From: an uncultured Verrucomicrobia subdivision 3 bacterium
Lineage (GTDB): Bacteria > Verrucomicrobiota > Verrucomicrobiia > Limisphaerales > UBA8199
Reading direction: 5' to 3'
Assembly (NCBI GenBank): GCA_903913865.1
Contig: CAIWMU010000214.1
Location: 69,386 to 133,385, forward strand
DNA: 64,000 nt
Shown: positions 1 to 64,000 of the stretch, in pieces
Numbering within the stretch: position 1 is the stretch's first letter
How the letters are laid out: every line of letters starts with the position of its first letter
The notes under the pieces: model-generated
What the model was told of the DNA's origin: nothing
The model's database searches: none
The model's input: the letters and a program-made list of their open reading frames with translations, nothing else
Made by a program: the position numbers and the translations under genes

Positions 1-607
1 ATTTGCCCTTCTGTTTGCTCCGGGCTTCTCCACTGCTGAATCCATCACCGACATTTCGGGTCGGGGAGTCGGCATGGATGTCGTCAAGCGAAACGTCGAC
101 AAGCTCCGGGGAAAAATCGAAATCGAATCCGTCCCGCAACGCGGATCCACCTTCACCATCTACCTCCCGTTGACCCTTGCCATCATCGATGGCCTTCTGG
201 TCAGCGTCGGCCGCGAGCGGTTCATCCTCCCCACCCTCTCCGTCCGCGAATCATTCCGACCAACCGCCGACATGATCTCCAGCGTCTGTGGCCGGGGCGA
301 GATGGTGACGGTCAGGGGCCAGATCCGCCCACTGCTCCGCCTGCACCAGTATTTCAATCTTCAACCTGATACCACCGACCCCACCCAGGCCATTGTCATC
401 GTGGTCCAGTCCGAAGGTCAGGACCGCTGCCTTCTTGTGGATCGGCTCTTGGCCAAACAGGAGGTCGTCATCAAGGGTCTCGGAGAAACCTTCAAGAACT
501 CCCGGGGACTCACCGGGGCCGCAATCCTTGGCGACGGTCGCGTCGGCCTCATTCTGGATGTCAATTCACTCGTCGCCCTGAAAGATTCCGCCAGCCTTCA
601 GGAATAG
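1..607 (+). CDS. cheA: Chemotaxis histidine kinase CheA, C-terminal fragment (CDS starts upstream of the window)
   Basis: Frame 2 is open from base 2 (..GFSTAESITDISGRGVGMDVVKRNV..). HATPase G2/lid region (GSTFTIYLPLTLAI) is followed by a CheW-like P5 domain (RCLLVDRLLAKQEVVIK, GDGRVGLILDV). Confidence 0.9.
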   Translation, partial: FALLFAPGFSTAESITDISGRGVGMDVVKRNVDKLRGKIEIESVPQRGSTFTIYLPLTLAIIDGLLVSVGRERFILPTLSVRESFRPTADMISSVCGRGEMVTVRGQIRPLLRLHQYFNLQPDTTDPTQAIVIVVQSEGQDRCLLVDRLLAKQEVVIKGLGETFKNSRGLTGAAILGDGRVGLILDVNSLVALKDSASLQE

Positions 608-639
608 CCACCAAACCCCATAGCCTCGGAAGCAAAAAC

Positions 640-1119
640 ATGTCCACCGCCATTATCACCCCCACCGAATCCTCCACGCACCCCACTGCGGGCAAATACC
701 TCAGCTTCCTCCTGGGCAATGAATCCTACGGGATCGATGTTCTCAAAATCCGTGAAATCATCCGGATGGTGGATATCACCTCGGTCCCGCAGATGCCCGC
801 ATACATAAAAGGCGTGATCAACCTGCGTGGCAAAATCATCCCGGTTGTCGATCTGCGCATCCGCTTCGGCTTTCCAAACTGCGAGACCACCGAACGCACC
901 TGCATCGTTGTGGTCCAGGTTCGAACCCCGCAGAACATCACCATCCAAATGGGCCTCATCGTGGATGCCGTTGAGGAAGTCCTCAATATCGTAGCCGGTG
1001 ATCTTGAGGAAACCCCCGATTTCGGCACCCAGCTCGACACCGAATACCTGACCGGCATGGCAAAAGTCAAAGGCCGCGTCACCTCCCTCCTCGACATCGA
1101 CCGTGTCATCATAAGTTAG
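640..1119 (+). CDS. cheW: Chemotaxis coupling protein CheW
   Basis: 159-aa single CheW-like domain (YLSFLLGNESYGIDVLKIREI, INLRGKIIPVVDLR, KGRVTSLLDIDRV). Starts 33 nt after the cheA stop. Confidence 0.9.
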   Translation: MSTAIITPTESSTHPTAGKYLSFLLGNESYGIDVLKIREIIRMVDITSVPQMPAYIKGVINLRGKIIPVVDLRIRFGFPNCETTERTCIVVVQVRTPQNITIQMGLIVDAVEEVLNIVAGDLEETPDFGTQLDTEYLTGMAKVKGRVTSLLDIDRVIIS

Positions 1120-1134
1120 TCCTCCCTCCCCTTA

Positions 1135-1194
1135 GAAAGGGGTCAGTCCTCACTTTTGACAGTAACTGTCAAAAGTGAGAACTGACCCCTTTTC
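1135..1194 (+). terminator. Long hairpin (about 29-bp stem, one mismatch) followed by TTTTC; probable intrinsic terminator of the che unit
   Basis: GAAAGGGGTCAGTCCTCACTTTTGACAGT / ACTGTCAAAAGTGAGAACTGACCCCTTTTC read directly from the sequence. Lies 16 nt after the cheW stop. Confidence 0.5.
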
Positions 1195-1292
1195 TGTCAA
1201 CATTTGCCGCCCCGGTTGTGGGGGTGGGAAAGTTTTTCCCACCCAACCGGATTTTCACCTACAAATTGATATTCTGTTGTCTGCACCAAGGT

Positions 1293-1308
1293 TGGCACTC
1301 CCGCTGCT
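1293..1308 (+). promoter_or_regulatory. Candidate sigma54 (-24/-12) promoter upstream of flgB
   Basis: TGGCAC-tcccg-CTGCT has GG-N10-GC spacing. It ends 22 nt before the flgB ATG and has the same architecture as the elements at 19225 and 22295. Confidence 0.4.
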
Positions 1309-1330
1309 CTGCAGTAGCCAGAGAACCAAA

Positions 1331-1711
1331 ATGGTCGACGCGATATTTAATCAGGCGGGATATGCGGGGGCAAAAAAGATGCTCGATGCCACAGTGCTGC
1401 GGCATTCGGCCATCGCACAGAACCTCGCCAATCTCGAAACACCCAACTACCGCCGCGTGGATTTGAACCCAAGCTTTCAGGCGGAGTTCGCCAAAGCGAT
1501 CAAAAGTGACGGCGGAGTCGATCTCGCACGGGTTCAACCGACCCTCATGGAGGACATGAATGCCGTGGCCTCCACTCGGGATGGCAACACGGTAAGGTTG
1601 GAGGATGAGATGCTGAACCTGTCCCAAAACACTCTGCAGCACGGGTTTGAAATCCAGATGGTGAGTGGTGCGCTGCTTAAACTGCGCCTGGCCATCACCG
1701 GAAAGGCCTGA
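1331..1711 (+). CDS. flgB: Flagellar basal-body rod protein FlgB
   Basis: The ORF in the track starts at 1175, but the FlgB-like sequence starts at the internal ATG 1331 (MVDAIFNQ..AIAQNLANLETPNYRRVDL). The rod-protein N-terminal motif is present. ATG 1379 is an alternative start. Confidence 0.88.
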   Translation: MVDAIFNQAGYAGAKKMLDATVLRHSAIAQNLANLETPNYRRVDLNPSFQAEFAKAIKSDGGVDLARVQPTLMEDMNAVASTRDGNTVRLEDEMLNLSQNTLQHGFEIQMVSGALLKLRLAITGKA

Positions 1712-1716
1712 CGATC

Positions 1717-2145
1717 ATGCTGAACTTACTAACAGGGGCCACCAGCACGGTGGCGGCGCTGAACGCCGAAAGGTTGCGTCTGGAGGTCATCACCCAGAAC
1801 ATCGCCAATGCAAACACCACCCGCGGGCTGGATGGCAAACCCTACCAACGGCAGCAGGTGGCCTTCGAATCGGCGCTGAGAGGCGCATTCGCCAATCCGA
1901 ACGAAGTGGAGGGCAACGGGCCCACAGTCCGCGAGGTAAAACCCGATACCAGAGCGGGACGCACTGTTTACCAGCCGGGCCATCCCCATGCGAACGCTGA
2001 CGGAATGCTCCAACTGCCAAACGTGAACATCCACGAGGAAATGGCGGACATGATCGTCGCCTCCCGCACTTTTGAGGCCAACCTGGCTGTAATCAAGAAC
2101 AGCCGGCAACTGGCCACACTCACCATGTCCATCGGAAAACGCTGA
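1717..2145 (+). CDS. flgC: Flagellar basal-body rod protein FlgC
   Basis: LEVITQNIANANTTR N-motif and C-terminal EEMADMIVASRTFEANLAVIK. Confidence 0.92.
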   Translation: MLNLLTGATSTVAALNAERLRLEVITQNIANANTTRGLDGKPYQRQQVAFESALRGAFANPNEVEGNGPTVREVKPDTRAGRTVYQPGHPHANADGMLQLPNVNIHEEMADMIVASRTFEANLAVIKNSRQLATLTMSIGKR

Positions 2146-2166
2146 ACACCGGCCCGCCCCTAATAG

Positions 2167-2538
2167 ATGAACCCCCTTTCCGCAATCCGCCAGTATGTGA
2201 CCCAACTGCCTCCGGCTGTCGGCCCGGCAAAGGCGGGCGGTCTCATCCCGGCCGGGGAATTGCAGGATCTGACGGCAAGTCAGGGAATTCAGGCGGGTGG
2301 AACGAAGCCCGCCGGGGAGGCATCCTTCTCGAACGTCCTCAGCCAGATGGTCGGAGAGGTGAATGCCAAGCAGAGCACCGCCTCCCAGACCGTTCAGGAT
2401 CTCCAGGCAGGCAATAACGTCTCGCTCCACCAGGCAATGATTGCCATGGAAGAGGCCAGCGTCTCTTTTCAACTGATGGTGGAAGTCCGCAATCGCCTCC
2501 TGGAATCCTATCAGGAACTGATGCGGATGCAGGTTTGA
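2167..2538 (+). CDS. fliE: Flagellar hook-basal body complex protein FliE
   Basis: FSNVLSQMVGEVNAKQ...VSLHQAMIAMEEASVSFQLMVEVRNRLLESYQELMRMQV is the typical FliE C-terminus. Confidence 0.9.
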   Translation: MNPLSAIRQYVTQLPPAVGPAKAGGLIPAGELQDLTASQGIQAGGTKPAGEASFSNVLSQMVGEVNAKQSTASQTVQDLQAGNNVSLHQAMIAMEEASVSFQLMVEVRNRLLESYQELMRMQV

Positions 2539-2551
2539 ACATTTTTAACCC

Positions 2552-4201
2552 ATGAACCGCAATCTGTCACAGCTCGGATCCCAGCTCCTGGCAACCTGGA
2601 AGCAGCTCGGCCTGAACCAGCGTATCAGCCTTGTTCTGGCGTCCAGCGTCGTCATAGGGGGTGTCATAGCCCTGATGGCGTGGTCCGGCCGGGCCGATTA
2701 CGCGCTCCTCTACGGCAAACTCTCGGATACCGAGGCCGCCCGCGTTGTTTCAGCACTGGACGACACCAAAACCCCCTACAAGGCCACCGGCGGCTCGATC
2801 TATGTCCCGGCTGACAAGGTTCACCTGCTCCGAATGCAACTCGCTGGCAAGGGCATCCCCCGGGGCGAAGGTGTTGGATTTGAGATTTTCGACAAACCGA
2901 ACTTCGGGATCTCCGACTTTGTGCAACGGGCCAATTATATTCGTGCCATTCAGGGGGAACTCTCCCGGACAGTCTCGCAACTCGATGAAATTGAGCAGGC
3001 ACGGGTAATGGTGGTTCTGCCTGAGAACCGGCTGCTGGTGGATAAAGACCGTCACCCCACCGCCTCGGTGTTTGTGAGAGTGCGCGGCAACTCCGTGCTT
3101 CCCGCCCAATCAGTGAATTCGATCCGCTTTCTCGTGGCCAACGCGGTTGAGGGCCTGAAGCCCGGCTATGTAAGCGTTGTAGACAATCAGGGCAATGTCC
3201 TGTCGGAAAACGGCGATGATGACTCAATCAGCGGCATTTCGAGTGCGCAGTTTGGTGCCCGGCGTAATCTTGAACAATATCTCGCAAAAAAGGTTGAAGG
3301 CATGCTCGAGAAAGTCCTTGGCCCGGGCCAGGCGATCGTTCGCGTCGCAGCAGAGGTCAATTACGATACAACGAGCACGGTTGAGGAAAAGTTCGATCCC
3401 GAAGGCCAGGTGATCCGCAGCGAAACCAAGAACGACGAGAATGTGGATACAAGCCGCAGTTCTGCTGGTGATGTCGTGGGAACAGCGGTGAACACTAGTG
3501 CCCTGTCGAACGCGCCGAGCGCCAACAACCCGGTCAACAGCGTCCGGAACCAAAAGGCCGTCACGAAGGTTGAATACGATGTCAGCAAGACCACGAGCAA
3601 CACCTTCCGTGGAGGTGGCGGTGTCAAACGGATCTCGGCTGCCGTCTCCGTCGCCGCCCGCTACGAGGGCACAGGCAGCGCACGAAAGCCCGCCCCGCGC
3701 GCACCCGAGGATCTGGAAAAGCTCCGCCGGATGGTCGCTGGTGCCCTGGGTGCCGACACTGTTCGCGGCGATCTGGTCAGCCTTGAGGAACTTCCCTTCA
3801 ACACTGATGTGGCCACCGAAATCACCCGCCAGTTCCAGCAGGACGAGAAATGGCAATACTGGCTGGCGGCTGCCCGTTCGCTCGGCTATCCAGCATTGGC
3901 GGTTGCCGTCATGATTTTTCTGGTGCGACTGATGAAGCGCACGCCCGTTGACCAGATCCCGATCGGAATCCCACTTGCCCAGTTCGCCGGTCGCGGAGGC
4001 AACGGGAACGGAAACGGTCATGGAAACGGCAGGGGGAACGGCCACGGCCTCGACTGGTTCAAGCCACCCCAACGCGAGACGGTGAGCGTCGAGGTTCTCA
4101 ACCAGCTCGTTAAAGAAAACCCCGGCAATATGACCCAGGCCATCCGGAACTGGATGGCCACCAGCGCCACCACTGAGACCCCACGCAATGACGCCTCCTG
4201 A
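2552..4201 (+). CDS. fliF: Flagellar M-ring protein FliF
   Basis: N-terminal TM segment and YscJ/FliF domain (YALLYGKLSDTEAARVVSALD.., IYVPADKVHLLRMQLAGKGIP). Second TM near the C-terminus. Position between fliE and fliG. Confidence 0.93.
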   Translation: MNRNLSQLGSQLLATWKQLGLNQRISLVLASSVVIGGVIALMAWSGRADYALLYGKLSDTEAARVVSALDDTKTPYKATGGSIYVPADKVHLLRMQLAGKGIPRGEGVGFEIFDKPNFGISDFVQRANYIRAIQGELSRTVSQLDEIEQARVMVVLPENRLLVDKDRHPTASVFVRVRGNSVLPAQSVNSIRFLVANAVEGLKPGYVSVVDNQGNVLSENGDDDSISGISSAQFGARRNLEQYLAKKVEGMLEKVLGPGQAIVRVAAEVNYDTTSTVEEKFDPEGQVIRSETKNDENVDTSRSSAGDVVGTAVNTSALSNAPSANNPVNSVRNQKAVTKVEYDVSKTTSNTFRGGGGVKRISAAVSVAARYEGTGSARKPAPRAPEDLEKLRRMVAGALGADTVRGDLVSLEELPFNTDVATEITRQFQQDEKWQYWLAAARSLGYPALAVAVMIFLVRLMKRTPVDQIPIGIPLAQFAGRGGNGNGNGHGNGRGNGHGLDWFKPPQRETVSVEVLNQLVKENPGNMTQAIRNWMATSATTETPRNDAS

Positions 4202-5243
4202 TACGGACCCGAAGGCAGCCACGAGCGAATACTCGCGGCTGTCCAAGATACAGAAACTGGCCATCCTTCTGGTGATGCTTGGGCCGGACAACGCCTCCAC
4301 AGTTCTCAAGCGCTTTGACCTGCAGGAAGTCGAGGCCATCTCCACGGAAATGGCCAAAATGCCAATGATAAGCGAGGAAGTGCAACATGAGCTGCTGATG
4401 GAATTTTCAGAGGTCGCTGTGCAGGCAGGGGCCTCCCTCACCGCCGGACTGGATGTCGCGCGGGCCACTCTGGAGAAGGCCGTCGGCCTCTTCAAAGCCA
4501 CGGAAATCATCGGCCGTGTTTCTCCAACGCGGACTCCCGTCGCCGCCATGCAGGAGGTGGTGGACATGGAACCGCGGCAGATCTTCAACCTCATCCGGGA
4601 CGAGCAACCCCAGACAGTGGCGCTTGTCCTGAGCTATGTGGGCACCGAGAAGGCGGCAGAATGCCTCACCTACTTCCATTCAGATCTGCGCGACCGGATT
4701 CTGGAGCGCATCGCCAGCCTTGCACCAACACCGATCGAAGTCGTTGAAACCGTGGTTCGGGTGCTTGTCAGTAAACGGGGATCCAACCAGACCCGTGCCC
4801 TGAACCAGACCGGCGGCGTCAAGACTGCAGCCGATCTGCTCAACGCGATGGACAAAAACACCGGCAAGTCGCTGCTCGCCGCCATCGAGGAACGTAATGC
4901 CGAACTCGGCATGGCCATCCGGCAAAAAATGTTCACGTTCGAGGACCTCATCCGCCTGGATCAGGTTGCCCTCCAGCGTATCCTCCGGGAAGTCGATTTG
5001 CGCGATCTTGCCATTGCCCTCAAGACCGCAAGCGAAACTCTCAAGCTGTCACTCCTGGGCTGCATCTCGAAGCGCGCTGCCGAAACGGTCCAGGAGGAAA
5101 TCGCCTTCATGGGACCGATAAAGCTGAGGGACATAGAAGGCGCACAGATCAAGATCATCGAGGCGGTCCGCAAACTGGAAACCGACGGGGAGGTCGATCT
5201 GGGCGAAGTCAACAGGAGGGGAGGGCGCTATGCGATGGGGTGA
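4188..5243 (+). CDS. fliG: Flagellar motor switch protein FliG
   Basis: KLAILLVMLGPDNASTVLKRF.., MFTFEDLIRLDQVALQRILREVD, and C-terminal torque-helix region. Overlaps the fliF end. Confidence 0.93.
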   Translation: MTPPDTDPKAATSEYSRLSKIQKLAILLVMLGPDNASTVLKRFDLQEVEAISTEMAKMPMISEEVQHELLMEFSEVAVQAGASLTAGLDVARATLEKAVGLFKATEIIGRVSPTRTPVAAMQEVVDMEPRQIFNLIRDEQPQTVALVLSYVGTEKAAECLTYFHSDLRDRILERIASLAPTPIEVVETVVRVLVSKRGSNQTRALNQTGGVKTAADLLNAMDKNTGKSLLAAIEERNAELGMAIRQKMFTFEDLIRLDQVALQRILREVDLRDLAIALKTASETLKLSLLGCISKRAAETVQEEIAFMGPIKLRDIEGAQIKIIEAVRKLETDGEVDLGEVNRRGGRYAMG

Positions 5244-5805
5244 AAAAATCCATCTGCATGCCCCGCTGAAAGGGGCCCAACTCACAAGCATGGAATCCCT
5301 GCCCATGACCCAGGTGATTCTCCGTGAGAATGGCGCCTTTGCCCGGGGCACCATGGAGGGGGAACGCCGCCTGAGCGAACAGTTGATTGAGCAGCGTAAC
5401 CAGTTGATGGAGCTCCAAAACGGTGTCCTCGCCTCTCTTCAGGCTGCTGTCGCCGATGTTATGCGCCAATCGGAGCAGGCCATGGTTCAACTCGCACTCA
5501 CAATTGCCGAGAAACTTGTGGGTTCCATCCCGATCTCCCCGGAAATCGTCGCATCCTCCGTCCGCTCCGCTCTCGCCGATGCCGGTGAGGCTACTGAATT
5601 TCAGATCAAGTTGAATCCAGAAGACATCGCCCTCCTGAAGGAGACAGGGTCTCCCCTGCTCGAACCCGGACCTGGAACGACATTCCATCTTGAAGCCTCG
5701 TCGGCAATCAGCCGTGGTGGCTGCATGGTAGTCACCAAATTTGGCATCATCGACGCCAGACGTGAGACCCGTCAGACACGCATCGCGGAGGCCTTGGCCC
5801 CATGA
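5230..5805 (+). CDS. fliH: Flagellar export-apparatus protein FliH
   Basis: C-terminal FliH/YscL-like region (KLNPEDIALL...SRGGCMVVTKFGIIDARRETRQTRIAEAL). Lies between fliG and fliI. Exact start uncertain. Confidence 0.7.
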   Translation: MRWGEKIHLHAPLKGAQLTSMESLPMTQVILRENGAFARGTMEGERRLSEQLIEQRNQLMELQNGVLASLQAAVADVMRQSEQAMVQLALTIAEKLVGSIPISPEIVASSVRSALADAGEATEFQIKLNPEDIALLKETGSPLLEPGPGTTFHLEASSAISRGGCMVVTKFGIIDARRETRQTRIAEALAP

Positions 5806-7178
5806 GCAGGGCCCTGCATCAAGTCCCCGGCTCCATCCTGAAAGAAGCACTCTTTCGGGTTCAGTCAGTCCGCCCGAATGTTGCCCGGGGACGCGTGGTT
5901 CAGGTCACCGGTTTGGTGATAGAATCCGAGGGCCCGCTCGCCGCCATTGGCGAGGTGTGTCGCATCGAATCAGGCGTTGGCGAGGCACCCATGCTCGCGG
6001 AGGTTGTCGGCTTCAGGAGCCACCATCTCCTCCTCATGGCCCTTGGTGAGATTCGCGGCATCCACCCGGGCAGCACCGTCGTTGCGCTGCGACGCCCCCT
6101 TCAAGCCCGCATTGATGACAGCATCAAAGGCAGGGTCATCGATGGTTTGGGCAATCCGCTGGACGATCTCGGGCCGCTCACCGGCTCCCACACCATCGGC
6201 CTCGGAATGCAGCCACCCCACCCCTTGAAACGGCAGCGCATCCAGCAGGTCTTCCGCACCGGCGTCAAAGCCATTGATTCCTTCATACCCTGTGGCCGGG
6301 GGCAGCGGCTCGGCATTTTCGCAGGCAGCGGCGTGGGCAAATCCACCCTGCTGGGCATGATGGCCAGCCAGGCAGAGGCCGACGTCAACGTCATCGCACT
6401 CATCGGCGAGCGTGGTCGTGAAGTGCGGGAATTCCTTGAAAAGGACCTGGATGATCATGGCCGCAAAAAATCGGTCATCGTCACCGTGACATCCAACGAG
6501 CCACCTCTGCTCCGCCTGAAGGGGGCCCTTCTGGCCATGGCCATCGCCGAATACTTCCGCGATGCAGGCCAGAATGTGCTTCTGATGATGGATTCTGTGA
6601 CACGCTTTGCCATGGCGCAACGGGAGATCGGCCTCGCGATTGGCGAACCACCCGCCACCCGTGGTTACACCCCCTCAGTTTTCGCGCTCCTGCCCCAGTT
6701 ACTCGAGCGGGCCGGCGCAGGGGAAAAGGGATTCATCACGGGCCTCTTCACGGTCCTGGTTGAGGCAGATGACATGAACGATCCGATTGCGGATTCCGTC
6801 CGCTCAATCCTGGACGGCCATATCGTTCTCAGCCGTGAGCTGGCCACAAGAAACCACTACCCGGCCATCGATGTTCTCGAGAGTGTCAGCCGTCTCAACC
6901 GTGACCTGTTGAGCCGGGAACAGCTCGCACTGACGGGACGCGCACGGGAACATCTGGCGGTGCATCGCAAGAATCAGGATCTGATCAGCATCGGAGCCTA
7001 CCCGGCCGGTAGCAGCCCTGCAATTGATGAGGCAATCCGGCTTGATGAACCGCTCAAACGGTATCTCACACAGGACATCCGCGAGGAGGTGACACTGAAC
7101 GAATGCTGGGCATCCCTCGCTGAGCTGCTGATCAAACCCCCGGCTCCCAAACCCGCCCAAAAACCTGCAAGGCCATGA
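5802..7178 (+). CDS. fliI: Flagellum-specific ATPase FliI
   Basis: Walker A GIFAGSGVGKSTLLGMM, Walker B VLLMMDSVTRFA, F1/T3SS ATPase architecture. Confidence 0.95.
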   Translation: MSRALHQVPGSILKEALFRVQSVRPNVARGRVVQVTGLVIESEGPLAAIGEVCRIESGVGEAPMLAEVVGFRSHHLLLMALGEIRGIHPGSTVVALRRPLQARIDDSIKGRVIDGLGNPLDDLGPLTGSHTIGLGMQPPHPLKRQRIQQVFRTGVKAIDSFIPCGRGQRLGIFAGSGVGKSTLLGMMASQAEADVNVIALIGERGREVREFLEKDLDDHGRKKSVIVTVTSNEPPLLRLKGALLAMAIAEYFRDAGQNVLLMMDSVTRFAMAQREIGLAIGEPPATRGYTPSVFALLPQLLERAGAGEKGFITGLFTVLVEADDMNDPIADSVRSILDGHIVLSRELATRNHYPAIDVLESVSRLNRDLLSREQLALTGRAREHLAVHRKNQDLISIGAYPAGSSPAIDEAIRLDEPLKRYLTQDIREEVTLNECWASLAELLIKPPAPKPAQKPARP

Positions 7179-7648
7179 AGCAATTTCGTTTTACACTGAG
7201 GTCCATTCTAAAGCTCAGGGAAGACCGCGAGGAGGAGGCTGAACGGCACTATGGCCGCACTCTCCACAGCCTGGAGGTTGCAAAGCAGCAGGTCGCCCAG
7301 GCAAATAGTGAACTGGATACCTGCTGGCAGGGCACTCTGAGTGCTGCCGCTGCCGGATGCCAGGCATGGCACTTGGATCACAACCGGCTTTACGCCCACG
7401 ACCTCAGGCAGAAGATCGTTCAACTTGAAATCCGCCAGAATGAGGCAGCCGCAGCCGCTCAGGCAGCCCTCGGCGCCCTGCAGATGGCACGCCAGAAACG
7501 TGAGATCCTGGAAAAACTGCAGGACCGCCGCAAACAGGATTACCTGACCGCCACCGCCCGCAGCCTCCAGAATCAACTCGATGATCGGGTCTCCGCCACC
7601 TTCGGCCGACCCACCGCTCTCACCCACCAAGCCTCCTCATACCCATGA
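7175..7648 (+). CDS. fliJ: Flagellar export chaperone-like stalk protein FliJ
   Basis: 157-aa coiled-coil protein (FRFTLRSILKLREDREEEAERHY..). ATGA overlap with fliI; canonical position. Confidence 0.7.
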   Translation: MKQFRFTLRSILKLREDREEEAERHYGRTLHSLEVAKQQVAQANSELDTCWQGTLSAAAAGCQAWHLDHNRLYAHDLRQKIVQLEIRQNEAAAAAQAALGALQMARQKREILEKLQDRRKQDYLTATARSLQNQLDDRVSATFGRPTALTHQASSYP

Positions 7649-8262
7649 TGCGATTCCTCACATCCCCATGGTTCGGTGCAGCCACCTGCTTCCTGACCTT
7701 CTCCACCTGCGTCTGGATCTTTTTGAATCCCCAAAAGAACTTCCATCCCCCTCCGGCTGCCGCAAAGTCAGCCACCAGTCACAAGATGGTCCCCTCGTGG
7801 GAATACAAAAACCCTGAGCTGGATCAACTCCTAACCGAGGCACGCGCTGAGCGGGAAGCCCTCCGGGTTCGCGCTCAGGATCTCGCAACACTCGAAGCAC
7901 GCCTCAAAGCCGAGTGGCAGGAGATCACCGTCGTCACCCAGACGGTTGCGCGGCTTCAGGCCCAATTGGACCGCACCGTTACATGTGTCCAGCAGGAGGA
8001 GGCCACCAATCTAAAGCGCCTGGGCAAGATGTATTCCACCATGAAGCCGGATGCCGCCGCCAAACTTCTGGCGGAACTTGAGGATGGTCAGGCCATTCGA
8101 ATCCTGACCATGATGAAAGACACGGAGTCAGCCCTCATCCTTGAGAGTTTTGCAAAGACGGATCAGGCCAGCCTAAAGAGGGCGGCCAAACTCTCCTACC
8201 GATTGCGGCTCACCCTCCCTCCCGGCGCACTCGAAAAAACACTTCCTGTGGGAAAATCATGA
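7645..8262 (+). CDS. YlxF/MotE/FlbB-like flagellar protein (N-terminal TM, coiled coil, MgtE_N-like repeat)
   Basis: KMYSTMKPDAAAKLLAELEDGQAIRILTMMKDTESALILESFAK resembles the MgtE-N/MotE motif. Occupies the ylxF slot between fliJ and fliK. Confidence 0.6.
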   Translation: MMRFLTSPWFGAATCFLTFSTCVWIFLNPQKNFHPPPAAAKSATSHKMVPSWEYKNPELDQLLTEARAEREALRVRAQDLATLEARLKAEWQEITVVTQTVARLQAQLDRTVTCVQQEEATNLKRLGKMYSTMKPDAAAKLLAELEDGQAIRILTMMKDTESALILESFAKTDQASLKRAAKLSYRLRLTLPPGALEKTLPVGKS

Positions 8263-9458
8263 ACGTATCAGGCCTCCCCTCCAACACGGCCACACAATCC
8301 GACCACACCCAGCCAACCCCAAACCCCAACGCAGAACTGCCCAGTTTTGCTGACTTTATCGATATCGCCGTGGCGCCCTCGAAAGATCGCTCCACGGATA
8401 ACGACCCTGATGATCTGGAGGAGGAGGAGGAAAAACACACACAAGCTGGAGACTGCCTCGATCCGATCCGCCTTCTCTGCACCCTCCCCCCGCCTCCGCC
8501 CGTTGTCCCGCAATCTCCCCAAGCCGCATCCCCCGCCCCCCGACAACCCACCATCCTTGAACAGGCCCCCAAGGAGGAGGCTGACAGCGCGACAAAGGAG
8601 GAACCCCCAACCGCAGCACCCTCCCCGGTCACCAACCCGGCCAGCCAAAAGAAACTGGAGGCCCCACCCGGTCCGGTGGTCCCCCAAAACACCGCCAAAG
8701 AGCCGCCACCAACTGCATCCCCTCCAACCAGCCAATCCTCTGTTGAGAACCAGCCCCCCCTCCCGGAGCCACCGCCAGCGCCACCGATTGATGGCATGGG
8801 GATTGCTCAATCAGGAGTAGCTGTGAAATTGATGCAACAACTGGACGAAACTACCCTGTCGGGGCAGAAAAATCTGCCGACAGCCCTGTTTCTCGGGGAG
8901 GCAAGCCGCAAAGCCGCCCGACTGGCCGATGTTTCGAGCCCGTTTGTGGCCGCAAGCCTGACCTCTGGAACCGGCACCACCCCCCAGGAAACCCCTGAGG
9001 TGATCCCCGCAGCCCTGACATCCCTCCATCGTGTGGAACAGTTGGAAAAACTGCATGCCACCGCCACCGATTGTGCCCTGCTGCTAAGGCAGACAGGAAA
9101 AGAATCCGTTTCGGTGGTCATCAAGCCGGATGCGGGAACCGAGTTGCAACTGCATCTCAGGATGCGGGATGGCATTGTGGAAGCCACCGCCGAGATGCAC
9201 AAAGGGAGTTCAGCCGCCCTCGAAGCTGGCTGGAAGGAACTTCAACAGCGTCTGGAACGTCAGGGCATTCAGATCGCCCCCTTGGAAAACTCCCAGTCGT
9301 TCACGACGGGTGAGCGCGGAGAACACAAGCCGCAACGTCAGGACTCCACAGAGGTGGATCGATCCCTTCCCCTAAACCACCCGACACGCCACACCCAAGC
9401 CGGAGCCAGAAACCCGCAACCCGCCCCGACCAATCGCTCTTGCGAATACTGGGCCTGA
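8259..9458 (+). CDS. fliK: Flagellar hook-length control protein FliK
   Basis: Pro-rich central region. C-terminal Flg_hook-like block (VSVVIKPDAGTELQLHLRMRDGIVEATAEMH..AALEAGWKELQQRLERQGIQI). Position before flgD. Confidence 0.75.
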   Translation: MNVSGLPSNTATQSDHTQPTPNPNAELPSFADFIDIAVAPSKDRSTDNDPDDLEEEEEKHTQAGDCLDPIRLLCTLPPPPPVVPQSPQAASPAPRQPTILEQAPKEEADSATKEEPPTAAPSPVTNPASQKKLEAPPGPVVPQNTAKEPPPTASPPTSQSSVENQPPLPEPPPAPPIDGMGIAQSGVAVKLMQQLDETTLSGQKNLPTALFLGEASRKAARLADVSSPFVAASLTSGTGTTPQETPEVIPAALTSLHRVEQLEKLHATATDCALLLRQTGKESVSVVIKPDAGTELQLHLRMRDGIVEATAEMHKGSSAALEAGWKELQQRLERQGIQIAPLENSQSFTTGERGEHKPQRQDSTEVDRSLPLNHPTRHTQAGARNPQPAPTNRSCEYWA

Positions 9459-9470
9459 ACCAGCCAATTT

Positions 9471-9896
9471 ATGAGCACCATCACCGCCACATCCCAGATT
9501 TCCAGCAACTTAACAGGATCCGACCCCAGCCGCCTCCCCACCCAGACCCTCGGGCAGGATGATTTTCTGAAGCTGCTCGTCGCCCAGATGTCGACACAGG
9601 ACCCTCTTAATCCGACGAAGGACAGCGACTTCATCGCCCAGATGGCCCAGTTCAGCTCACTTGAGCAGGCAAAAAACATGGGAAATCAGCTGGGGTCCCT
9701 CCGCCTGGAACAGGAATTTCTTCAGGGCAACCAACTCATTGGTCGCGCAGTGGAACTGGAGGACGGTGGCAGCACCCTCAGCGGGGTGGTTTCTGCCATG
9801 CGAATTGAGGCAGGGACGCCGAAAATCGAAGTCAACGGTCACCTCTACGATCTCACCCAGGTGCGCTCGGTTGCGGTGCCCACAACCAACGGCTAA
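9471..9896 (+). CDS. flgD: Flagellar hook-capping protein FlgD
   Basis: QDDFLKLLVAQMSTQDPLNPTKDSDFIAQMAQFSSLEQ is the FlgD signature. Confidence 0.9.
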   Translation: MSTITATSQISSNLTGSDPSRLPTQTLGQDDFLKLLVAQMSTQDPLNPTKDSDFIAQMAQFSSLEQAKNMGNQLGSLRLEQEFLQGNQLIGRAVELEDGGSTLSGVVSAMRIEAGTPKIEVNGHLYDLTQVRSVAVPTTNG

Positions 9897-9901
9897 AACT
9901 C

Positions 9902-10720
9902 ATGCTCTCTTCCTTGAATTCAGGTGTCAGTGGCATCCAGCAGATGCAACAGCGGATGGATGTCATCGGCAACAACATCGCAAACGTCAATACAACCGGC
10001 TTCAAAAGCGCCCGCGCACTCTTCGCGGACACTTTCAGCCAGGCAATGAACGGATCCAGCTATCAGGTCGGCTCCGGGGTGACCACCAGCTCGATCCGCA
10101 GCGAGTTCAGCCAGGGCACCATCTCCCAGACAGGTGCTCCCGCCGATATGGCGATTGATGGAAACGGCTTCTTCGTTGTCCGCAACCCGCTTGATGGCAG
10201 CACCTACGCAACCCGTAGTGGAGAATTCCACAAGGACAACTCCGGATATCTCGTCAATGATGCGGGCTACCGGGTTCAGGGTTTTTCGGATGCGGGCCTG
10301 ACCACCCGGGGCGATCTCATGATCAACAGCACCGGGGCCCCTGCCACTGCGGCTGCCGATGCCACAGTCACCGGGCTCGGCTTCGACAACGAGGGCAAGC
10401 TTACAGTCCGCCTCAGTGATGGCACATCATTCGTGCGCGGCCAGGTGCTCCTTCAGGACTTTCAGAATCCGCAGACGCTCGTCAAGGAGGGGGGGAACCT
10501 CTACTCGAATATGGCCTCCGCCGGCCCTCTCACACAGACTCTGGCCCCGAAATCCAACGGGCTGGGCACCATCTCCTCCGGCGCGATCGAAACGTCCAAC
10601 GTCGATCTCACCAGCGAGTTTGCCTCCCTTATCACCACCCAAAGGGCCTTTCAGGCCAACGCAAAAATCATCACAACCAGCGACGAGATATTGCAGGATG
10701 TGGTGAACCTCAAACGCTAA
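9902..10720 (+). CDS. flgE: Flagellar hook protein FlgE (short form, 272 aa)
   Basis: N-motif MDVIGNNIANVNTTGFK, C-motif SNVDLTSEFASLITTQRAFQANAKIITTSDEILQDVVNLKR. Directly follows flgD. Confidence 0.8.
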   Translation: MLSSLNSGVSGIQQMQQRMDVIGNNIANVNTTGFKSARALFADTFSQAMNGSSYQVGSGVTTSSIRSEFSQGTISQTGAPADMAIDGNGFFVVRNPLDGSTYATRSGEFHKDNSGYLVNDAGYRVQGFSDAGLTTRGDLMINSTGAPATAAADATVTGLGFDNEGKLTVRLSDGTSFVRGQVLLQDFQNPQTLVKEGGNLYSNMASAGPLTQTLAPKSNGLGTISSGAIETSNVDLTSEFASLITTQRAFQANAKIITTSDEILQDVVNLKR

Positions 10721-10731
10721 CAGAAACCGGT

Positions 10732-11307
10732 ATGGCCGCACCACGCACAGACGCACCCAAAGCAGAGGAAACTGCCGAATCCACGGCAGCTGCAACACCG
10801 CCCGCAGCAACATCGAAGCTGGCGCAGTGGCTGCCCTTGCTCTGTTCCATCGCGCTCATGCCGGTGCTGGCCTATGCCGTCACAACATTCATTCTCCTGC
10901 CGAAGCTTCAAAAAGGGCTGGGCATCACGCCAGTTGCCGCCACCACCAAGGAGGCCGAGGGCGAGTCCAAGGAGCCAGGAACAAACCACAGCACTACAGC
11001 CTCCGGAGATTCTGAAAACGTGCCCATGACCAAGCTTCTGGTGAACGTTTCGGGAACCATGGGCTCCCGCTACCTCCTGACAAGCCTCACGCTCGTCGGG
11101 AAGGGAGGGTTGAAGGAGGAAGTGGCAAAACACGATGCCCAACTGCGTGATGTGGCTTGCGGACTTCTCAGCACAAAGACCATCACGGACATCGAAAAAC
11201 CAGGCGCACGGAACCTCATCCGCAGTGAACTGATCTCCGGCTTCAATCACATTCTGGGCAATGGATCCATTCAGGAGATCTTCCTCACCGAATTCGCCAT
11301 TCAATAG
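10732..11307 (+). CDS. fliL: Flagellar basal-body-associated protein FliL
   Basis: Single TM, then a FliL domain (LLVNVSGTMGSRYLLTSLTLVG..., IRSELISGFNHILGNGSIQEIFLTEFAIQ). Confidence 0.85.
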   Translation: MAAPRTDAPKAEETAESTAAATPPAATSKLAQWLPLLCSIALMPVLAYAVTTFILLPKLQKGLGITPVAATTKEAEGESKEPGTNHSTTASGDSENVPMTKLLVNVSGTMGSRYLLTSLTLVGKGGLKEEVAKHDAQLRDVACGLLSTKTITDIEKPGARNLIRSELISGFNHILGNGSIQEIFLTEFAIQ

Positions 11308-11308
11308 C

Positions 11309-12331
11309 ATGAATCCGAACGACCTATTGGACAGCACAGCTGAAGTCCTCTCGCAGAGCGAGGTGGAACGGCTGCTGTCCCAGGTTCAGGCCGAGGAGAC
11401 CTCGGCGGTGGTCGTTGGCCATTCAGGCAGGTCCAGCCGGATCAAAACGGAGGACATCCAACCCTGCGATTTTCGTCAACCCGCCTTCCTGACCGCCAGT
11501 GAACTGCGCCGCATCCGCCTGCGGCATGAGGATTTCATCCGCGCCCTGTCAGCCCGTCTGGCGGTGTTCCTCCGTCTGGAAGTGGGAATCCAGATGGCCA
11601 AACTGCACACGGTCCTCTACCAGAAATTCACGGAAACCCTCCAGAACCCAACTTTCCTGACCCTCTTCAAAGCTGAACCGCTCCGGGGTATCTGCCTGCT
11701 CGACATGCCCCCCCGGCTTGGACTCACAATGGTGGACCGCCTTCTGGGTGGACCGGCCCATTCGGTCAACGCCAACCGGGACCTCAGCGAGATCGAGATC
11801 GCCCTGCACGACCAGATCGCACGCGTCATCCTGGGCGAATGGTGCGGCCTTTGGCAGAAGATGATCGACCTGCGCCCCACCATCGTCGGCCACGAAAACA
11901 ACGGACGATTCCTGCAAACAGCACCGCACGACACAGTCATGCTCTGCGTGGCCATGGAGGTGCGCCTTGGGGACTGTCTGGAGACGATGCAGGTCGCCTT
12001 TCCTTACTTCACCGTTGAATCCCTCATCCGTCAACTGAGCCAGGCCAGTCAGACCGAAAAGAGTTCCCCCTCCAACGAGCCGACCCGGCCGGTTTGGAAT
12101 TCATCCCTCGACGATGTCAAAACACGGGTGACCGCCGAATGGCAGGGATTGACGCTGACAGCCGGCCAACTCGGTCAACTGAGACCCGGGGATGTCATCC
12201 CTCTCAATCTCGAGAGCATGACAAACGTCCAGGTCCAGATCGCCAGACTTCCCAAATTCCGTGGCCGCCTCGGCACATGTGGAAACCATTGGGCCGTTGA
12301 ACTTTTGGATTCCGTAAAGAAAGAGCTATGA
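11309..12331 (+). CDS. fliM: Flagellar motor switch protein FliM
   Basis: Internal ATG 11309 (MNPNDLLDS..LSQSEVERLL) begins right after the fliL stop. FliM middle domain and C-terminal SpoA/FliN-like domain are present. Confidence 0.92.
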   Translation: MNPNDLLDSTAEVLSQSEVERLLSQVQAEETSAVVVGHSGRSSRIKTEDIQPCDFRQPAFLTASELRRIRLRHEDFIRALSARLAVFLRLEVGIQMAKLHTVLYQKFTETLQNPTFLTLFKAEPLRGICLLDMPPRLGLTMVDRLLGGPAHSVNANRDLSEIEIALHDQIARVILGEWCGLWQKMIDLRPTIVGHENNGRFLQTAPHDTVMLCVAMEVRLGDCLETMQVAFPYFTVESLIRQLSQASQTEKSSPSNEPTRPVWNSSLDDVKTRVTAEWQGLTLTAGQLGQLRPGDVIPLNLESMTNVQVQIARLPKFRGRLGTCGNHWAVELLDSVKKEL

Positions 12332-12594
12332 GCAACCCCTCTGAAGGCCCGAACCTGAATGTCCTCCTTGATGTCCCTGTAAGCCTGACGGTCGAGTTGG
12401 GCGGTTGCCATATGCCGATGCGCGATGTTCTCCAACTGCGCAACGGCTCCGTGGTGCAACTCGACAAGCTGGCCGATGAACCGGTCCATCTCTCAGTCAA
12501 CAACAAAGTTGTCGCGCGGGGGGAAGTCGTTGTCGTGGACAGCCGGTTCGGCATCAAGATCACCGAGATCTTCGGGGAACCCCTGACGAAATGA
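12328..12594 (+). CDS. fliN: Flagellar motor switch protein FliN
   Basis: LLDVPVSLTVELGGCHMPMRDVLQLRNGSVVQLDKLADEPVHLSVNNKVVARGEVVVVDSRFGIKITEI is a SpoA domain. Confidence 0.92.
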   Translation: MSNPSEGPNLNVLLDVPVSLTVELGGCHMPMRDVLQLRNGSVVQLDKLADEPVHLSVNNKVVARGEVVVVDSRFGIKITEIFGEPLTK

Positions 12595-13028
12595 GCCGCA
12601 TCGGGTCCATCACCCTTCTCCTGTTTGGAACGTTGGGGCCGATGTCCGCCGAGACCAACGTCCTGCAGTCCATTCCCACCGCTCCAACCCTCTCCGCCGC
12701 GATGGCCCTGTTCCGCGTGCTGGGGGCGCTTGCCCTCGTCCTCGCCATCTTCTTTGGCGGCCTATGGCTTTTCAAGCATTGGCAGGGCCTTATTGCAGGA
12801 GGACGCCGCCCCAGGCAACTGGCGGTTCTGGAAGTTTGCTCCCTCGGCAACCGACAGGCACTCTATCTCGTCCGCTGCGGCACCCAGCGCTTCCTGCTCT
12901 CCAGCGCCGTCAACGGTGTCTCCATGGTAAGCCAACTCCCTGAAGGTGAGCCGGAGCCTGCGCCCTCCCCCATCCCTCCCGCACAGGGTTTTGCTGAGAA
13001 GCTCCAGAAAGCGCTTCACAGATCATGA
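12591..13028 (+). CDS. fliO: Flagellar biosynthesis protein FliO
   Basis: Small single-TM protein (ALALVLAIFFGGLWLF) with LAVLEVCSLGNRQALYLVRCGTQRFLL. Sits between fliN and fliP. Confidence 0.6.
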   Translation: MSRIGSITLLLFGTLGPMSAETNVLQSIPTAPTLSAAMALFRVLGALALVLAIFFGGLWLFKHWQGLIAGGRRPRQLAVLEVCSLGNRQALYLVRCGTQRFLLSSAVNGVSMVSQLPEGEPEPAPSPIPPAQGFAEKLQKALHRS

Positions 13029-13816
13029 ACCGCTCCGGATTACAGGCCGTCCGCCCATGGTTGCTGGCGGTGGCACTTCTTTTCTGGCTTGGCTGCTCAG
13101 TGGCCCAGGCACAGACAGGGAACCTCGGCTCAGGCCTCCCCATCAGCATCAACATCCAGACCGGCAATCCCACAGGCCAGGCTCCCGATATCGATGTGGG
13201 CATCCGCATCCTTTTCGCCCTCACACTGCTCACTCTGGCCCCTTCCATCATCCTGCTGATGACCTGCTTCACCCGCATTGTCATCGTTCTCTCCTTTGTT
13301 CGCACGGCACTCCAACTGCAGGGCGCACCATCCAACCAGATCATCGTCGGGCTGTCGCTTTTCATGACCTTCTTCATCATGTCCCCTGTTTGGGATGGCA
13401 TACAGAGGGATGCTCTAACCCCCTACCGGGCCGGGCAGGTCACCAGTGATGTGGCCCTCGAACGGGCCTCCGGCCATATCCGCGCCTTCATGCTCAAACA
13501 GACCCGCCCGAAAGATGTGGAACTCTTCGCCACCATGGCCAAACTTGGCCCCACATCCCCGGCAGAACTCCCCATCCGGGTTGTAGTCCCCTCCTTTATT
13601 ATCAGCGAGCTTCGCACCGCCTTTCAGATGGGATTCCTCCTTTTTGTCCCTTTCATTCTCATCGACCTGGTGGTTGCCACGGTGCTGATGAGCATGGGCA
13701 TGATGATGATGCCCCCGGCAACCATCGCCCTGCCCCTCAAAGTCCTCCTGTTCGTTCTCGTCGATGGATGGTCCCTTGTCGTCCGTTCACTCATGCAGAG
13801 CTTCGGAACCATCTGA
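13025..13816 (+). CDS. fliP: Flagellar export-gate protein FliP
   Basis: LTLLTLAPSIILLMTCFTRIVIVLSFVRTALQLQGAPSNQIIVGLSLFMTFFIMSPV and FLLFVPFILIDLVVATVLMSMGMMMMPP. Confidence 0.95.
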   Translation: MNRSGLQAVRPWLLAVALLFWLGCSVAQAQTGNLGSGLPISINIQTGNPTGQAPDIDVGIRILFALTLLTLAPSIILLMTCFTRIVIVLSFVRTALQLQGAPSNQIIVGLSLFMTFFIMSPVWDGIQRDALTPYRAGQVTSDVALERASGHIRAFMLKQTRPKDVELFATMAKLGPTSPAELPIRVVVPSFIISELRTAFQMGFLLFVPFILIDLVVATVLMSMGMMMMPPATIALPLKVLLFVLVDGWSLVVRSLMQSFGTI

Positions 13817-13831
13817 GCCGGATCAAAGATT

Positions 13832-14101
13832 ATGAATCCAGAATTTTGCACTGAACTCCTCAAGACCCTGATGCTTGAATCCGTGATGCTGGCGGCCCCG
13901 TTTCTGGCCACCGCGATCGTCATAGGTCTTATCGTCAGCCTGTTTCAGGCCATCTCCGGAATCAGTGAGCAGACATTGACCTTTGTCCCGAAGGCACTGG
14001 GAATTGTGGCACTGTTGCTGCTGCTCATGCCCTGGATGATTCGAAATGTTGTGGAATTCACCACTGCGGTTTTTGAAAAACTGCCGCAGATGGCCCATTG
14101 A
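13832..14101 (+). CDS. fliQ: Flagellar export-gate protein FliQ
   Basis: 89-aa, two-TM protein: IVIGLIVSLFQAISGISEQTLTFVPKALGI. Confidence 0.93.
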   Translation: MNPEFCTELLKTLMLESVMLAAPFLATAIVIGLIVSLFQAISGISEQTLTFVPKALGIVALLLLLMPWMIRNVVEFTTAVFEKLPQMAH

Positions 14102-14107
14102 GCACGC

Positions 14108-14875
14108 ATGGAAGAGGCACTGCAATCCTGGTTGCTGGCATTCTTCCGTTCGGGTGCCTTCCTCACGGTGCTCCCGCTTTTTTCCGGTTCCGGCATACCG
14201 GCCCAGGTGCGGGTGGCCCTTGCCGCCCTGCTCGGCCTGCTGATTGCCCCGGGCGTTCACACATCCCCGCTGGCAGGCACTCATCTCAGTGGCTTGATCG
14301 GTTTGTGTGCCCAGGAGGTTTTCAGCGGGGTGGCCCTCGGCTTCATCGGCCGGATGGCGTTTTACAGTGCGGATTTTGCCGGTCGCCTCATCGCCAATGA
14401 ACTGGGGCTTTCCCTGGCGAGCATGTTCGATCCCCTCACCCAGGCCACCAATCAGGCTCCCGGAGTCATCATGTTCTGGATGACCCTTCTCCTCATGCTC
14501 TCCCTGGATCTGCACCACTGGCTGCTTGCCGCGTTTCAACAAAGCTACGAGGTGCTTCCCGCAGGTGCGGCCTGGATCAATGCCGCAACTGTGGACAACG
14601 TCACCCGGCATACAGCCCGTGTCCTGGCCGTCGGCCTGCGCATGGCCGCTCCCATGATCGCCGTCTCCTTCATCATCGTCCTCGTCTTTGCCATGCTGGG
14701 GCGGGCGGTTCCCCAGATGAACGTGTTCAGCGAGAGTCTCGCCGTCCGCATTCTGGGTGGTTTGAGCGTGTTCTCCTTCACACTCGGAATCGTCGCGGAA
14801 CATCTGGCCAACTACCTGCGTCGCATCCCTGAGGATCTGCTTCGGCTTGGTCAACTAATGGCGGGCCACTCATGA
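14108..14875 (+). CDS. fliR: Flagellar export-gate protein FliR
   Basis: 255-aa polytopic membrane protein in the canonical slot (FFRSGAFLTVLPLFSG...). Confidence 0.9.
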   Translation: MEEALQSWLLAFFRSGAFLTVLPLFSGSGIPAQVRVALAALLGLLIAPGVHTSPLAGTHLSGLIGLCAQEVFSGVALGFIGRMAFYSADFAGRLIANELGLSLASMFDPLTQATNQAPGVIMFWMTLLLMLSLDLHHWLLAAFQQSYEVLPAGAAWINAATVDNVTRHTARVLAVGLRMAAPMIAVSFIIVLVFAMLGRAVPQMNVFSESLAVRILGGLSVFSFTLGIVAEHLANYLRRIPEDLLRLGQLMAGHS

Positions 14876-15954
14876 GCGAGAGTGCTGGCGAGAAGACAGA
14901 GGCACCGTCAACGAAGAAGCTGGAGGAGGCCCAGCAGCGGGGCCAGTTCCCCAAAAGCGCCGAGGTTCAGACCGTCTTCGTCATGCTCGGCGGCCTCTGC
15001 GGATTGATGTTTGCCGGACCGGAATTGTGGAACTATCTCGCGCAAAGTCTGGCCTCCACGATGGGACACATTCATGACACCCCCGTCTCTGCCACCGCCC
15101 TTCAGGGGTATGCAGCCCTTGGGCTGCTTGGTCTGGGCAAATGCCTCTGGCCCGTTCTCGGAGGCACAGTCCTGGGGGGATTGCTCGCCGGGGCCATTCA
15201 AAGCCGGTTCACAACCTGCCCCGAGGCGCTAACCATCAACTTTGAGCGCCTCAATCCTGTTGAGGGTTTTAAGCGGATCTTTTCCATGCGCTCCGCCATG
15301 CCCACCGGCATCGCCCTCTTCAAGCTGGCCTTTATTTCCCTACTCACCTGGTCCACCGTCAAGGAGGTTCTGGGTGATCCCATCCTCACTCAGGCCGTGG
15401 ATCTGGCCCGCCTTGGATCCTTTCTGGCAGAATCGACGCTCAAAATAGCCCTCCGCATCCTGATGCTGCTGGGCGTCGTCGCAGCAGCAGACTATTCCTA
15501 CCAGTGCTGGCGCAGTTACAAGGACATGATGATGACCAAGGAGGAGGTCAAGGAGGAGGCGAAAGGCTCCGAAGGCAATCCCCAGGTCAAAAGCGCGCAA
15601 CGCCGGAAGCGCCGGAAATCCAAGCGCAAAATGCTCGAGGAGGTTGCTTTCGCGGATGTCGTTGTCACCAACCCCACTCATATCGCCATCGCCCTGAAAT
15701 ATGATCGCAAAACCATGCAGGCACCAAAAATTCTCGCCAAGGGAATAAGGCTGAATGCACAGCAAATCCGTGAAATTGCCCAGCAACATCAGGTGCCTAT
15801 CGTCGAAAACAAGCCCCTGGCGAGGCTAATGTTCAAATATGGGAAGGTGGGTGGCGAGATTCCTGCTCAGCTATTTGCAGCGGTCGCCGAAGTGCTGGCC
15901 TGGGTGTATCGAAACAATCGTTATCGGTATTACGCCGAGGCCAACCGGGCTTAA
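14872..15954 (+). CDS. flhB: Flagellar export switch protein FlhB
   Basis: EKTEAPSTKKLEEAQQRGQFPKS N-terminus, the NPTH autocleavage motif (VVVTNPTHIAIAL) and C-terminal PIVENKPLARLM. Confidence 0.95.
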   Translation: MSESAGEKTEAPSTKKLEEAQQRGQFPKSAEVQTVFVMLGGLCGLMFAGPELWNYLAQSLASTMGHIHDTPVSATALQGYAALGLLGLGKCLWPVLGGTVLGGLLAGAIQSRFTTCPEALTINFERLNPVEGFKRIFSMRSAMPTGIALFKLAFISLLTWSTVKEVLGDPILTQAVDLARLGSFLAESTLKIALRILMLLGVVAAADYSYQCWRSYKDMMMTKEEVKEEAKGSEGNPQVKSAQRRKRRKSKRKMLEEVAFADVVVTNPTHIAIALKYDRKTMQAPKILAKGIRLNAQQIREIAQQHQVPIVENKPLARLMFKYGKVGGEIPAQLFAAVAEVLAWVYRNNRYRYYAEANRA

Positions 15955-15973
15955 CCCGGCAAAATTTGCCGGG
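15955..15973 (+). other. Short perfect palindrome (CCCGGCAAA-A-TTTGCCGGG) between flhB and flhA
   Basis: Read directly from the sequence. No T-tract follows, so a terminator or attenuator role is uncertain. Confidence 0.25.
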
Positions 15974-16036
15974 CGTGGTAAAAACCACATCCCCGGTTGG
16001 GAATCCTCCCAGCAGGCACAAGGCTCCGCCTGAAAA

Positions 16037-18148
16037 ATGGCTGCATTTAGTCAAAATTTGCGTCGGCTCATGGAGCATGGAGATGTCTGGCTGATCGCCG
16101 GGCTCTTCGGCACGGTATTGCTGCTCATCCTGCCCGTTCCAACCATGCTGCTGGATGGTCTGCTGGCTGCCAGCATAGCCCTCTCCCTCCTCACCCTGCT
16201 GGTCATTCTTTACGTCCGCCAGCCCGCCGACTTCACCGGCTTTCCCACCCTGCTGCTCTTTATCACCCTGTTCCGGCTCAGCCTGAACGTGGCCACCACC
16301 CGGCTCATCCTGCTGGATGGTTACGCAGGCCATATCATTGAGGCGTTCGGCAACTTCGTGGTCCGGGGTAACTACGTGGTCGGTCTTGTCGTTTTCCTCC
16401 TGCTGGTCCTCATCAATTTCATCGTCATCACCAAGGGTGCCGGACGTATCGCCGAGGTCGCGGCCAGATTCACCCTCGACGCCATGCCCGGCAAGCAGAT
16501 GGCCATCGATGCGGAGTTGAATGCTGGCATCATTGCCGAAGCCGAAGCCCGCACCCGCCGGAAGGCGGTCGAGCAGGAAGCGGACTTCTACGGCGCGATG
16601 GACGGTGCCAGCAAGTTCGTCCGTGGGGATGCCATCGCCGCCATCCTCATCACGGTCATCAATATTCTGGGAGGATTCGCCATCGGCATCGCCCAAAAAG
16701 GGATGACCATGACCGAATCCCTCCAAAGGTTCACCATCCTCTCGATCGGGGATGGTCTGGTCTCCCAAATCCCAGCCCTCATCACATCCACCGCCGCAGG
16801 TATCCTGGTGACGCGTGCCGCCTCGAAGAACGATCTTGGTCAGGAGTTGGGCCGCCAGTTGTTCTTCCATCCCAGGGCCATGGCCATTCTGGCGGTCATG
16901 ATGACAGTCCTTGCCCTCGTCCCGGGCCTGCCGATGATGCCCTTCCTCATTCTGGCACTCCTCTCAGCCGGGCTGGCCTACACCTTGAAACAAAACGGCC
17001 CCATTGGCGGTGTAAGTGCCGAGGCCAAGGGTGCCGCCGGCAAGCCGGGTGCCCCCGCAACCGCCGCTGCCGGTGGAGCAACCCCCGCAGCTGCGAAGAC
17101 ACCTGAGAAGCTCGAAACCCTGCTTCAGTTGGACACGCTTCAGGTCGAACTGGGCTACGGGCTCGTCTCCATGGCGGATACACGCCGTGGCGGGGATCTT
17201 CTGGAACGGATCACCGGGGTTCGCCGCACCTTCGCACAGGACATGGGAATGCTGGTGCCCCCGATCCGCCTCCGGGACAACCTCCAACTCGGCCCCAACG
17301 AATATCGATTCCTCCTCAAAGGCATTCCCATCGCACAGGGCCAGCTGCATCCCGGCCATTGGCTGGCCATGAATGCCACAAACAGCAAGGGAGTCCTCAA
17401 GGGAATTCCCACTCTGGAACCTGTCTTCCAACTGCCCGCAACATGGGTGACCGATGTCGAGCGCAAGACCGCCGAAATCAACGGTTACACCCTCGTTGAT
17501 GCCCCCTCTGTCATGGTCACGCACCTGAGCGAAACCATGCGCCGTCATGCGCAGGAAATCCTGAGCCGGCAGGATGTTCAAAACCTGTTGGACAACCTCA
17601 AACAAACTCATCCCACCGTTGTCAACGAACTCATTCCCGGCCTTCTGAATGTCGGTCAGGTTCAACGCATTCTCCAAAACCTGCTCGCCGAGGGGATCTC
17701 CATCCGCAACCTGGCAGGCATCCTGGAACGGGTGGGCGACTACGCGGCGCAAACCAAGAACCCGGATGAGCTGTCAGAATTCGCCCGCCGGGCCCTGGGA
17801 TCCCAGGTCACACGCCCCTTCCAAATGCAGAATGGCAGCGTGCGCGCCATCACTCTGGATCCCCGCCTGGAACAGCAACTGGCGCAGGGGTTGAGGCAGT
17901 CCCAGAGTGAAGTCGCCCTGGTCATGGAACCTAATCTCGCCCGGCACATTCTCGAAAAGCTGGGGAAAGTCGTCCAGCAGATGCTCGCGGCGGGCCATCC
18001 CCCGGTGGTGCTCTGCTCCCCGCAAATCCGGCTGGCGTTTAGAAGGTTTTTTGAGTCGAACTTTTCCGATCTGACCGTCCTCTCCTACGCCGAACTGCCG
18101 CCCCGTCTGGAGATCCAGAACGCCGGGATCATCCCCTCCCACGAGTAG
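16037..18148 (+). CDS. flhA: Flagellar export-gate protein FlhA
   Basis: FHIPEP family motifs (FPTLLLFITLFRLSLNVATTRLIL, RFTLDAMPGKQMAIDAELNAG, GAMDGASKFVRGDAIA), plus a cytoplasmic C-domain. Confidence 0.97.
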   Translation: MAAFSQNLRRLMEHGDVWLIAGLFGTVLLLILPVPTMLLDGLLAASIALSLLTLLVILYVRQPADFTGFPTLLLFITLFRLSLNVATTRLILLDGYAGHIIEAFGNFVVRGNYVVGLVVFLLLVLINFIVITKGAGRIAEVAARFTLDAMPGKQMAIDAELNAGIIAEAEARTRRKAVEQEADFYGAMDGASKFVRGDAIAAILITVINILGGFAIGIAQKGMTMTESLQRFTILSIGDGLVSQIPALITSTAAGILVTRAASKNDLGQELGRQLFFHPRAMAILAVMMTVLALVPGLPMMPFLILALLSAGLAYTLKQNGPIGGVSAEAKGAAGKPGAPATAAAGGATPAAAKTPEKLETLLQLDTLQVELGYGLVSMADTRRGGDLLERITGVRRTFAQDMGMLVPPIRLRDNLQLGPNEYRFLLKGIPIAQGQLHPGHWLAMNATNSKGVLKGIPTLEPVFQLPATWVTDVERKTAEINGYTLVDAPSVMVTHLSETMRRHAQEILSRQDVQNLLDNLKQTHPTVVNELIPGLLNVGQVQRILQNLLAEGISIRNLAGILERVGDYAAQTKNPDELSEFARRALGSQVTRPFQMQNGSVRAITLDPRLEQQLAQGLRQSQSEVALVMEPNLARHILEKLGKVVQQMLAAGHPPVVLCSPQIRLAFRRFFESNFSDLTVLSYAELPPRLEIQNAGIIPSHE

Positions 18149-18160
18149 GATCCAGACTCC

Positions 18161-19186
18161 ATGCAAGTTCACCGCTTCCTGGCCCGCGATGCAAATCATG
18201 CCATCGCACAAATCCGCCAGGAACTGGGGCCGGAGGCGGTCGTGGCCCATGTCCGCCCCGCACCCGTCACCGGCCTGTCCCGCCTCTGGCGGCGGCCTGG
18301 AATTGAGGTGCTCGCCTACCTTCCGGATCCAACACCAGAAGCAGAACCGGCGCAACCTGCAGAACCCGCTCCGAAACCCATACCCACCCCGGAACCCCCG
18401 CCAACCGCGCCCAGTCTGGCAGGGCTGGATGAGCCCATTGTGGGAAGCAGCAGCTGCCGCCTGCTGGAAAGCATCGGCCTGCTGCCGATCCTTGCGGAGC
18501 GGGTCTGGGAGCATGCACTCTCGTGCCACGCCGGCAACCCGCCGGATGGTCCGGCTCAGGAATTCGAGTGGGCCAAATCAGCCCTCGCCTCCTTTTGGCA
18601 GGTTCAAAAGGATCCAGCCTCTGCTCCAAGTGTGGAGGTGTTTGTGGGTCCCCACGGGAGCGGAAAGACGACTGTCCTGTGCAAGTGGCTTACCCAGTCT
18701 GTTTTTTCCCAGGGCAGGCAGTCGTGCGTCTGGCGTCTGGACGGGCCGGGAGCCAATTTTGCCACACATCTGGATCTCCACTGCGAAATGCTGAAGGTTC
18801 AGGTTCTAAGAACCTGGTCCAAAAACATGGCAGCCGATTGGGAACAAGGCTTTGTCGACCTTCCCGGTGTGGATTATCACGATGCTGCGGCCATGTCCTC
18901 GCTCCGGAGCCGGTTGGGCCAGTTCCCTGGTGCCCGCGTGCACCTTTGCCTGAATGCCGCCTACTCCACCCGGCTGCTGATCGAGCAGGTTCGCGCCTTC
19001 GACTCCCTGCCCATCACCGATCTCATTTTGACACACCTCGATGAGGAAAGATCGTGGGGAAAGCTCTGGAACCTGGTGGTAGGCACAAAATTCACCCCCT
19101 CCTTCCTCGCCGCTGGGCAAAATATTCCCGGGGACTTCCGCCCAGCCACCCCGGAACAGCTTTTCAGGGGCCGTTTTTCTCTCTGA
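18161..19186 (+). CDS. flhF: Flagellar SRP-type GTPase FlhF
   Basis: G1 VGPHGSGKTT, G3 DLPG, THLDE (TKxDE-like) motif. Pro-rich linker. Follows flhA. Confidence 0.85.
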   Translation: MQVHRFLARDANHAIAQIRQELGPEAVVAHVRPAPVTGLSRLWRRPGIEVLAYLPDPTPEAEPAQPAEPAPKPIPTPEPPPTAPSLAGLDEPIVGSSSCRLLESIGLLPILAERVWEHALSCHAGNPPDGPAQEFEWAKSALASFWQVQKDPASAPSVEVFVGPHGSGKTTVLCKWLTQSVFSQGRQSCVWRLDGPGANFATHLDLHCEMLKVQVLRTWSKNMAADWEQGFVDLPGVDYHDAAAMSSLRSRLGQFPGARVHLCLNAAYSTRLLIEQVRAFDSLPITDLILTHLDEERSWGKLWNLVVGTKFTPSFLAAGQNIPGDFRPATPEQLFRGRFSL

Positions 19187-19224
19187 TCCTGCTTTCACAG
19201 CTGTTTTCTTGCGTTCATGCCGGA

Positions 19225-19240
19225 TGGCAAAGCCCTTGCT
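19225..19240 (+). promoter_or_regulatory. Candidate sigma54 promoter ahead of the small ORF-fliA-motAB unit
   Basis: TGGCAA-agccc-TTGCT with correct GG-N10-GC spacing. Lies in the 68-nt gap after flhF. Confidence 0.45.
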
Positions 19241-19254
19241 AAGCAACAGGCAGC

Positions 19255-19506
19255 ATGAAGTTCGCACTCATTCTCGGAGCCATGACAGGATTTGCGGTCG
19301 GAGTTCTCTCCGGCCTTGCCGTATCCAGTTCCTGGCAGACCTGCCTGATCAACGGCTGCGTAGGCGCTGTTGCCATTGCCCTGCTGCTCCGCTGGTGGCG
19401 CAGGATCTGGGTGGCTTCCCTTCTGGAGTCCCTTCATCAGGAATACCTTGCGGCCCAGCAGGCCAACCGGAAGGATGCGCAACCCTCAACTCCCGGTAAA
19501 TTATGA
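19255..19506 (+). CDS. Small two-TM membrane protein (83 aa), uncharacterised; occupies the slot where flhG is usually found
   Basis: Two hydrophobic helices (FALILGAMTGFAVGVLSGLAV; CLINGCVGAVAIALLL). Its stop overlaps the fliA ATG (ATGA). Alternative start ATG 19282 is preceded by GGAG. Confidence 0.5.
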   Translation: MKFALILGAMTGFAVGVLSGLAVSSSWQTCLINGCVGAVAIALLLRWWRRIWVASLLESLHQEYLAAQQANRKDAQPSTPGKL

Positions 19507-20342
19507 ACGCTGCCCTAGCTGAACCGATCACCGACGCACTCTCCGGAGAAGCTCGCCCAACCCCGCAAGCTCTCTGGCAACGTTACCATCAGGCCAGGGA
19601 CATCAACACCGAGGGCTCTCTCGTTGAGGAATATCTCCCCCTCGTCCGCACCACTGTGGGCCGTCTGGCAATGAGCCTCCCCTCCCATGTGAGTCAGGAT
19701 GATCTCAACAGCGCAGGTCTGCTGGGTCTCCTTCACGCCCTCAGAAGCTTTGATCCAACTGCCGGTGCATCCTTTGAAACCTACGCCCGCATCCGCGTCC
19801 GGGGAGCCATCTTCGACGAACTTAGGCGCATGGACTGGGTCCCCCGCCTCATCCACGACAAATCACGCAAGATTCAGAATGCCATTGCCGAACTGGAGCA
19901 GGCGCTCGGTCGATCCCCTTCCGAGGCTGAGACTGCCTCCGCCCTCGGGATCGATATGGACACCTACGAGCGATGGATGGAGGAGATCCGGCCCGTCACC
20001 TTCGTCTGCCTCGACTGCGCCGGACACCCGGGCAACGAGGATTCGAATTCCCTCCATGAAAGCATCATCGATCACTCCCAGGAATCCCCCTCGGATGGTG
20101 CTTCCCGCAATGAGCTTAAGGAACTGATTTTCAAGAAGCTCAGTTCCCTGCCCGATACACAGCGCAAGGTGCTTTCCCTTTACTACGTTGAGGGCCTGCG
20201 CCTCCGGGAGATTGCCGCCGCATTCGGTCTCACCGAATCACGCATCTCCCAAATTCACTCCCAGGCCGTCCTCGCACTGCGTGCCTTTATTGAAAAGCAT
20301 GAGGTGACACCCAGACTGAACCGCCCCGCCCTAACCTCATGA
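19503..20342 (+). CDS. fliA: Flagellar sigma factor FliA (sigma28)
   Basis: Region 2 (YLPLVRTTVGRLA..., FETYARIRVRGAIFDELR), region 4 HTH (LSLYYVEGLRLREIAAAFGLTESRISQIHSQA). Confidence 0.9.
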   Translation: MNAALAEPITDALSGEARPTPQALWQRYHQARDINTEGSLVEEYLPLVRTTVGRLAMSLPSHVSQDDLNSAGLLGLLHALRSFDPTAGASFETYARIRVRGAIFDELRRMDWVPRLIHDKSRKIQNAIAELEQALGRSPSEAETASALGIDMDTYERWMEEIRPVTFVCLDCAGHPGNEDSNSLHESIIDHSQESPSDGASRNELKELIFKKLSSLPDTQRKVLSLYYVEGLRLREIAAAFGLTESRISQIHSQAVLALRAFIEKHEVTPRLNRPALTS

Positions 20343-21211
20343 TCATCATCGTCGGAGCATTGGTTGTCATTCTCTCCGTTCTGGGCGGATTCAAGATGGC
20401 GGGCGGTCAGCTCGGTGCCCTCATGCACATTTCCGAGTTGATCATCATCGGCGGCTCCGCCCTGGGTGCCATGATCATCATGTCACCCAAAAAAGTACTC
20501 TTCGACCTCGTCCGTGCCATCGCCAACTCTTTCAAGGGCGCACCCTACAACCGGGCAGCTTATGAGGAACTGCTCAAGATGCTCTACGAACTGTTCCTGC
20601 TCGCACGCCGGAACGGGATGATCGCCCTTGAGGAACACGTTACCAACCCCGCCAACAGTTCAATTTTCCGCCGCTACCCCGGCTTCCAGAAAAATCCGGA
20701 GGCGACCGAATTTCTGTGCGGTGCCCTGCGCCCCATCATCGACGGCAAGATCAAGCCCGACCAGCTGCGCCAACTCCTTCATGTGGATCTGGAACGGATG
20801 GAGATCGAAGACCACGCCCCCGTCAACGTCCTGACACGCGCTGCGGATGCAATGCCCGGCTTCGGCATCGTGGCAGCTGTGCTCGGCATCGTCATCACGA
20901 TGGCATCCATCGCCGGACCGATCGAGACCATCGGCGAGAAGGTTGCGGCGGCCCTCGTGGGGACGTTCCTCGGGGTCTTCATTGCCTACGGTTTTCTGGC
21001 CCCGCTGGCCGTCAACATGGAGTTCATCGGCGCCGCCCATCAGGCTTACTTCCGCTGCATCTGCTCAGCGGTCGTTGGCTTTGCGGGCGGCATGGCTCCG
21101 GGCATGGCGGTGGAAATTGGCCGCCGGGGTCTCAGTGGCGAACTCCGGCCGGATGCAAACGAACTTGAGGTCCTGCTCAAGCCCCTCAACACACCGCCCA
21201 AGGGCAAATGA
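20339..21211 (+). CDS. motA: Flagellar stator protein MotA
   Basis: MotA/TolQ/ExbB channel family (ADAMPGFGIVAAVLGIVITM.., VGTFLGVFIAYGFLAPLA). Confidence 0.9.
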   Translation: MIIIVGALVVILSVLGGFKMAGGQLGALMHISELIIIGGSALGAMIIMSPKKVLFDLVRAIANSFKGAPYNRAAYEELLKMLYELFLLARRNGMIALEEHVTNPANSSIFRRYPGFQKNPEATEFLCGALRPIIDGKIKPDQLRQLLHVDLERMEIEDHAPVNVLTRAADAMPGFGIVAAVLGIVITMASIAGPIETIGEKVAAALVGTFLGVFIAYGFLAPLAVNMEFIGAAHQAYFRCICSAVVGFAGGMAPGMAVEIGRRGLSGELRPDANELEVLLKPLNTPPKGK

Positions 21212-21966
21212 AGAAACACGCCCACCATGGTGGTGCCTGGAAGGTCGCCTATGCGGATTTTGTAACCGCAATGATGGCCCTTTTCCTGGTCCTCTGGCTC
21301 ACCGCCCAGGATACCCGGATCAAGGAGGCCGTCGAGCGGGCCTTCCGCAATCCCTTCTCCTCGGCCACCAAGGAGTCCATGGGCATCATTCCCAACAAGG
21401 ATGTTCAGGCCACCCACGAGACAAAGGGGAGTTTCGATTCCGCCAGTGCCCTGCAACTCGAACTCCTGCGCCGCATCACCGAGGACCTTGCAAAAATGCT
21501 GCAGCAGGATGACGACAGCCAGAACAGTGTAAAAATCGCAATGACATCGGACGGCTTGCGCATCAACGTCTATGACCGCTCCACCAAACCACTGTTCGAG
21601 GGCAACGGCAGCGAATTCACCCAATATGGGGACTGGGTCTTCTCAACCCTCGCATGGGAGATAGGTCGCTACCCAACATTCAACATTGAACTGGAGGGCC
21701 ACACGGAGCTCGGCAGTCCCGCAAAAGCCGAAAACTATGGCAGTTGGGAGCTTTCTTCCGATCGTGCAAACGCCGCACGCCGGAAGCTCCTGATTCATGG
21801 TGTGCTCGCGACCCAGATCAAAAAGGTCGCCGGCCTTGCCGATACCGAGCCCATGCCCGAAAGCGACCCCAAGTCGGAGATCAACCGCCGCGTCACTGTT
21901 GTCCTGAAAGTCAAAGATGGTAGCCGCGTCAACGAAACCGCCCCAGGCTCCAAGTCCGCATCATGA
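21208..21966 (+). CDS. motB: Flagellar stator protein MotB (OmpA-like C-domain)
   Basis: N-terminal WKVAYADFVTAMMALFLVLWL with the conserved Asp. C-terminal OmpA motif (NWELSSDRANAARRKL..., NRRVTVVL). Confidence 0.9.
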   Translation: MKKHAHHGGAWKVAYADFVTAMMALFLVLWLTAQDTRIKEAVERAFRNPFSSATKESMGIIPNKDVQATHETKGSFDSASALQLELLRRITEDLAKMLQQDDDSQNSVKIAMTSDGLRINVYDRSTKPLFEGNGSEFTQYGDWVFSTLAWEIGRYPTFNIELEGHTELGSPAKAENYGSWELSSDRANAARRKLLIHGVLATQIKKVAGLADTEPMPESDPKSEINRRVTVVLKVKDGSRVNETAPGSKSAS

Positions 21967-22208
21967 GCGACAAGTTTGTCCCTTTTACCGCCAGGTCCAG
22001 CTCCCCGTCCAGCCCTGCACCGGTCTTTTCGCCCCACACGGCCCTGAGCCATACGGCAGCAGCCCCGCCGAATTCCCTGATCGCTCCCGTTCCAAAACCA
22101 ACCTCCGCCCCTCCGGAGATGACTCTTGTCCGTGATGGCGACCGTGTCACCATGATCCGGATCAGTTGCTCCTGCGGGATGGTCCACGAGATTCAGTGCC
22201 AGTATTGA
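21963..22208 (+). CDS. Small hypothetical protein (81 aa) translationally coupled to motB
   Basis: ATGA overlap with the motB stop. Pro/Ser-rich N-half and a Cys-containing C-terminal module (RVTMIRISCSCGMVHEIQCQY). No family recognised. Confidence 0.45.
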   Translation: MSDKFVPFTARSSSPSSPAPVFSPHTALSHTAAAPPNSLIAPVPKPTSAPPEMTLVRDGDRVTMIRISCSCGMVHEIQCQY

Positions 22209-22294
22209 CCCCCCGGGGGCAATTTCTGCTCCTGCTCCCGGTAGTTTCTACCATCACCCTCCTGAAAGAGGCTGATTTTCAGCCAAAAGCAACA

Positions 22295-22310
22295 TGGCAC
22301 AACCGTTGCT
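22295..22310 (+). promoter_or_regulatory. Consensus sigma54 promoter upstream of flgF
   Basis: TGGCAC-aaccg-TTGCT is an exact match to TGGCAC-N5-TTGCW. Lies in the 117-nt gap before flgF, 15 nt from the ATG. Confidence 0.6.
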
Positions 22311-22325
22311 TGGAGGGTCCTGGAT

Positions 22326-23078
22326 ATGAATGTAAGTCTTTATCAGGCCGCAGCGGCAATGAATGCCAGCGCACGTTGGCAGGATGTCATTTCGGAGAAT
22401 CTCAATGCCAGCTCGATTCCCGGCTTCAAAAAGCAGGACCTGACCTTCAACGCCATTCAGTCCGGCGTCATGAGTTCCGGTTCCGAATCCGTTGACCTTG
22501 GCGACACCCGTCTCCCCCTGCCCTCCAGCAGTCCGGTCATAAACTTTACCGCGGGGCAACTCAACCCGTCCGGCAGTCCCACCGATCTGGGAATTGATGG
22601 CTCCGGCTTTTTCGAGGTGCAACTTCCAAATGGCACCACGGCCTACACCCGGGATGGCGAGTTCAAACTCAACGGCCAGGGGCAGTTGATAAACAAACAG
22701 GGCTATCTGGTGCTCGGAGAAACCGGCCCCATTCAACTCGACACGGCCTCCTCATCCCCGATCCAGATTTCAGCCTCGGGCGAGATCACTCAGGGATCCG
22801 ACAGCCGGGGGAAGCTCAAGCTCGCTGAATTCTCCAATCCCCAGCTCCTGACCCCAGCCGGTGGGGGGTGCTTCCTTGCCCAAAACCCCGCTCTTGTCCC
22901 CAATCCGAGCAATTCCTCCATCCGGCAGGGCTTCCTCGAAGCGGGCAACACCACCTCTTCAACGGAAATGGTTAATCTCATCTGTTCCATGCGCATGTTC
23001 GAGGCCAACCAGCGCGTCATTCAAACCCATGATGAACACATGGGAAAAATCATCAGTGAACTCGGTAACCCCAGCTAA
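22326..23078 (+). CDS. flgF: Flagellar proximal rod protein FlgF
   Basis: Rod-family N-motif (ISENLNASSIPGFKK), FFEVQLPNGTTAYTRDGEFKLN, C-terminal SSTEMVNLICSMRMFEANQRVIQ. Confidence 0.85.
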   Translation: MNVSLYQAAAAMNASARWQDVISENLNASSIPGFKKQDLTFNAIQSGVMSSGSESVDLGDTRLPLPSSSPVINFTAGQLNPSGSPTDLGIDGSGFFEVQLPNGTTAYTRDGEFKLNGQGQLINKQGYLVLGETGPIQLDTASSSPIQISASGEITQGSDSRGKLKLAEFSNPQLLTPAGGGCFLAQNPALVPNPSNSSIRQGFLEAGNTTSSTEMVNLICSMRMFEANQRVIQTHDEHMGKIISELGNPS

Positions 23079-23083
23079 ACTAC

Positions 23084-23866
23084 ATGTTGCGAGCCCTTTA
23101 TTCTTCAGCTGCGGGAATGGAATCCCAACAGGTCAATCTCGATATCATCGCCAACAATCTGGCGAACGTGAACACAACCGGCTTCAAGAAAAGCAAAATT
23201 GAGTTTCAGGATCTTCTCTACCAAACCACCCGCTCTGCAGGTGCGGATCAGGGTGCCGGAAACCAGCTTCCGACCGGTCTCCAGATCGGGCACGGCTCCC
23301 GCGCCGTGGCCACCTCCAAGGTCTTCACCACCGGCGAACTCAGCAAGACGGATGAGCGGCTCGACGTCGCGATTCATGGGGATGGATTTTTCGAGGTGCA
23401 AATGCCGGATGGCACCCGCGCCTACACACGGGATGGCGCCCTGAAGACCGCCTCCGATGGACGCATCACAACCAGTGAAGGTTTGGTGCTCCAGGGTGGA
23501 TTCCAGGCCGTCCCGGCAGGAACCAACAACATCACCGTGGCCCCCAGCGGCGAGGTCACCTACAGCGGCTCCAACGGCCAGACCAATTTTAACATCCAGC
23601 TGGTCCGCTTCGTGAATCCGGCGGGCCTTGAGAGCATCGGCCGGAATCTCTACCGTGAAACCCAGGCTTCGGGCGCGCCCGAACTCGGCACTCCCGGGGC
23701 AAATGGATACGGGGAACTCGCCCAGGGCTACCTCGAAATGTCCAACGTCAAGGTGGTTGAGGAAATGGTGAAGCTCATCATGGCCCAGCGCGCCTACGAA
23801 GTGAACTCCAAGGCTGTTCAGGCTGCCGACGAAATGCTCCAACAGGGCAACAACCTCCACCGTTGA
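23084..23866 (+). CDS. flgG: Flagellar distal rod protein FlgG
   Basis: MLRALYSSAAGMESQQVNLDIIANNLANVNTTGFKKS..., FFEVQMPDGTRAYTRDGALK, SNVKVVEEMVKLIMAQRAYEVNSKAVQAADEML. Confidence 0.95.
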   Translation: MLRALYSSAAGMESQQVNLDIIANNLANVNTTGFKKSKIEFQDLLYQTTRSAGADQGAGNQLPTGLQIGHGSRAVATSKVFTTGELSKTDERLDVAIHGDGFFEVQMPDGTRAYTRDGALKTASDGRITTSEGLVLQGGFQAVPAGTNNITVAPSGEVTYSGSNGQTNFNIQLVRFVNPAGLESIGRNLYRETQASGAPELGTPGANGYGELAQGYLEMSNVKVVEEMVKLIMAQRAYEVNSKAVQAADEMLQQGNNLHR

Positions 23867-24627
23867 TGAATTTCTCCCACAGATTTGGTCTCATGTTGTT
23901 GTTTTGCCTCGCAGGGGGTTTCCTGGATTTGAGCGCCCAGGAACCCTCCCGCCAACCCGCCCCGGCAACCAACTCACCGGCATCCGCACCCACCCTGAAC
24001 GAATCCCTCCTCCTCCAACTCCTGACTGCAAAGCTGCAGACCGATGTTGTGAAGGAAAGGGGCGAACTCGAATTGCGCCTCGCCCGACCCTGGCAACCAC
24101 TGCCCCTCCCCGCAGAACCCATTTCCATCAAAATTCTGGAGCTGCCAGCCGCCGGGGTGACCCCGCAATTCATCGCCAGAATCGAAGTCCTCACGCCCTC
24201 CCGCTCCCTGGGGGTCTGGCAGACGGTGCTGCAGGCCAAAGTCTGGCGCGAGATCAGTGTCGCCCGCGTCCCCCTGATCCGGGGACATCTCCTCGACCTC
24301 GCGGACATCTCACTTGATCGGCGGGATGTGCTTTCGCTCCGCAGCGAACTCGCCTCCCCCGGCCCGGAGGATGCCCGTCTGGAACTGACGGAAGCCGTGC
24401 CCACTGGTGCCCCGATTCTCACCCGCGCCCTCAAAGTCCGCCCCGTCGTCCGTCGCGGGCAATTTGCCGAGGCGCTGGTCTCCGAAGGAACCATGCAAAT
24501 CACCATGAAGGTGGAGGTCCTTGAGGATGGTGCTCCGGGCCAGACCGTTCGACTCCGCAACTTTCAATCCCGCCGCGAGTTTCGTGGCATCGTACAAAAT
24601 GAAAATCGCATCATCATCCCCCTCTGA
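23863..24627 (+). CDS. flgA: Flagellar P-ring assembly chaperone FlgA
   Basis: Signal-like N-terminus. C-terminal ChapFlgA block (GTMQITMKVEVLEDGAPGQTVRLRNFQSRREFRGIVQNENRIII). Confidence 0.8.
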   Translation: MMNFSHRFGLMLLFCLAGGFLDLSAQEPSRQPAPATNSPASAPTLNESLLLQLLTAKLQTDVVKERGELELRLARPWQPLPLPAEPISIKILELPAAGVTPQFIARIEVLTPSRSLGVWQTVLQAKVWREISVARVPLIRGHLLDLADISLDRRDVLSLRSELASPGPEDARLELTEAVPTGAPILTRALKVRPVVRRGQFAEALVSEGTMQITMKVEVLEDGAPGQTVRLRNFQSRREFRGIVQNENRIIIPL

Positions 24628-25264
24628 ATCACGCAACCGGCACCTGACCGCCATCAGTGCCGCTGCCATCCTTGTCGTTGGCTGTGCCACCCCGGCCGTC
24701 CGGGCCGACAGCCTATGGCGCGACGATGCCTCCGGCGCTCGCCCGATCTTCTCGGACCGCCGCGCAACCGCCGTGGGCGACATCATCACCATCATCGTTC
24801 AGGAGAACAACTCCACCTCCAAGGATAACAACACGAAGACATCGCGTGAATCCAGCATCGACGCCAGCATCGCGAGCTTCCTCTACAGCCCCGCCGCCAG
24901 CGGCCTCATGACCAAGGCCGGCCAGATGCCCGCCTTCAAAATGGACGGCAAGAATGGCTTCAACGGCGGCGGTGCGATCAACAATTCCGAAAAGATCATC
25001 GCCCGTATCGCCGTCCGCGTGATTGACGTGCTTCCAAACAAAAACCTGCTCATCGAGGGCTCCCGCGATACCGCCTTTTCCGGTGAACAGCAGACCATGG
25101 TCCTGCGTGGCGTGATCCGGGGTGACGATGTGGCCGCAAACAACACGGTTTATAGCTACAACGTGGCCGATGCCACAATCCGGTTCACATCCAAGGGCGC
25201 AATCAGTGACGCACAGCGCAAGGGCTGGTTCACCAAGATCTGGGACAAAGTCTCCCCATTCTGA
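24599..25264 (+). CDS. flgH: Flagellar L-ring lipoprotein FlgH
   Basis: Internal ATG 24599 gives a lipoprotein signal (..AAILVVGC). SLWRDDA..., VGDIITIIVQENNSTS, LIEGSRDTAFSGEQQTMVLRGVIRGDDV. Confidence 0.9.
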   Translation: MKIASSSPSESRNRHLTAISAAAILVVGCATPAVRADSLWRDDASGARPIFSDRRATAVGDIITIIVQENNSTSKDNNTKTSRESSIDASIASFLYSPAASGLMTKAGQMPAFKMDGKNGFNGGGAINNSEKIIARIAVRVIDVLPNKNLLIEGSRDTAFSGEQQTMVLRGVIRGDDVAANNTVYSYNVADATIRFTSKGAISDAQRKGWFTKIWDKVSPF

Positions 25265-25266
25265 GC

Positions 25267-26400
25267 ATGAACATCCGCCGTCTCATCCCCCTTCAGTTCC
25301 TTCAGCGCCTCAGCCTGGCAGCACTCTGCTGCTGGCTGGCTGCCTCCCCGGCCGCCGCCGGTGTCCGCGTTCGGGACCTTGCCATGATCGCCGGCGCCCG
25401 GGACAACCAGCTCGTCGGCTACGGTCTCGTCGTGGGGCTTGCAGGGGATGGTGACAAGGACCCGGTTTACACCAAGCAAACCGTGGCCAACATGCTCCAG
25501 CGCCACGGGATCACCGTCCCGCCCGCCACACTCTCCTCCAAAAACGTCGCTGTCGTCATGGTGACTGCGGATATCGCAGCCTTCATGAAGAACGGCTCGC
25601 GAATCGATGTGCAGGTCGCCTCCATCGGCGATGCAAAATCGCTCCAGGGTGGCGTCCTTCTACAGACGCCCCTGCTGGGTGCCGACAACCGCGTCTATGC
25701 GGTGGCCCAGGGCCCCCTTTCGGTTGGCGGCTTCAGCGCCGGCGCCGGTGGTGGCGGCGGAGCCACAGTCACCAAGAACCATCCCACCGTTGCCACCATC
25801 ATCGGCGGGGCGCTGGTTGAGAAGGAAATACCGGCCACCATCGTGCACGATCAAACCCTCGAACTGCTCCTGCGCGAGCCGGGCTTCACCACTGCGGCCC
25901 GGATGGCCACCGCCATCAATCTCATCTACACAAACGCCGCCGAGGCGGTGGACGCCACGACCGTCAAGGTTCAACTCCCCGAGGTTGCTCAGGGACGCCC
26001 TGTCGATTTCATCGCCCGTCTTGAGGCGATCGAGCTTGAGCCGGATGCGCCCGCCCGCATCGTCATCAATGAGCGCACCGGCACCATCGTTGCCACCTCC
26101 CGCATCAAGATTTCCAATTGCGCGATTTCACAAGGCAGCCTCACGATCAACATCGCTTCCACTCTTCAGGTTTCCCAGCCGAACGCCCTCTCCAGCACCG
26201 GCGAGACTGTCGTAACGCCCCAGACGAAAACGGATGTCACGGAAAACAAGGCCCGGTTCATCAATCTGCCCGAAATGCCAACCGTGGAAAAAGTGGCCTC
26301 CGCGCTGAATGCCCTGGGTGTCACACCGAGGGACATGATGGCGATCTTTCAAGCCATGAAACAGGCCGGCGCACTCCAGGCTGAACTCATCACCCGCTGA
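25267..26400 (+). CDS. flgI: Flagellar P-ring protein FlgI
   Basis: VRVRDLAMIAGARDNQLVGYGLVVGLAGDGD, NVAVVMVTADI, GGVLLQTPLLGADNRVYAVAQG, ALNALGVTPRDMMAIFQAMKQAGALQAELI. Confidence 0.95.
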   Translation: MNIRRLIPLQFLQRLSLAALCCWLAASPAAAGVRVRDLAMIAGARDNQLVGYGLVVGLAGDGDKDPVYTKQTVANMLQRHGITVPPATLSSKNVAVVMVTADIAAFMKNGSRIDVQVASIGDAKSLQGGVLLQTPLLGADNRVYAVAQGPLSVGGFSAGAGGGGGATVTKNHPTVATIIGGALVEKEIPATIVHDQTLELLLREPGFTTAARMATAINLIYTNAAEAVDATTVKVQLPEVAQGRPVDFIARLEAIELEPDAPARIVINERTGTIVATSRIKISNCAISQGSLTINIASTLQVSQPNALSSTGETVVTPQTKTDVTENKARFINLPEMPTVEKVASALNALGVTPRDMMAIFQAMKQAGALQAELITR

Positions 26401-26402
26401 TC

Positions 26403-26750
26403 ATGAACATTCAGGCACCCACCAAAACTCATCTCTCAGAAGGCCTCAGCCTTGAGCAGGTGGCTCATTCCACCAAGCTGACGGAGCGTGAGAAAATCAC
26501 CGAACTCAGCAAGGGTTTTGAGGCCGTCCTGCTCAGGAACGTCCTTGAGAACGCACAAAAGCCGACTCTGGACAAGAAGAGCACCAGCAACAACGCCACC
26601 GGCGGTATCTACCGCGACATGCTTTCCAACCAGACCGCAGACATGATCTCCCGCTCCGGCACGCTCGGCCTGGCACGCCAACTCGACCGCGAACTGTCCT
26701 CCCGCTGCCCCGCCGATCCAAAAACCGCCCAATCCGATTCCCCAACATGA
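26403..26750 (+). CDS. flgJ: Rod-binding protein (FlgJ N-terminal-domain only; no muramidase domain)
   Basis: Rod_binding pattern LSKGFEAVLLRNVLENAQKP...GGIYRDMLSNQTADMISRSGTLGLARQL. Only 115 aa. Confidence 0.75.
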   Translation: MNIQAPTKTHLSEGLSLEQVAHSTKLTEREKITELSKGFEAVLLRNVLENAQKPTLDKKSTSNNATGGIYRDMLSNQTADMISRSGTLGLARQLDRELSSRCPADPKTAQSDSPT

Positions 26751-27241
26751 ACGAGCTCCAAAACTTCATCGATTGTCTCCGCCAGGAACTGACCCAGTAT
26801 GGGGAAATGCTGGCACTCCTCGACCACCAGCAGGATGCCGTGGTTCGCTGCCAGCCCACCCTCATCTACGAGGGCGTTGCCGCCATCGACGCCCAAACCC
26901 AGGTCCTTCAGACCGCGCGCGATGCACGCGAGAATTCCCGCCGCGCTCTCGCAAGCCATTATCACCAGCCGGATCCGGCCCCTGTCTCCTCCCTCATCAA
27001 CGTCCTGCCACCCGATTACCGGCCCCTGCTCGACGCTCTGGTTCAGGAGAACAACCACCTTCTCACCCGCGTCCAGCACCGGGCGCGCCAGAACCATCTG
27101 CTCCTCAGCCGCTCGCTCGAAACGATGCGCCACATTATCGGCGGCCTGTGCGCCGCGCCCACGCCCCCCGTCTATAACGATTCCGGCAGGATCCTGCCCC
27201 TCCCTGTCTCCGGCCGGTTTCTCTCAGAAGCACTCTGCTAA
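26747..27241 (+). CDS. flgN: FlgN-like flagellar chaperone
   Basis: Helical 164-aa protein (LQNFIDCLRQELTQYGEMLALLDHQQDAVV..., ENNHLLTRVQHRARQNHLLLSRSLE) immediately upstream of flgK. Confidence 0.55.
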   Translation: MNELQNFIDCLRQELTQYGEMLALLDHQQDAVVRCQPTLIYEGVAAIDAQTQVLQTARDARENSRRALASHYHQPDPAPVSSLINVLPPDYRPLLDALVQENNHLLTRVQHRARQNHLLLSRSLETMRHIIGGLCAAPTPPVYNDSGRILPLPVSGRFLSEALC

Positions 27242-27246
27242 TTCTT

Positions 27247-28671
27247 ATGCCCGGCCTATTTGGAACACTGGATATGGGAACCCGCGCGCTGCAGGCGCAG
27301 CGCCAGGGGGTCGAAGTGACGGGCCAGAACCTGGCCAATGTCAACAACCCCGCCTATGCCCGGCAGCGCCTCATCATGCGCGCCAGCTCTTCCCAGTCCG
27401 GTTCCATGGGATCCCAGGGCACCGGCGTCCAGGCCGTCTCCATCCAGCAGCTCAGGGATACACTCAATGACAGACAGATCAGGAGCGAGACCAGCGTCTC
27501 CGGTTTCCTCTCAAGACAGCAGTCCGCCCTCCAGAATGGACAGGCGCTCCTCGGCGAAACTCTTCAGCAGGATCCCCAGACCGGCACCATCACAGGGGTT
27601 GCCACCTCCGGTTCCAATGGAATCCTGAGTCAGGTGAACAACCTGTTCAATTCGTTCCAAAGCCTTTCAACATCACCCGCCTCCCAGACGGCACGCCAGT
27701 CTGTCCTCAACGCCTCGCAGGAACTTGCGGCACGCCTCCGCTCGGCCAGCGGCAGGCTCTCCGATCTCTCGGGTAGTCTGAATGATTCCATCACGGCGGA
27801 CACCACAAAGACCAACTCGCTCATCACCGACATTGCCGACCTGAACAACCAGATCGTTCAGGCTGAAGCCGGCACCGGCTCCACTGCGAATGACCTGCGC
27901 GACCTGCGCCAGCAGAAGCTTGAGGGCCTCTCTTCCCTCGTCGATTACAACACCGCTGACAATCCTGACGGCTCCGTCAATATCACCATCGGCGGCAACC
28001 TCCTCGTCTCGGGCGGCGATGTCCTCGATACACTCCAGACCTATGATCCCGGCTCCGGAAGTCTGATGCTCCGCACCGCCAGCACCAACACACCGGTCAG
28101 CCTCACGGGCGGCAGCATCCAGGGCGCGATCGAGGTTCGCGATGGGGCCCTCAAGGATCTCCAATCCGGCCTGAACTCCCTCGCACGCTCCCTGATCACC
28201 GAGATCAACCAGGTTCACCGCTCCGGTTACGACCTTTCCGGCAATACCGGCGCCGACCTCCTCACAGGCACAAGCGCCGCCAACATCTCGGTCAACGCCG
28301 CCATCGTTGCCGATCCACGCAAATTGCAGGCAAGCGGCGATCCCACAGCCGCCGGGGACAACCAGACAGCCCTCGCCCTGGCCCGGCTCTCGTCCCAGCC
28401 CATCACATCCCTCGGCCAGCAAACCTTCGCCCAGCAATACACCGCCTCCGTCACAAGTCTTGGTCAGGCGCTCAACTCGACCAACACCCGCATCGACGAC
28501 CAATCGATCGTCCAATCGATGCTCCTCGCCCAGCGCGACTCCGTCTCCGGGGTTTCCGTGGATGAGGAGATGACGAACATGATGAAATACCAGAAGGCCT
28601 TCGAGGCGTCGGCCAGACTGGTCACAACTGTCAGCGAAATGCTCGACTCGGTCATCAACCTGAAACGCTGA
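27247..28671 (+). CDS. flgK: Hook-filament junction protein FlgK (HAP1)
   Basis: N-motif VEVTGQNLANVNNPAYARQ, C-terminal SGVSVDEEMTNMMKYQKAFEASARLVTTVSEMLDSVINL. Confidence 0.9.
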   Translation: MPGLFGTLDMGTRALQAQRQGVEVTGQNLANVNNPAYARQRLIMRASSSQSGSMGSQGTGVQAVSIQQLRDTLNDRQIRSETSVSGFLSRQQSALQNGQALLGETLQQDPQTGTITGVATSGSNGILSQVNNLFNSFQSLSTSPASQTARQSVLNASQELAARLRSASGRLSDLSGSLNDSITADTTKTNSLITDIADLNNQIVQAEAGTGSTANDLRDLRQQKLEGLSSLVDYNTADNPDGSVNITIGGNLLVSGGDVLDTLQTYDPGSGSLMLRTASTNTPVSLTGGSIQGAIEVRDGALKDLQSGLNSLARSLITEINQVHRSGYDLSGNTGADLLTGTSAANISVNAAIVADPRKLQASGDPTAAGDNQTALALARLSSQPITSLGQQTFAQQYTASVTSLGQALNSTNTRIDDQSIVQSMLLAQRDSVSGVSVDEEMTNMMKYQKAFEASARLVTTVSEMLDSVINLKR

Positions 28672-28682
28672 TTTCCAATCTT

Positions 28683-29618
28683 ATGCGCGTCACATCCAAC
28701 TCCTTCAACAACGCAGTCGTTGACCAGCTCAACCGGTTGTCCTCGAAACAATACGCGCTCCAGCGCCAGGCCGCCACAGGCCAGCGCATCGAAAACCCTT
28801 CGGACAACCCGGATGCGACCCGGCAGGTGCTCGACCTCAAGACGCGCCTCCAGACCCAGGGACAATACCAGAACAATATCTCCGCTCTTTCCTCGCAGGC
28901 TTCCGCCGTCTATTCCGCCATCCAGGGGGTGCAGCGTGCCTCCAACCGTGCCGGGGAAATCGCCATTCTGGCGGATGGGACAAAATCGCCGGACGAACTC
29001 AAGACCTACGCCACAGAGGTCAATCACCTCATCGAGCAGGCTGTTCAGCAGGGGAATACGAAATTCGGCGATACCTACCTCTTCGGTGGCACAAAGTCCG
29101 ACAAGCCCCCCTACGTTCTGGGCCACGATGCAGAGGGGCGTCCCACCAACCCGACCTACCAGGGAAACACCAACTCCGCCCCAACCGAAATCTCGGAGGG
29201 AGTCTCCATCTCGATCGCCCCACCCGCCGCGAACAGTTCCGGCTCGGGCCCTCGCGGTCTCCTTGCTGATGACCGCTCCGGTGCCGACCTCCTGAAGCAT
29301 CTTGTCTCCCTCCGCGATCATCTCCTCGCAGGGGATACCGCTGCAATCAGCAGCACGGATCGCCCCGCCCTGAGCCGTGATGAGGATAACATCCTTTACC
29401 ATGTGGCAGACCACGGTGCGCTGACTGCCCGACTTGAAGCTGCATCCACGGCGGCAACGGCCCAGAATCAATCAGTCCGGAAATCCATCTCCCAGCAGAC
29501 CGATGCCGATCTCGCGGACACCCTTGTGCAGCTCGGCTCTGTCCAGACCGCCTACCAGGCCGCACTCCAAAGTGCCGCCAAGCTCATGGGCACATCCCTG
29601 ATGGATTACATCCGGTAA
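28683..29618 (+). CDS. flgL: Hook-filament junction protein FlgL (HAP3)
   Basis: Flagellin-like N-terminus (MRVTSNSFNNAVVDQLNRL) and C-terminus (DADLADTLVQLGSVQTAYQAALQSAAKLMGTSLMDYI). Confidence 0.85.
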   Translation: MRVTSNSFNNAVVDQLNRLSSKQYALQRQAATGQRIENPSDNPDATRQVLDLKTRLQTQGQYQNNISALSSQASAVYSAIQGVQRASNRAGEIAILADGTKSPDELKTYATEVNHLIEQAVQQGNTKFGDTYLFGGTKSDKPPYVLGHDAEGRPTNPTYQGNTNSAPTEISEGVSISIAPPAANSSGSGPRGLLADDRSGADLLKHLVSLRDHLLAGDTAAISSTDRPALSRDEDNILYHVADHGALTARLEAASTAATAQNQSVRKSISQQTDADLADTLVQLGSVQTAYQAALQSAAKLMGTSLMDYIR

Positions 29619-29658
29619 AGCAAACACCCCGCCCTTGCGCGTGGCGGCATTCCCGCTC

Positions 29659-30522
29659 CTAGGCGTAAAGGACCGCCTTGAGATCCCGAACCATCACCCC
29701 GATGAACGGGTAGCGGCGCTCCGGATCGCGGTCAATGCACCGCAAAATCACCTTTTCCAGTCCCGGCGGCATCTCAGGATTGTAGCCGCTGGGCGGCACA
29801 AATTCCGAACGGTCCAACTGGCGGCGGAGAATCTCGCCAGGCGTCTCCCCGGGGAATGCCTTCTGGTTGGTCAGCAACTCAAAAGCAGTCACGCCAAACG
29901 CAAAAATATCGACGGGAAACGAAATCGGCTCCCCCTGCAATTGCTCCGGTGCCATGTAGGAGGGGGTCCCGGGATTCTTGCCTGACTGTTTTTTGGGCTT
30001 TTCAGGGATGGGCTGTGCCAGATCGAAATCAACCAGTCGCAGGCTTCCGTTGGGGGTCACCAACACATTCTCAGGCTTGAAATCGAGGTGCATGTAGCCA
30101 TTGTCATGCATGTGCTCCAGCGCCCCGGCCATGTCCAGAAGGATCTGAGCCACATTCTCCAGAAGCACCGCGTCGTGTCGGGAGTAAAGCTCCTTCAAAT
30201 TGGCCGCTTCCACATACTCCATCTGGCAATAGAGCCGCCCATCCGCCTTGCCGTGCTCATGGTAACCGATGATGGATGGATGGTCGCTGATGCTGGCAAG
30301 AATTTCGCACCCCCGCACAAACCGCCGACGCGCACCAAAGTCGAACCTGAAGCGCTCGTGCATCCGCCGGATGGCATACGACTTCCCATGGCTGTCCGTG
30401 CCCAGCCAGATATCCGCCATGCCCCCGCTGTTGATATGCTCCTGCAGATAAAAACGGCCAAACGGCCCGGGGGCGGGCGTTGCTGCACTGTTACTCGTTG
30501 AACTCTTTCCGAACACGATCAA
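29659..30522 (-). CDS. Ser/Thr protein kinase-like protein (kinase domain only, atypical VAIK and DFG motifs)
   Basis: HLDFKPENVLV catalytic loop, GTPSYMAPEQ activation segment, G-loop-like INSGGMADIW. The beta3 motif reads YAIRRM (Arg where Lys is expected). DFG reads DFD. Confidence 0.85.
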   Translation of the reverse strand: MIVFGKSSTSNSAATPAPGPFGRFYLQEHINSGGMADIWLGTDSHGKSYAIRRMHERFRFDFGARRRFVRGCEILASISDHPSIIGYHEHGKADGRLYCQMEYVEAANLKELYSRHDAVLLENVAQILLDMAGALEHMHDNGYMHLDFKPENVLVTPNGSLRLVDFDLAQPIPEKPKKQSGKNPGTPSYMAPEQLQGEPISFPVDIFAFGVTAFELLTNQKAFPGETPGEILRRQLDRSEFVPPSGYNPEMPPGLEKVILRCIDRDPERRYPFIGVMVRDLKAVLYA

Positions 30523-30647
30523 CCTTCTACCAGATTCATCCCATTCCTGCCATAGAATTGAGTGACCCGTTCACCTTCAACGCAAACCTTCCTCGAGAAG
30601 TCCACCTCCAACTCATTGGCATTGCCAAGCACTCCGGGGGATCTACG

Positions 30648-33095
30648 ATGGATTGTGTGACGAACCGCTTGCCATCGCGCCGCCGTGTGGATCAGGACAT
30701 ACCAAAAGGGATTCCTCTTCGGAACATCCCACCGGTGCCGAGGCTGTCCACTCCACCCCTCCTGATACGCGCTGGCCTTCTCATTCTCGGTCTCCTTCTC
30801 GCCGCCTCCGATCCCCTCCTTGGCCAAACGCGCCTGAAGCTGTCCGCCATCACCCCGGGAACTGAAAAGGTTCAGCTGGTCTATAACGGGGACTTCCAGT
30901 CCCAGCAGGCCGCCACCGGCGGCCGCTTCCTGCCCGCCAACTGGCCCGGCTCCCCGGATGTGGTCACAGGCGCGGGCTCCAACAGCGTGCCCCAAAACGG
31001 CGGCCGCATCGCCTGCGCTCGCGTGGATGGCGGTGCCGCCGCCGCAGGTGTCAACCGCACCCTGACGCTCAGCGCCAACACCAGCTACGTCCTCAGCGCC
31101 TACCTCTGGAATCTTGGCGATGCCACAAACCGCGTAAACACGGTTATCGACATGAACGACGTCTCCGGCGAACCGCAGATGGCGCTCGGTTCCGGTGATT
31201 CCGAGGCCGATCTTGGCTACTTTGTCTATCGAACCTTCAACACAGCCACCACGGGAACCAACGTCACCCTGCGCCTGTTCTACGACGGCTTGGCAGGCAC
31301 CGGTGCTGCCACCCGGTTTTATCCCTTCGCCGCCCAGTGGGACAACATCGCGATCACCCGGTCGGTCGATTTCATCGCCCCACAGACCCGGGCCTCCGGT
31401 GGCAACCTGCGCCCGACGGTCCGGGTCGAAAGCCCCGTTGACTCCACCACAGCCCTCCTCGCCTCGACCCCTCCGGTCCTTTCCATTTCAGCCACCGCCG
31501 GCGATTACGATGGATCCATCACGAACGTCGATTTCTTCGCCGGGGCAACACGACTCGGATCAACGCGCAACCCGCCCTACACCGTTCTGTGGACCAATCC
31601 CGCTTCCGGCCCCTGCGTTTTGACGGCTGTGGCGAGTGACAACCGGGGAGCCGCCACCCTCTCCGCACCGGTCGCCATCGTGGTCGCACTCCCCCGTCCT
31701 CCAGTGTCTCTCAGCATCGCCCGCTCCGGCTCCAACGTGCTCGTGTCATGGCCCACACAATCAACCGGACTTTTCCTCCAATCTGCCACCCTGACCGGTC
31801 CTACGCCTCCATGGCAACTGCTCACAAATCCAACCACCCTGAGTGCCGGGGTGAACCAGACCACTCTGCCCGCCCTGCCGGGACAGCGCCAACTCCGGCT
31901 CGGCCCGGATGTCTCCCCCTTCACCCTCGATCGCAAGCTGATGATGGGTTACCAGGGCTGGTTCGCCTGCCCGGGTGATGGCTCGCCGCTCAACCGCTGG
32001 GTTCACTGGTTCCGCAGTCAGACCCCTGTTGCAACCAACCTGACCGTGGACTTCTGGCCGGACATCTCCGAACTCGATGCCGATGAACTCCATGCCACGG
32101 GCATGACCCTCCCGGATGGATCCCCAGCCCGCCTCTACTCGGCCTTTAGTCAAAAGACGGTCGTTCGCCACTTCAAATGGATGAAGGAAAATCATCTCGA
32201 CGGCGTGTTTCTCCAGAGGTTCTCCTCGGAACTGTCCAGCTCCGACCTCCTGTTCCACCGGGACCGCGTCACTGAGAACGTCCGGGTGGGTGCTGAAACT
32301 CACGGGAGAATTTTTGCCATCATGTATGACATCTCAGGCCAGCCGCAGGCGACCCTCCAGCAGACGCTCACCAACGATTGGATCCACCTCATCACAGCCC
32401 TCCAGATCACCAACAGTCCCTCCTACGTCCACCACAACGGCAAGCCGGTCGTCGCCATCTGGGGCTTCGGCTTCACAGATCGCACCGGCACCCCGCAGGA
32501 CGCCCAGATCGTGATCAATTTCTTCAAGGCCGCCGGTTGCACCGTCATGGGAGGCGTGCCCACCTACTGGCGCACCCTCACTGGCGATTCCCAGATAGCC
32601 GCCACCTGGGCTCCCGTTTACCGGTCCTTCGACATCATAAGCCCGTGGGCGGTGGGCCGCTACGGCACCCAGGCCGAGGCGGACACCTTCAAGCAAAACC
32701 TTATTGTCCCGGATCTGGCTGAGACCAGGCTCCGGGGTATCGCCTACATGCCGGTGATCTTCCCTGGGTTTTCCTGGCGCAACCTCACAGCCGGAACCCT
32801 CAACCAGATGCCACGCAACGGCGGGGACTTCTACTGGCGCCAGGCCTGCAACGCGATTTCCGCCGGTTGCACGATGATTTATGGAGCCATGTTTGACGAA
32901 ATGGACGAAGGCACCGCGATGCTCAAGATGGCACCCACATCCGCCACACTTCCAACCCAGGCCACCCTCGTTCCCCTCAACATCGACGGCCGCACCCTGA
33001 ACAGTGACTGGTATCTGCGCGTGGCCGGAGAAGCCACCAAAATGCTCCACCGCGAGATTCCCTTCACCAACTCGATCCCCATAAAGTCGCCATGA
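30648..33095 (+). CDS. Secreted multidomain protein with C-terminal TIM-barrel glycoside-hydrolase-like domain
   Basis: Internal ATG 30648 precedes a TM/signal segment (LLIRAGLLILGLLLAAS). N-terminal carbohydrate-binding-like and Ig-like regions. C-terminal MMGYQGWFACPGDG...VAIWGFGF...YGAMFDEMDEGTAMLK pattern as seen in proteins annotated as xylosidase/arabinosidase-like hydrolases (from memory; family not verified). Confidence 0.6.
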   Translation: MDCVTNRLPSRRRVDQDIPKGIPLRNIPPVPRLSTPPLLIRAGLLILGLLLAASDPLLGQTRLKLSAITPGTEKVQLVYNGDFQSQQAATGGRFLPANWPGSPDVVTGAGSNSVPQNGGRIACARVDGGAAAAGVNRTLTLSANTSYVLSAYLWNLGDATNRVNTVIDMNDVSGEPQMALGSGDSEADLGYFVYRTFNTATTGTNVTLRLFYDGLAGTGAATRFYPFAAQWDNIAITRSVDFIAPQTRASGGNLRPTVRVESPVDSTTALLASTPPVLSISATAGDYDGSITNVDFFAGATRLGSTRNPPYTVLWTNPASGPCVLTAVASDNRGAATLSAPVAIVVALPRPPVSLSIARSGSNVLVSWPTQSTGLFLQSATLTGPTPPWQLLTNPTTLSAGVNQTTLPALPGQRQLRLGPDVSPFTLDRKLMMGYQGWFACPGDGSPLNRWVHWFRSQTPVATNLTVDFWPDISELDADELHATGMTLPDGSPARLYSAFSQKTVVRHFKWMKENHLDGVFLQRFSSELSSSDLLFHRDRVTENVRVGAETHGRIFAIMYDISGQPQATLQQTLTNDWIHLITALQITNSPSYVHHNGKPVVAIWGFGFTDRTGTPQDAQIVINFFKAAGCTVMGGVPTYWRTLTGDSQIAATWAPVYRSFDIISPWAVGRYGTQAEADTFKQNLIVPDLAETRLRGIAYMPVIFPGFSWRNLTAGTLNQMPRNGGDFYWRQACNAISAGCTMIYGAMFDEMDEGTAMLKMAPTSATLPTQATLVPLNIDGRTLNSDWYLRVAGEATKMLHREIPFTNSIPIKSP
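32990..33093 (+). repeat. Direct repeat copy 1 (104 bp): functional 3' end of the hydrolase-like CDS
   Basis: Hand alignment with 34837-34940 gives 101/104 identical. Confidence 0.9.
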
Positions 33096-34084
33096 GATCA
33101 CCAATCACCAAAACGACTCTCCCGGCTCGAAAAATTAACATAGTTCGCCCCCCAATGGGTCAGAAACACCCCGCCAAAGTTCACCACGATCCCGCGATTC
33201 CGCCTAACACAGCTTCCAGCCCAATACCCTTGCCCGAGAGTGAGGCGCGCCAACGAGCAAGGCGTAAGAGAGCTAAAGCTCTAGCCGCCTCGCTTGCTGA
33301 GTGGAAAGGTAGCACGGGGGCATTTGTTCGGCATCTCGATCGCCAAGGAGTTGACTACCTGTCCTTTTCACATGTCAGTTCCTTGGAATTTTGCCCCTAC
33401 CGCTATTACCTTGAGTTTGTTCGCCGTATCCGGCTCGTCCCCCAACCGGATTACTTTATCAAAGGCCGAATTCTTCATGAGGCACTGGCAAGGTACTACC
33501 GAGGCTTTGGGCGTGGTCGCGTCCCAACTCCTGACATGCTTCACAAATTCATCGACCGCCACAATCGCGCAGATGGGAGCCAACTGAAGAACGCGATAAC
33601 ACTCGCCATTCAAAATGTTCGGCAGGGCTGGGAAGTTGTGGCGGTTGAGAAGCCCTTCATAACGGACCTCGGGGGCAGCCTGCCTCCATGCTTGGGTGTG
33701 GTTGATCTTATCCTCCGCAAAAACAATTGCTACGCGGTGGTGGATCACAAATCGTCTCGAAGGTTTACGGACGACGATGCGGATGGATTACAGCTCGAAA
33801 TCTACCGTAACTTTGTTCGCCAATCCTACAAGGCTGAGGTTTGTATGGCTTTCTATGATGAATACCGCTGGGTTGATGACTTGGGGCGGATCAGGAAGCC
33901 CGCTTTTCGGAGAGTCCTTTTAGAATATAACCTGCAGGAGTGGGAATCAGTATTGAACCGTCTTGTCAGGGCGCACGAGGAAATGCTCGCGATTCGAAAG
34001 GGTGGAAGAGCATCAGGCTCGGGGAATTGCTATATGTGCCCCTTCAAAGTGCGATGCCCAAAGGCGTCCACTTCAAGGTGGTAA
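33092..34084 (+). CDS. Cas4/RecB-like PD-(D/E)XK nuclease with four-Cys (Fe-S type) motif
   Basis: N-terminal Cys (SLEFCPYRYYL) plus C-terminal CYMCPFKVRC. GRILHEAL. D...D-x-K core (GVVDLIL...YAVVDHKSS). QLEIY (QxxxY). The ATG overlaps the upstream TGA. ATG 33155 is a possible alternative start. Confidence 0.75.
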   Translation: MRSPITKTTLPARKINIVRPPMGQKHPAKVHHDPAIPPNTASSPIPLPESEARQRARRKRAKALAASLAEWKGSTGAFVRHLDRQGVDYLSFSHVSSLEFCPYRYYLEFVRRIRLVPQPDYFIKGRILHEALARYYRGFGRGRVPTPDMLHKFIDRHNRADGSQLKNAITLAIQNVRQGWEVVAVEKPFITDLGGSLPPCLGVVDLILRKNNCYAVVDHKSSRRFTDDDADGLQLEIYRNFVRQSYKAEVCMAFYDEYRWVDDLGRIRKPAFRRVLLEYNLQEWESVLNRLVRAHEEMLAIRKGGRASGSGNCYMCPFKVRCPKASTSRW

Positions 34085-34197
34085 AGCTGTATTTTATCCT
34101 TAATCAGAATCATGGCAGAAGGAAGCCGGGCCAGGTTGAACCAGTTCTTGTATCCAATGAACCAATCCAGTAGTCTTCACCATACAACCGTCAAAAC

Positions 34198-34818
34198 ATG
34201 AAAAAGAAGAAAAATGTTTTTTGTCTTGAAGGAGACTGGTGGAATAACCTTTTAAAGCCATCGACAGTTGAGCCTATCCTGAACCTCCTCGCAAAAGCAG
34301 ACGGATACCGCTTCAAGTATATTCACCGGAATGTATCCAACCGTCCTACGTTTGATCAATTCGTCACAAAGTGGACAAAAAAGCAGTTCAATGATTATCC
34401 GATTCTGTATCTCGCATTCCATGGCGCAGAAGGCCAATTAGAGGTCGGGGCTAATAGTCATCCGGAAAACACCGTGGATCTCAAGGAACTCGGAGACCTA
34501 CTTGAAGGAAAATGTGAGGGTAGGGTGATTGTCTTTGGAAGTTGTAAAACGGTGGGGGTCCATGGATCGCACCTCAATACATTCCTCAAAAGGACCCGTG
34601 CTTTGGCGGTATGTGGCTACGTTCGCACAGTCGATTGGGTTCTCTCTACAGCATTCGAGTTGATCCTAATGGAGTTCCTTCAACGTAACGCCCTGACAAG
34701 TGCAGGACTCGGTGCGGTTCAGAAAAAGATCAATAAAATGATCAAAACTACCAGCAAGACACTTGGTTTCAGAATGGTCATTAAGCCCCGCCCAAAAACG
34801 AGGACCAAGGGTCGATGA
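34198..34818 (+). CDS. Uncharacterised 206-aa protein with caspase/CHAT-like His...Cys strand-end pattern
   Basis: Hydrophobic strand plus HG (PILYLAFHGAEG) and hydrophobic strand plus SC (RVIVFGSCKT). Lys-rich tail. Very AT-rich codons relative to the window. No signal peptide. Confidence 0.6.
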   Translation: MKKKKNVFCLEGDWWNNLLKPSTVEPILNLLAKADGYRFKYIHRNVSNRPTFDQFVTKWTKKQFNDYPILYLAFHGAEGQLEVGANSHPENTVDLKELGDLLEGKCEGRVIVFGSCKTVGVHGSHLNTFLKRTRALAVCGYVRTVDWVLSTAFELILMEFLQRNALTSAGLGAVQKKINKMIKTTSKTLGFRMVIKPRPKTRTKGR

Positions 34819-34836
34819 TAGGTAATCCATTAACAA

Positions 34837-34940
34837 CCGCACCCTGAACAATGACTGGTATCTGCGCGTGGCCGGAGAAGCCACCAAAATGCTCCACCGC
34901 GAGATCCCCTTCACCCACTCGATCCCCATAAAGTCGCCAT
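34837..34940 (+). repeat. Direct repeat copy 2: orphan duplicate of the hydrolase gene's last 34 codons, ending in TAG
   Basis: RTLNNDWYLRVAGEATKMLHREIPFTHSIPIKSP* versus RTLNSDWYLRVAGEATKMLHREIPFTNSIPIKSP* in copy 1. Confidence 0.9.
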
Positions 34941-35051
34941 AGGGAAATTCTCCCTGCCATCAAAGCACCCCCTCCCCAAAATCCGAACAGGCTGCCCCAA
35001 GCCCGCTGACCTCGAACCCTTTCCGGATTCAACGCTGCGGGAATTCCCACC

Positions 35052-35160
35052 CCCAAGCCGGAGGCTTGAAAGCTTGTAGCCGGTGGTTGAGGAGCCACGC
35101 GACGACACCACCGGTCAACGACCAATACGAACCCCGACCCCGGCAGGGGTCGCAGCGCAC
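35052..35160 (+). repeat. Degenerate repeat, copy A (core CCAAGCCGGAGG...GCCGGTGGTTG...GGTCGCAGCGCA)
   Basis: Shares ordered blocks with 35341-35430. A partial inverted core (TCAACCACCGGC) sits at 35485-35496. Confidence 0.5.
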
Positions 35161-35340
35161 TGTGCCGGAAACACAGTGCGAATTCATTTGCGACGTGTTA
35201 CACAAACCAACTGGCTCCCATTCTGAGCCCCGCTGCCGGGTCCGGACGATTTCCGCTGCGGACCTGGGGCGTTGCTCTCGCTCACCCCCTCGCTTACAGG
35301 CTGGCACCCCCTCCCCTGGGAACCGGGAATGCCCGATGCA

Positions 35341-35430
35341 CCAAGCCGAAGGAAGGTGCCAGGTTGCAGCCGGTGGTTGGGCGCGGGGACACGACCGAAG
35401 CGCAACCGATCCAGAAGGGATCGCAGCGCA
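35341..35430 (+). repeat. Degenerate repeat, copy B
   Basis: CCAAGCCGAAGG...GCAGCCGGTGGTTGG...GGATCGCAGCGCA, in the same block order as copy A. Confidence 0.5.
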
Positions 35431-35613
35431 TCCACAGGCGGAGGTTTGTCGGACAATTCCTCCAGTGTGCCGCCTGACTGCCATTCAACCACCGGCCACA
35501 GGCCAAACACCAAATGGGCAACCAAGTCCCATCAGCAACCCCAACTCAGCATTCTCCGGATTCACCGTTTCAGGAGTTCTGAGTCATCCGGGTGTTGCGG
35601 AACGGGCCCGCCC

Positions 35614-35808
35614 CTATTTCGGCATGTTTTCAGCCTCCAGGGTGTTTGCCAGATCCTTTTCAGCGAGAACCCAGTCTTCAAGAGTGAGATTGTGATCCGA
35701 TAATTTGTCGCGGAACAATTCAAAGGCATGTTGCCGCACCATGGGCCGGGTGATGCCCGGAGTGAACGGCATCGGTTGTTCCAGTTTCTGCACGATTTGT
35801 TCGTTCAT
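35614..35808 (-). CDS. Small DUF2934-like protein (64 aa)
   Basis: Internal ATG preceded by GGAAGGAG. VRQHAFELFRDK....LEDWVLAEKDL matches the RAYELW...DW..AE..L pattern of DUF2934 (from memory). The longer ORF in the track would overlap crcB. Confidence 0.55.
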   Translation of the reverse strand: MNEQIVQKLEQPMPFTPGITRPMVRQHAFELFRDKLSDHNLTLEDWVLAEKDLANTLEAENMPK

Positions 35809-35938
35809 AGCTGCTCCTTCCATTATCAACATACTCCCCTCCCGACATCCTGCAACCGGTCTTTCAACTTCTTTCCGCGCCGCTTGCGGCTTGCCTTGCG
35901 GGCCAATTTGGGAAACCGTTGACGCGCAGGCTTGGATT

Positions 35939-36337
35939 ATGTGGAATGCGTTTTTGATCTTCCTCGGCGGCGGACTTGGCAGCGTGGCGAGGTGGCTCGC
36001 CTCGGGCCTGGTGGCGACCCGCTTTGGTGAGGCTTTTCCCTGGGGCACCCTCGTCGTGAATGTGACCGGCTCCTTCGTGATCGGCTTCTTCGCCGCATGG
36101 ACGGGTCCCGGTGGCCGCTCCACAGTTCCTCCAGCCTTCCGCCAGTTTTTCATGCTCGGCATCTGCGGCGGCTACACAACCTTTTCCTCGTTCAGCCTGC
36201 AGACTCTCTCCCTGATGCAGTCCGGGGAATGGTGGCGCGCCGGGGGCAATTGCATCCTATCCGTGGTCCTTTGCCTGATCGGAGTCTGGCTGGGGCACGC
36301 CGCAGCTCTGGCACTATCCGGCGGCAGGGGGGCTTGA
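35939..36337 (+). CDS. crcB: Fluoride channel CrcB/FluC
   Basis: MWNAFLIFLGGGLGSVARWL...FPWGTLVVNVTGSFVIGFF...LGICGGYTTFSSFSLQT has the typical CrcB motifs. Internal ATG 35939. Confidence 0.9.
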   Translation: MWNAFLIFLGGGLGSVARWLASGLVATRFGEAFPWGTLVVNVTGSFVIGFFAAWTGPGGRSTVPPAFRQFFMLGICGGYTTFSSFSLQTLSLMQSGEWWRAGGNCILSVVLCLIGVWLGHAAALALSGGRGA

Positions 36338-36353
36338 GTTGTTTGAACCGCCG

Positions 36354-38522
36354 CTACTCTGCTGAGAGCTTCGCCAGGACTTCATCCTCTGGAACACGCT
36401 CATCCAGCAGGGCAAAAAGCGACGGTTGCCATGGATCCAGCGTGAACGGGATGCGGTCCAGCAAACCTAGATATTTCTGCCTGCGCAGATCGTAAACATG
36501 CCTGGATTTGGCAAGTGCCCCGGTCAGTTCGACCGGCTTTTCTAGAACCTCGTTCCCTCCCGCACGCTTCAACTCCTCGCTCATCTGGTAATCCGCATTC
36601 CGCTCCACCGCCACGATCAGCCCCCGGCCCACCCGGTAACGATGCACACGGGCCCGGGCCTCCACCGGCAGCACGAAAACACGTTCCAACGCGCGGAGCC
36701 GCTCCTGCATCCAGCGGGGAAGCGCTCCGGCCCCATCCACTGCCGCCCCCAGCCGCAGAGCGGGGTAGCCTGCCACATCGGTATCCAGCCCGCTGTGCAC
36801 AGCCCCGCCACCCGCGGCAAAAACACTTCTTATCCCCGTGGCGCCCGGCGGCAGGACCGGCGCAGCAAGCCTCCCGGTGAGCACCCGCCCGTGCTCATCA
36901 AAACAGCCGGGGGAACCATTCCAAAGCACTCCACGTGGTTCACCAGACCGGGCCAGGGTGGACAGGGCCCGGATCTGCCCGGCCTCCACCTCTGAAAGCG
37001 CCCACGAGGAGGGCATCACAAGCACTGCCGGACCGGCCTGAGTCAGCATTCCGGCCTCGAGTTGCGCCGATGAGATGAACCGGGGGCTATATCCCACATC
37101 CTGCAGGGCCTTGAGCCACCCGTTCCGGACCTTCGCCAGCTGGTTCTGCCCCGCCTCGTAACTGGAGAAGCGCCGCAACCAGCTGGATCCATCCACGGTG
37201 GATTCCAGCAGCCAGTCCACCTGGATGCTGGCCTGCGAGTAGTGGATGTAAATCGGATCAAACTCAGGCTTCGCCCGCAGGATGATCCGCGCCAGCGGCG
37301 AGGTCATCTCCCGGAGGACGGGTGCCAGTGCCACGCCTTTCGGTGTGAGCCGGTAATCCTCACTCTTCCAGTCGATGCAATCCTCGCTCCACCAGACGAT
37401 GCAGCCGCGATCCCCCTCAAGGAGCAGGTGCCAGAGACGACGCCGGGCCTCCCGGGTTTCCTTCTCGAAAACCGTCGTCAGAATCGGCTTGCCCGGCATG
37501 AAGGACCCAAAGATTTCGCGGGCGTTGCCGATGTCATACGGCTCAATCCAGTCCACCGCCTGGGATAGCCGCCACAGATCGTAGCCGCCAAACGCATGCG
37601 GCATCTGGGTCCCCTCGATCCCCACCGGGGTCTGCGGATCCAGTTCCCTGATGGACTGCCGCAGTTCATCCAATACTCCGGACAGCGAGGAATCCATGTA
37701 GCTCCGGAAATCGGCCCAGGGTGAGAAGTTCCAGCGGGTGGTGGATTCGCGGGCGGTCAGCGGGTCGAATTTCAGCGCCTGCAGCTGCTGCCAGTCGGGT
37801 TGGCCGCGTGGCTGGGCCTGGCCGCTGGCCATCCGGTTCTTGATCTGGTCGGTCGTGAAGGGCTTCACCTCCTCCCACGATTTGAACCCCGTCTCCCAGG
37901 CCGCGTTGAGCGCCTCAACCGTGCCGTGGTGCTGCTTCAGCCAGATGCGGAATCGGGCGAGGGTGAGCGGGTTGAAATCGTAATCAAATGGATTTGCCGA
38001 AATCGTGGTGGAAAGCTCATCCCGCAGATCGTAGGCAAGAGGCTGGTTCCCCCTGTTCTTCCGCACGATCCCTGACGCCTCCTTCCGCGCCCAATCGCGC
38101 CATTCCGGATCATCCAGGCAATGATCCCGGACGAGCGCCGTCTCCGGCCGGCCATCCCGGGTCCACTGGGTCACAAATTTGTCCCAGTCCTGCACGTTCG
38201 ACCGGAACTTGAGGCACAACCCACGGTTCACGATGTTCTCGACGTAATAAGGGAACCGGTTCGAGACAAGCAGACCGGGATCCCCATCGCCAAAGACCAT
38301 CGCCGTGTTGATCCCCATCTCGCGAAGGCGCTCGACAAACAGCGGAAACTTCCCCGGCTGTTTCAACGCGGCATCCCCCACCCACATGATGGTGCGGTAG
38401 TCCTGCCACGGCCTCAGCTGCCCTTCCCCTGCCCCGCATGCCGGAGCGCCCAACAGCAGCAGAATCAGGACTCCCCAGCTCCCCGCCCGCTTTCCCGAAT
38501 TCTGCGCCTTGCTCATCGCCAT
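36354..38522 (-). CDS. Secreted glycoside-hydrolase-like protein (GH42 beta-galactosidase-like features)
   Basis: Signal peptide (WGVLILLLLGAPACGA). FRIWLKQHHGTVEALNAAWETGFKSWEEV resembles the GH42 family motif. Family not verified. Confidence 0.45.
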   Translation of the reverse strand: MAMSKAQNSGKRAGSWGVLILLLLGAPACGAGEGQLRPWQDYRTIMWVGDAALKQPGKFPLFVERLREMGINTAMVFGDGDPGLLVSNRFPYYVENIVNRGLCLKFRSNVQDWDKFVTQWTRDGRPETALVRDHCLDDPEWRDWARKEASGIVRKNRGNQPLAYDLRDELSTTISANPFDYDFNPLTLARFRIWLKQHHGTVEALNAAWETGFKSWEEVKPFTTDQIKNRMASGQAQPRGQPDWQQLQALKFDPLTARESTTRWNFSPWADFRSYMDSSLSGVLDELRQSIRELDPQTPVGIEGTQMPHAFGGYDLWRLSQAVDWIEPYDIGNAREIFGSFMPGKPILTTVFEKETREARRRLWHLLLEGDRGCIVWWSEDCIDWKSEDYRLTPKGVALAPVLREMTSPLARIILRAKPEFDPIYIHYSQASIQVDWLLESTVDGSSWLRRFSSYEAGQNQLAKVRNGWLKALQDVGYSPRFISSAQLEAGMLTQAGPAVLVMPSSWALSEVEAGQIRALSTLARSGEPRGVLWNGSPGCFDEHGRVLTGRLAAPVLPPGATGIRSVFAAGGGAVHSGLDTDVAGYPALRLGAAVDGAGALPRWMQERLRALERVFVLPVEARARVHRYRVGRGLIVAVERNADYQMSEELKRAGGNEVLEKPVELTGALAKSRHVYDLRRQKYLGLLDRIPFTLDPWQPSLFALLDERVPEDEVLAKLSAE

Positions 38523-38530
38523 TGCCCTCG

Positions 38531-41272
38531 TTAGTGCGGGCTGGCTTCGCGCCCGCCACGCCGCTGGAGTTCATCCACATCGTCCGGATCATCCATCGGA
38601 ATCGAGGCCCGCTTGCGGGCCTTTCCATAATCGGGATCCTTCGCATCTTTGGCTTTTTCCGGATCAAAGATTCGGGGATCCACAGGCAGGCAGTTATAGG
38701 GACGAAAATCGGGCGTTGTGGTGAAGCAGTCGGAGAAATCGTTCGCAAGAGCGTCGAACATGTTCAACGGCGGCAGACCGAAAATCTGGTAAAGCGTGCG
38801 GTGCATGCTGACAATGGTTGTGTGCCGGTGGGAGGCGTTGCCACGCTTCGCCCATGGGCTGATCACCAGCAGCACACTGCGCTGGCTGTCCACATGATCC
38901 GGCTCACCGCCGGCATCGTCCTGTGTCACAAAAATAGCCATGTTTTTCCAGTAGGGCGTGTGGCTCAGGAACTCCACAATCCGCCCGAGGGCCAGATCGT
39001 TGTCCGCCATCCAGGAGGCGAGGTAGGGATAACCCCCCTCCGGTTTTGACCCGGCGCCGTGATCGTTGCAGATGGCTATGTTCACAAATTGCGGAAACGG
39101 CTCATGCCCGGAGAGGAACCGTGTCTCGACATCCTTCATGAACCAGTGCGCGCGATACTGATCCGGGATGTTCATGTTGAAGATGGGGAACTCGCGGCAG
39201 GTGTTGTCATAAAGCACCTTCGACATTGGGACATTCACCACCTCCCGCGCCCCGGTGGGAAACTCATCCTCATCCTCCAGCACTCCCGGAAACTCAAAGC
39301 CCTCCCCGTAGTTTCTAATGCTGACCCCGTTGCGGCCCAGGTGTTCCCACATGGAGCCAGCCTCCGGGTAATCCTCAGGAATCAGGGATCCATTGGATCC
39401 CATTGAATACCTGCGCCCCGGGGCGGTGCTGTCCTCCTTGAATCTCCAACCCACCGAATAATTCAACTGCATGAGATTGTTCGGCTGCACCCCCACCAGC
39501 CAGCGGTGCCCCACGCCGGAGCCTTCCGGCTCCATGTAGAAGTTGTCGCTCACCGTGAACTGCCGGGCCAGGGCGTTGTGATTCATCATCACCCCGACAT
39601 TTGTCAGCGTGGGCTGACCCTCCCCCTTGATCGTCTGGTGCAGGCCCCAGCGCAACAGGCTGGGATCATGTTTCGCCCCCGGAATGGCCTCAAAGATGGT
39701 GTCGTAGGTGTGGTTCTCCTTGGTGATGAAAACGACATACTTGATCTCCCTGGAAACCTGCCCCGGCACGGAGGGGATCACGGGCGAGCCCATGGTCTTC
39801 CGGTCCGCCGCACGGTCCACAATGCCGTTATAAGCCAGCACGTTGGCTGTCATCTGCTTAAGTTCCACATCACTCGGAACATCCAGCACACTCACCACCC
39901 CTCGCATTCCCAGGAAGGCGCTTGTCGGCACTTCACTGCCCGCATTCGGCCCGTTCCCGAATCCACGCAGGCAGATGCACACCAGCTGACGGCCATCCGG
40001 CGACATCGCCACCCGGTAGGGATACCACGCGGTCGGGATGTGCCCCAGCACGACCAGTGACTTCGCATCCAGCACCGCGATGGCGTTGATCCCCAATTCC
40101 GCCACATAAAGCCGTGTGCCATCCGGCGATACCACCATCCCCGCCGGGCTCACTCCCCGCACGCGGCTCACCAGCGGGGAGGGCACAATGCGCCGGCTCG
40201 CCGCGATCTGGTGCTTCACCGCATCGATCCGCTCAATGATGTCGTTGTTGCCGTTTGACACATAAAGGGCATCCCCGTGCGTCGCCAGAAAATTGGGTGC
40301 GCTTCCCCCCACTGTCTTCCCGTTGTCCGATGGCGCACCGACCAGCAGGCCTGTCTTGATGCGACTGATGACCTTTGGCGCCTGCGGATTTGACACATCC
40401 AATCCCCATACCGAGAACGATTCGGGCACGTTGGGCTCCCCAAGGCCGGGAACCTTCCTTCCCTCAAACTCAACCCCTTCCACCGCCTCCTTACTCGGAT
40501 AGGCAAAAGGGGGAAACGTGAGCCCGCGATTATCAAACCGGGGATCCTTGGATGGACCAATCTGGCTGTATTCAAACAACCCGATGTTCGCCACGTGGAC
40601 CGTGTCCCCGACAACGGTCAACGCATACGGATAACGCCCCACCCGCACCGAGGCCGCCACCTGCCGCCGCCCGGCATCGACCACCACCACCCGAAAGTTC
40701 GCCACATCCGCACAGTAAAGGTATTTCCCATCCGGACTGGTCTTCACATCCACCACATAGCTGTCTTCGTATTTGACTCCGCCCCATTCCGTGTTCAACG
40801 AGATGGCAGCCTGCCGGTCGCAGGTGGCGACTTCCAGCACTTGTATCGTCCCGGATTCCCCCCCGCTCCAGTAAAGGGTCCGCCCGTCCGGCGAGAAATC
40901 GGCTCCGCCAGAGTTGGGCCGCTTCTTGTTCGGATAGGGCTTCACCTCGGCCACCACCGGCTTGGGACCGCGCCAATCCGTGATGAACTGGCCCACCCCA
41001 TCGCTCGCCACGAACAGGGTGCTGCCATCCCGGCTCATCACGAGCCCGTAGGGCCAGGTCCCCACCGGCAGGTGTCGGCCAACCGGCTTCAACTGGCGCC
41101 CGGTCGAAAGAATTGTCACCCCGCTCGGATCATGCTTCGCATAGGAATCGACCGATGGGGCATGCAGATAGGGATGGTCGGCCGGGGCATGGGCCGGGCT
41201 CAGCAGAATCGCGGCAAGAACTGCGGTGGCGGTCTTCAAATTCATGGACATTGGCATCTCGATTGGTTGCAA
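38531..41272 (-). CDS. Secreted beta-propeller (YVTN/lactonase-like repeats) fused to a phosphoesterase-family (PlcC/AcpA-type) domain
   Basis: Signal peptide. Repeated ...SPDG..LY(V/C)A.. propeller blades. C-terminal IKYVVFITKENHTYDTIF, CNDHGAG, IFVTQDDAGGEPDHVDSQRSVLLVISPWAKRG. Confidence 0.75.
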   Translation of the reverse strand: MQPIEMPMSMNLKTATAVLAAILLSPAHAPADHPYLHAPSVDSYAKHDPSGVTILSTGRQLKPVGRHLPVGTWPYGLVMSRDGSTLFVASDGVGQFITDWRGPKPVVAEVKPYPNKKRPNSGGADFSPDGRTLYWSGGESGTIQVLEVATCDRQAAISLNTEWGGVKYEDSYVVDVKTSPDGKYLYCADVANFRVVVVDAGRRQVAASVRVGRYPYALTVVGDTVHVANIGLFEYSQIGPSKDPRFDNRGLTFPPFAYPSKEAVEGVEFEGRKVPGLGEPNVPESFSVWGLDVSNPQAPKVISRIKTGLLVGAPSDNGKTVGGSAPNFLATHGDALYVSNGNNDIIERIDAVKHQIAASRRIVPSPLVSRVRGVSPAGMVVSPDGTRLYVAELGINAIAVLDAKSLVVLGHIPTAWYPYRVAMSPDGRQLVCICLRGFGNGPNAGSEVPTSAFLGMRGVVSVLDVPSDVELKQMTANVLAYNGIVDRAADRKTMGSPVIPSVPGQVSREIKYVVFITKENHTYDTIFEAIPGAKHDPSLLRWGLHQTIKGEGQPTLTNVGVMMNHNALARQFTVSDNFYMEPEGSGVGHRWLVGVQPNNLMQLNYSVGWRFKEDSTAPGRRYSMGSNGSLIPEDYPEAGSMWEHLGRNGVSIRNYGEGFEFPGVLEDEDEFPTGAREVVNVPMSKVLYDNTCREFPIFNMNIPDQYRAHWFMKDVETRFLSGHEPFPQFVNIAICNDHGAGSKPEGGYPYLASWMADNDLALGRIVEFLSHTPYWKNMAIFVTQDDAGGEPDHVDSQRSVLLVISPWAKRGNASHRHTTIVSMHRTLYQIFGLPPLNMFDALANDFSDCFTTTPDFRPYNCLPVDPRIFDPEKAKDAKDPDYGKARKRASIPMDDPDDVDELQRRGGREASPH

Positions 41273-41548
41273 ACGGATGCTGGCCGATCATGCCCCGAAC
41301 GTCAACCGATCCCGGCACCCGCCGCAAAACGGCCCCCGGCGGACGCAAAACAGCCCTTTCTCCATGCCCGGCTTTGCTGCACCCTCCAATTACGCACGCA
41401 CACTCCAGAGAGGCCCCCCAGGACCGGCCGGGAGTGGACCGTTTATTTGGAACAGACCATCTGAATTATGACCTTGATGCTCACACGCATGTTGCCGCAG
41501 GCACCCTTCACGGGAATCCGCCGGATCCGGCCATCCGCCAGCCACCTC

Positions 41549-43948
41549 ATGCGGTCCCTCACTTTGTTCCTGCTTCTGCTTCCGGCCCTCTCCCGGGCTG
41601 CGGACCCCGCACAAATCACCCACATCACCGACCCCGCCATGCCGGGCAAACTCTCCGTGGTGGTTGGCGATGGTTGGGATGTCCAGACCCCCACCCTGAA
41701 GGTGGTTTCCCTGAAAAACTCATCCCCGGGCGAGCCCGACTCCTCCCTCCCCCTTCTCGCAGGCAGGGAGCACAACCTTCCGGTCCTGAAGAAGGATCCC
41801 CAGACACTGGTGTGCGACCTGCCCTCAGGCAAATTTTCCGTTCTCGCCATTTCCGCCAAAAGTGCCGATGGGTGGGGCACCCCCCTGCTCGTCAACCGGG
41901 CCAAAATCCAATGGCTCTCCCGGGAGACCGCCCAACCCGGCTCGGTCGTCCGGGCGATTGGCCGCAATCTGGTAAACCTCGACCTCTATCCACAAACCGA
42001 CAAGGAGGGGCTGCCAACCGGATTCGACGGCTATCTGGAACATGCCGAAACCTCCATCCTCATCCAGCGGGATGCGCCCGGTGCCGCCACGCGGCAACCC
42101 TTCCTGCGCTGCAAGGTCCTCAAGCAGAGCGCCTATGATGTTCACTTCCTCCTGCCAGCGAATCTCGCGGAGGGTGACTACAAGGTGCATGCCCACAACG
42201 GGCTTGGAGGCCCGCACGGATGGTCCCAGCCGATGTTGCTCACGGTGAAGACCTCAAAACCCTGGCCCACCCGGATCTTCAATGTTGCAGACTACGGGGC
42301 CACCGGCCTCCCCCTCGGTTTCAAGGAGGGCTGGCACGATGACACCGCCGGCATCCAAAAAGCCCTCGAAGCCGCCAGGAACAATGGGGGCGGCATTGTC
42401 CTGCTTCCGCCGGGAAACTACTACGTCACCTCAACGCTCGTCATGCCCCCGTTCACCACCCTCCGTGGCGAAAGCCGGGAGAGATGCTGGATCTGGTTTC
42501 CTGACGGCATCGACCACGGAAAATACGGGGATCAGGAAACACCCAAAAAGGTGCAGGTCGGTATCCGGGGCATGTCCGATTTTTCAATCGGGAACCTCAG
42601 CATCCACTCCGTGTTCACACGATTGCTGGTGGCCGCGCCGCTCTCAAAAGACACCGCCAACACCTACGAGGATCTCGATCCGGGCCGGGCAGCCAACATC
42701 ACGATCACGAACTGCATGATCTTCCACGAGCCCACCTACCGCTACCACCACCGGAAGGAGGATGGATGGCTCAAAAACAGCAATCTCACCGATGAATCAT
42801 GGGGCATGATGGCGACCATCGCCCTGCGTGGGGACAACCTCAGCGTGACGGACTGCACCATCCGGGGCGGCGGCACGGCCATCGCCTTCCTGGCCTGCCG
42901 GTTCAGCACCGTGGCCAGAAACGAAATCCGGATGGGACGCAGCGGCAACGCCTTTGCCGCACGCGAAGGGGGCTACCCGGCACAACCGCTTCAGGAACGG
43001 AACGTTTTTGAGGACAACCGGATGTGGGCTGCCACGGAATTCGCCCACAGCGGATTCTGGTGCCACGCCACCAGCAGGAACTTCTACATCGCCCGGAACT
43101 CCCTGCAACTGGGCTGGAATTCAGATGCCGAAGGCCTCCTGTGGCACGGGTGGGGCCCGCAGCAGATCTTCACGGTCACCGGCGCCGATGCAAACACGGT
43201 GAGCATCGCCGCGAAGGACGACAAGGTGGGGGTGGATTGGGAGTGCGTGGTGGTGAAAGGCCGCGGGCTTGGCCAGAGGCGCATGATCAAGGCAATCAAC
43301 AGCAGCACTCTAACCCTCGATACCCCATGGGAGATCAGGCCGGATGCCGGGAGCAAGATCGCCACCCTCTACTGGCCATGCCACCGAGGCCATATCATCG
43401 TCGGCAACCAACTGCACGATACCGGGGCCGGCATCTTCAGCTGGGGCGACAATTACGACTGGATCGTGGACGGCAACCGGATGCAGCGGGGCGGCGGCGT
43501 CCAGTTCGACGTCTGCTCCTTTGTCGAATGGGGCTACCGGCCCTGGAGTGGCAATTTCTTCGTCCAGATTCTCAACAATACGGTGGATCAGGGGCGGTTT
43601 ATGGGCAAATACGTGGAGCAGAACTGGAATCTGGGCTACAGCGGCACCGGCTACTACCGCAAGGACCTGCGCGGTGCCGTTGGGGATCTGGGCCATGTCT
43701 TCCGGGGGAACCTCCACAAGAACGATTCCACGATCTCCTTCTGGGACCGTGTGCATGACAACACCCTGGAGCATTACGACGGACCGGTGGTGGATGTTGG
43801 GATGGTCGTCGAGGGGAACCGTTTCGAACATTCCAGGTTCGGCATCAGTGTGGGGGACGGTGTTTCCGGCGTCCTCCGGGCCAACCGCTTCAAGGGGGTC
43901 GACACACCAGTGCGCGTCAAGGACCACTCGGATGTCCTCCAAAAATAG
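41549..43948 (+). CDS. Secreted right-handed beta-helix protein (Pectate_lyase_3 / GH28-related N-terminal motif)
   Basis: ATG 41549 gives signal peptide MRSLTLFLLLLPALSRA (the ORF is open from 41468). FNVADYGATG...DDTAGIQKALEAARNNGGGIVLLPPGNYYVTSTL. Repeated beta-helix turns. Confidence 0.7.
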   Translation: MRSLTLFLLLLPALSRAADPAQITHITDPAMPGKLSVVVGDGWDVQTPTLKVVSLKNSSPGEPDSSLPLLAGREHNLPVLKKDPQTLVCDLPSGKFSVLAISAKSADGWGTPLLVNRAKIQWLSRETAQPGSVVRAIGRNLVNLDLYPQTDKEGLPTGFDGYLEHAETSILIQRDAPGAATRQPFLRCKVLKQSAYDVHFLLPANLAEGDYKVHAHNGLGGPHGWSQPMLLTVKTSKPWPTRIFNVADYGATGLPLGFKEGWHDDTAGIQKALEAARNNGGGIVLLPPGNYYVTSTLVMPPFTTLRGESRERCWIWFPDGIDHGKYGDQETPKKVQVGIRGMSDFSIGNLSIHSVFTRLLVAAPLSKDTANTYEDLDPGRAANITITNCMIFHEPTYRYHHRKEDGWLKNSNLTDESWGMMATIALRGDNLSVTDCTIRGGGTAIAFLACRFSTVARNEIRMGRSGNAFAAREGGYPAQPLQERNVFEDNRMWAATEFAHSGFWCHATSRNFYIARNSLQLGWNSDAEGLLWHGWGPQQIFTVTGADANTVSIAAKDDKVGVDWECVVVKGRGLGQRRMIKAINSSTLTLDTPWEIRPDAGSKIATLYWPCHRGHIIVGNQLHDTGAGIFSWGDNYDWIVDGNRMQRGGGVQFDVCSFVEWGYRPWSGNFFVQILNNTVDQGRFMGKYVEQNWNLGYSGTGYYRKDLRGAVGDLGHVFRGNLHKNDSTISFWDRVHDNTLEHYDGPVVDVGMVVEGNRFEHSRFGISVGDGVSGVLRANRFKGVDTPVRVKDHSDVLQK

Positions 43949-44085
43949 GCCTCAATTCCAGCATTGTCCCGGCCCGGTGTGTTGCCCCATATTCCATCCA
44001 CACAACTTGAAATTATGAGCATAGGCCGGAACGATCCCTGCCACTGCGGAAGTGGCAAAAAATATAAGAAGTGCTGCCAGGACAA
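43750..44085 (+). repeat. Tandem-duplication block, copy 1: last 66 codons of the beta-helix gene, the intergenic region and the first 23 codons of the SEC-C gene
   Basis: About 10 mismatches over about 333 nt against 45213-45545 (hand alignment). Confidence 0.9.
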
Positions 44086-45148
44086 GGATCGGGCGGAGGC
44101 GCAGGCCAAAAAGCAGGCGGCCACACCGTTGGCACGGTTTGATCCCGGCACGGATGATTCGTATCCCGCCAAGCTGGTTGACTACTATGCTTTCATATTG
44201 AATCCGCCATCTTCACGATCCTTCCACCCCTACTGCATCGAAAAAGCCCTTGGAGTCAATGGACAACGAAAAGCGTTTCTGGAGGAACGGTGTGACGTGG
44301 AACCCGGGAAGGATCTGACGGGGCTGGAAGGTAAATCGACAGAGGAACTCGAGGCCAGGCTCACCCTCCTCGTTCCCGGCTATGACCGGGAGAAACTTCT
44401 GGCAGAGGGTGTGGCCGGGGAATCCGTCTGGCTGAGGACTGCAAAGTGGCCGACAATCACCCCACTGGCTCCCGAAGACGCCCGGTTCATCGGGGCAGCC
44501 ACTTGCCATATCTATGCCAGGTTTTGCCCGGACAAACCATCACTGGAAATGGTGGATGACTGGGTCACCGAGGGGACCGCCCTCTGCCACATGAATCGTT
44601 CTTCAGAGGGCATTACTGTCTGGCAGAAGGCAATCCGATTCCTGGTTGGCAGGATCACCCCGGAAATGAAAAGCCTGCGAGAGGCAGGAGATGCGCTGTT
44701 TCCCAACATGTCCGGGACATTTGCGGAGGTGATCCGGGACTATTGTGATGTTCGCGGTTACACAGTCCAATGGAACGACGGGACTGAGGTTGAGGACTGG
44801 CACCTCATCCACCGGGTGGCCACAGCGTTTGCTGATGATCCTGCATGCATCGACATCGGCTGCTTTCTGGGGGACATCTATTACCATCAGAAACGGACTG
44901 AGGAGGGGGGAAAGTGGCTCACATTTCTCGCAGGGAAGCATCCAGACAAGGTCCCGCCACTCGTGTGCCTGCTGGGCAACCTGATCCACCAATTCGAAAA
45001 CGACAACTGCGACTATGCTGCCTTCAGGCGGGCCAGTGTGATGCTGGAGCAGGCCTTGGCGCGCCTCCCGCATGCCGAGACCAAGGTCCTAAGGGAATAC
45101 CCGGAGGACATTCGCCACATTCTCTCGACGGCCCCGCCCGATGCCTGA
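44015..45148 (+). CDS. SEC-C motif protein, paralog 1 (motif at extreme N-terminus)
   Basis: MSIGRNDPCHCGSGKKYKKCCQ is the SecA-C-terminal-type Zn motif. The rest is helical and has no recognised domain. Confidence 0.8.
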   Translation: MSIGRNDPCHCGSGKKYKKCCQDKDRAEAQAKKQAATPLARFDPGTDDSYPAKLVDYYAFILNPPSSRSFHPYCIEKALGVNGQRKAFLEERCDVEPGKDLTGLEGKSTEELEARLTLLVPGYDREKLLAEGVAGESVWLRTAKWPTITPLAPEDARFIGAATCHIYARFCPDKPSLEMVDDWVTEGTALCHMNRSSEGITVWQKAIRFLVGRITPEMKSLREAGDALFPNMSGTFAEVIRDYCDVRGYTVQWNDGTEVEDWHLIHRVATAFADDPACIDIGCFLGDIYYHQKRTEEGGKWLTFLAGKHPDKVPPLVCLLGNLIHQFENDNCDYAAFRRASVMLEQALARLPHAETKVLREYPEDIRHILSTAPPDA

Positions 45149-45212
45149 ACAGCGGGTCCCCGCCGGGGTTCCGATGCAGACCATGCAGCAGGGCATCGCC
45201 CATCCGGAAGCA

Positions 45213-45411
45213 TGTGCATGACAACACCCTGGAGCATTACGACGGACCGGTGGTGGATGTTGGGATGGTTGTCGAGGGGAACCGTTTCGAACATTCCAGG
45301 TTTGGCATCAGTGTGGGGGATGGTGTTTCCGGCCTCCTCCGGGCCAACCGCTTCAAGGGGGTCGAAACACCGGTGCGCGTCAAGGACCACTCGGATGTGC
45401 TCCAAAAATAG
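45213..45411 (+). pseudogene. Orphan duplicate of the 3' end of the beta-helix gene (66 codons plus TAG)
   Basis: HVHDNTLEHYDGPVVDVGMVVEGNRFEHSRFGISVGDGVSGLLRANRFKGVETPVRVKDHSDVLQK* versus the end of 41549-43948. No plausible N-terminal part. Confidence 0.85.
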
Positions 45412-45545
45412 GCCTCAATTCCAGCATTGTCCCGCCCCGGTGTGTTGCTCCATATTCCATCCACACAACTTGAAATTATGAGCATAGGCCGTAACGATCC
45501 CTGCCACTGCGGAAGTGGCAAAAAATATAAGAAGTGCTGCCAGGA
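45213..45545 (+). repeat. Tandem-duplication block, copy 2
   Basis: See 43750-44085. Confidence 0.9.
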
Positions 45546-46620
45546 ACTGGACAGGCAGGCGGACCACACTCCCCCGGAAACCCTCGACAACGCTTTTGAG
45601 GACGCACTTGAGTCCAAGTTCAGAGGGCAACCGGAGGAGGGGCCGGATCAGCGCCTGGTGCATCGCCTGCATCCAGACACGCAGGTGCTGGTTATGCACC
45701 CCTATTCGTACTGCAAGGTGGCTGCCATGCTCACTCAATTGTTGCTCGTGGCCCGCGATTCCAAATGGAACAAACGCATCGACTTTCTGACATCAATCCA
45801 GCGGCTCGGGACGGAGGAATTGGAGGAAAAGCTGCGCCCACTGGTTGTCGGCTATGATCGCAAACGACTCGTCGAGGAGGGCGTTGCGGGTGAGTCGGTC
45901 TGGTTCCGGACCGCCAAATGGCCCACGATCGGCACCCTCAGCCCCGAAGAGGCCATCAACATCAGGCTGGCCACGTGCGAACTCTGGAAACGGTTCTGCC
46001 CGGACAAGCCATCACTGGAGATGGTCGATGACTGGATCACGGACGGGGCAGCCTGCCATTTTGAGGACGACTACGAGGGGGCCTTGCAGGCCTGGTACAT
46101 GGCAATCGACTTCCTTCTGGACCGTGTCACCCCGGAGATGAAGTCCCTCAGGGAGGCGGGAGAGGTTTTGCTGCCGAACATGTTCAAGGGTCTGTCAGAA
46201 CTGGTCCTGGGTTTTGGGAAGGTTGCCACAGACTCTTCCCCGATGAAACTCGAACTGGCATTGGTTAGCATCGACCTTCTTAAGAGAGTGCTTGCCACTT
46301 TTCCGAACGATCCCGACGCCCCGATAATCATCTGTGAGCTCGGGGATATCTACTACCTGAACGGCCAGTTGGTGGAGGGTGATGAATTCTACACGCTTCA
46401 ACTCATGAACCATCCCGGAAACCTTCAAATCCTCTCCCGCTTTCTGGACCGGATCCTTGACTCATTCAAAGCCGGAGTGGGTATTGTTGCGTCGGCAAGG
46501 CGCGGCTTGCTGCTGGTGGAGCAGTTCCTGCCGGATGCCGTCGAGGGGGACGGGGTATCGTTGTGGGATTACCGTGATGAGTTGCGCGAAATCATCGCTG
46601 ACCACAGCGTTCCCCGTTGA
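45478..46620 (+). CDS. SEC-C motif protein, paralog 2
   Basis: The first 23 residues are identical to paralog 1. It then diverges, with conserved islands (EGVAGESVWFRTAKWPTI, RFCPDKPSLEMVDDW, TPEMKSLREAG). Confidence 0.8.
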   Translation: MSIGRNDPCHCGSGKKYKKCCQELDRQADHTPPETLDNAFEDALESKFRGQPEEGPDQRLVHRLHPDTQVLVMHPYSYCKVAAMLTQLLLVARDSKWNKRIDFLTSIQRLGTEELEEKLRPLVVGYDRKRLVEEGVAGESVWFRTAKWPTIGTLSPEEAINIRLATCELWKRFCPDKPSLEMVDDWITDGAACHFEDDYEGALQAWYMAIDFLLDRVTPEMKSLREAGEVLLPNMFKGLSELVLGFGKVATDSSPMKLELALVSIDLLKRVLATFPNDPDAPIIICELGDIYYLNGQLVEGDEFYTLQLMNHPGNLQILSRFLDRILDSFKAGVGIVASARRGLLLVEQFLPDAVEGDGVSLWDYRDELREIIADHSVPR

Positions 46621-46638
46621 CCGGCCCCTCCGGGCCGG
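46621..46638. terminator. GC hairpin between convergent genes (CCGGCCC-ctcc-GGGCCGG)
   Basis: Located in the 21-nt gap between the stops at 46620 (+) and 46642 (-). Confidence 0.45.
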
Positions 46639-46641
46639 GGT

Positions 46642-49997
<3,356 letters not shown>

Positions 49998-50001
<4 letters not shown>

Positions 50002-51062
50002 TTCAGGTTGACCTGCTGGTTGTCCATCAGGAGCGCCGCACCCTCCACCACCACCATCTCCCCGCCAGCCAGCCCGGATAAAATCTCAATATCCCCGCCC
50101 ATCCGCCGCCCTGTTTTCACGAGGTGCATCCGTGCCGCCTGATCCGCCACCGCGAAGACCATTTCCATCTGCCCGCGCCGCACCACCGCCGCTGCCGGAA
50201 CATGAATGGATTCCCGATCCCCCGTCGGGACGCCCAGCCGCACGAACTGGCCGGAGCGCAACCCCGTGCCGCTCCCGATGTCGAACTTCACCCGCAGCGT
50301 GCGCGTGATTGAATCGATGGAGGGGGCAATTTCACTCACCGCGACTTTCAACGCATTCGTCCTGCCATCGACCCGCATCATCAACTCGCCACCGGATTTG
50401 ATCCCGGCACTGATCGCCTCCGGAATGTCCACCTCCAGTTGCAACGCGCCGGGGACTTCCAGTTCAAACAGCGCCTTCCCCGGTGCCGCAAGATCCCCCA
50501 CATCCGCCCACTTGCGGGTCACCACCCCGGCAAACGGAGCCTTCATCTCAACATACCCGAGCAGCACCCGGGCCTCCGCCAACGCCGCTTTGGCCATCGC
50601 AAACCGGGTCTCGGCTGCATCATACTCCGATCGGGTGCTGGCCTGCTGCTCAAACAATGCGCGCACCCGGTTCCATTCCCGCTCGGCCTGCTGCAACCCG
50701 GCATCCGCCTGCTGCTCCCGGGCCCGCATCTCCGCCGCATCCAGCTTCACAACCACCTCCCCCGCCTGAACCTTCTGCCCAAGACGTACCGGCATCTCCT
50801 CGATGCGCCCGCTGATCCGCGCCTCCACCACCGATACCAGCCTGGCCCGCGTGGTCCCCATCACTTCCTCCTCGGTGGCCACCAGGCCGCTCTCCACCTT
50901 CAACACCCGCACACTCGCGGCGGGGAGGTTTGCCGTCTGACGCGGGTGCGCCGCCTCCTGCTTTTGTCCGCACCCGGTCAGCAGCAGCACCAGGGTGCCC
51001 GTGGCAACCAACCGGCTTGGAAAATGGGATGGGATTTGATCAACCATGTGTTCAGCTTTCAT
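49998..51062 (-). CDS. RND periplasmic adaptor (MFP/HlyD family)
   Basis: Lipoyl, hairpin and beta-barrel pattern ([24 protein letters not shown]; [16 protein letters not shown]). Overlaps the RND start. Confidence 0.9.
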
Positions 51063-52492
51063 TCTCTTGATTGGAAAAGTGTTGTTTGGCGGGCAGGTTC
51101 GAGGCCCGTCTTCCCCGCCACTGCCTCAAGTTGCGGCAGTGCCAGGGCCTTGCGAAGGGCCGCGATCGCGATCCGGCGATCCGCATCCGCCTGGGCACGG
51201 CGCACCCGGGCACCCACCAGGGCCGTTTCAGAATCGATCAACTGTGTGGCAAGGGCCTGACCCTGCTCAAACCGGACCCGGGTGAGCTTGACGCTCTCCT
51301 CCGCACTCGCCACTGCCTGGGCGGTCACCTTCAACCGGTCGTTTGCGGACTTCAGCTCCAGCTCCGCCTGCTCGACTTCCAGCTCGATCGCGAGCCGGAT
51401 CTTGCGCTGTTCCTCCCGGCTGGTGTTGAGGTTCGCGGACGCCTCCTGAACCTTGGCCCGTGTGAGCTTGCCGTCCCAGATATCCCACTGCATCAGGGCA
51501 CCAGCGGTGTAACTCCCGCCATCCCCCTCCGTCCTCCAACCCCGATCGTAATCCAGACTCCCAAAAGCACTGAGCTGCGGATAATACCCGCTCCTGGCTC
51601 CACGCACCTGCTCCTGCGCCGCCCGCTCCCGATGCCCCGCCGCGACCAGTTCCCCGCGCAGGGAGATGTCCCCCGAACCCGGCGTACCCACCTCTGGGGC
51701 ATCCCCGGCCACCGCAAATCCGCCAGCCTCAACCCCCAGCAGGTTCCGCAAAGCCCGCTCGGCAAGCGCCCTGGCGTTCTGCGCCCGCACCTGCTCCTCC
51801 CGCGCACCGGCCAGCCGCACCTCCAGATCCAGCACATCGGTCCTGAGCAGGCTGCCCCCCTCAAGCCGCCGCCGCGCAATTGCCACATTCGCCTCGAACG
51901 ACTGCGCCGCCGCATCCGCCGCACGGATGAACTCCCGGGTCTTCAGCACCGTGTAAAAAGCCCTCGCCACCTCAAAACCCAGCGCGTTGCGCACCGCCAC
52001 ATCCTCCTGCCTCGCCGCATCCACATTGGCCTTCGCCGCCTCCCTGCCTGCCTTGTTCCGCCCGCCCCGATAGAGCGGCATCGTCACCATCCCCTTGAGA
52101 TTCAAATCATCCATGTCCGGCACATCATTGAAGTTCAGGCTGGATCGAAACGCCCGCTGGTTCAGGATGCTCCCGAACGCCATCATCGGATTATCCGTGC
52201 GCGTGTAGCTGGATTGCACCTGCACCTGCGGCCAGTAACTGGCATCCGCCTGGGCCAAACCCGCCCGCGCTGCGGCAATCCGTTCCCGCGCAATCCGCGC
52301 ATCCGGGTTCTGCACCATCGCCTGCGCCAGCGAGCGCTCCAAAGTCCACGGCTCCGCCCCCCCAACCCGCCCCGCCGCCATCAGCATCCCCCCCAGCACC
52401 ACTGGCAACAGCCATCCGGGCAATTCCCTGCCCCTCAAAACCCCCATTCCAGTCCCCCTCCGCCAATCCGCCCGGATCACTTGGAGCAGCAT
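51059..52492 (-). CDS. TolC-family outer-membrane efflux protein
   Basis: Two OEP repeats, coiled-coil-rich (YWPQVQVQSSYTRTDNP..., YYPQLSAFGSLDYDRG...). Confidence 0.9.
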   Translation of the reverse strand: MLLQVIRADWRRGTGMGVLRGRELPGWLLPVVLGGMLMAAGRVGGAEPWTLERSLAQAMVQNPDARIARERIAAARAGLAQADASYWPQVQVQSSYTRTDNPMMAFGSILNQRAFRSSLNFNDVPDMDDLNLKGMVTMPLYRGGRNKAGREAAKANVDAARQEDVAVRNALGFEVARAFYTVLKTREFIRAADAAAQSFEANVAIARRRLEGGSLLRTDVLDLEVRLAGAREEQVRAQNARALAERALRNLLGVEAGGFAVAGDAPEVGTPGSGDISLRGELVAAGHRERAAQEQVRGARSGYYPQLSAFGSLDYDRGWRTEGDGGSYTAGALMQWDIWDGKLTRAKVQEASANLNTSREEQRKIRLAIELEVEQAELELKSANDRLKVTAQAVASAEESVKLTRVRFEQGQALATQLIDSETALVGARVRRAQADADRRIAIAALRKALALPQLEAVAGKTGLEPARQTTLFQSRE

Positions 52493-52758
52493 GTCTTCCC
52501 CTTCTCATCCTTGCCCACGCTGCCGCCGCAACACGATTGCCCCTTCTCATCCTTCCCCTCACTACAGCAGCAGCACGACTGCCCCACCCCCATCTTCCGC
52601 AGGATGATCTCCAGCGGACAGAAGTTTGTGAACGAGGACTGCAACAGGTTCACCCCCACAAAAGCGGTGAACCACAACCAGTTGGGACTGTGATACTTCG
52701 CCAGCACCAGGCTCAACAGGATGAACGTTCCGGCAAATCTGCGTATGATAAGTTCCAT
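52477..52758 (-). CDS. DUF2892 (YgaP-like) membrane protein with Cys-rich repeated tail
   Basis: Internal ATG 52758: MELIIRRFAGTFILLSLVLAKYHSPNWLWFTAFVGVNLLQSSFTNFCPLEIILRKMGV. The tail is GQSCCCCSEGKDEKGQSCCGGSVGKDEKGKTCCSK. Overlaps the tolC-like start by 16 nt. Confidence 0.75.
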   Translation of the reverse strand: MELIIRRFAGTFILLSLVLAKYHSPNWLWFTAFVGVNLLQSSFTNFCPLEIILRKMGVGQSCCCCSEGKDEKGQSCCGGSVGKDEKGKTCCSK

Positions 52759-52999
52759 AATTTCTATACAGCTTGAGCCCGATCCACCCGAAAAGTTACA
52801 AACTTCCTCCCCGCCCCTCACAGCAGCCCAACCTCCCCCACACGGGCCACCCAACAACCACCCCCCGGCTCCGCCACGGCCTTGGCGCCTGCCGCCGCCA
52901 GGGACTCCGCTCCACCGGGGGGGCTGACCCAGAGTGTGTTGGACAACACACAAAACACTGAAACACAACAAAACGGTAACCCGGTGCCGTGGTGAGTTC

Positions 53000-53035
53000 T
53001 AATTGTCACTGATGGCGAAGAATAATTGTCACTGA
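53000..53035. promoter_or_regulatory. Two copies of TAATTGTCACTGA spaced 23 bp start-to-start (possible operator)
   Basis: Exact 13-mers at 53000-53012 and 53023-53035, in the AT-richer gap between the efflux operon and the tRNA. Confidence 0.3.
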
Positions 53036-53237
53036 CCAACTACGCCGCCACCGCAGCCTCTCCCACAACTGCTCCACCCACCACACCCTCCCAACCCTCA
53101 TCCCATCCCCCTTTCCTGCAGTTCGTGCCTTTCCTGATTAAATCCCCCCCGCACACTCTCACAAAGAAACTCACTTTCGAGTGCTTGCTTGATGTTGCTT
53201 GCGGAGGATTTCCCGTTTATGATCAACTCACATCGGA

Positions 53238-53313
53238 GCCTCCATAGCTCAAATGGATAGAGCAGCGGTTTCCTAAACCGTTGATCCCTGTTCAATTCAG
53301 GGTGGGGGTACCA
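53238..53313 (+). tRNA. tRNA-Arg (anticodon CCT), CCA encoded
   Basis: Hand-folded cloverleaf. Acceptor GCCTCCA/TGGGGGT (two G-U pairs). D arm GCTC-AAATGGATA-GAGC. Anticodon arm GCGGT-TTCCTAA-ACCGT. T arm CCCTG-TTCAATT-CAGGG. Discriminator A, then CCA. Confidence 0.9.
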
Positions 53314-53504
53314 TTCTTAAACCGTTGTAAATCAGCCTTTTATGTGACTTTCCTGCGGTTTCCCATTTTTCCACCAAACCCCCAAAAGTGGCAAAAAGTG
53401 GCATTTTCAGGCAAAAAGAGGATAGCCGCCCTTTTCACGAACCGATCCCCCGCACCAGACCCACTGTTCCAGCCTCCCACTGCGGCGCTCCGGGATGAAG
53501 GGGC

Positions 53505-54116
53505 TCATAGCTGGTAAGCAACTGCCCCCTCTGGTGTTACGTCGATCAGTTTCCTGGCGACCAGGGCAGTCACGATCTCCTCAACTTCCACATCGGTCAA
53601 TTCTTTCTGAAAAAGCGCATTGATTGTCGTCAATAGGGACCTCCTTCGCTTGGGAAGAGTGGCTTTGCTTTTCTGGAAGCGCTCGACCACCCACTCCACC
53701 CTCTCGGCCAACGAAAGCCGACCCTTGACCACCAGTGCCGGGATCCTGGCAAACTCCTCATTCCGGCTGGCCCGGATGCCGCTGCCGCGCATGTGCTCAA
53801 TCAATGGGTCGTAGTCCTTGTCCCTGGCAAGAATGTGGTAGTAACCGTTTGGATCGACCTTGGCCTGCAGTCCGACGTGATACGCGAGCACCAAATCCAG
53901 AGCGTTCGGGCTCGCCCCTTCCGATTCGATCCACTCCACCTGATCATGGTAACGGTGGATCTGTCTGGCCAGAAGGGACGGCAGCGTCTTGCGACGCTGC
54001 CCCACCACCAGGAACACCTTCACGGCCTTGCCGGCGATGAGATCGAGATCCACTTCCTGAACGTTCTCGTAATCAACAAAAATGTAGTTCGTCCGAATGG
54101 CTGCATCTGTGGTCAT
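53505..54116 (-). CDS. NYN/PIN-like (LabA/DUF88-type) domain protein
   Basis: Internal ATG 54116 preceded by AAGGAG. NYIFVDYENVQEVDL, VFLVVG, ALDLVLAYHVG, HILARDKDYDPLIEHMR match the NYN acidic-residue pattern (by eye). Confidence 0.65.
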   Translation of the reverse strand: MTTDAAIRTNYIFVDYENVQEVDLDLIAGKAVKVFLVVGQRRKTLPSLLARQIHRYHDQVEWIESEGASPNALDLVLAYHVGLQAKVDPNGYYHILARDKDYDPLIEHMRGSGIRASRNEEFARIPALVVKGRLSLAERVEWVVERFQKSKATLPKRRRSLLTTINALFQKELTDVEVEEIVTALVARKLIDVTPEGAVAYQL

Positions 54117-54748
54117 GAATCTCCTTTGAAGGCACGGTCGAGGGCGTGATATTCCAGGAGGAACACCCTGGCTGCAACGTTTACTGCGCAAGTGCCGCCC
54201 ATGATGAATTGTGACTCGATTATAGGGAGGTCAGGGTGGGCTTGCACGAAAAAAGCCTGCGCTTCTGTCCGGGCCCGGCACGTCAGCGTGAGGGGCTTGG
54301 GATGTGTGGAAAGTCGGAGGGGCAGAGAATTGACGGCACCGTCCCTCCCTGACGCCACGGGTTTCGGCGGAGCCCCGGGCTGGCGGACGGAAGTCTAACC
54401 CGACACAGAACTGATGATATTTTGGAGGAAGCCGTTCATGCCCACAGGGTGGCACCCATTCAGGGCTTTGTGACCGGTATTGGGAGGGGGGCGGACCGGG
54501 AAGGGGAAACCCAAAAAAGTTCAGTGCGCCCTGAAAGGCCAAAACAGGTCCACAAAATACCCAATCCGCCACCCCCAACACGGTCGTGCCCCCCACATTT
54601 CCAATTCCTGATCGCCGCCCGCCCCACCCACAACGGCCCAACACCCGCTTGAAGCCCTCACGCATACGCTCTGGCTGTCCTGGTGACCTGAATCCTTTGG
54701 GTTGCGGCTCGTCAAAAATCTTGGGATGATTGTGAAGCTCTTGAATTT

Positions 54749-55309
54749 ATGTATGGCATGGTAAACAAGGCAGTCCAGGAAATGGTCTGCATGCACTATG
54801 GTGAACCGGTGTGGGAGGAGATCAAGACCCGGGCCGGAGTGGATGTGGAGCTCTTCTTTGGAAATGAATCCTACCCCGACGACATGACCTACCGGCTCGT
54901 CGTCGCGGGCAGCCAGGTGCTGAATCTGCCCCGGGAGAAGGTTCTCGAGGCGTTCGGCGAGCACTGGGTTGTCCACACGGCCAACGGCGGGTTTGAGGGG
55001 CTAATGCGGGCGGCGGGAAAAACCCTGCCGGAGTTCCTGAAGAACCTGCCTGTTTTCCATGACCGGGTGTGCCTCATCTTCCCGAAGCTCCAGCCACCCC
55101 GGTTCACTATTTCGGACGTCACAGAGCATTCTCTCAACCTTCACTACTTCTCCGACAGGCCCGGCCTCACCCCCTTCGTCGTCGGTCTGCTCAAGGGGCT
55201 CGGGAAGATGTTCGGCTCACCCATCGGGGTTCAGATCCTCGAAACCAAAGCCACCGGTGCTGATCACGATGTCTTCCACGCCGACTGGTCAAATACCCCT
55301 CGGGCATGA
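54749..55309 (+). CDS. hnoX: H-NOX (heme-nitric oxide/oxygen binding) protein
   Basis: MYGMVNKAVQEMVCMHYGEPVWEEIK, proximal-His region LPVFHDRV, Y-x-S-x-R motif (YFSDRPGL). Confidence 0.92.
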   Translation: MYGMVNKAVQEMVCMHYGEPVWEEIKTRAGVDVELFFGNESYPDDMTYRLVVAGSQVLNLPREKVLEAFGEHWVVHTANGGFEGLMRAAGKTLPEFLKNLPVFHDRVCLIFPKLQPPRFTISDVTEHSLNLHYFSDRPGLTPFVVGLLKGLGKMFGSPIGVQILETKATGADHDVFHADWSNTPRA

Positions 55310-58300
55310 ATGGCAAGGATAACCCTTATCAGGTCGGACTGCCCCCTGCCCAGTTCGCCGCAGCCTTCCCCTTCCACATCATCCTGGATGAGCAGCTTTG
55401 CCTCGTCCAGGCTGGATCGAGCCTCACCCGCATTTGCACCGACCTGTCTCCCGGCAACCCCATTGCAAACCTGTTCCAGATCCTGCGCCCGGGTTTGGAC
55501 TGGAGTTTCGCCTCGATCACACAAGGATACAGGCAGTTTTTCCTGCTCCTCCACAAAGCCTCCGGAATGAGGCTCCGGGGTGAATTCCTCATCCTTCCCT
55601 CTTCACCCGCCTGCACGAATGTCAGGCAACCGGGTCAGGATGCTCCCAACACCGCCGCCCCCATCCCTTCACAAGTCGCGATTTTTCTCGGCTCCCCATG
55701 GTTCTATGACGCCTCCGAAATCCCCAGGATGGGCCTCGGTTTCGAAGACTTCGCCGTTCACGATGCCTCCGTCGATCTCCTGCAGGTCTTTGAAACCCAA
55801 AAAATGGCCCTTGCCGACGCAAGAAAGTTGCTCATCAAGGTTTCCAGCCAGCGGGAGGAACTCCGCGCTGCCAATGATCGCCTGCGCCAGGAGCGGACAG
55901 ACGCCCAGAAACTCGCCATCATCGCCGCCCGCACAAACAACTCCGTGGTCCTTACCGACCCTTCAGGCCATGTGGTCTGGGTCAACGAAGGCTTCACCCG
56001 CCTGACCGGTTACACCCTCGAGGAAATGTCAGGCAAAAAGCCGGGCCGCATCCTCCAGGGACCGGACACCGATCCCACGGCATCTGAGATCTTCAAGGAA
56101 CTCATCCGCCAAAAGCAGGTTGGCAAGGTCGAGATTCTCAACTATGGGAAAAACGGATCTCGTTACTGGTTGTCCATCGAACTGCAGCCCATCCGCGATC
56201 CACAGGGGAACTTGACCGGGTTCATGTCGATCGGCACGGATATCACCGCCCGCCGGGCCGCCGAGCAACGGCTGAGCCTGGAGCGGGAACGTCTTAAGAG
56301 CATCATCCAGGGCAGCGACCTCGGCACCTGGGAATGGAACCTCCAGACCCACGAGGTCTTAATAAACGACCTGTGGGCCAACCTCATCGGCTATACCCTC
56401 GAAGAACTGGCCCCCGTCACCATCCAGACCTGGAGGAACCACACCCACCCCGAGGATGCCCAAACCGCCTGGGAGATCGTAAAGCGCCACATCGCAGGCG
56501 AACTCCCGCACTACGATTGCGACGCCCGAATGCGCCACAAGGATGGGCACTTCGTCTGGGTGCGGAACAGGGGGCAGATCCTCAACCGCTCGGCAGATGG
56601 GAAGGCCATCGTGATGTTCGGCACCACGACAAACATCACAAACCGGAAGCGGGCGGAACACGCACTGGAAGCCTCCGAACGGTTCGCCCGTGCCACGGTG
56701 GATGCCCTCTCCGGGCACCTCGCCATCCTGAATGAAGAGGGAGTCATCATCCATGTCAACCGCGCCTGGCGCGACTTTGCCACAGCCACTTCGGACAATC
56801 CCTCCAGCCTGTGCGAGGGTGCCGATTACCTCGGCGTGTGCGACAGGTCCGGAGCCGCAGGTTGCACCGATGGACAGATTTTCGCCGAAGGAATCCGTTC
56901 CCTGCTTAAGGGACATCATCGCGAATTCAGTCTAGAGTATTTGCGCACAGGCAAGCTGGATGAACAGTGGTTCATTGCCAGGGTCACACTCTTCCCATCC
57001 AACGACCGGCGGATGGTGATCATCCACGAAAACATCACCTCCACCAAGGAAGCCGCCCGGCAACTGCAACTCTCCAACACCCAGCTCGTGGAGGCCACAG
57101 CCCGGGCGGAATCCGCAAACCGGGCAAAAAGCGACTTCCTGGCCATGATGAGCCATGAAATCCGCACCCCGATGAATGGCATCATCGGCATGACAAACCT
57201 GCTTCTGGACACCCCCCTCACAACACGCCAGCGGGAGTTCGTCTCCACCGTCGGCCAGAGTGGCGAGGCCCTCCTCGAGATCATCAACGACATCCTCGAC
57301 TTCTCGAAGATCGAGGCCGGCCGGTTGCAAATCGAGCCCAATAATTTCCATCTCGGCAGACTCCTCAAGGGGGTTCTGGAACTGTTTGAACCCCGCATCC
57401 GCGATGGGAATGTGACCCTGACCACGGAAATCGCGGAGGATGTTCCTTCTGGCATCCGTACCGATGATGGCCGCCTGCGGCAGGTGCTCTTCAACCTCGT
57501 CGGCAACGCCATCAAATTCACCAAACAGGGCGGGGTCATCCTGCGTGTGATCAGGATGCCTGCGCCGGAGCCACAGATTGCCATCCCCGCCCTCCAGGCC
57601 ACTTCTCCCGAGGGGACGTCCGGGCTGACGTCAAGCCCTCCCCCGCCCATCTCCGCGCGGTTGCGCTTCGAGGTTCAGGACTCCGGTCTGGGTATTTCCG
57701 GGGCCGATCAAAAGCTGCTCTTCCAACCGTTCCTCCAGGTGAACCGATCCACCACCCGCAAGGAGGGGGGAACCGGACTGGGTTTGGCGATCACCCGCCG
57801 CATCGTGGAACTTCTGGGCGGCACCATCGGTGTGGTCAGCACCCCCGGGAAAGGCTCGACCTTCTGGTTCGAACTGGCGGTGGAGACCCTCACCAGCACC
57901 GAACTGGCGGAGATGGTCACCCTGGAGACTGAACCGGAGCAGGCGGGTGAACCAGAGCCAGACTTGGGCCATGAACCCCTCCGCATTCTTGTCGCCGAGG
58001 ATCATCCCACAAACCGGCGCCTCGCTCTCCTGGTGCTGGAAAAGCTCGGGCATCATCCTGACATCGCTGAAAACGGTCTGGAGGCCGTGCGGGCCTGGAG
58101 CGAGCGGGGGCATGACCTGATCCTCATGGACTGCCAGATGCCTGAACTGGATGGATTCGATGCCACCCGCGAAATCCGCCGCATCGAAGCACAGCGGGCA
58201 TCCTCAGACCGCCCCCCGGTTCAGATCTTCGCCCTCACTGCAAACGCCCTCACCGGCGACCGCGAGCGCTGCCTTGAGGCGGGAATGGATGGCCACATCA

Positions 58301-58788
58301 GCAAACCCCTGCGCATGCGCGAACTCAGGGCAGTCTTGAACCGGGGCCGGACAACCCTCCCCCAGCCGGATGTCTCCAAAAGCAGAACCGATCCCGCCAC
58401 CAACAGCATCGACCTGAAGATCTCCGAGCTGGAGCAGGAATTCGGACGGGAGGAGGCCGTCAGCCTTCTGGAATCCTTCCTCACTGATACCCCTGGGCGG
58501 TTGGCAGAACTGCGCCAGCTCGCCACCGGGCGGAAGACCTCGGACGGGGCTCCTGCATACCGGGCACTGGCCATCGCAGCCCATTCGGTGGCTGGAAGCT
58601 CCGGCCTCTTTGGCTTGAATGAACTGCGCAGCCTGGGTCTGAAGTTGGAGGAGCTGGCGAATCAATCCCGGGAACTCCCGGATCTTGTCACCAAAATGGA
58701 GGAAACCTATGCCGCCGCTCTTCCAACGTTGAAGGAACGTCATCAAGTCAAACCCATGCCAGGTGGTGAAGGCATGTGCAACTCATGA
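55306..58788 (+). CDS. Hybrid sensor histidine kinase: HNOBA-like N-domain, coiled coil, PAS x3, HisKA, HATPase, REC and Hpt
   Basis: N-terminus [23 protein letters not shown]...[33 protein letters not shown] resembles the sGC HNOBA region. H-box [14 protein letters not shown]. G-box [38 protein letters not shown]. Hpt [12 protein letters not shown]. ATGA overlap with hnoX. Confidence 0.9.
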   Translation: [1160 protein letters not shown]

Positions 58789-61700
58789 TTCAACTCCTTG
58801 CCAAAAGCACCCCGATGCTCGTTTATGTGGCCGGTTTCGCCACCGCCCTGGTCGGAATGTGGGGCATCTATCGGCAAACCGGCCGTCTGAAGGAGGATTC
58901 CTCCCGAACCCAGGCCCAGGCCATCATTGCCCTCACCCTTTTCACCCTCCTTCTCGGTGGCACAGCATCCTTCCTCCGGGGGCAGGCACGTGATTCCGAG
59001 TTGCGGGAGGAACTGCTGAACCAGGCAAAGTGCCTCGCCAGAACCATCCCGATTGACGACGTAGAGAGGCTGTCGTTCAGTCAGCAGGATCTGACCAACG
59101 CCCCCTACCATCGCCTTCAACAACACTTTAGTAACTACTCGCAGTCGCTCGTGAACAGAACCATCTACACGCAGGTGCTGCGCGGAGGAAAAATCCTGTT
59201 CGGCCCCGAAAGCTCCACCGGCACCCCCCCCGGCACCATCTACAAGAGCCCATCAGCCCGGAATTTCGATGTGTTCCAGTTTGGGGAGGCCCTCACCACC
59301 GGCCCCGTTCAGGATGAGTATGGGATGTTTGTCAGCGCGTATGCCCCGGTTAAGGACCCAAGGACGGGACAAGTTTTGATGGTTGTTGGCATGGACGTGC
59401 AACAGGATGTCTGGGCCTGGACCATCGCCCGCACCCGACTGGCATGGATCATCATCACCCTGTTGGTCATCCTGACCATCATTGCCGGAGGCGAGTTGAT
59501 GCGATGGTATGGGACAGGGCAGGAGACACCCCGGGAGGCTCCGCCATGGCTGAACACATCCGTCACCGCCGGAATCGGGTTGGCCATGACACTGGCCATG
59601 GCTCTTTTGGCCCACGAAATCGAGGGCCATAAGTTCAGGGAGGCCTTCTCGGATATGGCACAGGCTCAAGGCAGGCTTTTTGTTGAATCGCTCAAGGATA
59701 TCAGGGACTACCGTCTGGAGGGATTGTCACACTTTCTTAAGGCCAGCTCTGAATTCAACCGCCAGCAATTTCACGATTATGTTTCAGCTCTGTCTCTGGG
59801 GGAATTCGTGCAGGCCTGGGAGTGGGTCCCTGCCATTCCCGCTGCCGACCGGCCCCAATTCGAAACAGCTGTCCGCCGCGAGGGATTTACAAACTTTACA
59901 ATCTACCAAAAGGACACCCTCGGACGCCGGTTTCCTGCCTCCAGCCGGAGCGTCCACTACCCGGTTCTCTATGTCGAACCGTTCCAGATCAATCAACAGG
60001 CCCTCGGCTACGATCTGGGATCGGAAAAGACCCGCAATCTGGCCCTGCAGGAGTCCATCAAGACCGGTCTGACATGCGCCACCGACCCCATCCTTCTGGT
60101 TCAGGATACCACCATCATGAAGGGAACCCTTGTCTGCAGCCCCATCTTCACAAAAGGCAACCCGCCTCAACTCCGCGGTTTTGCCGTCGGAACCCTCTGC
60201 CTGGGAGCCATCCTTGATGCCACAATGAACGATGCCACCCGCCAGGGGACCGTGGCTCGCGTGGACCTGTTCCAAGTCCTCCCGGACGGAAATCGGATAC
60301 CCGTCGCATCCTGCCCGTCCGAGAAGAACTCCCTGCCATCCTCAAAGGTTCAGGGGGGGCGGACTGGCGGCGGGAGGGATGACGTGGTGATGCCGTTGTT
60401 CGCATTCGACAAAACCTATGCCCTGGCAATCAGGCCCGCACGGGGCTTTCTCTCCGCCCATCCGCGTTGGGATGGGTTGCTCGCGCTGCTTTTGGGGACT
60501 GTCGCCACCCTCTCTGCCTCAGCCCTGATCCGCTTCCTCAGCCAGCGTCGCATCATGCTGGTGGAGGAGGTCCGCTCAAAGACCGCCGAACTGCGTGCCA
60601 GTGAGAACAAGCTCTCCGCCACCCTCCGTTCCATTGGGGATGGGGTGGTCGTCTGCGATTCGGAGGGTGCCGTCACCAGTCTGAATGCCATGGCCGAGAA
60701 CTGGACCGGCTGGACCACCGCCGAGGCCCGGGGCAAGGCCATCACCTCCGTTTTCCGGATCGTCCACGCCGAACACCGCAATGAGGTGGAAATTCCGGTG
60801 GGTAGGGCAATTCGAGAAAACCGCATCATCGATCTGACCAACCACACCGTGCTGATCGCTCGCGACGGCACCGAGCGGCAGATCGCCGACAGTTGTGCCC
60901 CCGTTCATGATGCCACGGGGGCAGTCATCGGGGCAGTGCTCGTTTTTCGGGATGTGACTGAGGAATACCGCCGCCAGGACCAATTGCGCGAGAGTGAGGA
61001 ACTGCTCCAATCGGTCCTGGATAACTCACCCTCGATTATCTGGGTCAAGGATCTCCAATGCCGTTACCGGATCGTCAACAAGCCTTTCGAGCAGCGCTAT
61101 CGGCTGGAACGGTCGAAGGTCCCGGGACTTGCCGAATCCGAGTTGTTCCCACCCGATGTTGCGGCAACCTTCCGGCATTCAGACGAACTGGTCATCACCA
61201 GCGGGTCCGCGATCGAAATCGAAACAACCGATCTTCAGGCCGATGGGGTGCACACCTTCCTCACCATCAAGTTCCCCCTCCGGGATGCCCACCAGCGCAT
61301 CTGCGGCATCTGCGGCATCTCCACAGACATCACCGAACGGAAGCGGAGCGAGAAAACCCTGCGGGAGAGCGAAACCAACTTCCGCACCTTTTTCGAGGCT
61401 GTCAACGATCTCCTCATGGTTTTCACACCGGAAGGGCGCATCATTCATACCAACCCGGCCGTGACAGAGGTGCTGGGTTGGAGTGCCAGGGAACTGCTCA
61501 CCATGCGAATCATGGATCTGTTTGATAAACGGGACCATGAATCCGTCATAGAAGCGTTCACAGGGCTGAAGGAGAATGGGGAGCACCTCTGCTCCATCCC
61601 CATGGCCGACAAGGCTGGCAGGCTGGTGCCGGTCCAGAGTCGGCCAAAGCTGGGCAAATGGAACGGGCAGGATTGCTTTTTCTGCACGACGAAGAACCTG

Positions 61701-64000
61701 ACGGCCGAGCGGGAGGCAACCCAGAGCTTCGAGAGTCTTTTCCGCAGCAACCCCAGCCCGATGGCTGTCTCCATGCTGGACACCCGCCAGCTCGTCGATG
61801 TCAATGATGTGTTCGTAAGAACCCTGGGCTATTCCAAGGCGGAGGCTCTCGGCAAAACATCGGTGGACCTGGGCATTTTTGCCAATCCCGAGCAGTTGGA
61901 GGCAGTTGGGAGGATGCTGAGGACTTCAGGACGGGTCGTTGACTTTGAAGTGAAGGCCCGCTGCAAGAATGGCACCCTTCTTGATGGCCTCTACTCTGCC
62001 GAACTGATCACCAACGGGGGACGCCAATACATCCTTGCGGTCATGTTTGACATCAGCGCCCGCAAGCAGGCTGAAGACGCGCTGCGGGAGAGCGAGCAGC
62101 GGTTCCGCAGCATGGCGGACAGTTCCCCGGTGCTCATTTGGATGGCGGGTCTGGACAAGGGGTGCCACTTTTTCAACAAGACCTGGCTGGAGTTCACAGG
62201 CCGGACTCTCGAACAGGAGTTTGGCAACGGCTGGGCCGAAGGCGTTCACCCGGAGGATCTTCAGAGGTGTTTCGACACTTATACCTCCTCGTTCGACGCC
62301 CGCAAGCAGTTCTCCATGGAATACCGGCTCAGGCGGTTCGATGGTGAATACCGGTGGCTTCTGGATACCGGCGTGCCACGCCACGGTGAGAACGGAGTGT
62401 TCGAAGGTTATATCGGCTCCTGTATCGATATCACCACCATGAAGCTGGCCTCCCAGCAACTGACACAGACCAACTTGCAACTCGTCGAGGCCACTGCACA
62501 GGCCGAATCCGCCAACCGCGCCAAGAGCGAATTTCTGGCCATGATGAGCCACGAAATCCGCACCCCGATGAACGGCATCATCGGCATGACCAATCTCCTG
62601 CTGGAGACCCCCCTGGACAGGCGCCAGCGCGAATTCGCCACCACAGTGGGGCAAAGCGGCGAGGCCCTGCTCGAAATCATCAACGGCATCCTCGACTTCT
62701 CCAAGATCGAGGCCGGCCAGCTGCGGATCGAATCCGCAGCCTGCGACCTTGCACTGGTCGTCGAGGGGGTCGTGGAACTGCTCGAGCTGCGCGCCCGGGA
62801 CAAGGGCCTTAAACTCTCAATGGAGATTGCATCGGGCGTTCCCCCCGGCATTCGCACCGACCACGGGCGCCTGCGCCAGGTCCTGTTCAATCTCATTGGC
62901 AATGCCGTCAAATTCACCGAGCGCGGCAGCGTGGTCGTGAGGGTGCTCCCCCAGCAACCCCCTGCCCCGGCAGACCGCACCCGGCTGCGCTTTGAGGTCC
63001 AGGACTCCGGTCTCGGCATCTCGGAGGCTGACCAGAAAAAACTGTTTCAGCCTTTCACCCAGGTGAACTACTCAACCACACGCAGCCAGGGCGGCACCGG
63101 TCTGGGTCTGGCCATCACCCGGCGCATCGTCGAGCTGCTCGGCGGCCGGATCGGCCTCCGGAGCGCTCCCGGCATCGGCTCCGTCTTCTGGTTCGAGCTT
63201 GAGGCGGAGACCGTCAGCGAGGATGAATTGGCTCAGATTGGGGAAGACGATAGCCAGGCTGAACCGGATTCCCAGCAGGCAGACTCTCCCATTCCCGGAA
63301 AACCGGTCCGGATTCTGGTGGCTGAGGACCACCCAACCAACCGCCGGGTCGCCCTCCTTGTCCTGGAAAAACTGGGTTACAAGGCCGATGTGGCCAACAA
63401 CGGCGTTGAAGCCGTGCAAGCCTGGAAAGATCAGGGTCACGACCTCATCCTCATGGACTGCCAGATGCCTGAGATGGATGGATTTCAAGCCACCATCGAA
63501 ATCCGCCGCATTGAGGCATCCCGCCCTGCCGGATCTGTCCCCCCCGTCAGAATCATCGCCCTCACCGCCAACGCCCTCGCTGGCGACCGGGACCGCTGCC
63601 TTGCCGCCGGAATGGATGGGCACCTGACAAAACCGCTGCGGGTAAAGGATCTGCAACGGATTCTCATGGTTAACAGCCAGAGCAGTGGCGATTCGGACTC
63701 CACAGGGATGCCCGCCTTGATGGACGATACCGCGATCAGGGAAAAAATAGCGGAATTGGAGGATTCTTTCGGCGCGGAGGAGGCTGCAAACCTGCTCGAA
63801 TCCTTCCTCACAGACACTCCGGGACGCCTCGCGGAACTGCACCTGCTCGCCTCGGACCAGGGACTGCCAGCCGGAACCAACCCCAGGCAGACCCTTGGCG
63901 TCTCTGCCCACGCATTGGCAGGCTCCTGCGGCCTCTTTGGCCTGACCACCCTGCGGAAACTGGGACTGGATCTCGAGGATCTGACGGAAGGCACCGGGAA
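58785..64000 (+). CDS. Hybrid sensor histidine kinase with membrane-anchored CHASE-like sensor, PAS x4, HisKA, HATPase, REC and Hpt (3' end beyond the window)
   Basis: Absent from the ORF track because no stop occurs before the window end. I translated the frame of ATG 58785 by eye and met no stop. CHASE-like block ([13 protein letters not shown]...[25 protein letters not shown]). H-box [31 protein letters not shown]. Hpt [12 protein letters not shown]. Confidence 0.85.
   Translation, partial: [1738 protein letters not shown]

Follow-up and report, generated by a model that had tools for sequence, protein, structure and literature searches.

A two-gene insert behind a glycoside hydrolase gene

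The window that we analysed is a stretch of 64,000 nucleotides (64 kb) from an uncultured member of the Verrucomicrobiota, and the hydrolase gene, its repeated tail, the insert and the hairpin described below all lie on its plus strand. Positions 30480-33095 hold an 871-aa open reading frame, of uncertain start codon, whose product is a GH71/99-like glycoside hydrolase that has an Ig-like domain and contains the Pfam domain Big_7. A total of 5,698 homologues reach identities of up to about 72%, and several of them, from Verrucomicrobiota, bear the name 'glycoside hydrolase family 71/99-like protein'.

The 3' end of this gene is present twice, in direct repeats at 32990-33093 and 34837-34940 that are identical at 101 of 104 positions and differ by AGT/AAT, ATT/ATC and AAC/CAC, just as the original prediction listed them. 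The match extends weakly leftward to 32981/34828 (113 nt, 94%), with a similarity of only 5/9 immediately left of the repeat. The first copy (attL-like) is the functional end of the hydrolase gene: it comprises one nucleotide, the last 34 codons and the T of the TGA stop, so that the repeat ends one base into the host stop codon, and the first two bases of the insert complete that codon. The second copy (attR-like, 34837-34942 with its TAG at 34940-34942) is closed by an in-frame TAA five codons upstream and is thus an untranslated orphan tail. These roles, too, had been assigned correctly from the start.

Two of the three differences between the copies are non-synonymous. At both sites copy 1 agrees with the homologues (S before DWY; TNSIPI), and copy 2 has N and H, residues found in one and none, respectively, of the 60 homologue tails listed. 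An unusual residue in the orphan at both sites fits simple decay after duplication, whatever the mechanism, and copy 2 shows further variation between two other contigs, L002 and L057. Folded as single-stranded DNA, copy 1 does no better than shuffled sequence and forms no attC-like hairpin.

The segment between the repeats (33094-34836, 1,743 nt) is foreign in composition. Its GC content is 0.495, against 0.602 +/- 0.019 for all other 1.74-kb segments (z = -5.6, the lowest of all), and its tetranucleotide distance (z = 7.1) is equalled by none of 98 other segments, making it the most deviant part of the window. GC3 is 0.56 and 0.49 in the two inserted genes versus 0.75 in the host gene. The AT-richness first noticed in spot counts is therefore real, but milder than those counts indicated.

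The insert is also very compact. Its first gene starts at the left junction, with an ATG at 33092 that overlaps the host TGA (ATGA) as predicted, and only 18 nt separate the stop of the second gene from the right junction. As had been proposed, neither the insert nor the adjoining DNA contains an integrase, transposase, excisionase or terminal inverted repeat; no tRNA gene was found there either. No sigma-70-like promoter was detected on the plus strand of the cassette; its transcription probably comes by readthrough from the hydrolase gene, whose stop codon overlaps the start of the nuclease gene. A terminator-like hairpin at 35156-35180 (9-bp stem followed by a T-rich tail) likely ends a transcription unit made up of hydrolase gene, cassette and orphan tail. 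Another contig, L001, departs from the window exactly at 35155, and in one strain a Dcm/Z1/DUF4420 cluster is inserted 215 nt downstream.

A Cas4-family nuclease and a caspase-like protein

The first inserted gene (33092-34084) encodes a 330-aa Fe-S nuclease of the PD-(D/E)XK superfamily (PF12705, PDDEXK_1, E = 1e-19); other assemblies call it from an internal ATG at 33155, which gives 309 aa. The Cas4-like assignment made at first sight is confirmed, since all signature motifs of the Cas4 family are present. The N-terminal cysteine in EFCPYRYY is invariant in both alignments, A2 and A4. In the D...D-H-K and Q-x3-Y motifs, D218, K220, Q234 and Y238 are invariant, and D205 and H219 are conserved at 90% or more in A4. 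The C-terminal C-x2-C-x5-C is invariant in A2; in A4, C313 is invariant and C316 and C322 reach at least 90%. The protein matches the Cas4 model TIGR00372 below its cut-off, the phrog_69 exonuclease and, in PADLOC, single-protein Cas4/DruK models only. Its AF2 model (pLDDT 87.8) finds as best Foldseek matches ACE1 (9iab/9iac), AdnAB, the SSO0001 Cas4, RecE and AddB. The closest solved fold is thus that of ACE1, the Cas4-family partner of Argonaute immunity (PMC12094033), at a sequence identity of only 12-13%; the ORFs that were examined around the cassette include no Argonaute or CRISPR-cas genes. A 63% identical homologue (L058) also has the basic, disordered N-terminal extension. Only 74 of 5.8 billion clusters belong to this rare subfamily.

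The second gene (34198-34818) encodes a 206-aa DUF6642 protein (PF20347, E = 2e-19), initially recognised only as a His/Cys protein. That description holds: His75-Gly76 and Cys116 are invariant in the alignment, and the AF2 model (pLDDT 92) shows a stand-alone minimal caspase/CHAT-like fold, with Foldseek matches to SAVED-CHAT (8tl0, which its PDB entry calls simply an activated filament), caspase-3 and the TPR-CHAT of Craspase. The family comprises 1,571 representative clusters, nearly all of 190-210 aa. In L057, a diverged allele replaces the central 470 nt of the gene (dS ~1.3, dN/dS 0.16); this allele was swapped in through recombination.

What might these two proteins do? The neighbourhoods of homologues often contain defence genes (type I R-M, Fic, DUF5655, WYL, PIN, HTH-M78). 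PADLOC has no model that matches DUF6642 or the pair, and neither family was found on phage or plasmid records, except that a Brevibacterium plasmid encodes a protein weakly similar to DUF6642 (28% identity). From their folds and neighbourhoods, the two genes most likely form a conflict module, for anti-phage or anti-plasmid defence or of the addiction type, and not integration machinery. The nuclease would act on DNA ends and DUF6642 would be a minimal caspase-like cysteine protease.

Distribution of the arrangement and of the gene pair

Independent samples and record types yield at least 16 contigs with the order hydrolase gene, cassette, orphan tail, at 99.5-100% identity. The original prediction had suggested looking for an empty site and an excised circle, and neither turned up: all contigs with downstream DNA also contain the cassette, and no circle junction was found. 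Our searches likewise produced no cognate integrase, nor any related element that has the same target and does encode an integrase. In L002, the cassette is 99.9% identical, the end of the orphan tail is different and the downstream flank is unrelated. This junction falls inside the repeat and shows that copy 2 has served as a recombination site.

As a pair, the nuclease and DUF6642 recur only in the lineage of the window and, diverged, in one relative, L051. The two genes do not generally belong together: the majority of nuclease homologues have no DUF6642 beside them and most DUF6642 genes stand alone.

Relatives of the nuclease in islets at tRNA genes

Another question raised at the outset was whether the gene pair, where it occurs in other contexts, is again flanked by duplicated target ends. 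Comparable flanks were found for nuclease homologues in two other islets, both bracketed by duplicated parts of tRNA genes. The closest genome homologue (L016, Pirellulales, 52-54% identity) lies in an AT-richer islet of 2,025 bp, on a 9-kb contig with no integrase, flanked by a perfect 54-nt repeat that covers tRNA-Arg(TCG) from its anticodon stem to its 3' end. In L038, the homologue lies in AT-rich, integrase-less DNA with an intact tRNA-Pro(CGG) on one side and, on the other, two copies of only the 5' half of that tRNA (36 and 53 nt), the shorter of which stops in the anticodon loop. A truncated methyltransferase gene adjoins the nuclease here, indicating a decayed remnant of something larger. 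The islets of the window, L016 and L038 thus come from three phyla and occupy three targets, with repeats of 104, 54 and 36-53 nt, and the nuclease is the only gene that all three share. The att sites of tyrosine integrases classically show repeats that break off in an anticodon loop or at the 3' end of a gene.

A tRNA gene lies within about 150 nt of the nuclease gene in 5 of about 40 loci; besides the above, tRNA-Pro is found some 20-90 nt upstream in L018 and L032 and about 120 nt downstream in L046. Most homologues have neither a flanking repeat nor a tRNA (about 18 of the roughly 40 loci offer enough DNA on both sides to tell). No terminal sequences are conserved between two-gene modules in different contexts, L016 and L023 having only both ORFs in common.

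Origin of the islet

How did the insert come to lie between two copies of the same gene end? We see about an even chance that it is a miniature integrative islet that resembles a CIME, has a candidate conflict module as its cargo and arose by Campbell-type integration with a recombinase since lost or supplied in trans. A circular DNA that included the final ~104 bases of the hydrolase gene would have recombined once with the chromosomal gene, placing 1.74 kb of foreign, AT-richer DNA right behind the hydrolase coding sequence. The event would have restored a functional 3' end to the gene (copy 1, with its stop as TGA) and displaced a second tail (copy 2, with TAG), now untranslated and drifting. 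If the tRNA-flanked relatives are a guide, a tyrosine integrase is the most likely recombinase, and it would be either encoded elsewhere or lost from a larger ancestor. Among close strains, the islet could also spread by ordinary homologous recombination in the hydrolase gene on one side and the orphan tail on the other. This reading gains support from the repeat-bracketed islets of L016 and L038 and from the unrelated downstream flank of the cassette in L002. The site-specific integration first suggested for this locus thus retains its geometry, with a repeat that stops at the stop codon, and its foreign insert, but lacks an empty site or circle. The near absence of non-coding DNA at the insert ends also counts against it, since lambda-type attP arm sites would overlap coding sequence.

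A one-off recombination accident, producing an islet with no mobility of its own that later spread by flanking homology only, seems distinctly less probable, perhaps half as much so. Foreign DNA with a homologous hydrolase tail would have entered, for instance by transformation, and duplicated the tail, either through a homologous crossover in the tail combined with an illegitimate join at 34836/34837, as in homology-facilitated illegitimate recombination, or through unequal recombination. The failure to find a recombinase or an empty site agrees with this account. The window also contains a second, different orphan gene tail, in repeats at 43737-44082 and 45200-45545 (346 nt, 95.7% identity) that lie on either side of one of two diverged SEC-C-motif paralogues. 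Tandem or unequal recombination seems to have produced it, and not site-specific integration, so that processes other than site-specific ones also appear to make orphan tails in this genome. Moreover, L057 shows that diverged tracts have been imported into this cassette by recombination, the 5/9 similarity left of the repeat could be junction microhomology, and L002 is explicable by a double crossover with the orphan tail as right arm. However, the SEC-C repeat continues into the next gene, whereas the hydrolase repeat stops exactly at the stop codon of a gene followed by an islet tightly trimmed to two ORFs. In addition, the recurrence of homologous nucleases in islets bracketed by att-like repeats at tRNA genes makes independent accidents unlikely.

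Could the Cas4-like nuclease itself be the mobility enzyme of a recombinase-free element? The element would carry a 50-100-nt copy of the end of its target, and homology-guided 'ends-in' integration, driven by its own end-processing nuclease together with host RecA or annealing functions, would duplicate the homology segment. The nuclease is, after all, the sole gene common to the three islets and belongs to a rare subfamily that is nevertheless found repeatedly near tRNA genes; its structural neighbours include RecE, lambda Exo and the nuclease domains of AddB and AdnAB; and the varied repeat lengths and the junction position in L002 are compatible with a homology-based crossover. Still, we consider this origin improbable: we know of no PD-(D/E)XK or Cas4 enzyme that acts as sole integrase, the majority of homologues lack flanking repeats and resemble ordinary resident genes, conserved element ends were not found, the tRNA repeat boundaries fit tyrosine integrases, and the truncated methyltransferase of L038 points to decay from something larger.

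Finally, an assembly artefact or a piece of a larger segmental duplication is hardly credible, even though contigs L003, L007, L008 and L057 start or end inside repeat copies, because the same assembly recurs in many samples (at least 16 independent contigs) and from different pipelines, some contigs (such as L001) span both junctions, the three differences between the copies are fixed in all contigs compared, and the insert interior shows no similarity to DNA beyond either repeat.

Comparison with known systems

DUF6642 has the same fold as SAVED-CHAT and the TPR-CHAT/Csx29 of the type III-E Craspase, with the His/Cys dyad after strands 3 and 4, and, like these CHAT/caspase-like defence proteases, is found in conflict-type gene neighbourhoods. 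Unlike them, it is a bare 200-aa protease core with no SAVED or TPR sensor, and has a nuclease as partner. The nuclease shares RecB-type motifs and a four-cysteine cluster with the solo or MGE-associated Cas4-like pfam12705 nucleases (PMC5704561) and with ACE1 (PMC12094033), and, like the solo forms, is unlinked to cas1/cas2. It differs from both in its basic disordered N-terminal extension and in its caspase-like DUF6642 partner.

Integron gene cassettes are likewise promoterless, compact, bounded by repeats and placed directly downstream of an expressed gene, but here the repeat consists of upstream coding sequence and forms no attC-like hairpin, and no integron integrase was seen. Closer in geometry are the islands, prophages and satellites that target tRNA or tmRNA genes by means of tyrosine integrases: their repeats, too, copy the 3' portion of the target right up to its end and their composition is foreign, and the L016 and L038 islets do adjoin tRNA genes, their repeats stopping at the anticodon loop or the 3' end. 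Such elements, however, measure from several kb to more than 100 kb versus 1.7-2 kb here; the islets described here have no integrase inside or beside them, and the target in the window is protein-coding.

The nearest counterparts are CIMEs (cis-mobilizable elements), which have lost integration and transfer genes and kept attL and attR, together with other integrase-deficient att-flanked islets derived from ICEs or IMEs (PMC5704250). The present islet differs in its host, an uncultured Verrucomicrobiota and not a Firmicute, in its target, a glycoside hydrolase gene for which no integrase-bearing relative was found, and in its length of only 1.74 kb with essentially no non-coding ends. Like CIMEs, it is small, has no integration or transfer genes and is flanked by attL/attR-like repeats that include the regenerated 3' end of the target.

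Repeat boundaries and the host gene

The islet (33094-34836) is flanked by two direct repeats, 32990-33093 and 34837-34940, which are identical at 101 of 104 positions; a repeat search of the window extended the match only weakly, to 113 nucleotides at 94%. The three differences originally listed between the copies were all recovered in the sequence. Copy 1 consists of a third codon base, the last 34 codons and the T of the TGA of an 871-amino-acid ORF (30480-33095), and the repeat ends on the first base of this host stop codon, a feature shared with site-specific integrative elements. The ATG of the first cargo gene, at 33092, shares bases with the host stop, giving the ATGA overlap noticed earlier; other assemblies start this gene at an internal ATG (33155). 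Copy 2 terminates in TAG and is an untranslated orphan, because its frame is shut off by a TAA five codons upstream.

The host gene, which carries an Ig-like domain, belongs to a large family with best relatives about 72% identical in a homologue search. Members from Verrucomicrobiota are named 'glycoside hydrolase family 71/99-like' by several sources. The neighbours of the host gene are chromosomal, encoding flagellar FlgK/FlgL, a Ser/Thr kinase, CrcB, a GH42-like protein, a phosphoesterase and efflux components. At both non-synonymous differences between the repeats, copy 1 has the residue found in homologues (S before DWY; TNSIPI), while the orphan copy has N and H, of which H occurs in none and N in one of the 60 tails shown. 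The orphan tail shows further variation from contig to contig; this variation and the rarity of its residues among homologues indicate that it is drifting.

Composition and content of the insert

The 1,743-nucleotide insert has a G+C fraction of 0.495, whereas all other segments of equal length give 0.602 +/- 0.019 (z = -5.6). Its tetranucleotide distance lies 7.1 standard deviations above the mean, with 0 of 98 other segments compared being as deviant. The cargo genes have GC3 values of 0.56 and 0.49, the host gene one of 0.75. These deviations confirm the AT-richer interior of the original prediction and show the insert to be compositionally foreign. In a self-comparison of the window, the interior showed no similarity to DNA outside the repeats, which bears on the earlier concern that the repeats might belong to a larger segmental duplication.

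Only two ORFs are present in the insert, encoding PDDEXK_1 and DUF6642 proteins. The statement that no recombinase is visible was upheld for these two ORFs and for the 13 flanking host ORFs scanned. Since the cassette showed no promoter-like site and is followed by a terminator-like hairpin (35156-35180), it is probably co-transcribed with the hydrolase gene. The sole tRNA of the window, at 53238, is far from the cassette.

Several known types of element or feature were rejected. A transposon or casposon is excluded by the lack of inverted repeats at the insert boundaries and of a transposase or Cas1 gene in the ORFs examined. An integron cassette is excluded because the repeat copies fold no attC-like hairpin (z-scores of 0.05 to 1.34 against shuffled sequences, on both strands of both copies), and a structured RNA because there is no Rfam match in 30000-38000.

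The approximately 760 nucleotides between the orphan tail and crcB (34943-35700) are GC-rich and non-coding, again with no Rfam match. They hold three exact copies of GCCGGTGGTTG (35079 and 35369 on the forward strand, 35486 on the reverse), a match count reached in 0 of 100 shuffles, as well as paired repeats of about 20 nucleotides (35140/35411).

Variation at the locus

Two retrieved contigs diverge from the window close to the right end of the cassette. The first, L002 (1795-4843), begins within the cassette, which is 99.9% identical to ours, and diverges at about 34933, so that the junction falls inside the repeat. Its orphan keeps the first two orphan-specific bases, then changes to a third tail variant ending ATCAAGGCACCGTAG. 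The DNA downstream is unrelated and encodes, on the opposite strand, an MBG-domain repeat protein of more than 896 amino acids. This junction would fit the accretion of another element at the attR-like site, and it would also fit transfer of the cassette to a second strain by double crossover, the orphan tail providing the right arm. The unrelated flank of L002 contains motifs similar to those of 34943-35700.

The second contig, L001 (2391-9793), represents one strain and diverges at 35155. It carries a cluster of Dcm methylase, HATPase_c_3, Z1 and DUF4420 genes, 215 nucleotides downstream of the cassette and directly before the terminator-like hairpin. This insertion marks the region 3' of the hydrolase gene as a variable hot spot.

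All contigs with the downstream 151-amino-acid ORF also hold the cassette, and exact look-ups of hydrolase fragments gave no match. The homologue search returned no hydrolase closer than 72-73% identity, and so no near-identical allele for comparison. Searches of genome, metagenome, viral and plasmid collections with the cargo and the tail yielded no integrase-bearing relative, and IMG/VR contains no copy of the repeat tail.

The Cas4-like nuclease

The first cargo gene (33092-34084, 330 amino acids) matches PF12705 (E = 1e-19) and has both the RecB-type PD-(D/E)XK motifs and the four cysteines of Cas4. In an alignment of 4 sequences, D...D-H-K, Q-x3-Y, the Cys of EFCPYRYY and the C-terminal C-x2-C-x5-C are all invariant. 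In a larger alignment of 40 sequences, C101, D218, K220, Q234, Y238 and C313 are invariant, and D205, H219, C316 and C322 are kept in at least 90%; the N-terminal Cys in EFCPYRYY is thus invariant in both. The nearest fold to the AlphaFold model (pLDDT 87.8) in Foldseek is ACE1, an Argonaute-associated Cas4-family enzyme (PMC12094033), followed by AdnAB, SSO0001 Cas4, RecE and AddB. Domain, signature motifs and fold match together bear out the Cas4-like nuclease of the original prediction.

The protein scores 36.9 bits against TIGR00372, below the cut-off of 65, and the ORFs examined next to the cassette include no cas genes; we therefore class it with the solo Cas4-like enzymes of pfam12705. 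PADLOC matches it only to Cas4/DruK models, weakly. The subfamily is rare (74 clusters in a collection of 5.8 billion), and homologue searches found no relatives in IMG/VR or on plasmids. The N-terminal extension, basic and disordered, is common to a 63% identical relative at another nuclease locus, L058.

DUF6642, a predicted caspase-like peptidase

The second cargo gene (34198-34818, 206 amino acids), first described as a His/Cys protein, encodes DUF6642, with His75-Gly76 and Cys116 invariant in a 40-sequence alignment. H75 and C116 sit after consecutive core strands (69-73 and 110-113), as in caspases. In Foldseek, the AF2 model (pLDDT 92) has matches of probability 1.0 in SAVED-CHAT, caspase-3 and, within Craspase, the TPR-CHAT protease. 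On this modelled fold, DUF6642 is assigned to the caspase/CHAT fold, clan CD, and is a predicted peptidase. About 1,570 representative clusters make up the family. Of the best 150 listed, nearly all are bare proteins of 190-210 amino acids; the longer ones checked among them have extensions without a Pfam match, except for one (P0453, 266 amino acids), the only protein in which a recognised Pfam domain, an XRE-type HTH, was seen joined to DUF6642. A literature search found no published mention of DUF6642, PADLOC gave no match for it, and a plasmid search returned one weak match only.

Do the two genes form a unit? Recurrence of the pair, proposed as a check with the original prediction, was seen at L051 and L057, but most nuclease and DUF6642 homologues are unpaired. 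L051 has the pair in the same order, with nuclease and DUF6642 respectively 47% and 61% identical to ours. DUF6642 is absent beside most nuclease homologues, and distant DUF6642 genes are solitary, amid housekeeping genes or R-M/Fic islands. The distant DUF6642 loci examined show neither the nuclease nor flanking repeats, so a general link of the family to either was rejected. At three loci (L053-L055), a 62% identical DUF6642 homologue occurs without the nuclease and is followed by an ankyrin-repeat gene and, about 140 nucleotides further, by tRNA-Val(TAC).

The second contig with the pair, L057, corresponds to 33048-34844 of the window. Its nuclease protein is 100% identical to ours, and the central 470 or so nucleotides of DUF6642 (34245-34713) are about 28% diverged, with the first 45 and the last 100 or so nucleotides of the gene nearly identical and the catalytic His and Cys kept. 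In the central tract dS is about 1.3 and dN/dS 0.16. Given the low dN/dS and saturated dS, this is an imported allele whose recombination breakpoints lie within the gene, and on the same values diversifying selection in situ was rejected.

Nuclease homologues in other att-like flanked islets

A scan of species-representative genomes, which did not return the window's own, identified six nuclease loci with relatives at 35-54% identity; a metagenome search added 31 loci. The nuclease recurs in islets with att-like flanks. At L016, from a Pirellulales MAG and the closest of the six genome loci, a 2,025-bp segment with the nuclease and a 109-amino-acid ORF is bracketed by a perfect 54-nucleotide direct repeat, running from the anticodon stem of tRNA-Arg(TCG) to one base past its 3' end. 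The left tRNA copy is intact; the right one lacks the 5' half, judging from acceptor-stem pairing by inspection, yet is called as a tRNA by ARAGORN. This islet is also AT-richer than its surroundings (G+C 0.50-0.53 against 0.59-0.61). The 9-kb contig has genes for a cytochrome c protein and NfeD flanking the islet, and no integrase.

At L038, a metagenome locus, the nuclease has an intact tRNA-Pro(CGG) on one side and, on the other, two partial copies of its 5' part, one of 36 nucleotides (97%) ending in the anticodon loop and one of 53 nucleotides (91%) including the -10 box. This islet, again AT-richer, contains a truncated DNA methyltransferase, which makes it a decayed remnant. L046 resembles it, and in L018 and L032 tRNA-Pro(GGG) lies some 20-90 nucleotides upstream of the nuclease. 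Both repeat and tRNA are absent at about 15 of the approximately 18 nuclease loci with enough flanking DNA.

A second two-gene module is built on the same nuclease, in which the conserved 109-amino-acid ORF precedes the nuclease gene (4311-4640 in L016 and 2440-2769 in L023). The two small proteins are 76% identical and have no Pfam, NCBIfam or PHROG match; among the nuclease loci compared, this partner is common to L016 and L023 only. The two ORFs are all that the two modules share, with no conserved ends.

Other repeats were observed around nuclease homologues. In L019 (a Pelolinea MAG), a 15-mer that resembles the 3' end of tRNA-Val occurs four times (4212, 4312, 9022 and 9122) and bounds an integrase-less 4.7-kb island (4212-9136), in which an NACHT-like NTPase and a radical-SAM/SPASM protein are encoded; the nuclease homologue, 1 kb beyond this island, adjoins PIN and HTH-Peptidase_M78 genes. 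L044 (5815-10792) has a 62-nucleotide direct repeat (95%) around 4.9 kb, where a GC-rich nuclease gene is accompanied by a truncated duplicate of its N-terminal part (7174-7449). In L042 (4000-7167), arrays of repeats of about 260 nucleotides occur on both sides of the nuclease gene.

Origin of the islet

The islet is best filed, in our analysis, as an integrase-less, att-flanked miniature islet at the tail of a protein-coding gene, its mobility being hypothetical. A circle carrying the hydrolase tail would have integrated by single crossover, and the recombinase would since have been lost or would be supplied in trans. The geometry of site-specific integration originally proposed gains from the extent of the repeat to the stop codon and from the att-like relatives, but no empty site was found.

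Could illegitimate or unequal recombination have made the islet in a one-off accident? We consider this unlikely, though it deserves attention: no recombinase was found in or beside the islet, nor an empty site, and the same window contains a second orphan tail. There, a 346-nucleotide direct repeat (43737-44082 and 45200-45545, 95.7% identical) comprises the last 212 nucleotides, including the TAG, of an 826-amino-acid pectate-lyase-like gene (41468-43948), a spacer and about the first 119 nucleotides of a SEC-C-motif gene. SEC-C paralogue A (43964-45148) is bracketed by this repeat, which leads into paralogue B (45427-46620); the gene bodies of A and B are only about 67% identical. From its sequence, this duplication resembles a product of tandem or unequal recombination, with mosaic divergence. 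However, its repeat runs into the next gene, which the cassette repeat does not, and independent accidents do not explain the tRNA-flanked relatives.

It is far more doubtful that the Cas4-like nuclease is itself the mobility enzyme. Recombinase-free mini-elements would then each carry a 50-100-nucleotide copy of the target end (tRNA or protein gene), and a nuclease-assisted, homology-guided single crossover would regenerate the target and leave the long repeat. The small gene (DUF6642, or the 109-amino-acid ORF in L016 and L023) would be an exchangeable cargo or cofactor. The nuclease is the only gene common to the three bracketed islets, and its structural matches include RecE and lambda Exo. 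However, most homologues lack repeats, no conserved ends mark the modules and L038 shows visible decay; we also know of no PD-(D/E)XK enzyme that acts as sole integrase, which counts against this explanation. An assembly artefact can be dismissed almost entirely, since at least 16 contigs, drawn from independent samples and record types and some of them spanning both junctions, show the same arrangement at 99.5-100% identity; these independent assemblies rule it out.

Implications and relation to known elements

For the pairing of a Cas4-like nuclease with a caspase-like protease we infer a candidate role in conflict or defence, supported by the neighbourhoods of homologues and by the Dcm/HATPase/Z1/DUF4420 cluster in one strain. 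The nuclease and DUF6642 are a candidate new two-gene conflict system; this combination of cargo is undescribed so far. It offers a compact test case for two unexplained families, the solo Cas4-like pfam12705 nucleases and DUF6642.

Mobilisation of the islet in trans would mean that att-flanked elements devoid of an integrase extend down to two-gene units of 1.7 kb and occur in Verrucomicrobiota, Planctomycetota and Chloroflexota, and that the tail of a protein-coding gene can serve as an att site. Tools that look for islands by way of an integrase overlook such elements entirely. Should the nuclease drive integration instead, this would be a new DNA-mobility mechanism.

Repeat boundaries at anticodon loops or at the exact end of a target gene are the classical att footprint of tyrosine integrases. 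The window repeat, stopping at the stop codon, follows the same logic. In the ICE/IME literature, an element that has attL and attR but no integration genes is a cis-mobilizable element, or CIME (PMC5704250). The islet is likewise devoid of integration and transfer genes and has kept both its attL-like and its attR-like flank.

Follow-up and report, generated by a model that had tools for sequence, protein, structure and literature searches.

Caspase- and CHAT-type proteases are emerging as executioners of bacterial immunity, with Craspase, SAVED-CHAT and the activators of gasdermins as examples. To our knowledge, all described immune proteases of this type carry or bind a sensor. The catalytic triads of clan CD are exemplified by Glu152-His211-Cys244 in RgpB and Asn42-His148-Cys189 in legumain.

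Among the predicted conflict systems, the ARG-centric anti-ADP-ribosylation systems (Iyer, Burroughs, Anantharaman and Aravind 2022, PMC9503650) combine ARPP and TY-chaperones with variable REase effectors. In that account, ARPP-1-type surroundings are one type of conflict-system neighbourhood, nucleases of the REase fold act as variable effector modules, and covalent sugar adducts are predicted for ARPP; a caspase-fold component is not mentioned, and the word "caspase" occurs 0 times. Literature searches on Cas4 together with CHAT, and on TY-Chap together with caspase, returned nothing relevant.

The locus considered here lies in a stretch of 64,000 nt from an uncultured Verrucomicrobia subdivision 3 bacterium (contig CAIWMU010000214.1, positions 69,386 to 133,385), the whole of which is referred to as the window. 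It combines a gene of the DUF6642 family with a gene for a Cas4-like nuclease. On balance, the evidence tilts towards the following reading: the DUF6642 protein is a cysteine endopeptidase of clan CD, which was imported together with the nuclease on an islet of low G+C, is probably co-transcribed with it and forms with it a joint, defence-type conflict module.

A full-length member of DUF6642

The open reading frame at 34198..34818 (plus strand) starts with ATG and encodes a protein of 206 residues, annotated here as a putative cysteine peptidase of the DUF6642 family with a caspase/CHAT-like clan CD fold (evidence: ORF, Pfam PF20347, AF2 and Foldseek). The N-terminus reads KNVFCLEGDWWNN, His75 lies in the motif PILYLAFHGAEG and Cys116 in the motif RVIVFGSCKTVG, and the tail is rich in Lys and Arg; by inspection, the protein has no hydrophobic segment resembling a signal peptide. 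An earlier note, written from the letters of the window, had described the reading frame, the HG and SC motifs, both termini and the lack of a signal peptide in the same way. A sensor or regulatory domain is absent from the protein.

The same note had called the protein an orphan, which is ruled out by the Pfam match and by homology searches. With Pfam DUF6642 (PF20347), the protein scores 70.3 bits, the gathering cut-off being 27 (E 2.2e-19); its residues 5-193 cover positions 2 to 180 of the 182 in the profile and hence its full length, and all 38 aligned homologues match the profile as well. The tentative pointer in that note to a DUF starting with FCxEG(D/F)W turned out to be correct and to concern this very family. 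The protein has 238 close homologues; DUF6642 as a whole forms 1,568 clusters at the 50% identity level, from many phyla, and its members are ~200 residues long and single-domain almost throughout. A literature search found no paper that mentions it. The 206-residue protein matches none of the families of PADLOC-DB 2.0 at E<=1 and none of NCBIfam. A phage origin of the gene was considered and rejected because neither IMG/VR nor the GenBank phages contain a member of the family; a single plasmid carries it.

Predicted fold and relation to clan CD proteases

The clan CD fold was taken to be an alpha/beta fold with a central six-stranded sheet that is recognisably like solved clan CD structures. 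The AF2 model of the 206-residue protein (pLDDT 91.5, pTM 0.89) has this architecture, with an order of strands and helices typical of the caspase-hemoglobinase fold. In a Foldseek search of the PDB, the best match of the model is SAVED-CHAT (8tl0, E 2e-7, TMq 0.60-0.62), followed by caspase-4/-3/-6/-7, CED-3 and the TPR-CHAT protease of Craspase; 233 matches have E<=1e-3, and all of the top 50 are CHAT proteases or caspases, with a probability of 1.00. Taken together, SAVED-CHAT and Craspase TPR-CHAT/Csx29 (7y84, 8d9f) are matched best, with E from 2e-7 to 1e-5 and TMq of 0.52-0.62. The top match in BFVD is an uncharacterised Myoviridae protein; the other strong matches there are mostly caspase-, clostripain- or metacaspase-like, and the named ones at E<=1e-3 are caspase or clostripain. 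A sequence-only search of the PDB with the DUF6642 profile gave nothing significant. The caspase/CHAT-like fold proposed earlier from the sequence pattern is borne out by the matches of the model to SAVED-CHAT, TPR-CHAT and caspases. The modelling supports a view of the protein as a minimal stand-alone member of clan CD, with a predicted core of ~195 residues and with CHAT proteases as its closest structural relatives.

With the CHAT proteases, the protein has in common a His-then-Cys dyad placed after consecutive strands and the motif style "HG ... (S/A)C-x-T". It differs from them in comprising only ~200 residues, in lacking any sensor domain, be it SAVED, TPR or another, and in being encoded at a site that is not beside CRISPR, CBASS or cyclic-nucleotide genes. 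Pfam CHAT (PF12770) does not match it even at E<=10, whereas three of the 38 DUF6642 members are matched weakly (best E 0.007); one member bears the UniRef name "CHAT domain-containing protein". Alignment to caspase-3 places His121 and Cys163 on His75 and Cys116. The hhalign match is weak (E 0.026, probability 2%); locally, the pattern "LAFHGAEG...VDLKEL...GKC...VIVFGSC" of the 206-residue protein compares with "LLSHGEEG...VDLKKI...DRC...LFIIQAC" in caspase-3. Unlike caspases, the protein has neither the Gln of "QACRG" nor the Arg residues of an S1 pocket for Asp nor a p20/p10 linker, and it carries the acidic residues Glu11/Asp13 after strand beta1. These two would predict a basic residue at P1, whereas Asp at P1 would speak for a caspase-like specificity. 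Pfam Peptidase_C14 matches neither the protein nor any of the 38 members, and Peptidase_C13 matches one of the 38 weakly (E 0.24).

That the protein matches neither CHAT nor C14, with CHAT appearing weakly in three of 38 relatives only, suits an explanation in which the caspase fold serves a reaction other than endoproteolysis. An active site of the E-H-C type might then carry out a different acyl transfer or hydrolysis, such as GPI8-like transamidation, the removal of peptide or ADP-ribose-linked adducts or the resolution of covalent adducts between protein and nucleic acid that neighbours of the ARPP or SRAP-like kind make, with the nuclease processing the nucleic-acid part. The strong structural neighbours, in contrast, are all true endopeptidases, and this explanation is considered unlikely; genomic neighbourhoods that bear on it are described below.

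Putative active site

Three positions are nearly invariant. Glu11 (codon 34228..34230, plus strand) lies at the end of strand beta1, is E in 259 of 260 relatives and aligns with the invariant Glu of a second protein family of ~380 residues introduced below; it is a candidate for the third triad residue or for a residue of the S1 pocket. The codons of His75-Gly76 (34420..34425, plus strand) encode the "FHG" motif after strand beta3; the putative catalytic His is H in 264/267 relatives having a residue there and aligns with His121 of caspase-3 and with His283, which is invariant in the second family, and Gly76 is G in 263/267. Cys116 (34543..34545, plus strand), the putative nucleophile, belongs to the "GSCxT" motif that follows strand beta4 and that reads G-S-C-K-T by inspection; it is C in 267/268 relatives and aligns with Cys163 of caspase-3 and with Cys319, likewise invariant in the second family. 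In the AF2 model, His75-Gly76 follow the strand formed by residues 69-73 and Cys116 follows that of residues 110-113, which is the order seen in clan CD. The earlier note had the order of His and Cys right and put their spacing at about 45 residues; the count is 41, as against 42 in caspase-3. It had also named the conservation of the two residues as a check, and their near-invariance places the His/Cys pattern far beyond chance.

Most likely, the 206-residue protein has cysteine endopeptidase activity, in which Cys116 would act as nucleophile and His75 as general base. Glu11 would complete the triad by analogy: in gingipain R and legumain, the residue in this role is acidic or an amide and follows the first strand, a place to which Glu11 corresponds in sequence order. 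It may orient the His or line the S1 pocket, as do Glu152 and Asn42, respectively, in these two enzymes. Model and conservation together support the conclusion that DUF6642 is a sizeable, uncharacterised bacterial family with a predicted caspase/CHAT-type fold and the corresponding catalytic residues. DUF6642 would then be a widespread family that consists of the bare catalytic core of ~200 residues, and knowledge of its substrate and control would define a minimal prokaryotic caspase.

A pseudo-enzyme with a merely structural caspase-like domain, or a protein that binds metal through conserved Cys and His residues, is very improbable. C9, C106, C116 and His75 could in principle be ligands; C106 is, however, replaced in ~17% of the DUF6642 members and C9 in ~4%, whereas more than 98% retain His75, Gly76 and Cys116. 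In the AF2 model, moreover, C106 opens the segment that runs up to strand beta4 and C116 comes immediately behind this strand, which puts the two at opposite edges of the sheet. An inactive protein is equally at odds with HG and (S/A)C-x-T following consecutive strands, the catalytic signature of clan CD, and with the purifying selection on the intact protein seen between two of its alleles (dN/dS ~0.19).

The Cas4-like nuclease

The gene upstream (33092..34084, plus strand) encodes a Cas4/AddB-like PD-(D/E)XK nuclease with four Cys (Pfam PDDEXK_1, E 1e-19). The preceding gene's stop codon overlaps with the nuclease's ATG at 33092, and the true start may be Met22 at 33155; homologues comprise ~273 residues, and their alignment begins at about residue 60 of the nuclease, whose N-terminal extension of 60 residues is basic and rich in Pro. 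C101, D205, D218-H-K220 and C313/C316/C322 are conserved. Features in common with the Cas4/AddB Fe-S nucleases are the PDDEXK_1 domain, the D...D-H-K core, one N-terminal Cys and the C-terminal C-x2-C-x5-C. The PADLOC Cas4 models match with E 1e-8 to 1e-10, all matches being to generic Cas4/DruK nuclease models. A true CRISPR Cas4 was rejected, since the protein scores 36.9 bits with TIGR00372 (cas4), below the cut-off of 65, and since the window holds no CRISPR array or array-like tandem repeats; no cas genes are linked to the nuclease gene. On viral contigs, the nuclease has relatives of no more than 22-28% identity.

The end of the nuclease gene and the start of the DUF6642 gene are separated by 113 nt, in which no terminator consensus is found, and the two genes are presumably co-transcribed.

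Pairing of nuclease and protease in other genomes

For the neighbours of DUF6642 genes, clustering of all open reading frames was too noisy in loci of high G+C and was replaced by greedy, G+C3-weighted gene calls; 15 of 83 loci yielded no DUF6642 gene call. Across 88 further DUF6642 loci, 989 kb in total, a nuclease of this family is absent. The genes are mostly stand-alone and monocistronic-looking and lie beside housekeeping genes, among them a convergent DEAD-box helicase (11 loci), sigma-70 (7), CTP synthase (3) and PhoH (3); a few abut defence genes.

The nuclease family gives a second example of the pairing. Of its 39 other lineages with enough downstream sequence, one (L106/L107/L108/L114) has a gene of the DUF6642 superfamily downstream of the nuclease. 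The nuclease of this lineage is 46-49% identical to that of the window and is followed, 59 nt downstream and on the same strand, by a protein of 413-473 residues whose C-terminal domain is homologous to DUF6642 (hhalign probability 96%, E 4e-9), with His on His and Cys on Cys. This protein also matches caspases by fold. It represents a second family, of the type "beta-barrel + DUF6642-like" and ~380 residues, which has more than 420 members without Pfam annotation and widens the DUF6642 superfamily. The closest relatives of either protease partner lack the nuclease; both partners thus nest among unpaired relatives, indicating independent recruitments, and the pairing, present in two lineages, arose at least twice. 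It is recurrent but rare. The designation of the DUF6642 protein as partner of the nuclease, made in the earlier note, therefore fails for the other 88 DUF6642 loci and gains backing from one other lineage, in which the partner is a remote member of the superfamily.

The lack of the nuclease from all 88 loci is also what would be expected if the two genes merely travelled together. In such a scenario, the caspase-fold peptidase has a cellular role in regulatory or quality-control proteolysis, and the nuclease is unrelated cargo, with neither coupling nor defence involved. The stand-alone relatives suggest such a cellular role, the mostly housekeeping neighbours show a lineage-specific synteny, which suggests vertical inheritance, and the neighbours of the nuclease relatives are highly variable. 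Against this scenario, two lineages in which the protease was recruited independently agree in the order and strand of the two genes and in their close spacing (113 and 59 nt); two of 40 nuclease lineages are far above chance by an informal estimate of the authors, for which a genome of several thousand genes was taken to hold about one gene of this kind at most; and both pairs lie in conflict or defence-type surroundings. Unrelated cargo is a real possibility, if the less probable one. Were the pairing incidental, the finding would consist in the annotation of fold and active site for a DUF.

The surroundings of the second pair resemble the ARG-centric systems. In L106/L107/L108/L114, the context comprises ARPP-1 and HTH/ImmA genes, the pair of L107 following directly after ARPP-1; a close relative, L112, has kept ARPP-1 and nuclease, and the partner is missing. 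L203, which carries a relative of the second protease, has an island with Trypsin, TY-Chap1, AAA_5, ARPP-1 and ADP_ribosyl_GH genes. The likeness is confined to the L107 pair and the L203 relative, whereas genes for ARG, ARPP, a phosphatase or a chaperone are lacking from the cassette of the window. These contexts also touch on the non-endopeptidase reaction considered above, which would fit the position of the second-lineage homologue beside ARPP-1, for which covalent sugar adducts have been predicted (PMC9503650), the additional ADP-ribosylglycohydrolase in the L203 island and an SRAP gene in the island of another nuclease relative, L091. The window cassette, by contrast, is devoid of ARPP, ARG and SRAP genes.

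In the preferred reading, that of a joint module, a role of the protease in defence together with the nuclease is plausible. The protease may control or complement the nuclease, e.g. by cleaving the nuclease itself or a protein of the host or the invader. The rare but repeated pairing would then constitute a compact candidate defence module. A part in abortive infection, as envisaged in the earlier note, may be considered on circumstantial grounds, namely the defence islands near such genes.

The cassette and its variation among strains

Nuclease and DUF6642 genes make up a two-gene cassette of ~1.73 kb and low G+C. The 1-kb bin 34001-35000 has a G+C content of 0.479, the lowest in the window (~0.60), in agreement with the earlier note, which had also correctly placed the gene 113 nt from the nuclease gene in a repeat-bounded, compositionally foreign cassette. 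Both genes are bounded by direct repeats of 113 nt that are 94% identical. The left repeat (32981..33093, plus strand) is the functional 3' end of a gene for an 871-residue Big_7-domain protein (30480..33095), and the right repeat (34828..34940, plus strand) is a displaced copy of this 3' end, with a TAG at 34940-34942. In the sister contig L094, homology stops exactly at the end of the right repeat, where a different junction is found. An integrase-type genomic island would be expected to combine direct repeats of the target's 3' end with a site-specific recombinase gene; the cassette has the repeats and holds no recombinase gene. An exact-match search of a metagenome collection with the repeat core gave 0 matches, and hence neither an empty site nor a circular form. 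Rfam has no match at E<=1 over 32-37 kb; the sole tRNA of the window lies at 53.2 kb.

The DUF6642 gene probably did not evolve in place; it would have come with the Cas4-like Fe-S PD-(D/E)XK nuclease on the ~1.73-kb islet, whose recombination into the 3' end of the host gene would have duplicated the 113 nt. Compared with the sister strain L098, the nuclease gene differs by 1 mismatch per kb and the flanking chromosome by ~1-3%. The site is a strain-variable spot that also takes up defence systems. In the sister contig L093, a Mza defence system (C5-methylase, MzaB and MzaC) lies directly downstream, and the point at which this contig diverges into the Mza system is a terminator-like hairpin 3' of the cassette (35156..35180, plus strand).

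Within the DUF6642 gene, a sharply bounded allelic block (34250..34727, plus strand) is ~72% identical to the allele of L084/L098, and its flanks, including the whole nuclease gene, are ~100% identical to these strains. The two alleles differ mainly at third codon positions, with dS ~0.93, and their low dN/dS indicates the purifying selection mentioned above. A diversity-generating retroelement or hypermutation was rejected as the source of the block, as there is no A-bias and as the third-position differences and the values of dN/dS and dS speak against it; the block is an old allele swapped by recombination. That the replacement affects the DUF6642 gene only, and that this gene can hence be exchanged independently of the nuclease, is a further point for nuclease and protease being unrelated cargo.

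The joint module can also be put in a bolder form, which is regarded as rather improbable. The Cas4-like Fe-S nuclease and a sensor-less, minimal caspase-fold protease of the E-H-C type would constitute an undescribed two-gene antiviral or abortive-infection module, assembled independently at least twice from stand-alone genes of the DUF6642 superfamily, in which the protease licenses the nuclease or vice versa. That two deeply diverged alleles accompany one identical nuclease would be the outcome of an arms race with phage-encoded inhibitors or substrates, and DUF6642 and the ~380-residue family would add a new branch to the caspase-like immune proteases of prokaryotes.

The DUF6642 family

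The gene at 34198..34818 on the forward strand is an ORF for a 206-aa protein in which PILYLAFHGAEG carries His75, RVIVFGSCKTVG carries Cys116 at a spacing of 41 residues, the N-terminus is KNVFCLEGDWWNN and the tail is rich in Lys and Arg, as an earlier note had described apart from its spacing of about 45. A hydrophobic N-terminal segment is absent, in agreement with the lack of a signal peptide noted there. The label "orphan" does not hold: Pfam PF20347 (DUF6642), the DUF with an FCxEG(D/F)W start that the note had suggested, matches the whole protein (70 bits vs a cut-off of 27), a word-indexed search yields 238 homologues, and a profile run exhaustively against 1.84 billion cluster representatives gives 1,568 matches at E<=1e-3, of which 389 also pass E<=1e-30. 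Among the homologues listed (120), all carry PF20347 and nearly all are ~200 aa long; among the profile matches listed (150), nearly all are single-domain proteins of 185-215 aa. A motif-anchored scan with one genome per species places the family in 225 genomes, from Acidobacteriota, Gemmatimonadota, Planctomycetota, Verrucomicrobiota, Cloacimonadota, Bacteroidota, Myxococcota and other phyla. DUF6642 was not found in IMG/VR or GenBank phages, neither NCBIfam nor PADLOC holds a model for the 206-aa protein or its family, and a literature search found no paper mentioning it. Only one plasmid-borne copy was found (NZ_CP093444.1, 54050-54778, Brevibacterium spongiae; 28% identity), with a gene annotated 'abortive infection family protein' ~1.3 kb upstream of it.

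Fold and active site

An AlphaFold2 model of the 206-aa protein, built from a 38-sequence alignment, reaches a pLDDT of 91.5 and a pTM of 0.89. Foldseek retrieves 233 PDB hits at E<=1e-3, headed by the SAVED-CHAT filament 8tl0 (E 2e-7, TMq 0.60-0.62) and followed by caspase-4, the Craspase TPR-CHAT, caspases-3/-6/-7 and CED-3; in a viral library an uncharacterised Myoviridae protein scores best, and most other strong hits are giant-virus proteins of caspase, clostripain or metacaspase type. In the model, strand 69-73 leads to His75-Gly76 and strand 110-113 to Cys116, which is the clan-CD arrangement. Across 268 members of the family (each denominator counting those with a residue at the position), conservation is 264/267 for His75, 263/267 for Gly76, 267/268 for Cys116 and 259/260 for Glu11, the residue that ends strand beta1; the remaining cysteines are looser (C9 249/259, C106 221/267). 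The caspase/CHAT-like fold and His...Cys order that had been proposed are thus borne out, and a clan-CD fold with a His-Cys dyad can be assigned with high confidence. In a weak alignment of caspase-3 to the family profile (E 0.026), His121 pairs with His75 and Cys163 with Cys116.

The Pfam CHAT and Peptidase_C14 HMMs do not match the 206-aa protein, and CHAT is touched by 3 of 38 relatives (E about 0.007); DUF6642 is therefore like clan CD in structure but stands apart as a sequence family. The catalytic set is Glu-His-Cys in gingipain R and Asn-His-Cys in legumain, and from this analogy we infer that Glu11 may be the third catalytic residue or line the S1 pocket. Peptidase activity is a reasonably probable prediction. 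The same fold could support a chemistry other than proteolysis, which appears unlikely, and a pseudo-enzyme or metal site is very improbable. In the preferred reading, the protein would be a minimal, stand-alone clan-CD cysteine peptidase; dimerisation or partner binding, as means of regulating such a sensor-less caspase core, are guesses.

For a DUF that is already catalogued, the fold assignment is an incremental advance; one member bears the UniRef label 'CHAT' already. New are (i) the support that residue conservation lends to an E-H-C site, (ii) the link from DUF6642 to a large, unannotated sister family of ~380 aa and (iii) a pairing with a Cas4-like nuclease that recurs, though rarely, in neighbourhoods of conflict type.

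The nuclease and its possible caspase-like partners

The PD-(D/E)XK nuclease gene (33092..34084) encodes 330 aa and is recognised by Pfam PDDEXK_1 (E 1e-19) and by Cas4-type models of PADLOC. The DUF6642 gene follows it after 113 nt, as noted before, and no terminator consensus is present in this spacer; the two genes are probably co-transcribed as cargo of a recombination-borne islet. A protein search gives the nuclease family 78 homologues, and a metagenome scan confirms it at 140 loci; its members, of ~273 aa, keep the D...D-H-K core, a single N-terminal Cys and C-x2-C-x5-C. The first ~60 residues of the ORF described here (window 33092-33270) are basic and Pro-rich and occur in one homologue only (P0122), most others lacking them; on some contigs a 309-aa nuclease is called from Met22. 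Mobile or conflict regions seem to be where this family is carried. EVE (PUA-like) proteins adjoin two homologues, downstream in L126 (1395-1925, E 6e-8) and, weakly, upstream in L090 (3-413, E 0.004), and the island of another relative (L091) holds a SRAP gene, umuDC-like genes and an integrase.

The description of the 206-aa protein as "partner of the nuclease" stands only in part. When 88 other DUF6642 loci (989 kb) were searched by tblastn with the nuclease found here, and also with an HMM built for its family, no such nuclease was detected. The closest unlinked relatives (P0003 and P0005, 61-62% identical) lack it and adjoin an ankyrin-repeat gene or small ORFs, and it is also missing beside more distant ones (P0010 and P0011, 48-51%). 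Among the genes directly flanking DUF6642 (54 upstream and 59 downstream; heuristic gene calls, many contexts coming from fragmented MAGs), no partner recurs; what is seen is synteny with housekeeping genes that is specific to each lineage, among them a convergent DEAD-box helicase (11 loci), sigma-70 (7), CTP synthase (3) and PhoH/PIN (3). PADLOC finds one instance each of BrxA, BrxL, type I and type IIG R-M components, PtuB, AriA and PDC-S01 adjoining DUF6642 genes. By a rough count on small numbers, these make up ~8% of the neighbours, a share that would exceed the expectation for random genes.

On the other side, of the 39 nuclease lineages in which the sequence runs on for 700 nt or more past the gene, one has a divergent caspase-like gene 59 nt downstream on the same strand. 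In this lineage (loci L106, L107, L108 and L114), the nuclease is 46-49% identical and the partner, of 413-473 aa, has no Pfam domain. The partner's family (424 hits, mostly 375-400 aa) is unannotated; two members (among P0204-P0323) are named as Planctomycetes and Gemmataceae, and the gene in L107 spans 6854-8275. The C-terminal half of the partner's family is homologous to DUF6642 (profile-profile probability 96%, E 4e-9, 183 columns): the Glu, His, Cys and GY...DW columns coincide, and Glu, His and Cys are invariant in the ~380-aa family. In an AF2 model (pLDDT 82.5), the N-terminal domain is all-beta, three-repeat and barrel-like, and the domain after it matches caspases-11/-7/-8.

The gene order in L107 (3431-8275) is HTH_3/ImmA (Peptidase_M78), ARPP-1, Cas4-like nuclease, caspase-like. 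A protein 60% identical to that of this lineage is encoded directly after ARPP-1, without the nuclease, in L203 (147-10261: Trypsin, TY-Chap1, AAA_5, ARPP-1, caspase-like ... Exo_endo_phos, ADP_ribosyl_GH); L112 keeps ARPP-1 and the nuclease and lacks the caspase-like gene; more distant family members are stand-alone genes. The L107 and L203 neighbourhoods resemble the ARG-centric predicted antiviral systems, whose hallmarks are ARPP, TY-chaperones and variable REase effectors (PMC9503650); a caspase-fold component is not mentioned there.

Since each protease partner nests among unpaired relatives, the two pairs were assembled independently. Given that a genome has no more than roughly one caspase-fold gene of this kind, its presence immediately downstream in 2 of 40 nuclease lineages is, by our informal estimate, well above chance; the pairing is rare and clearly facultative. 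A functional coupling of nuclease and DUF6642 protein, with a role in conflict or defence, is put forward tentatively. Both could instead be hitch-hiking neighbours, adjacent without coupling, as the 88 nuclease-free loci might suggest and the second pairing does not; this seems rather unlikely.

The cassette and its integration site

The two genes are bracketed by 113-nt direct repeats, 94% identical, in keeping with the repeat-bounded cassette reported before, and the 34-35 kb bin does have the lowest G+C of the window (0.479 vs ~0.60). The left repeat (32981-33093) is the real 3' end of a Big_7-domain gene (30480..33095, 871 aa), whose TGA overlaps the nuclease ATG at 33092; the right one (34828-34940) is a displaced copy of that end, closed by a TAG at 34940-34942. 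The inserted ~1.73 kb (33096-34827) contain only the two genes and no recombinase, and an exact search of the metagenome collection with the repeat core found no empty site.

The cassette occurs in ~20 metagenome contigs from the same population. One of these, L098, is syntenic over 13 kb, and in most of its flanking chromosome each stretch of 250 nt has 0-10 mismatches, with as many as 16 in one interval; the nuclease gene, with 1 mismatch per 1 kb, is less diverged, so the cassette looks to have been shared more recently than its surroundings. Homology to contig L094 ends exactly after the right-repeat TAG (window 34942), so that the end of the repeat acts like a recombination junction; past it, the other strand of L094 encodes a large protein of MBG_2 repeats (1811-4843). 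Contig L093 parts from the window at 35155, close to a hairpin that resembles a terminator, and continues with a C5 cytosine methylase, MzaB (HATPase_c_3) and MzaC (Z1 domain) (2736-8054), the PADLOC system Mza, which the window lacks. The divergence of both contigs, L093 with Mza, marks the region after the Big_7-domain gene as an integration site that varies between strains and takes up defence systems as well.

Contigs L084 and L098 carry a second DUF6642 allele, its protein 75% identical. Their DNA is 100% identical to the window across the nuclease gene and at both ends of the DUF6642 ORF (the initial ~50 nt and the final ~90 nt), and ~72% identical in a block with sharp edges inside the ORF (window 34250-34727; L084 1203-1680; L098 about 7160-7640). 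The 134 differences affect 50 synonymous and 51 non-synonymous codons (dN 0.18, dS 0.93, dN/dS about 0.19). Hypermutation is ruled out by this ratio, the absence of A-bias and the third-position excess; Glu11, His75 and Cys116 are retained in both alleles. The block is an old, functional allele exchanged by homologous recombination. Diversifying or balancing selection would fit such a polymorphism, as would a single import event.

Downstream of the cassette lies a CrcB fluoride-channel gene (35705-36337); neither a fluoride riboswitch nor any other Rfam family was detected at 32-37 kb (E<=1). A second, milder G+C dip (0.547, window 53001-54000) coincides with the only tRNA of the window, tRNA-Arg CCT (53238-53313), and could be another island boundary.
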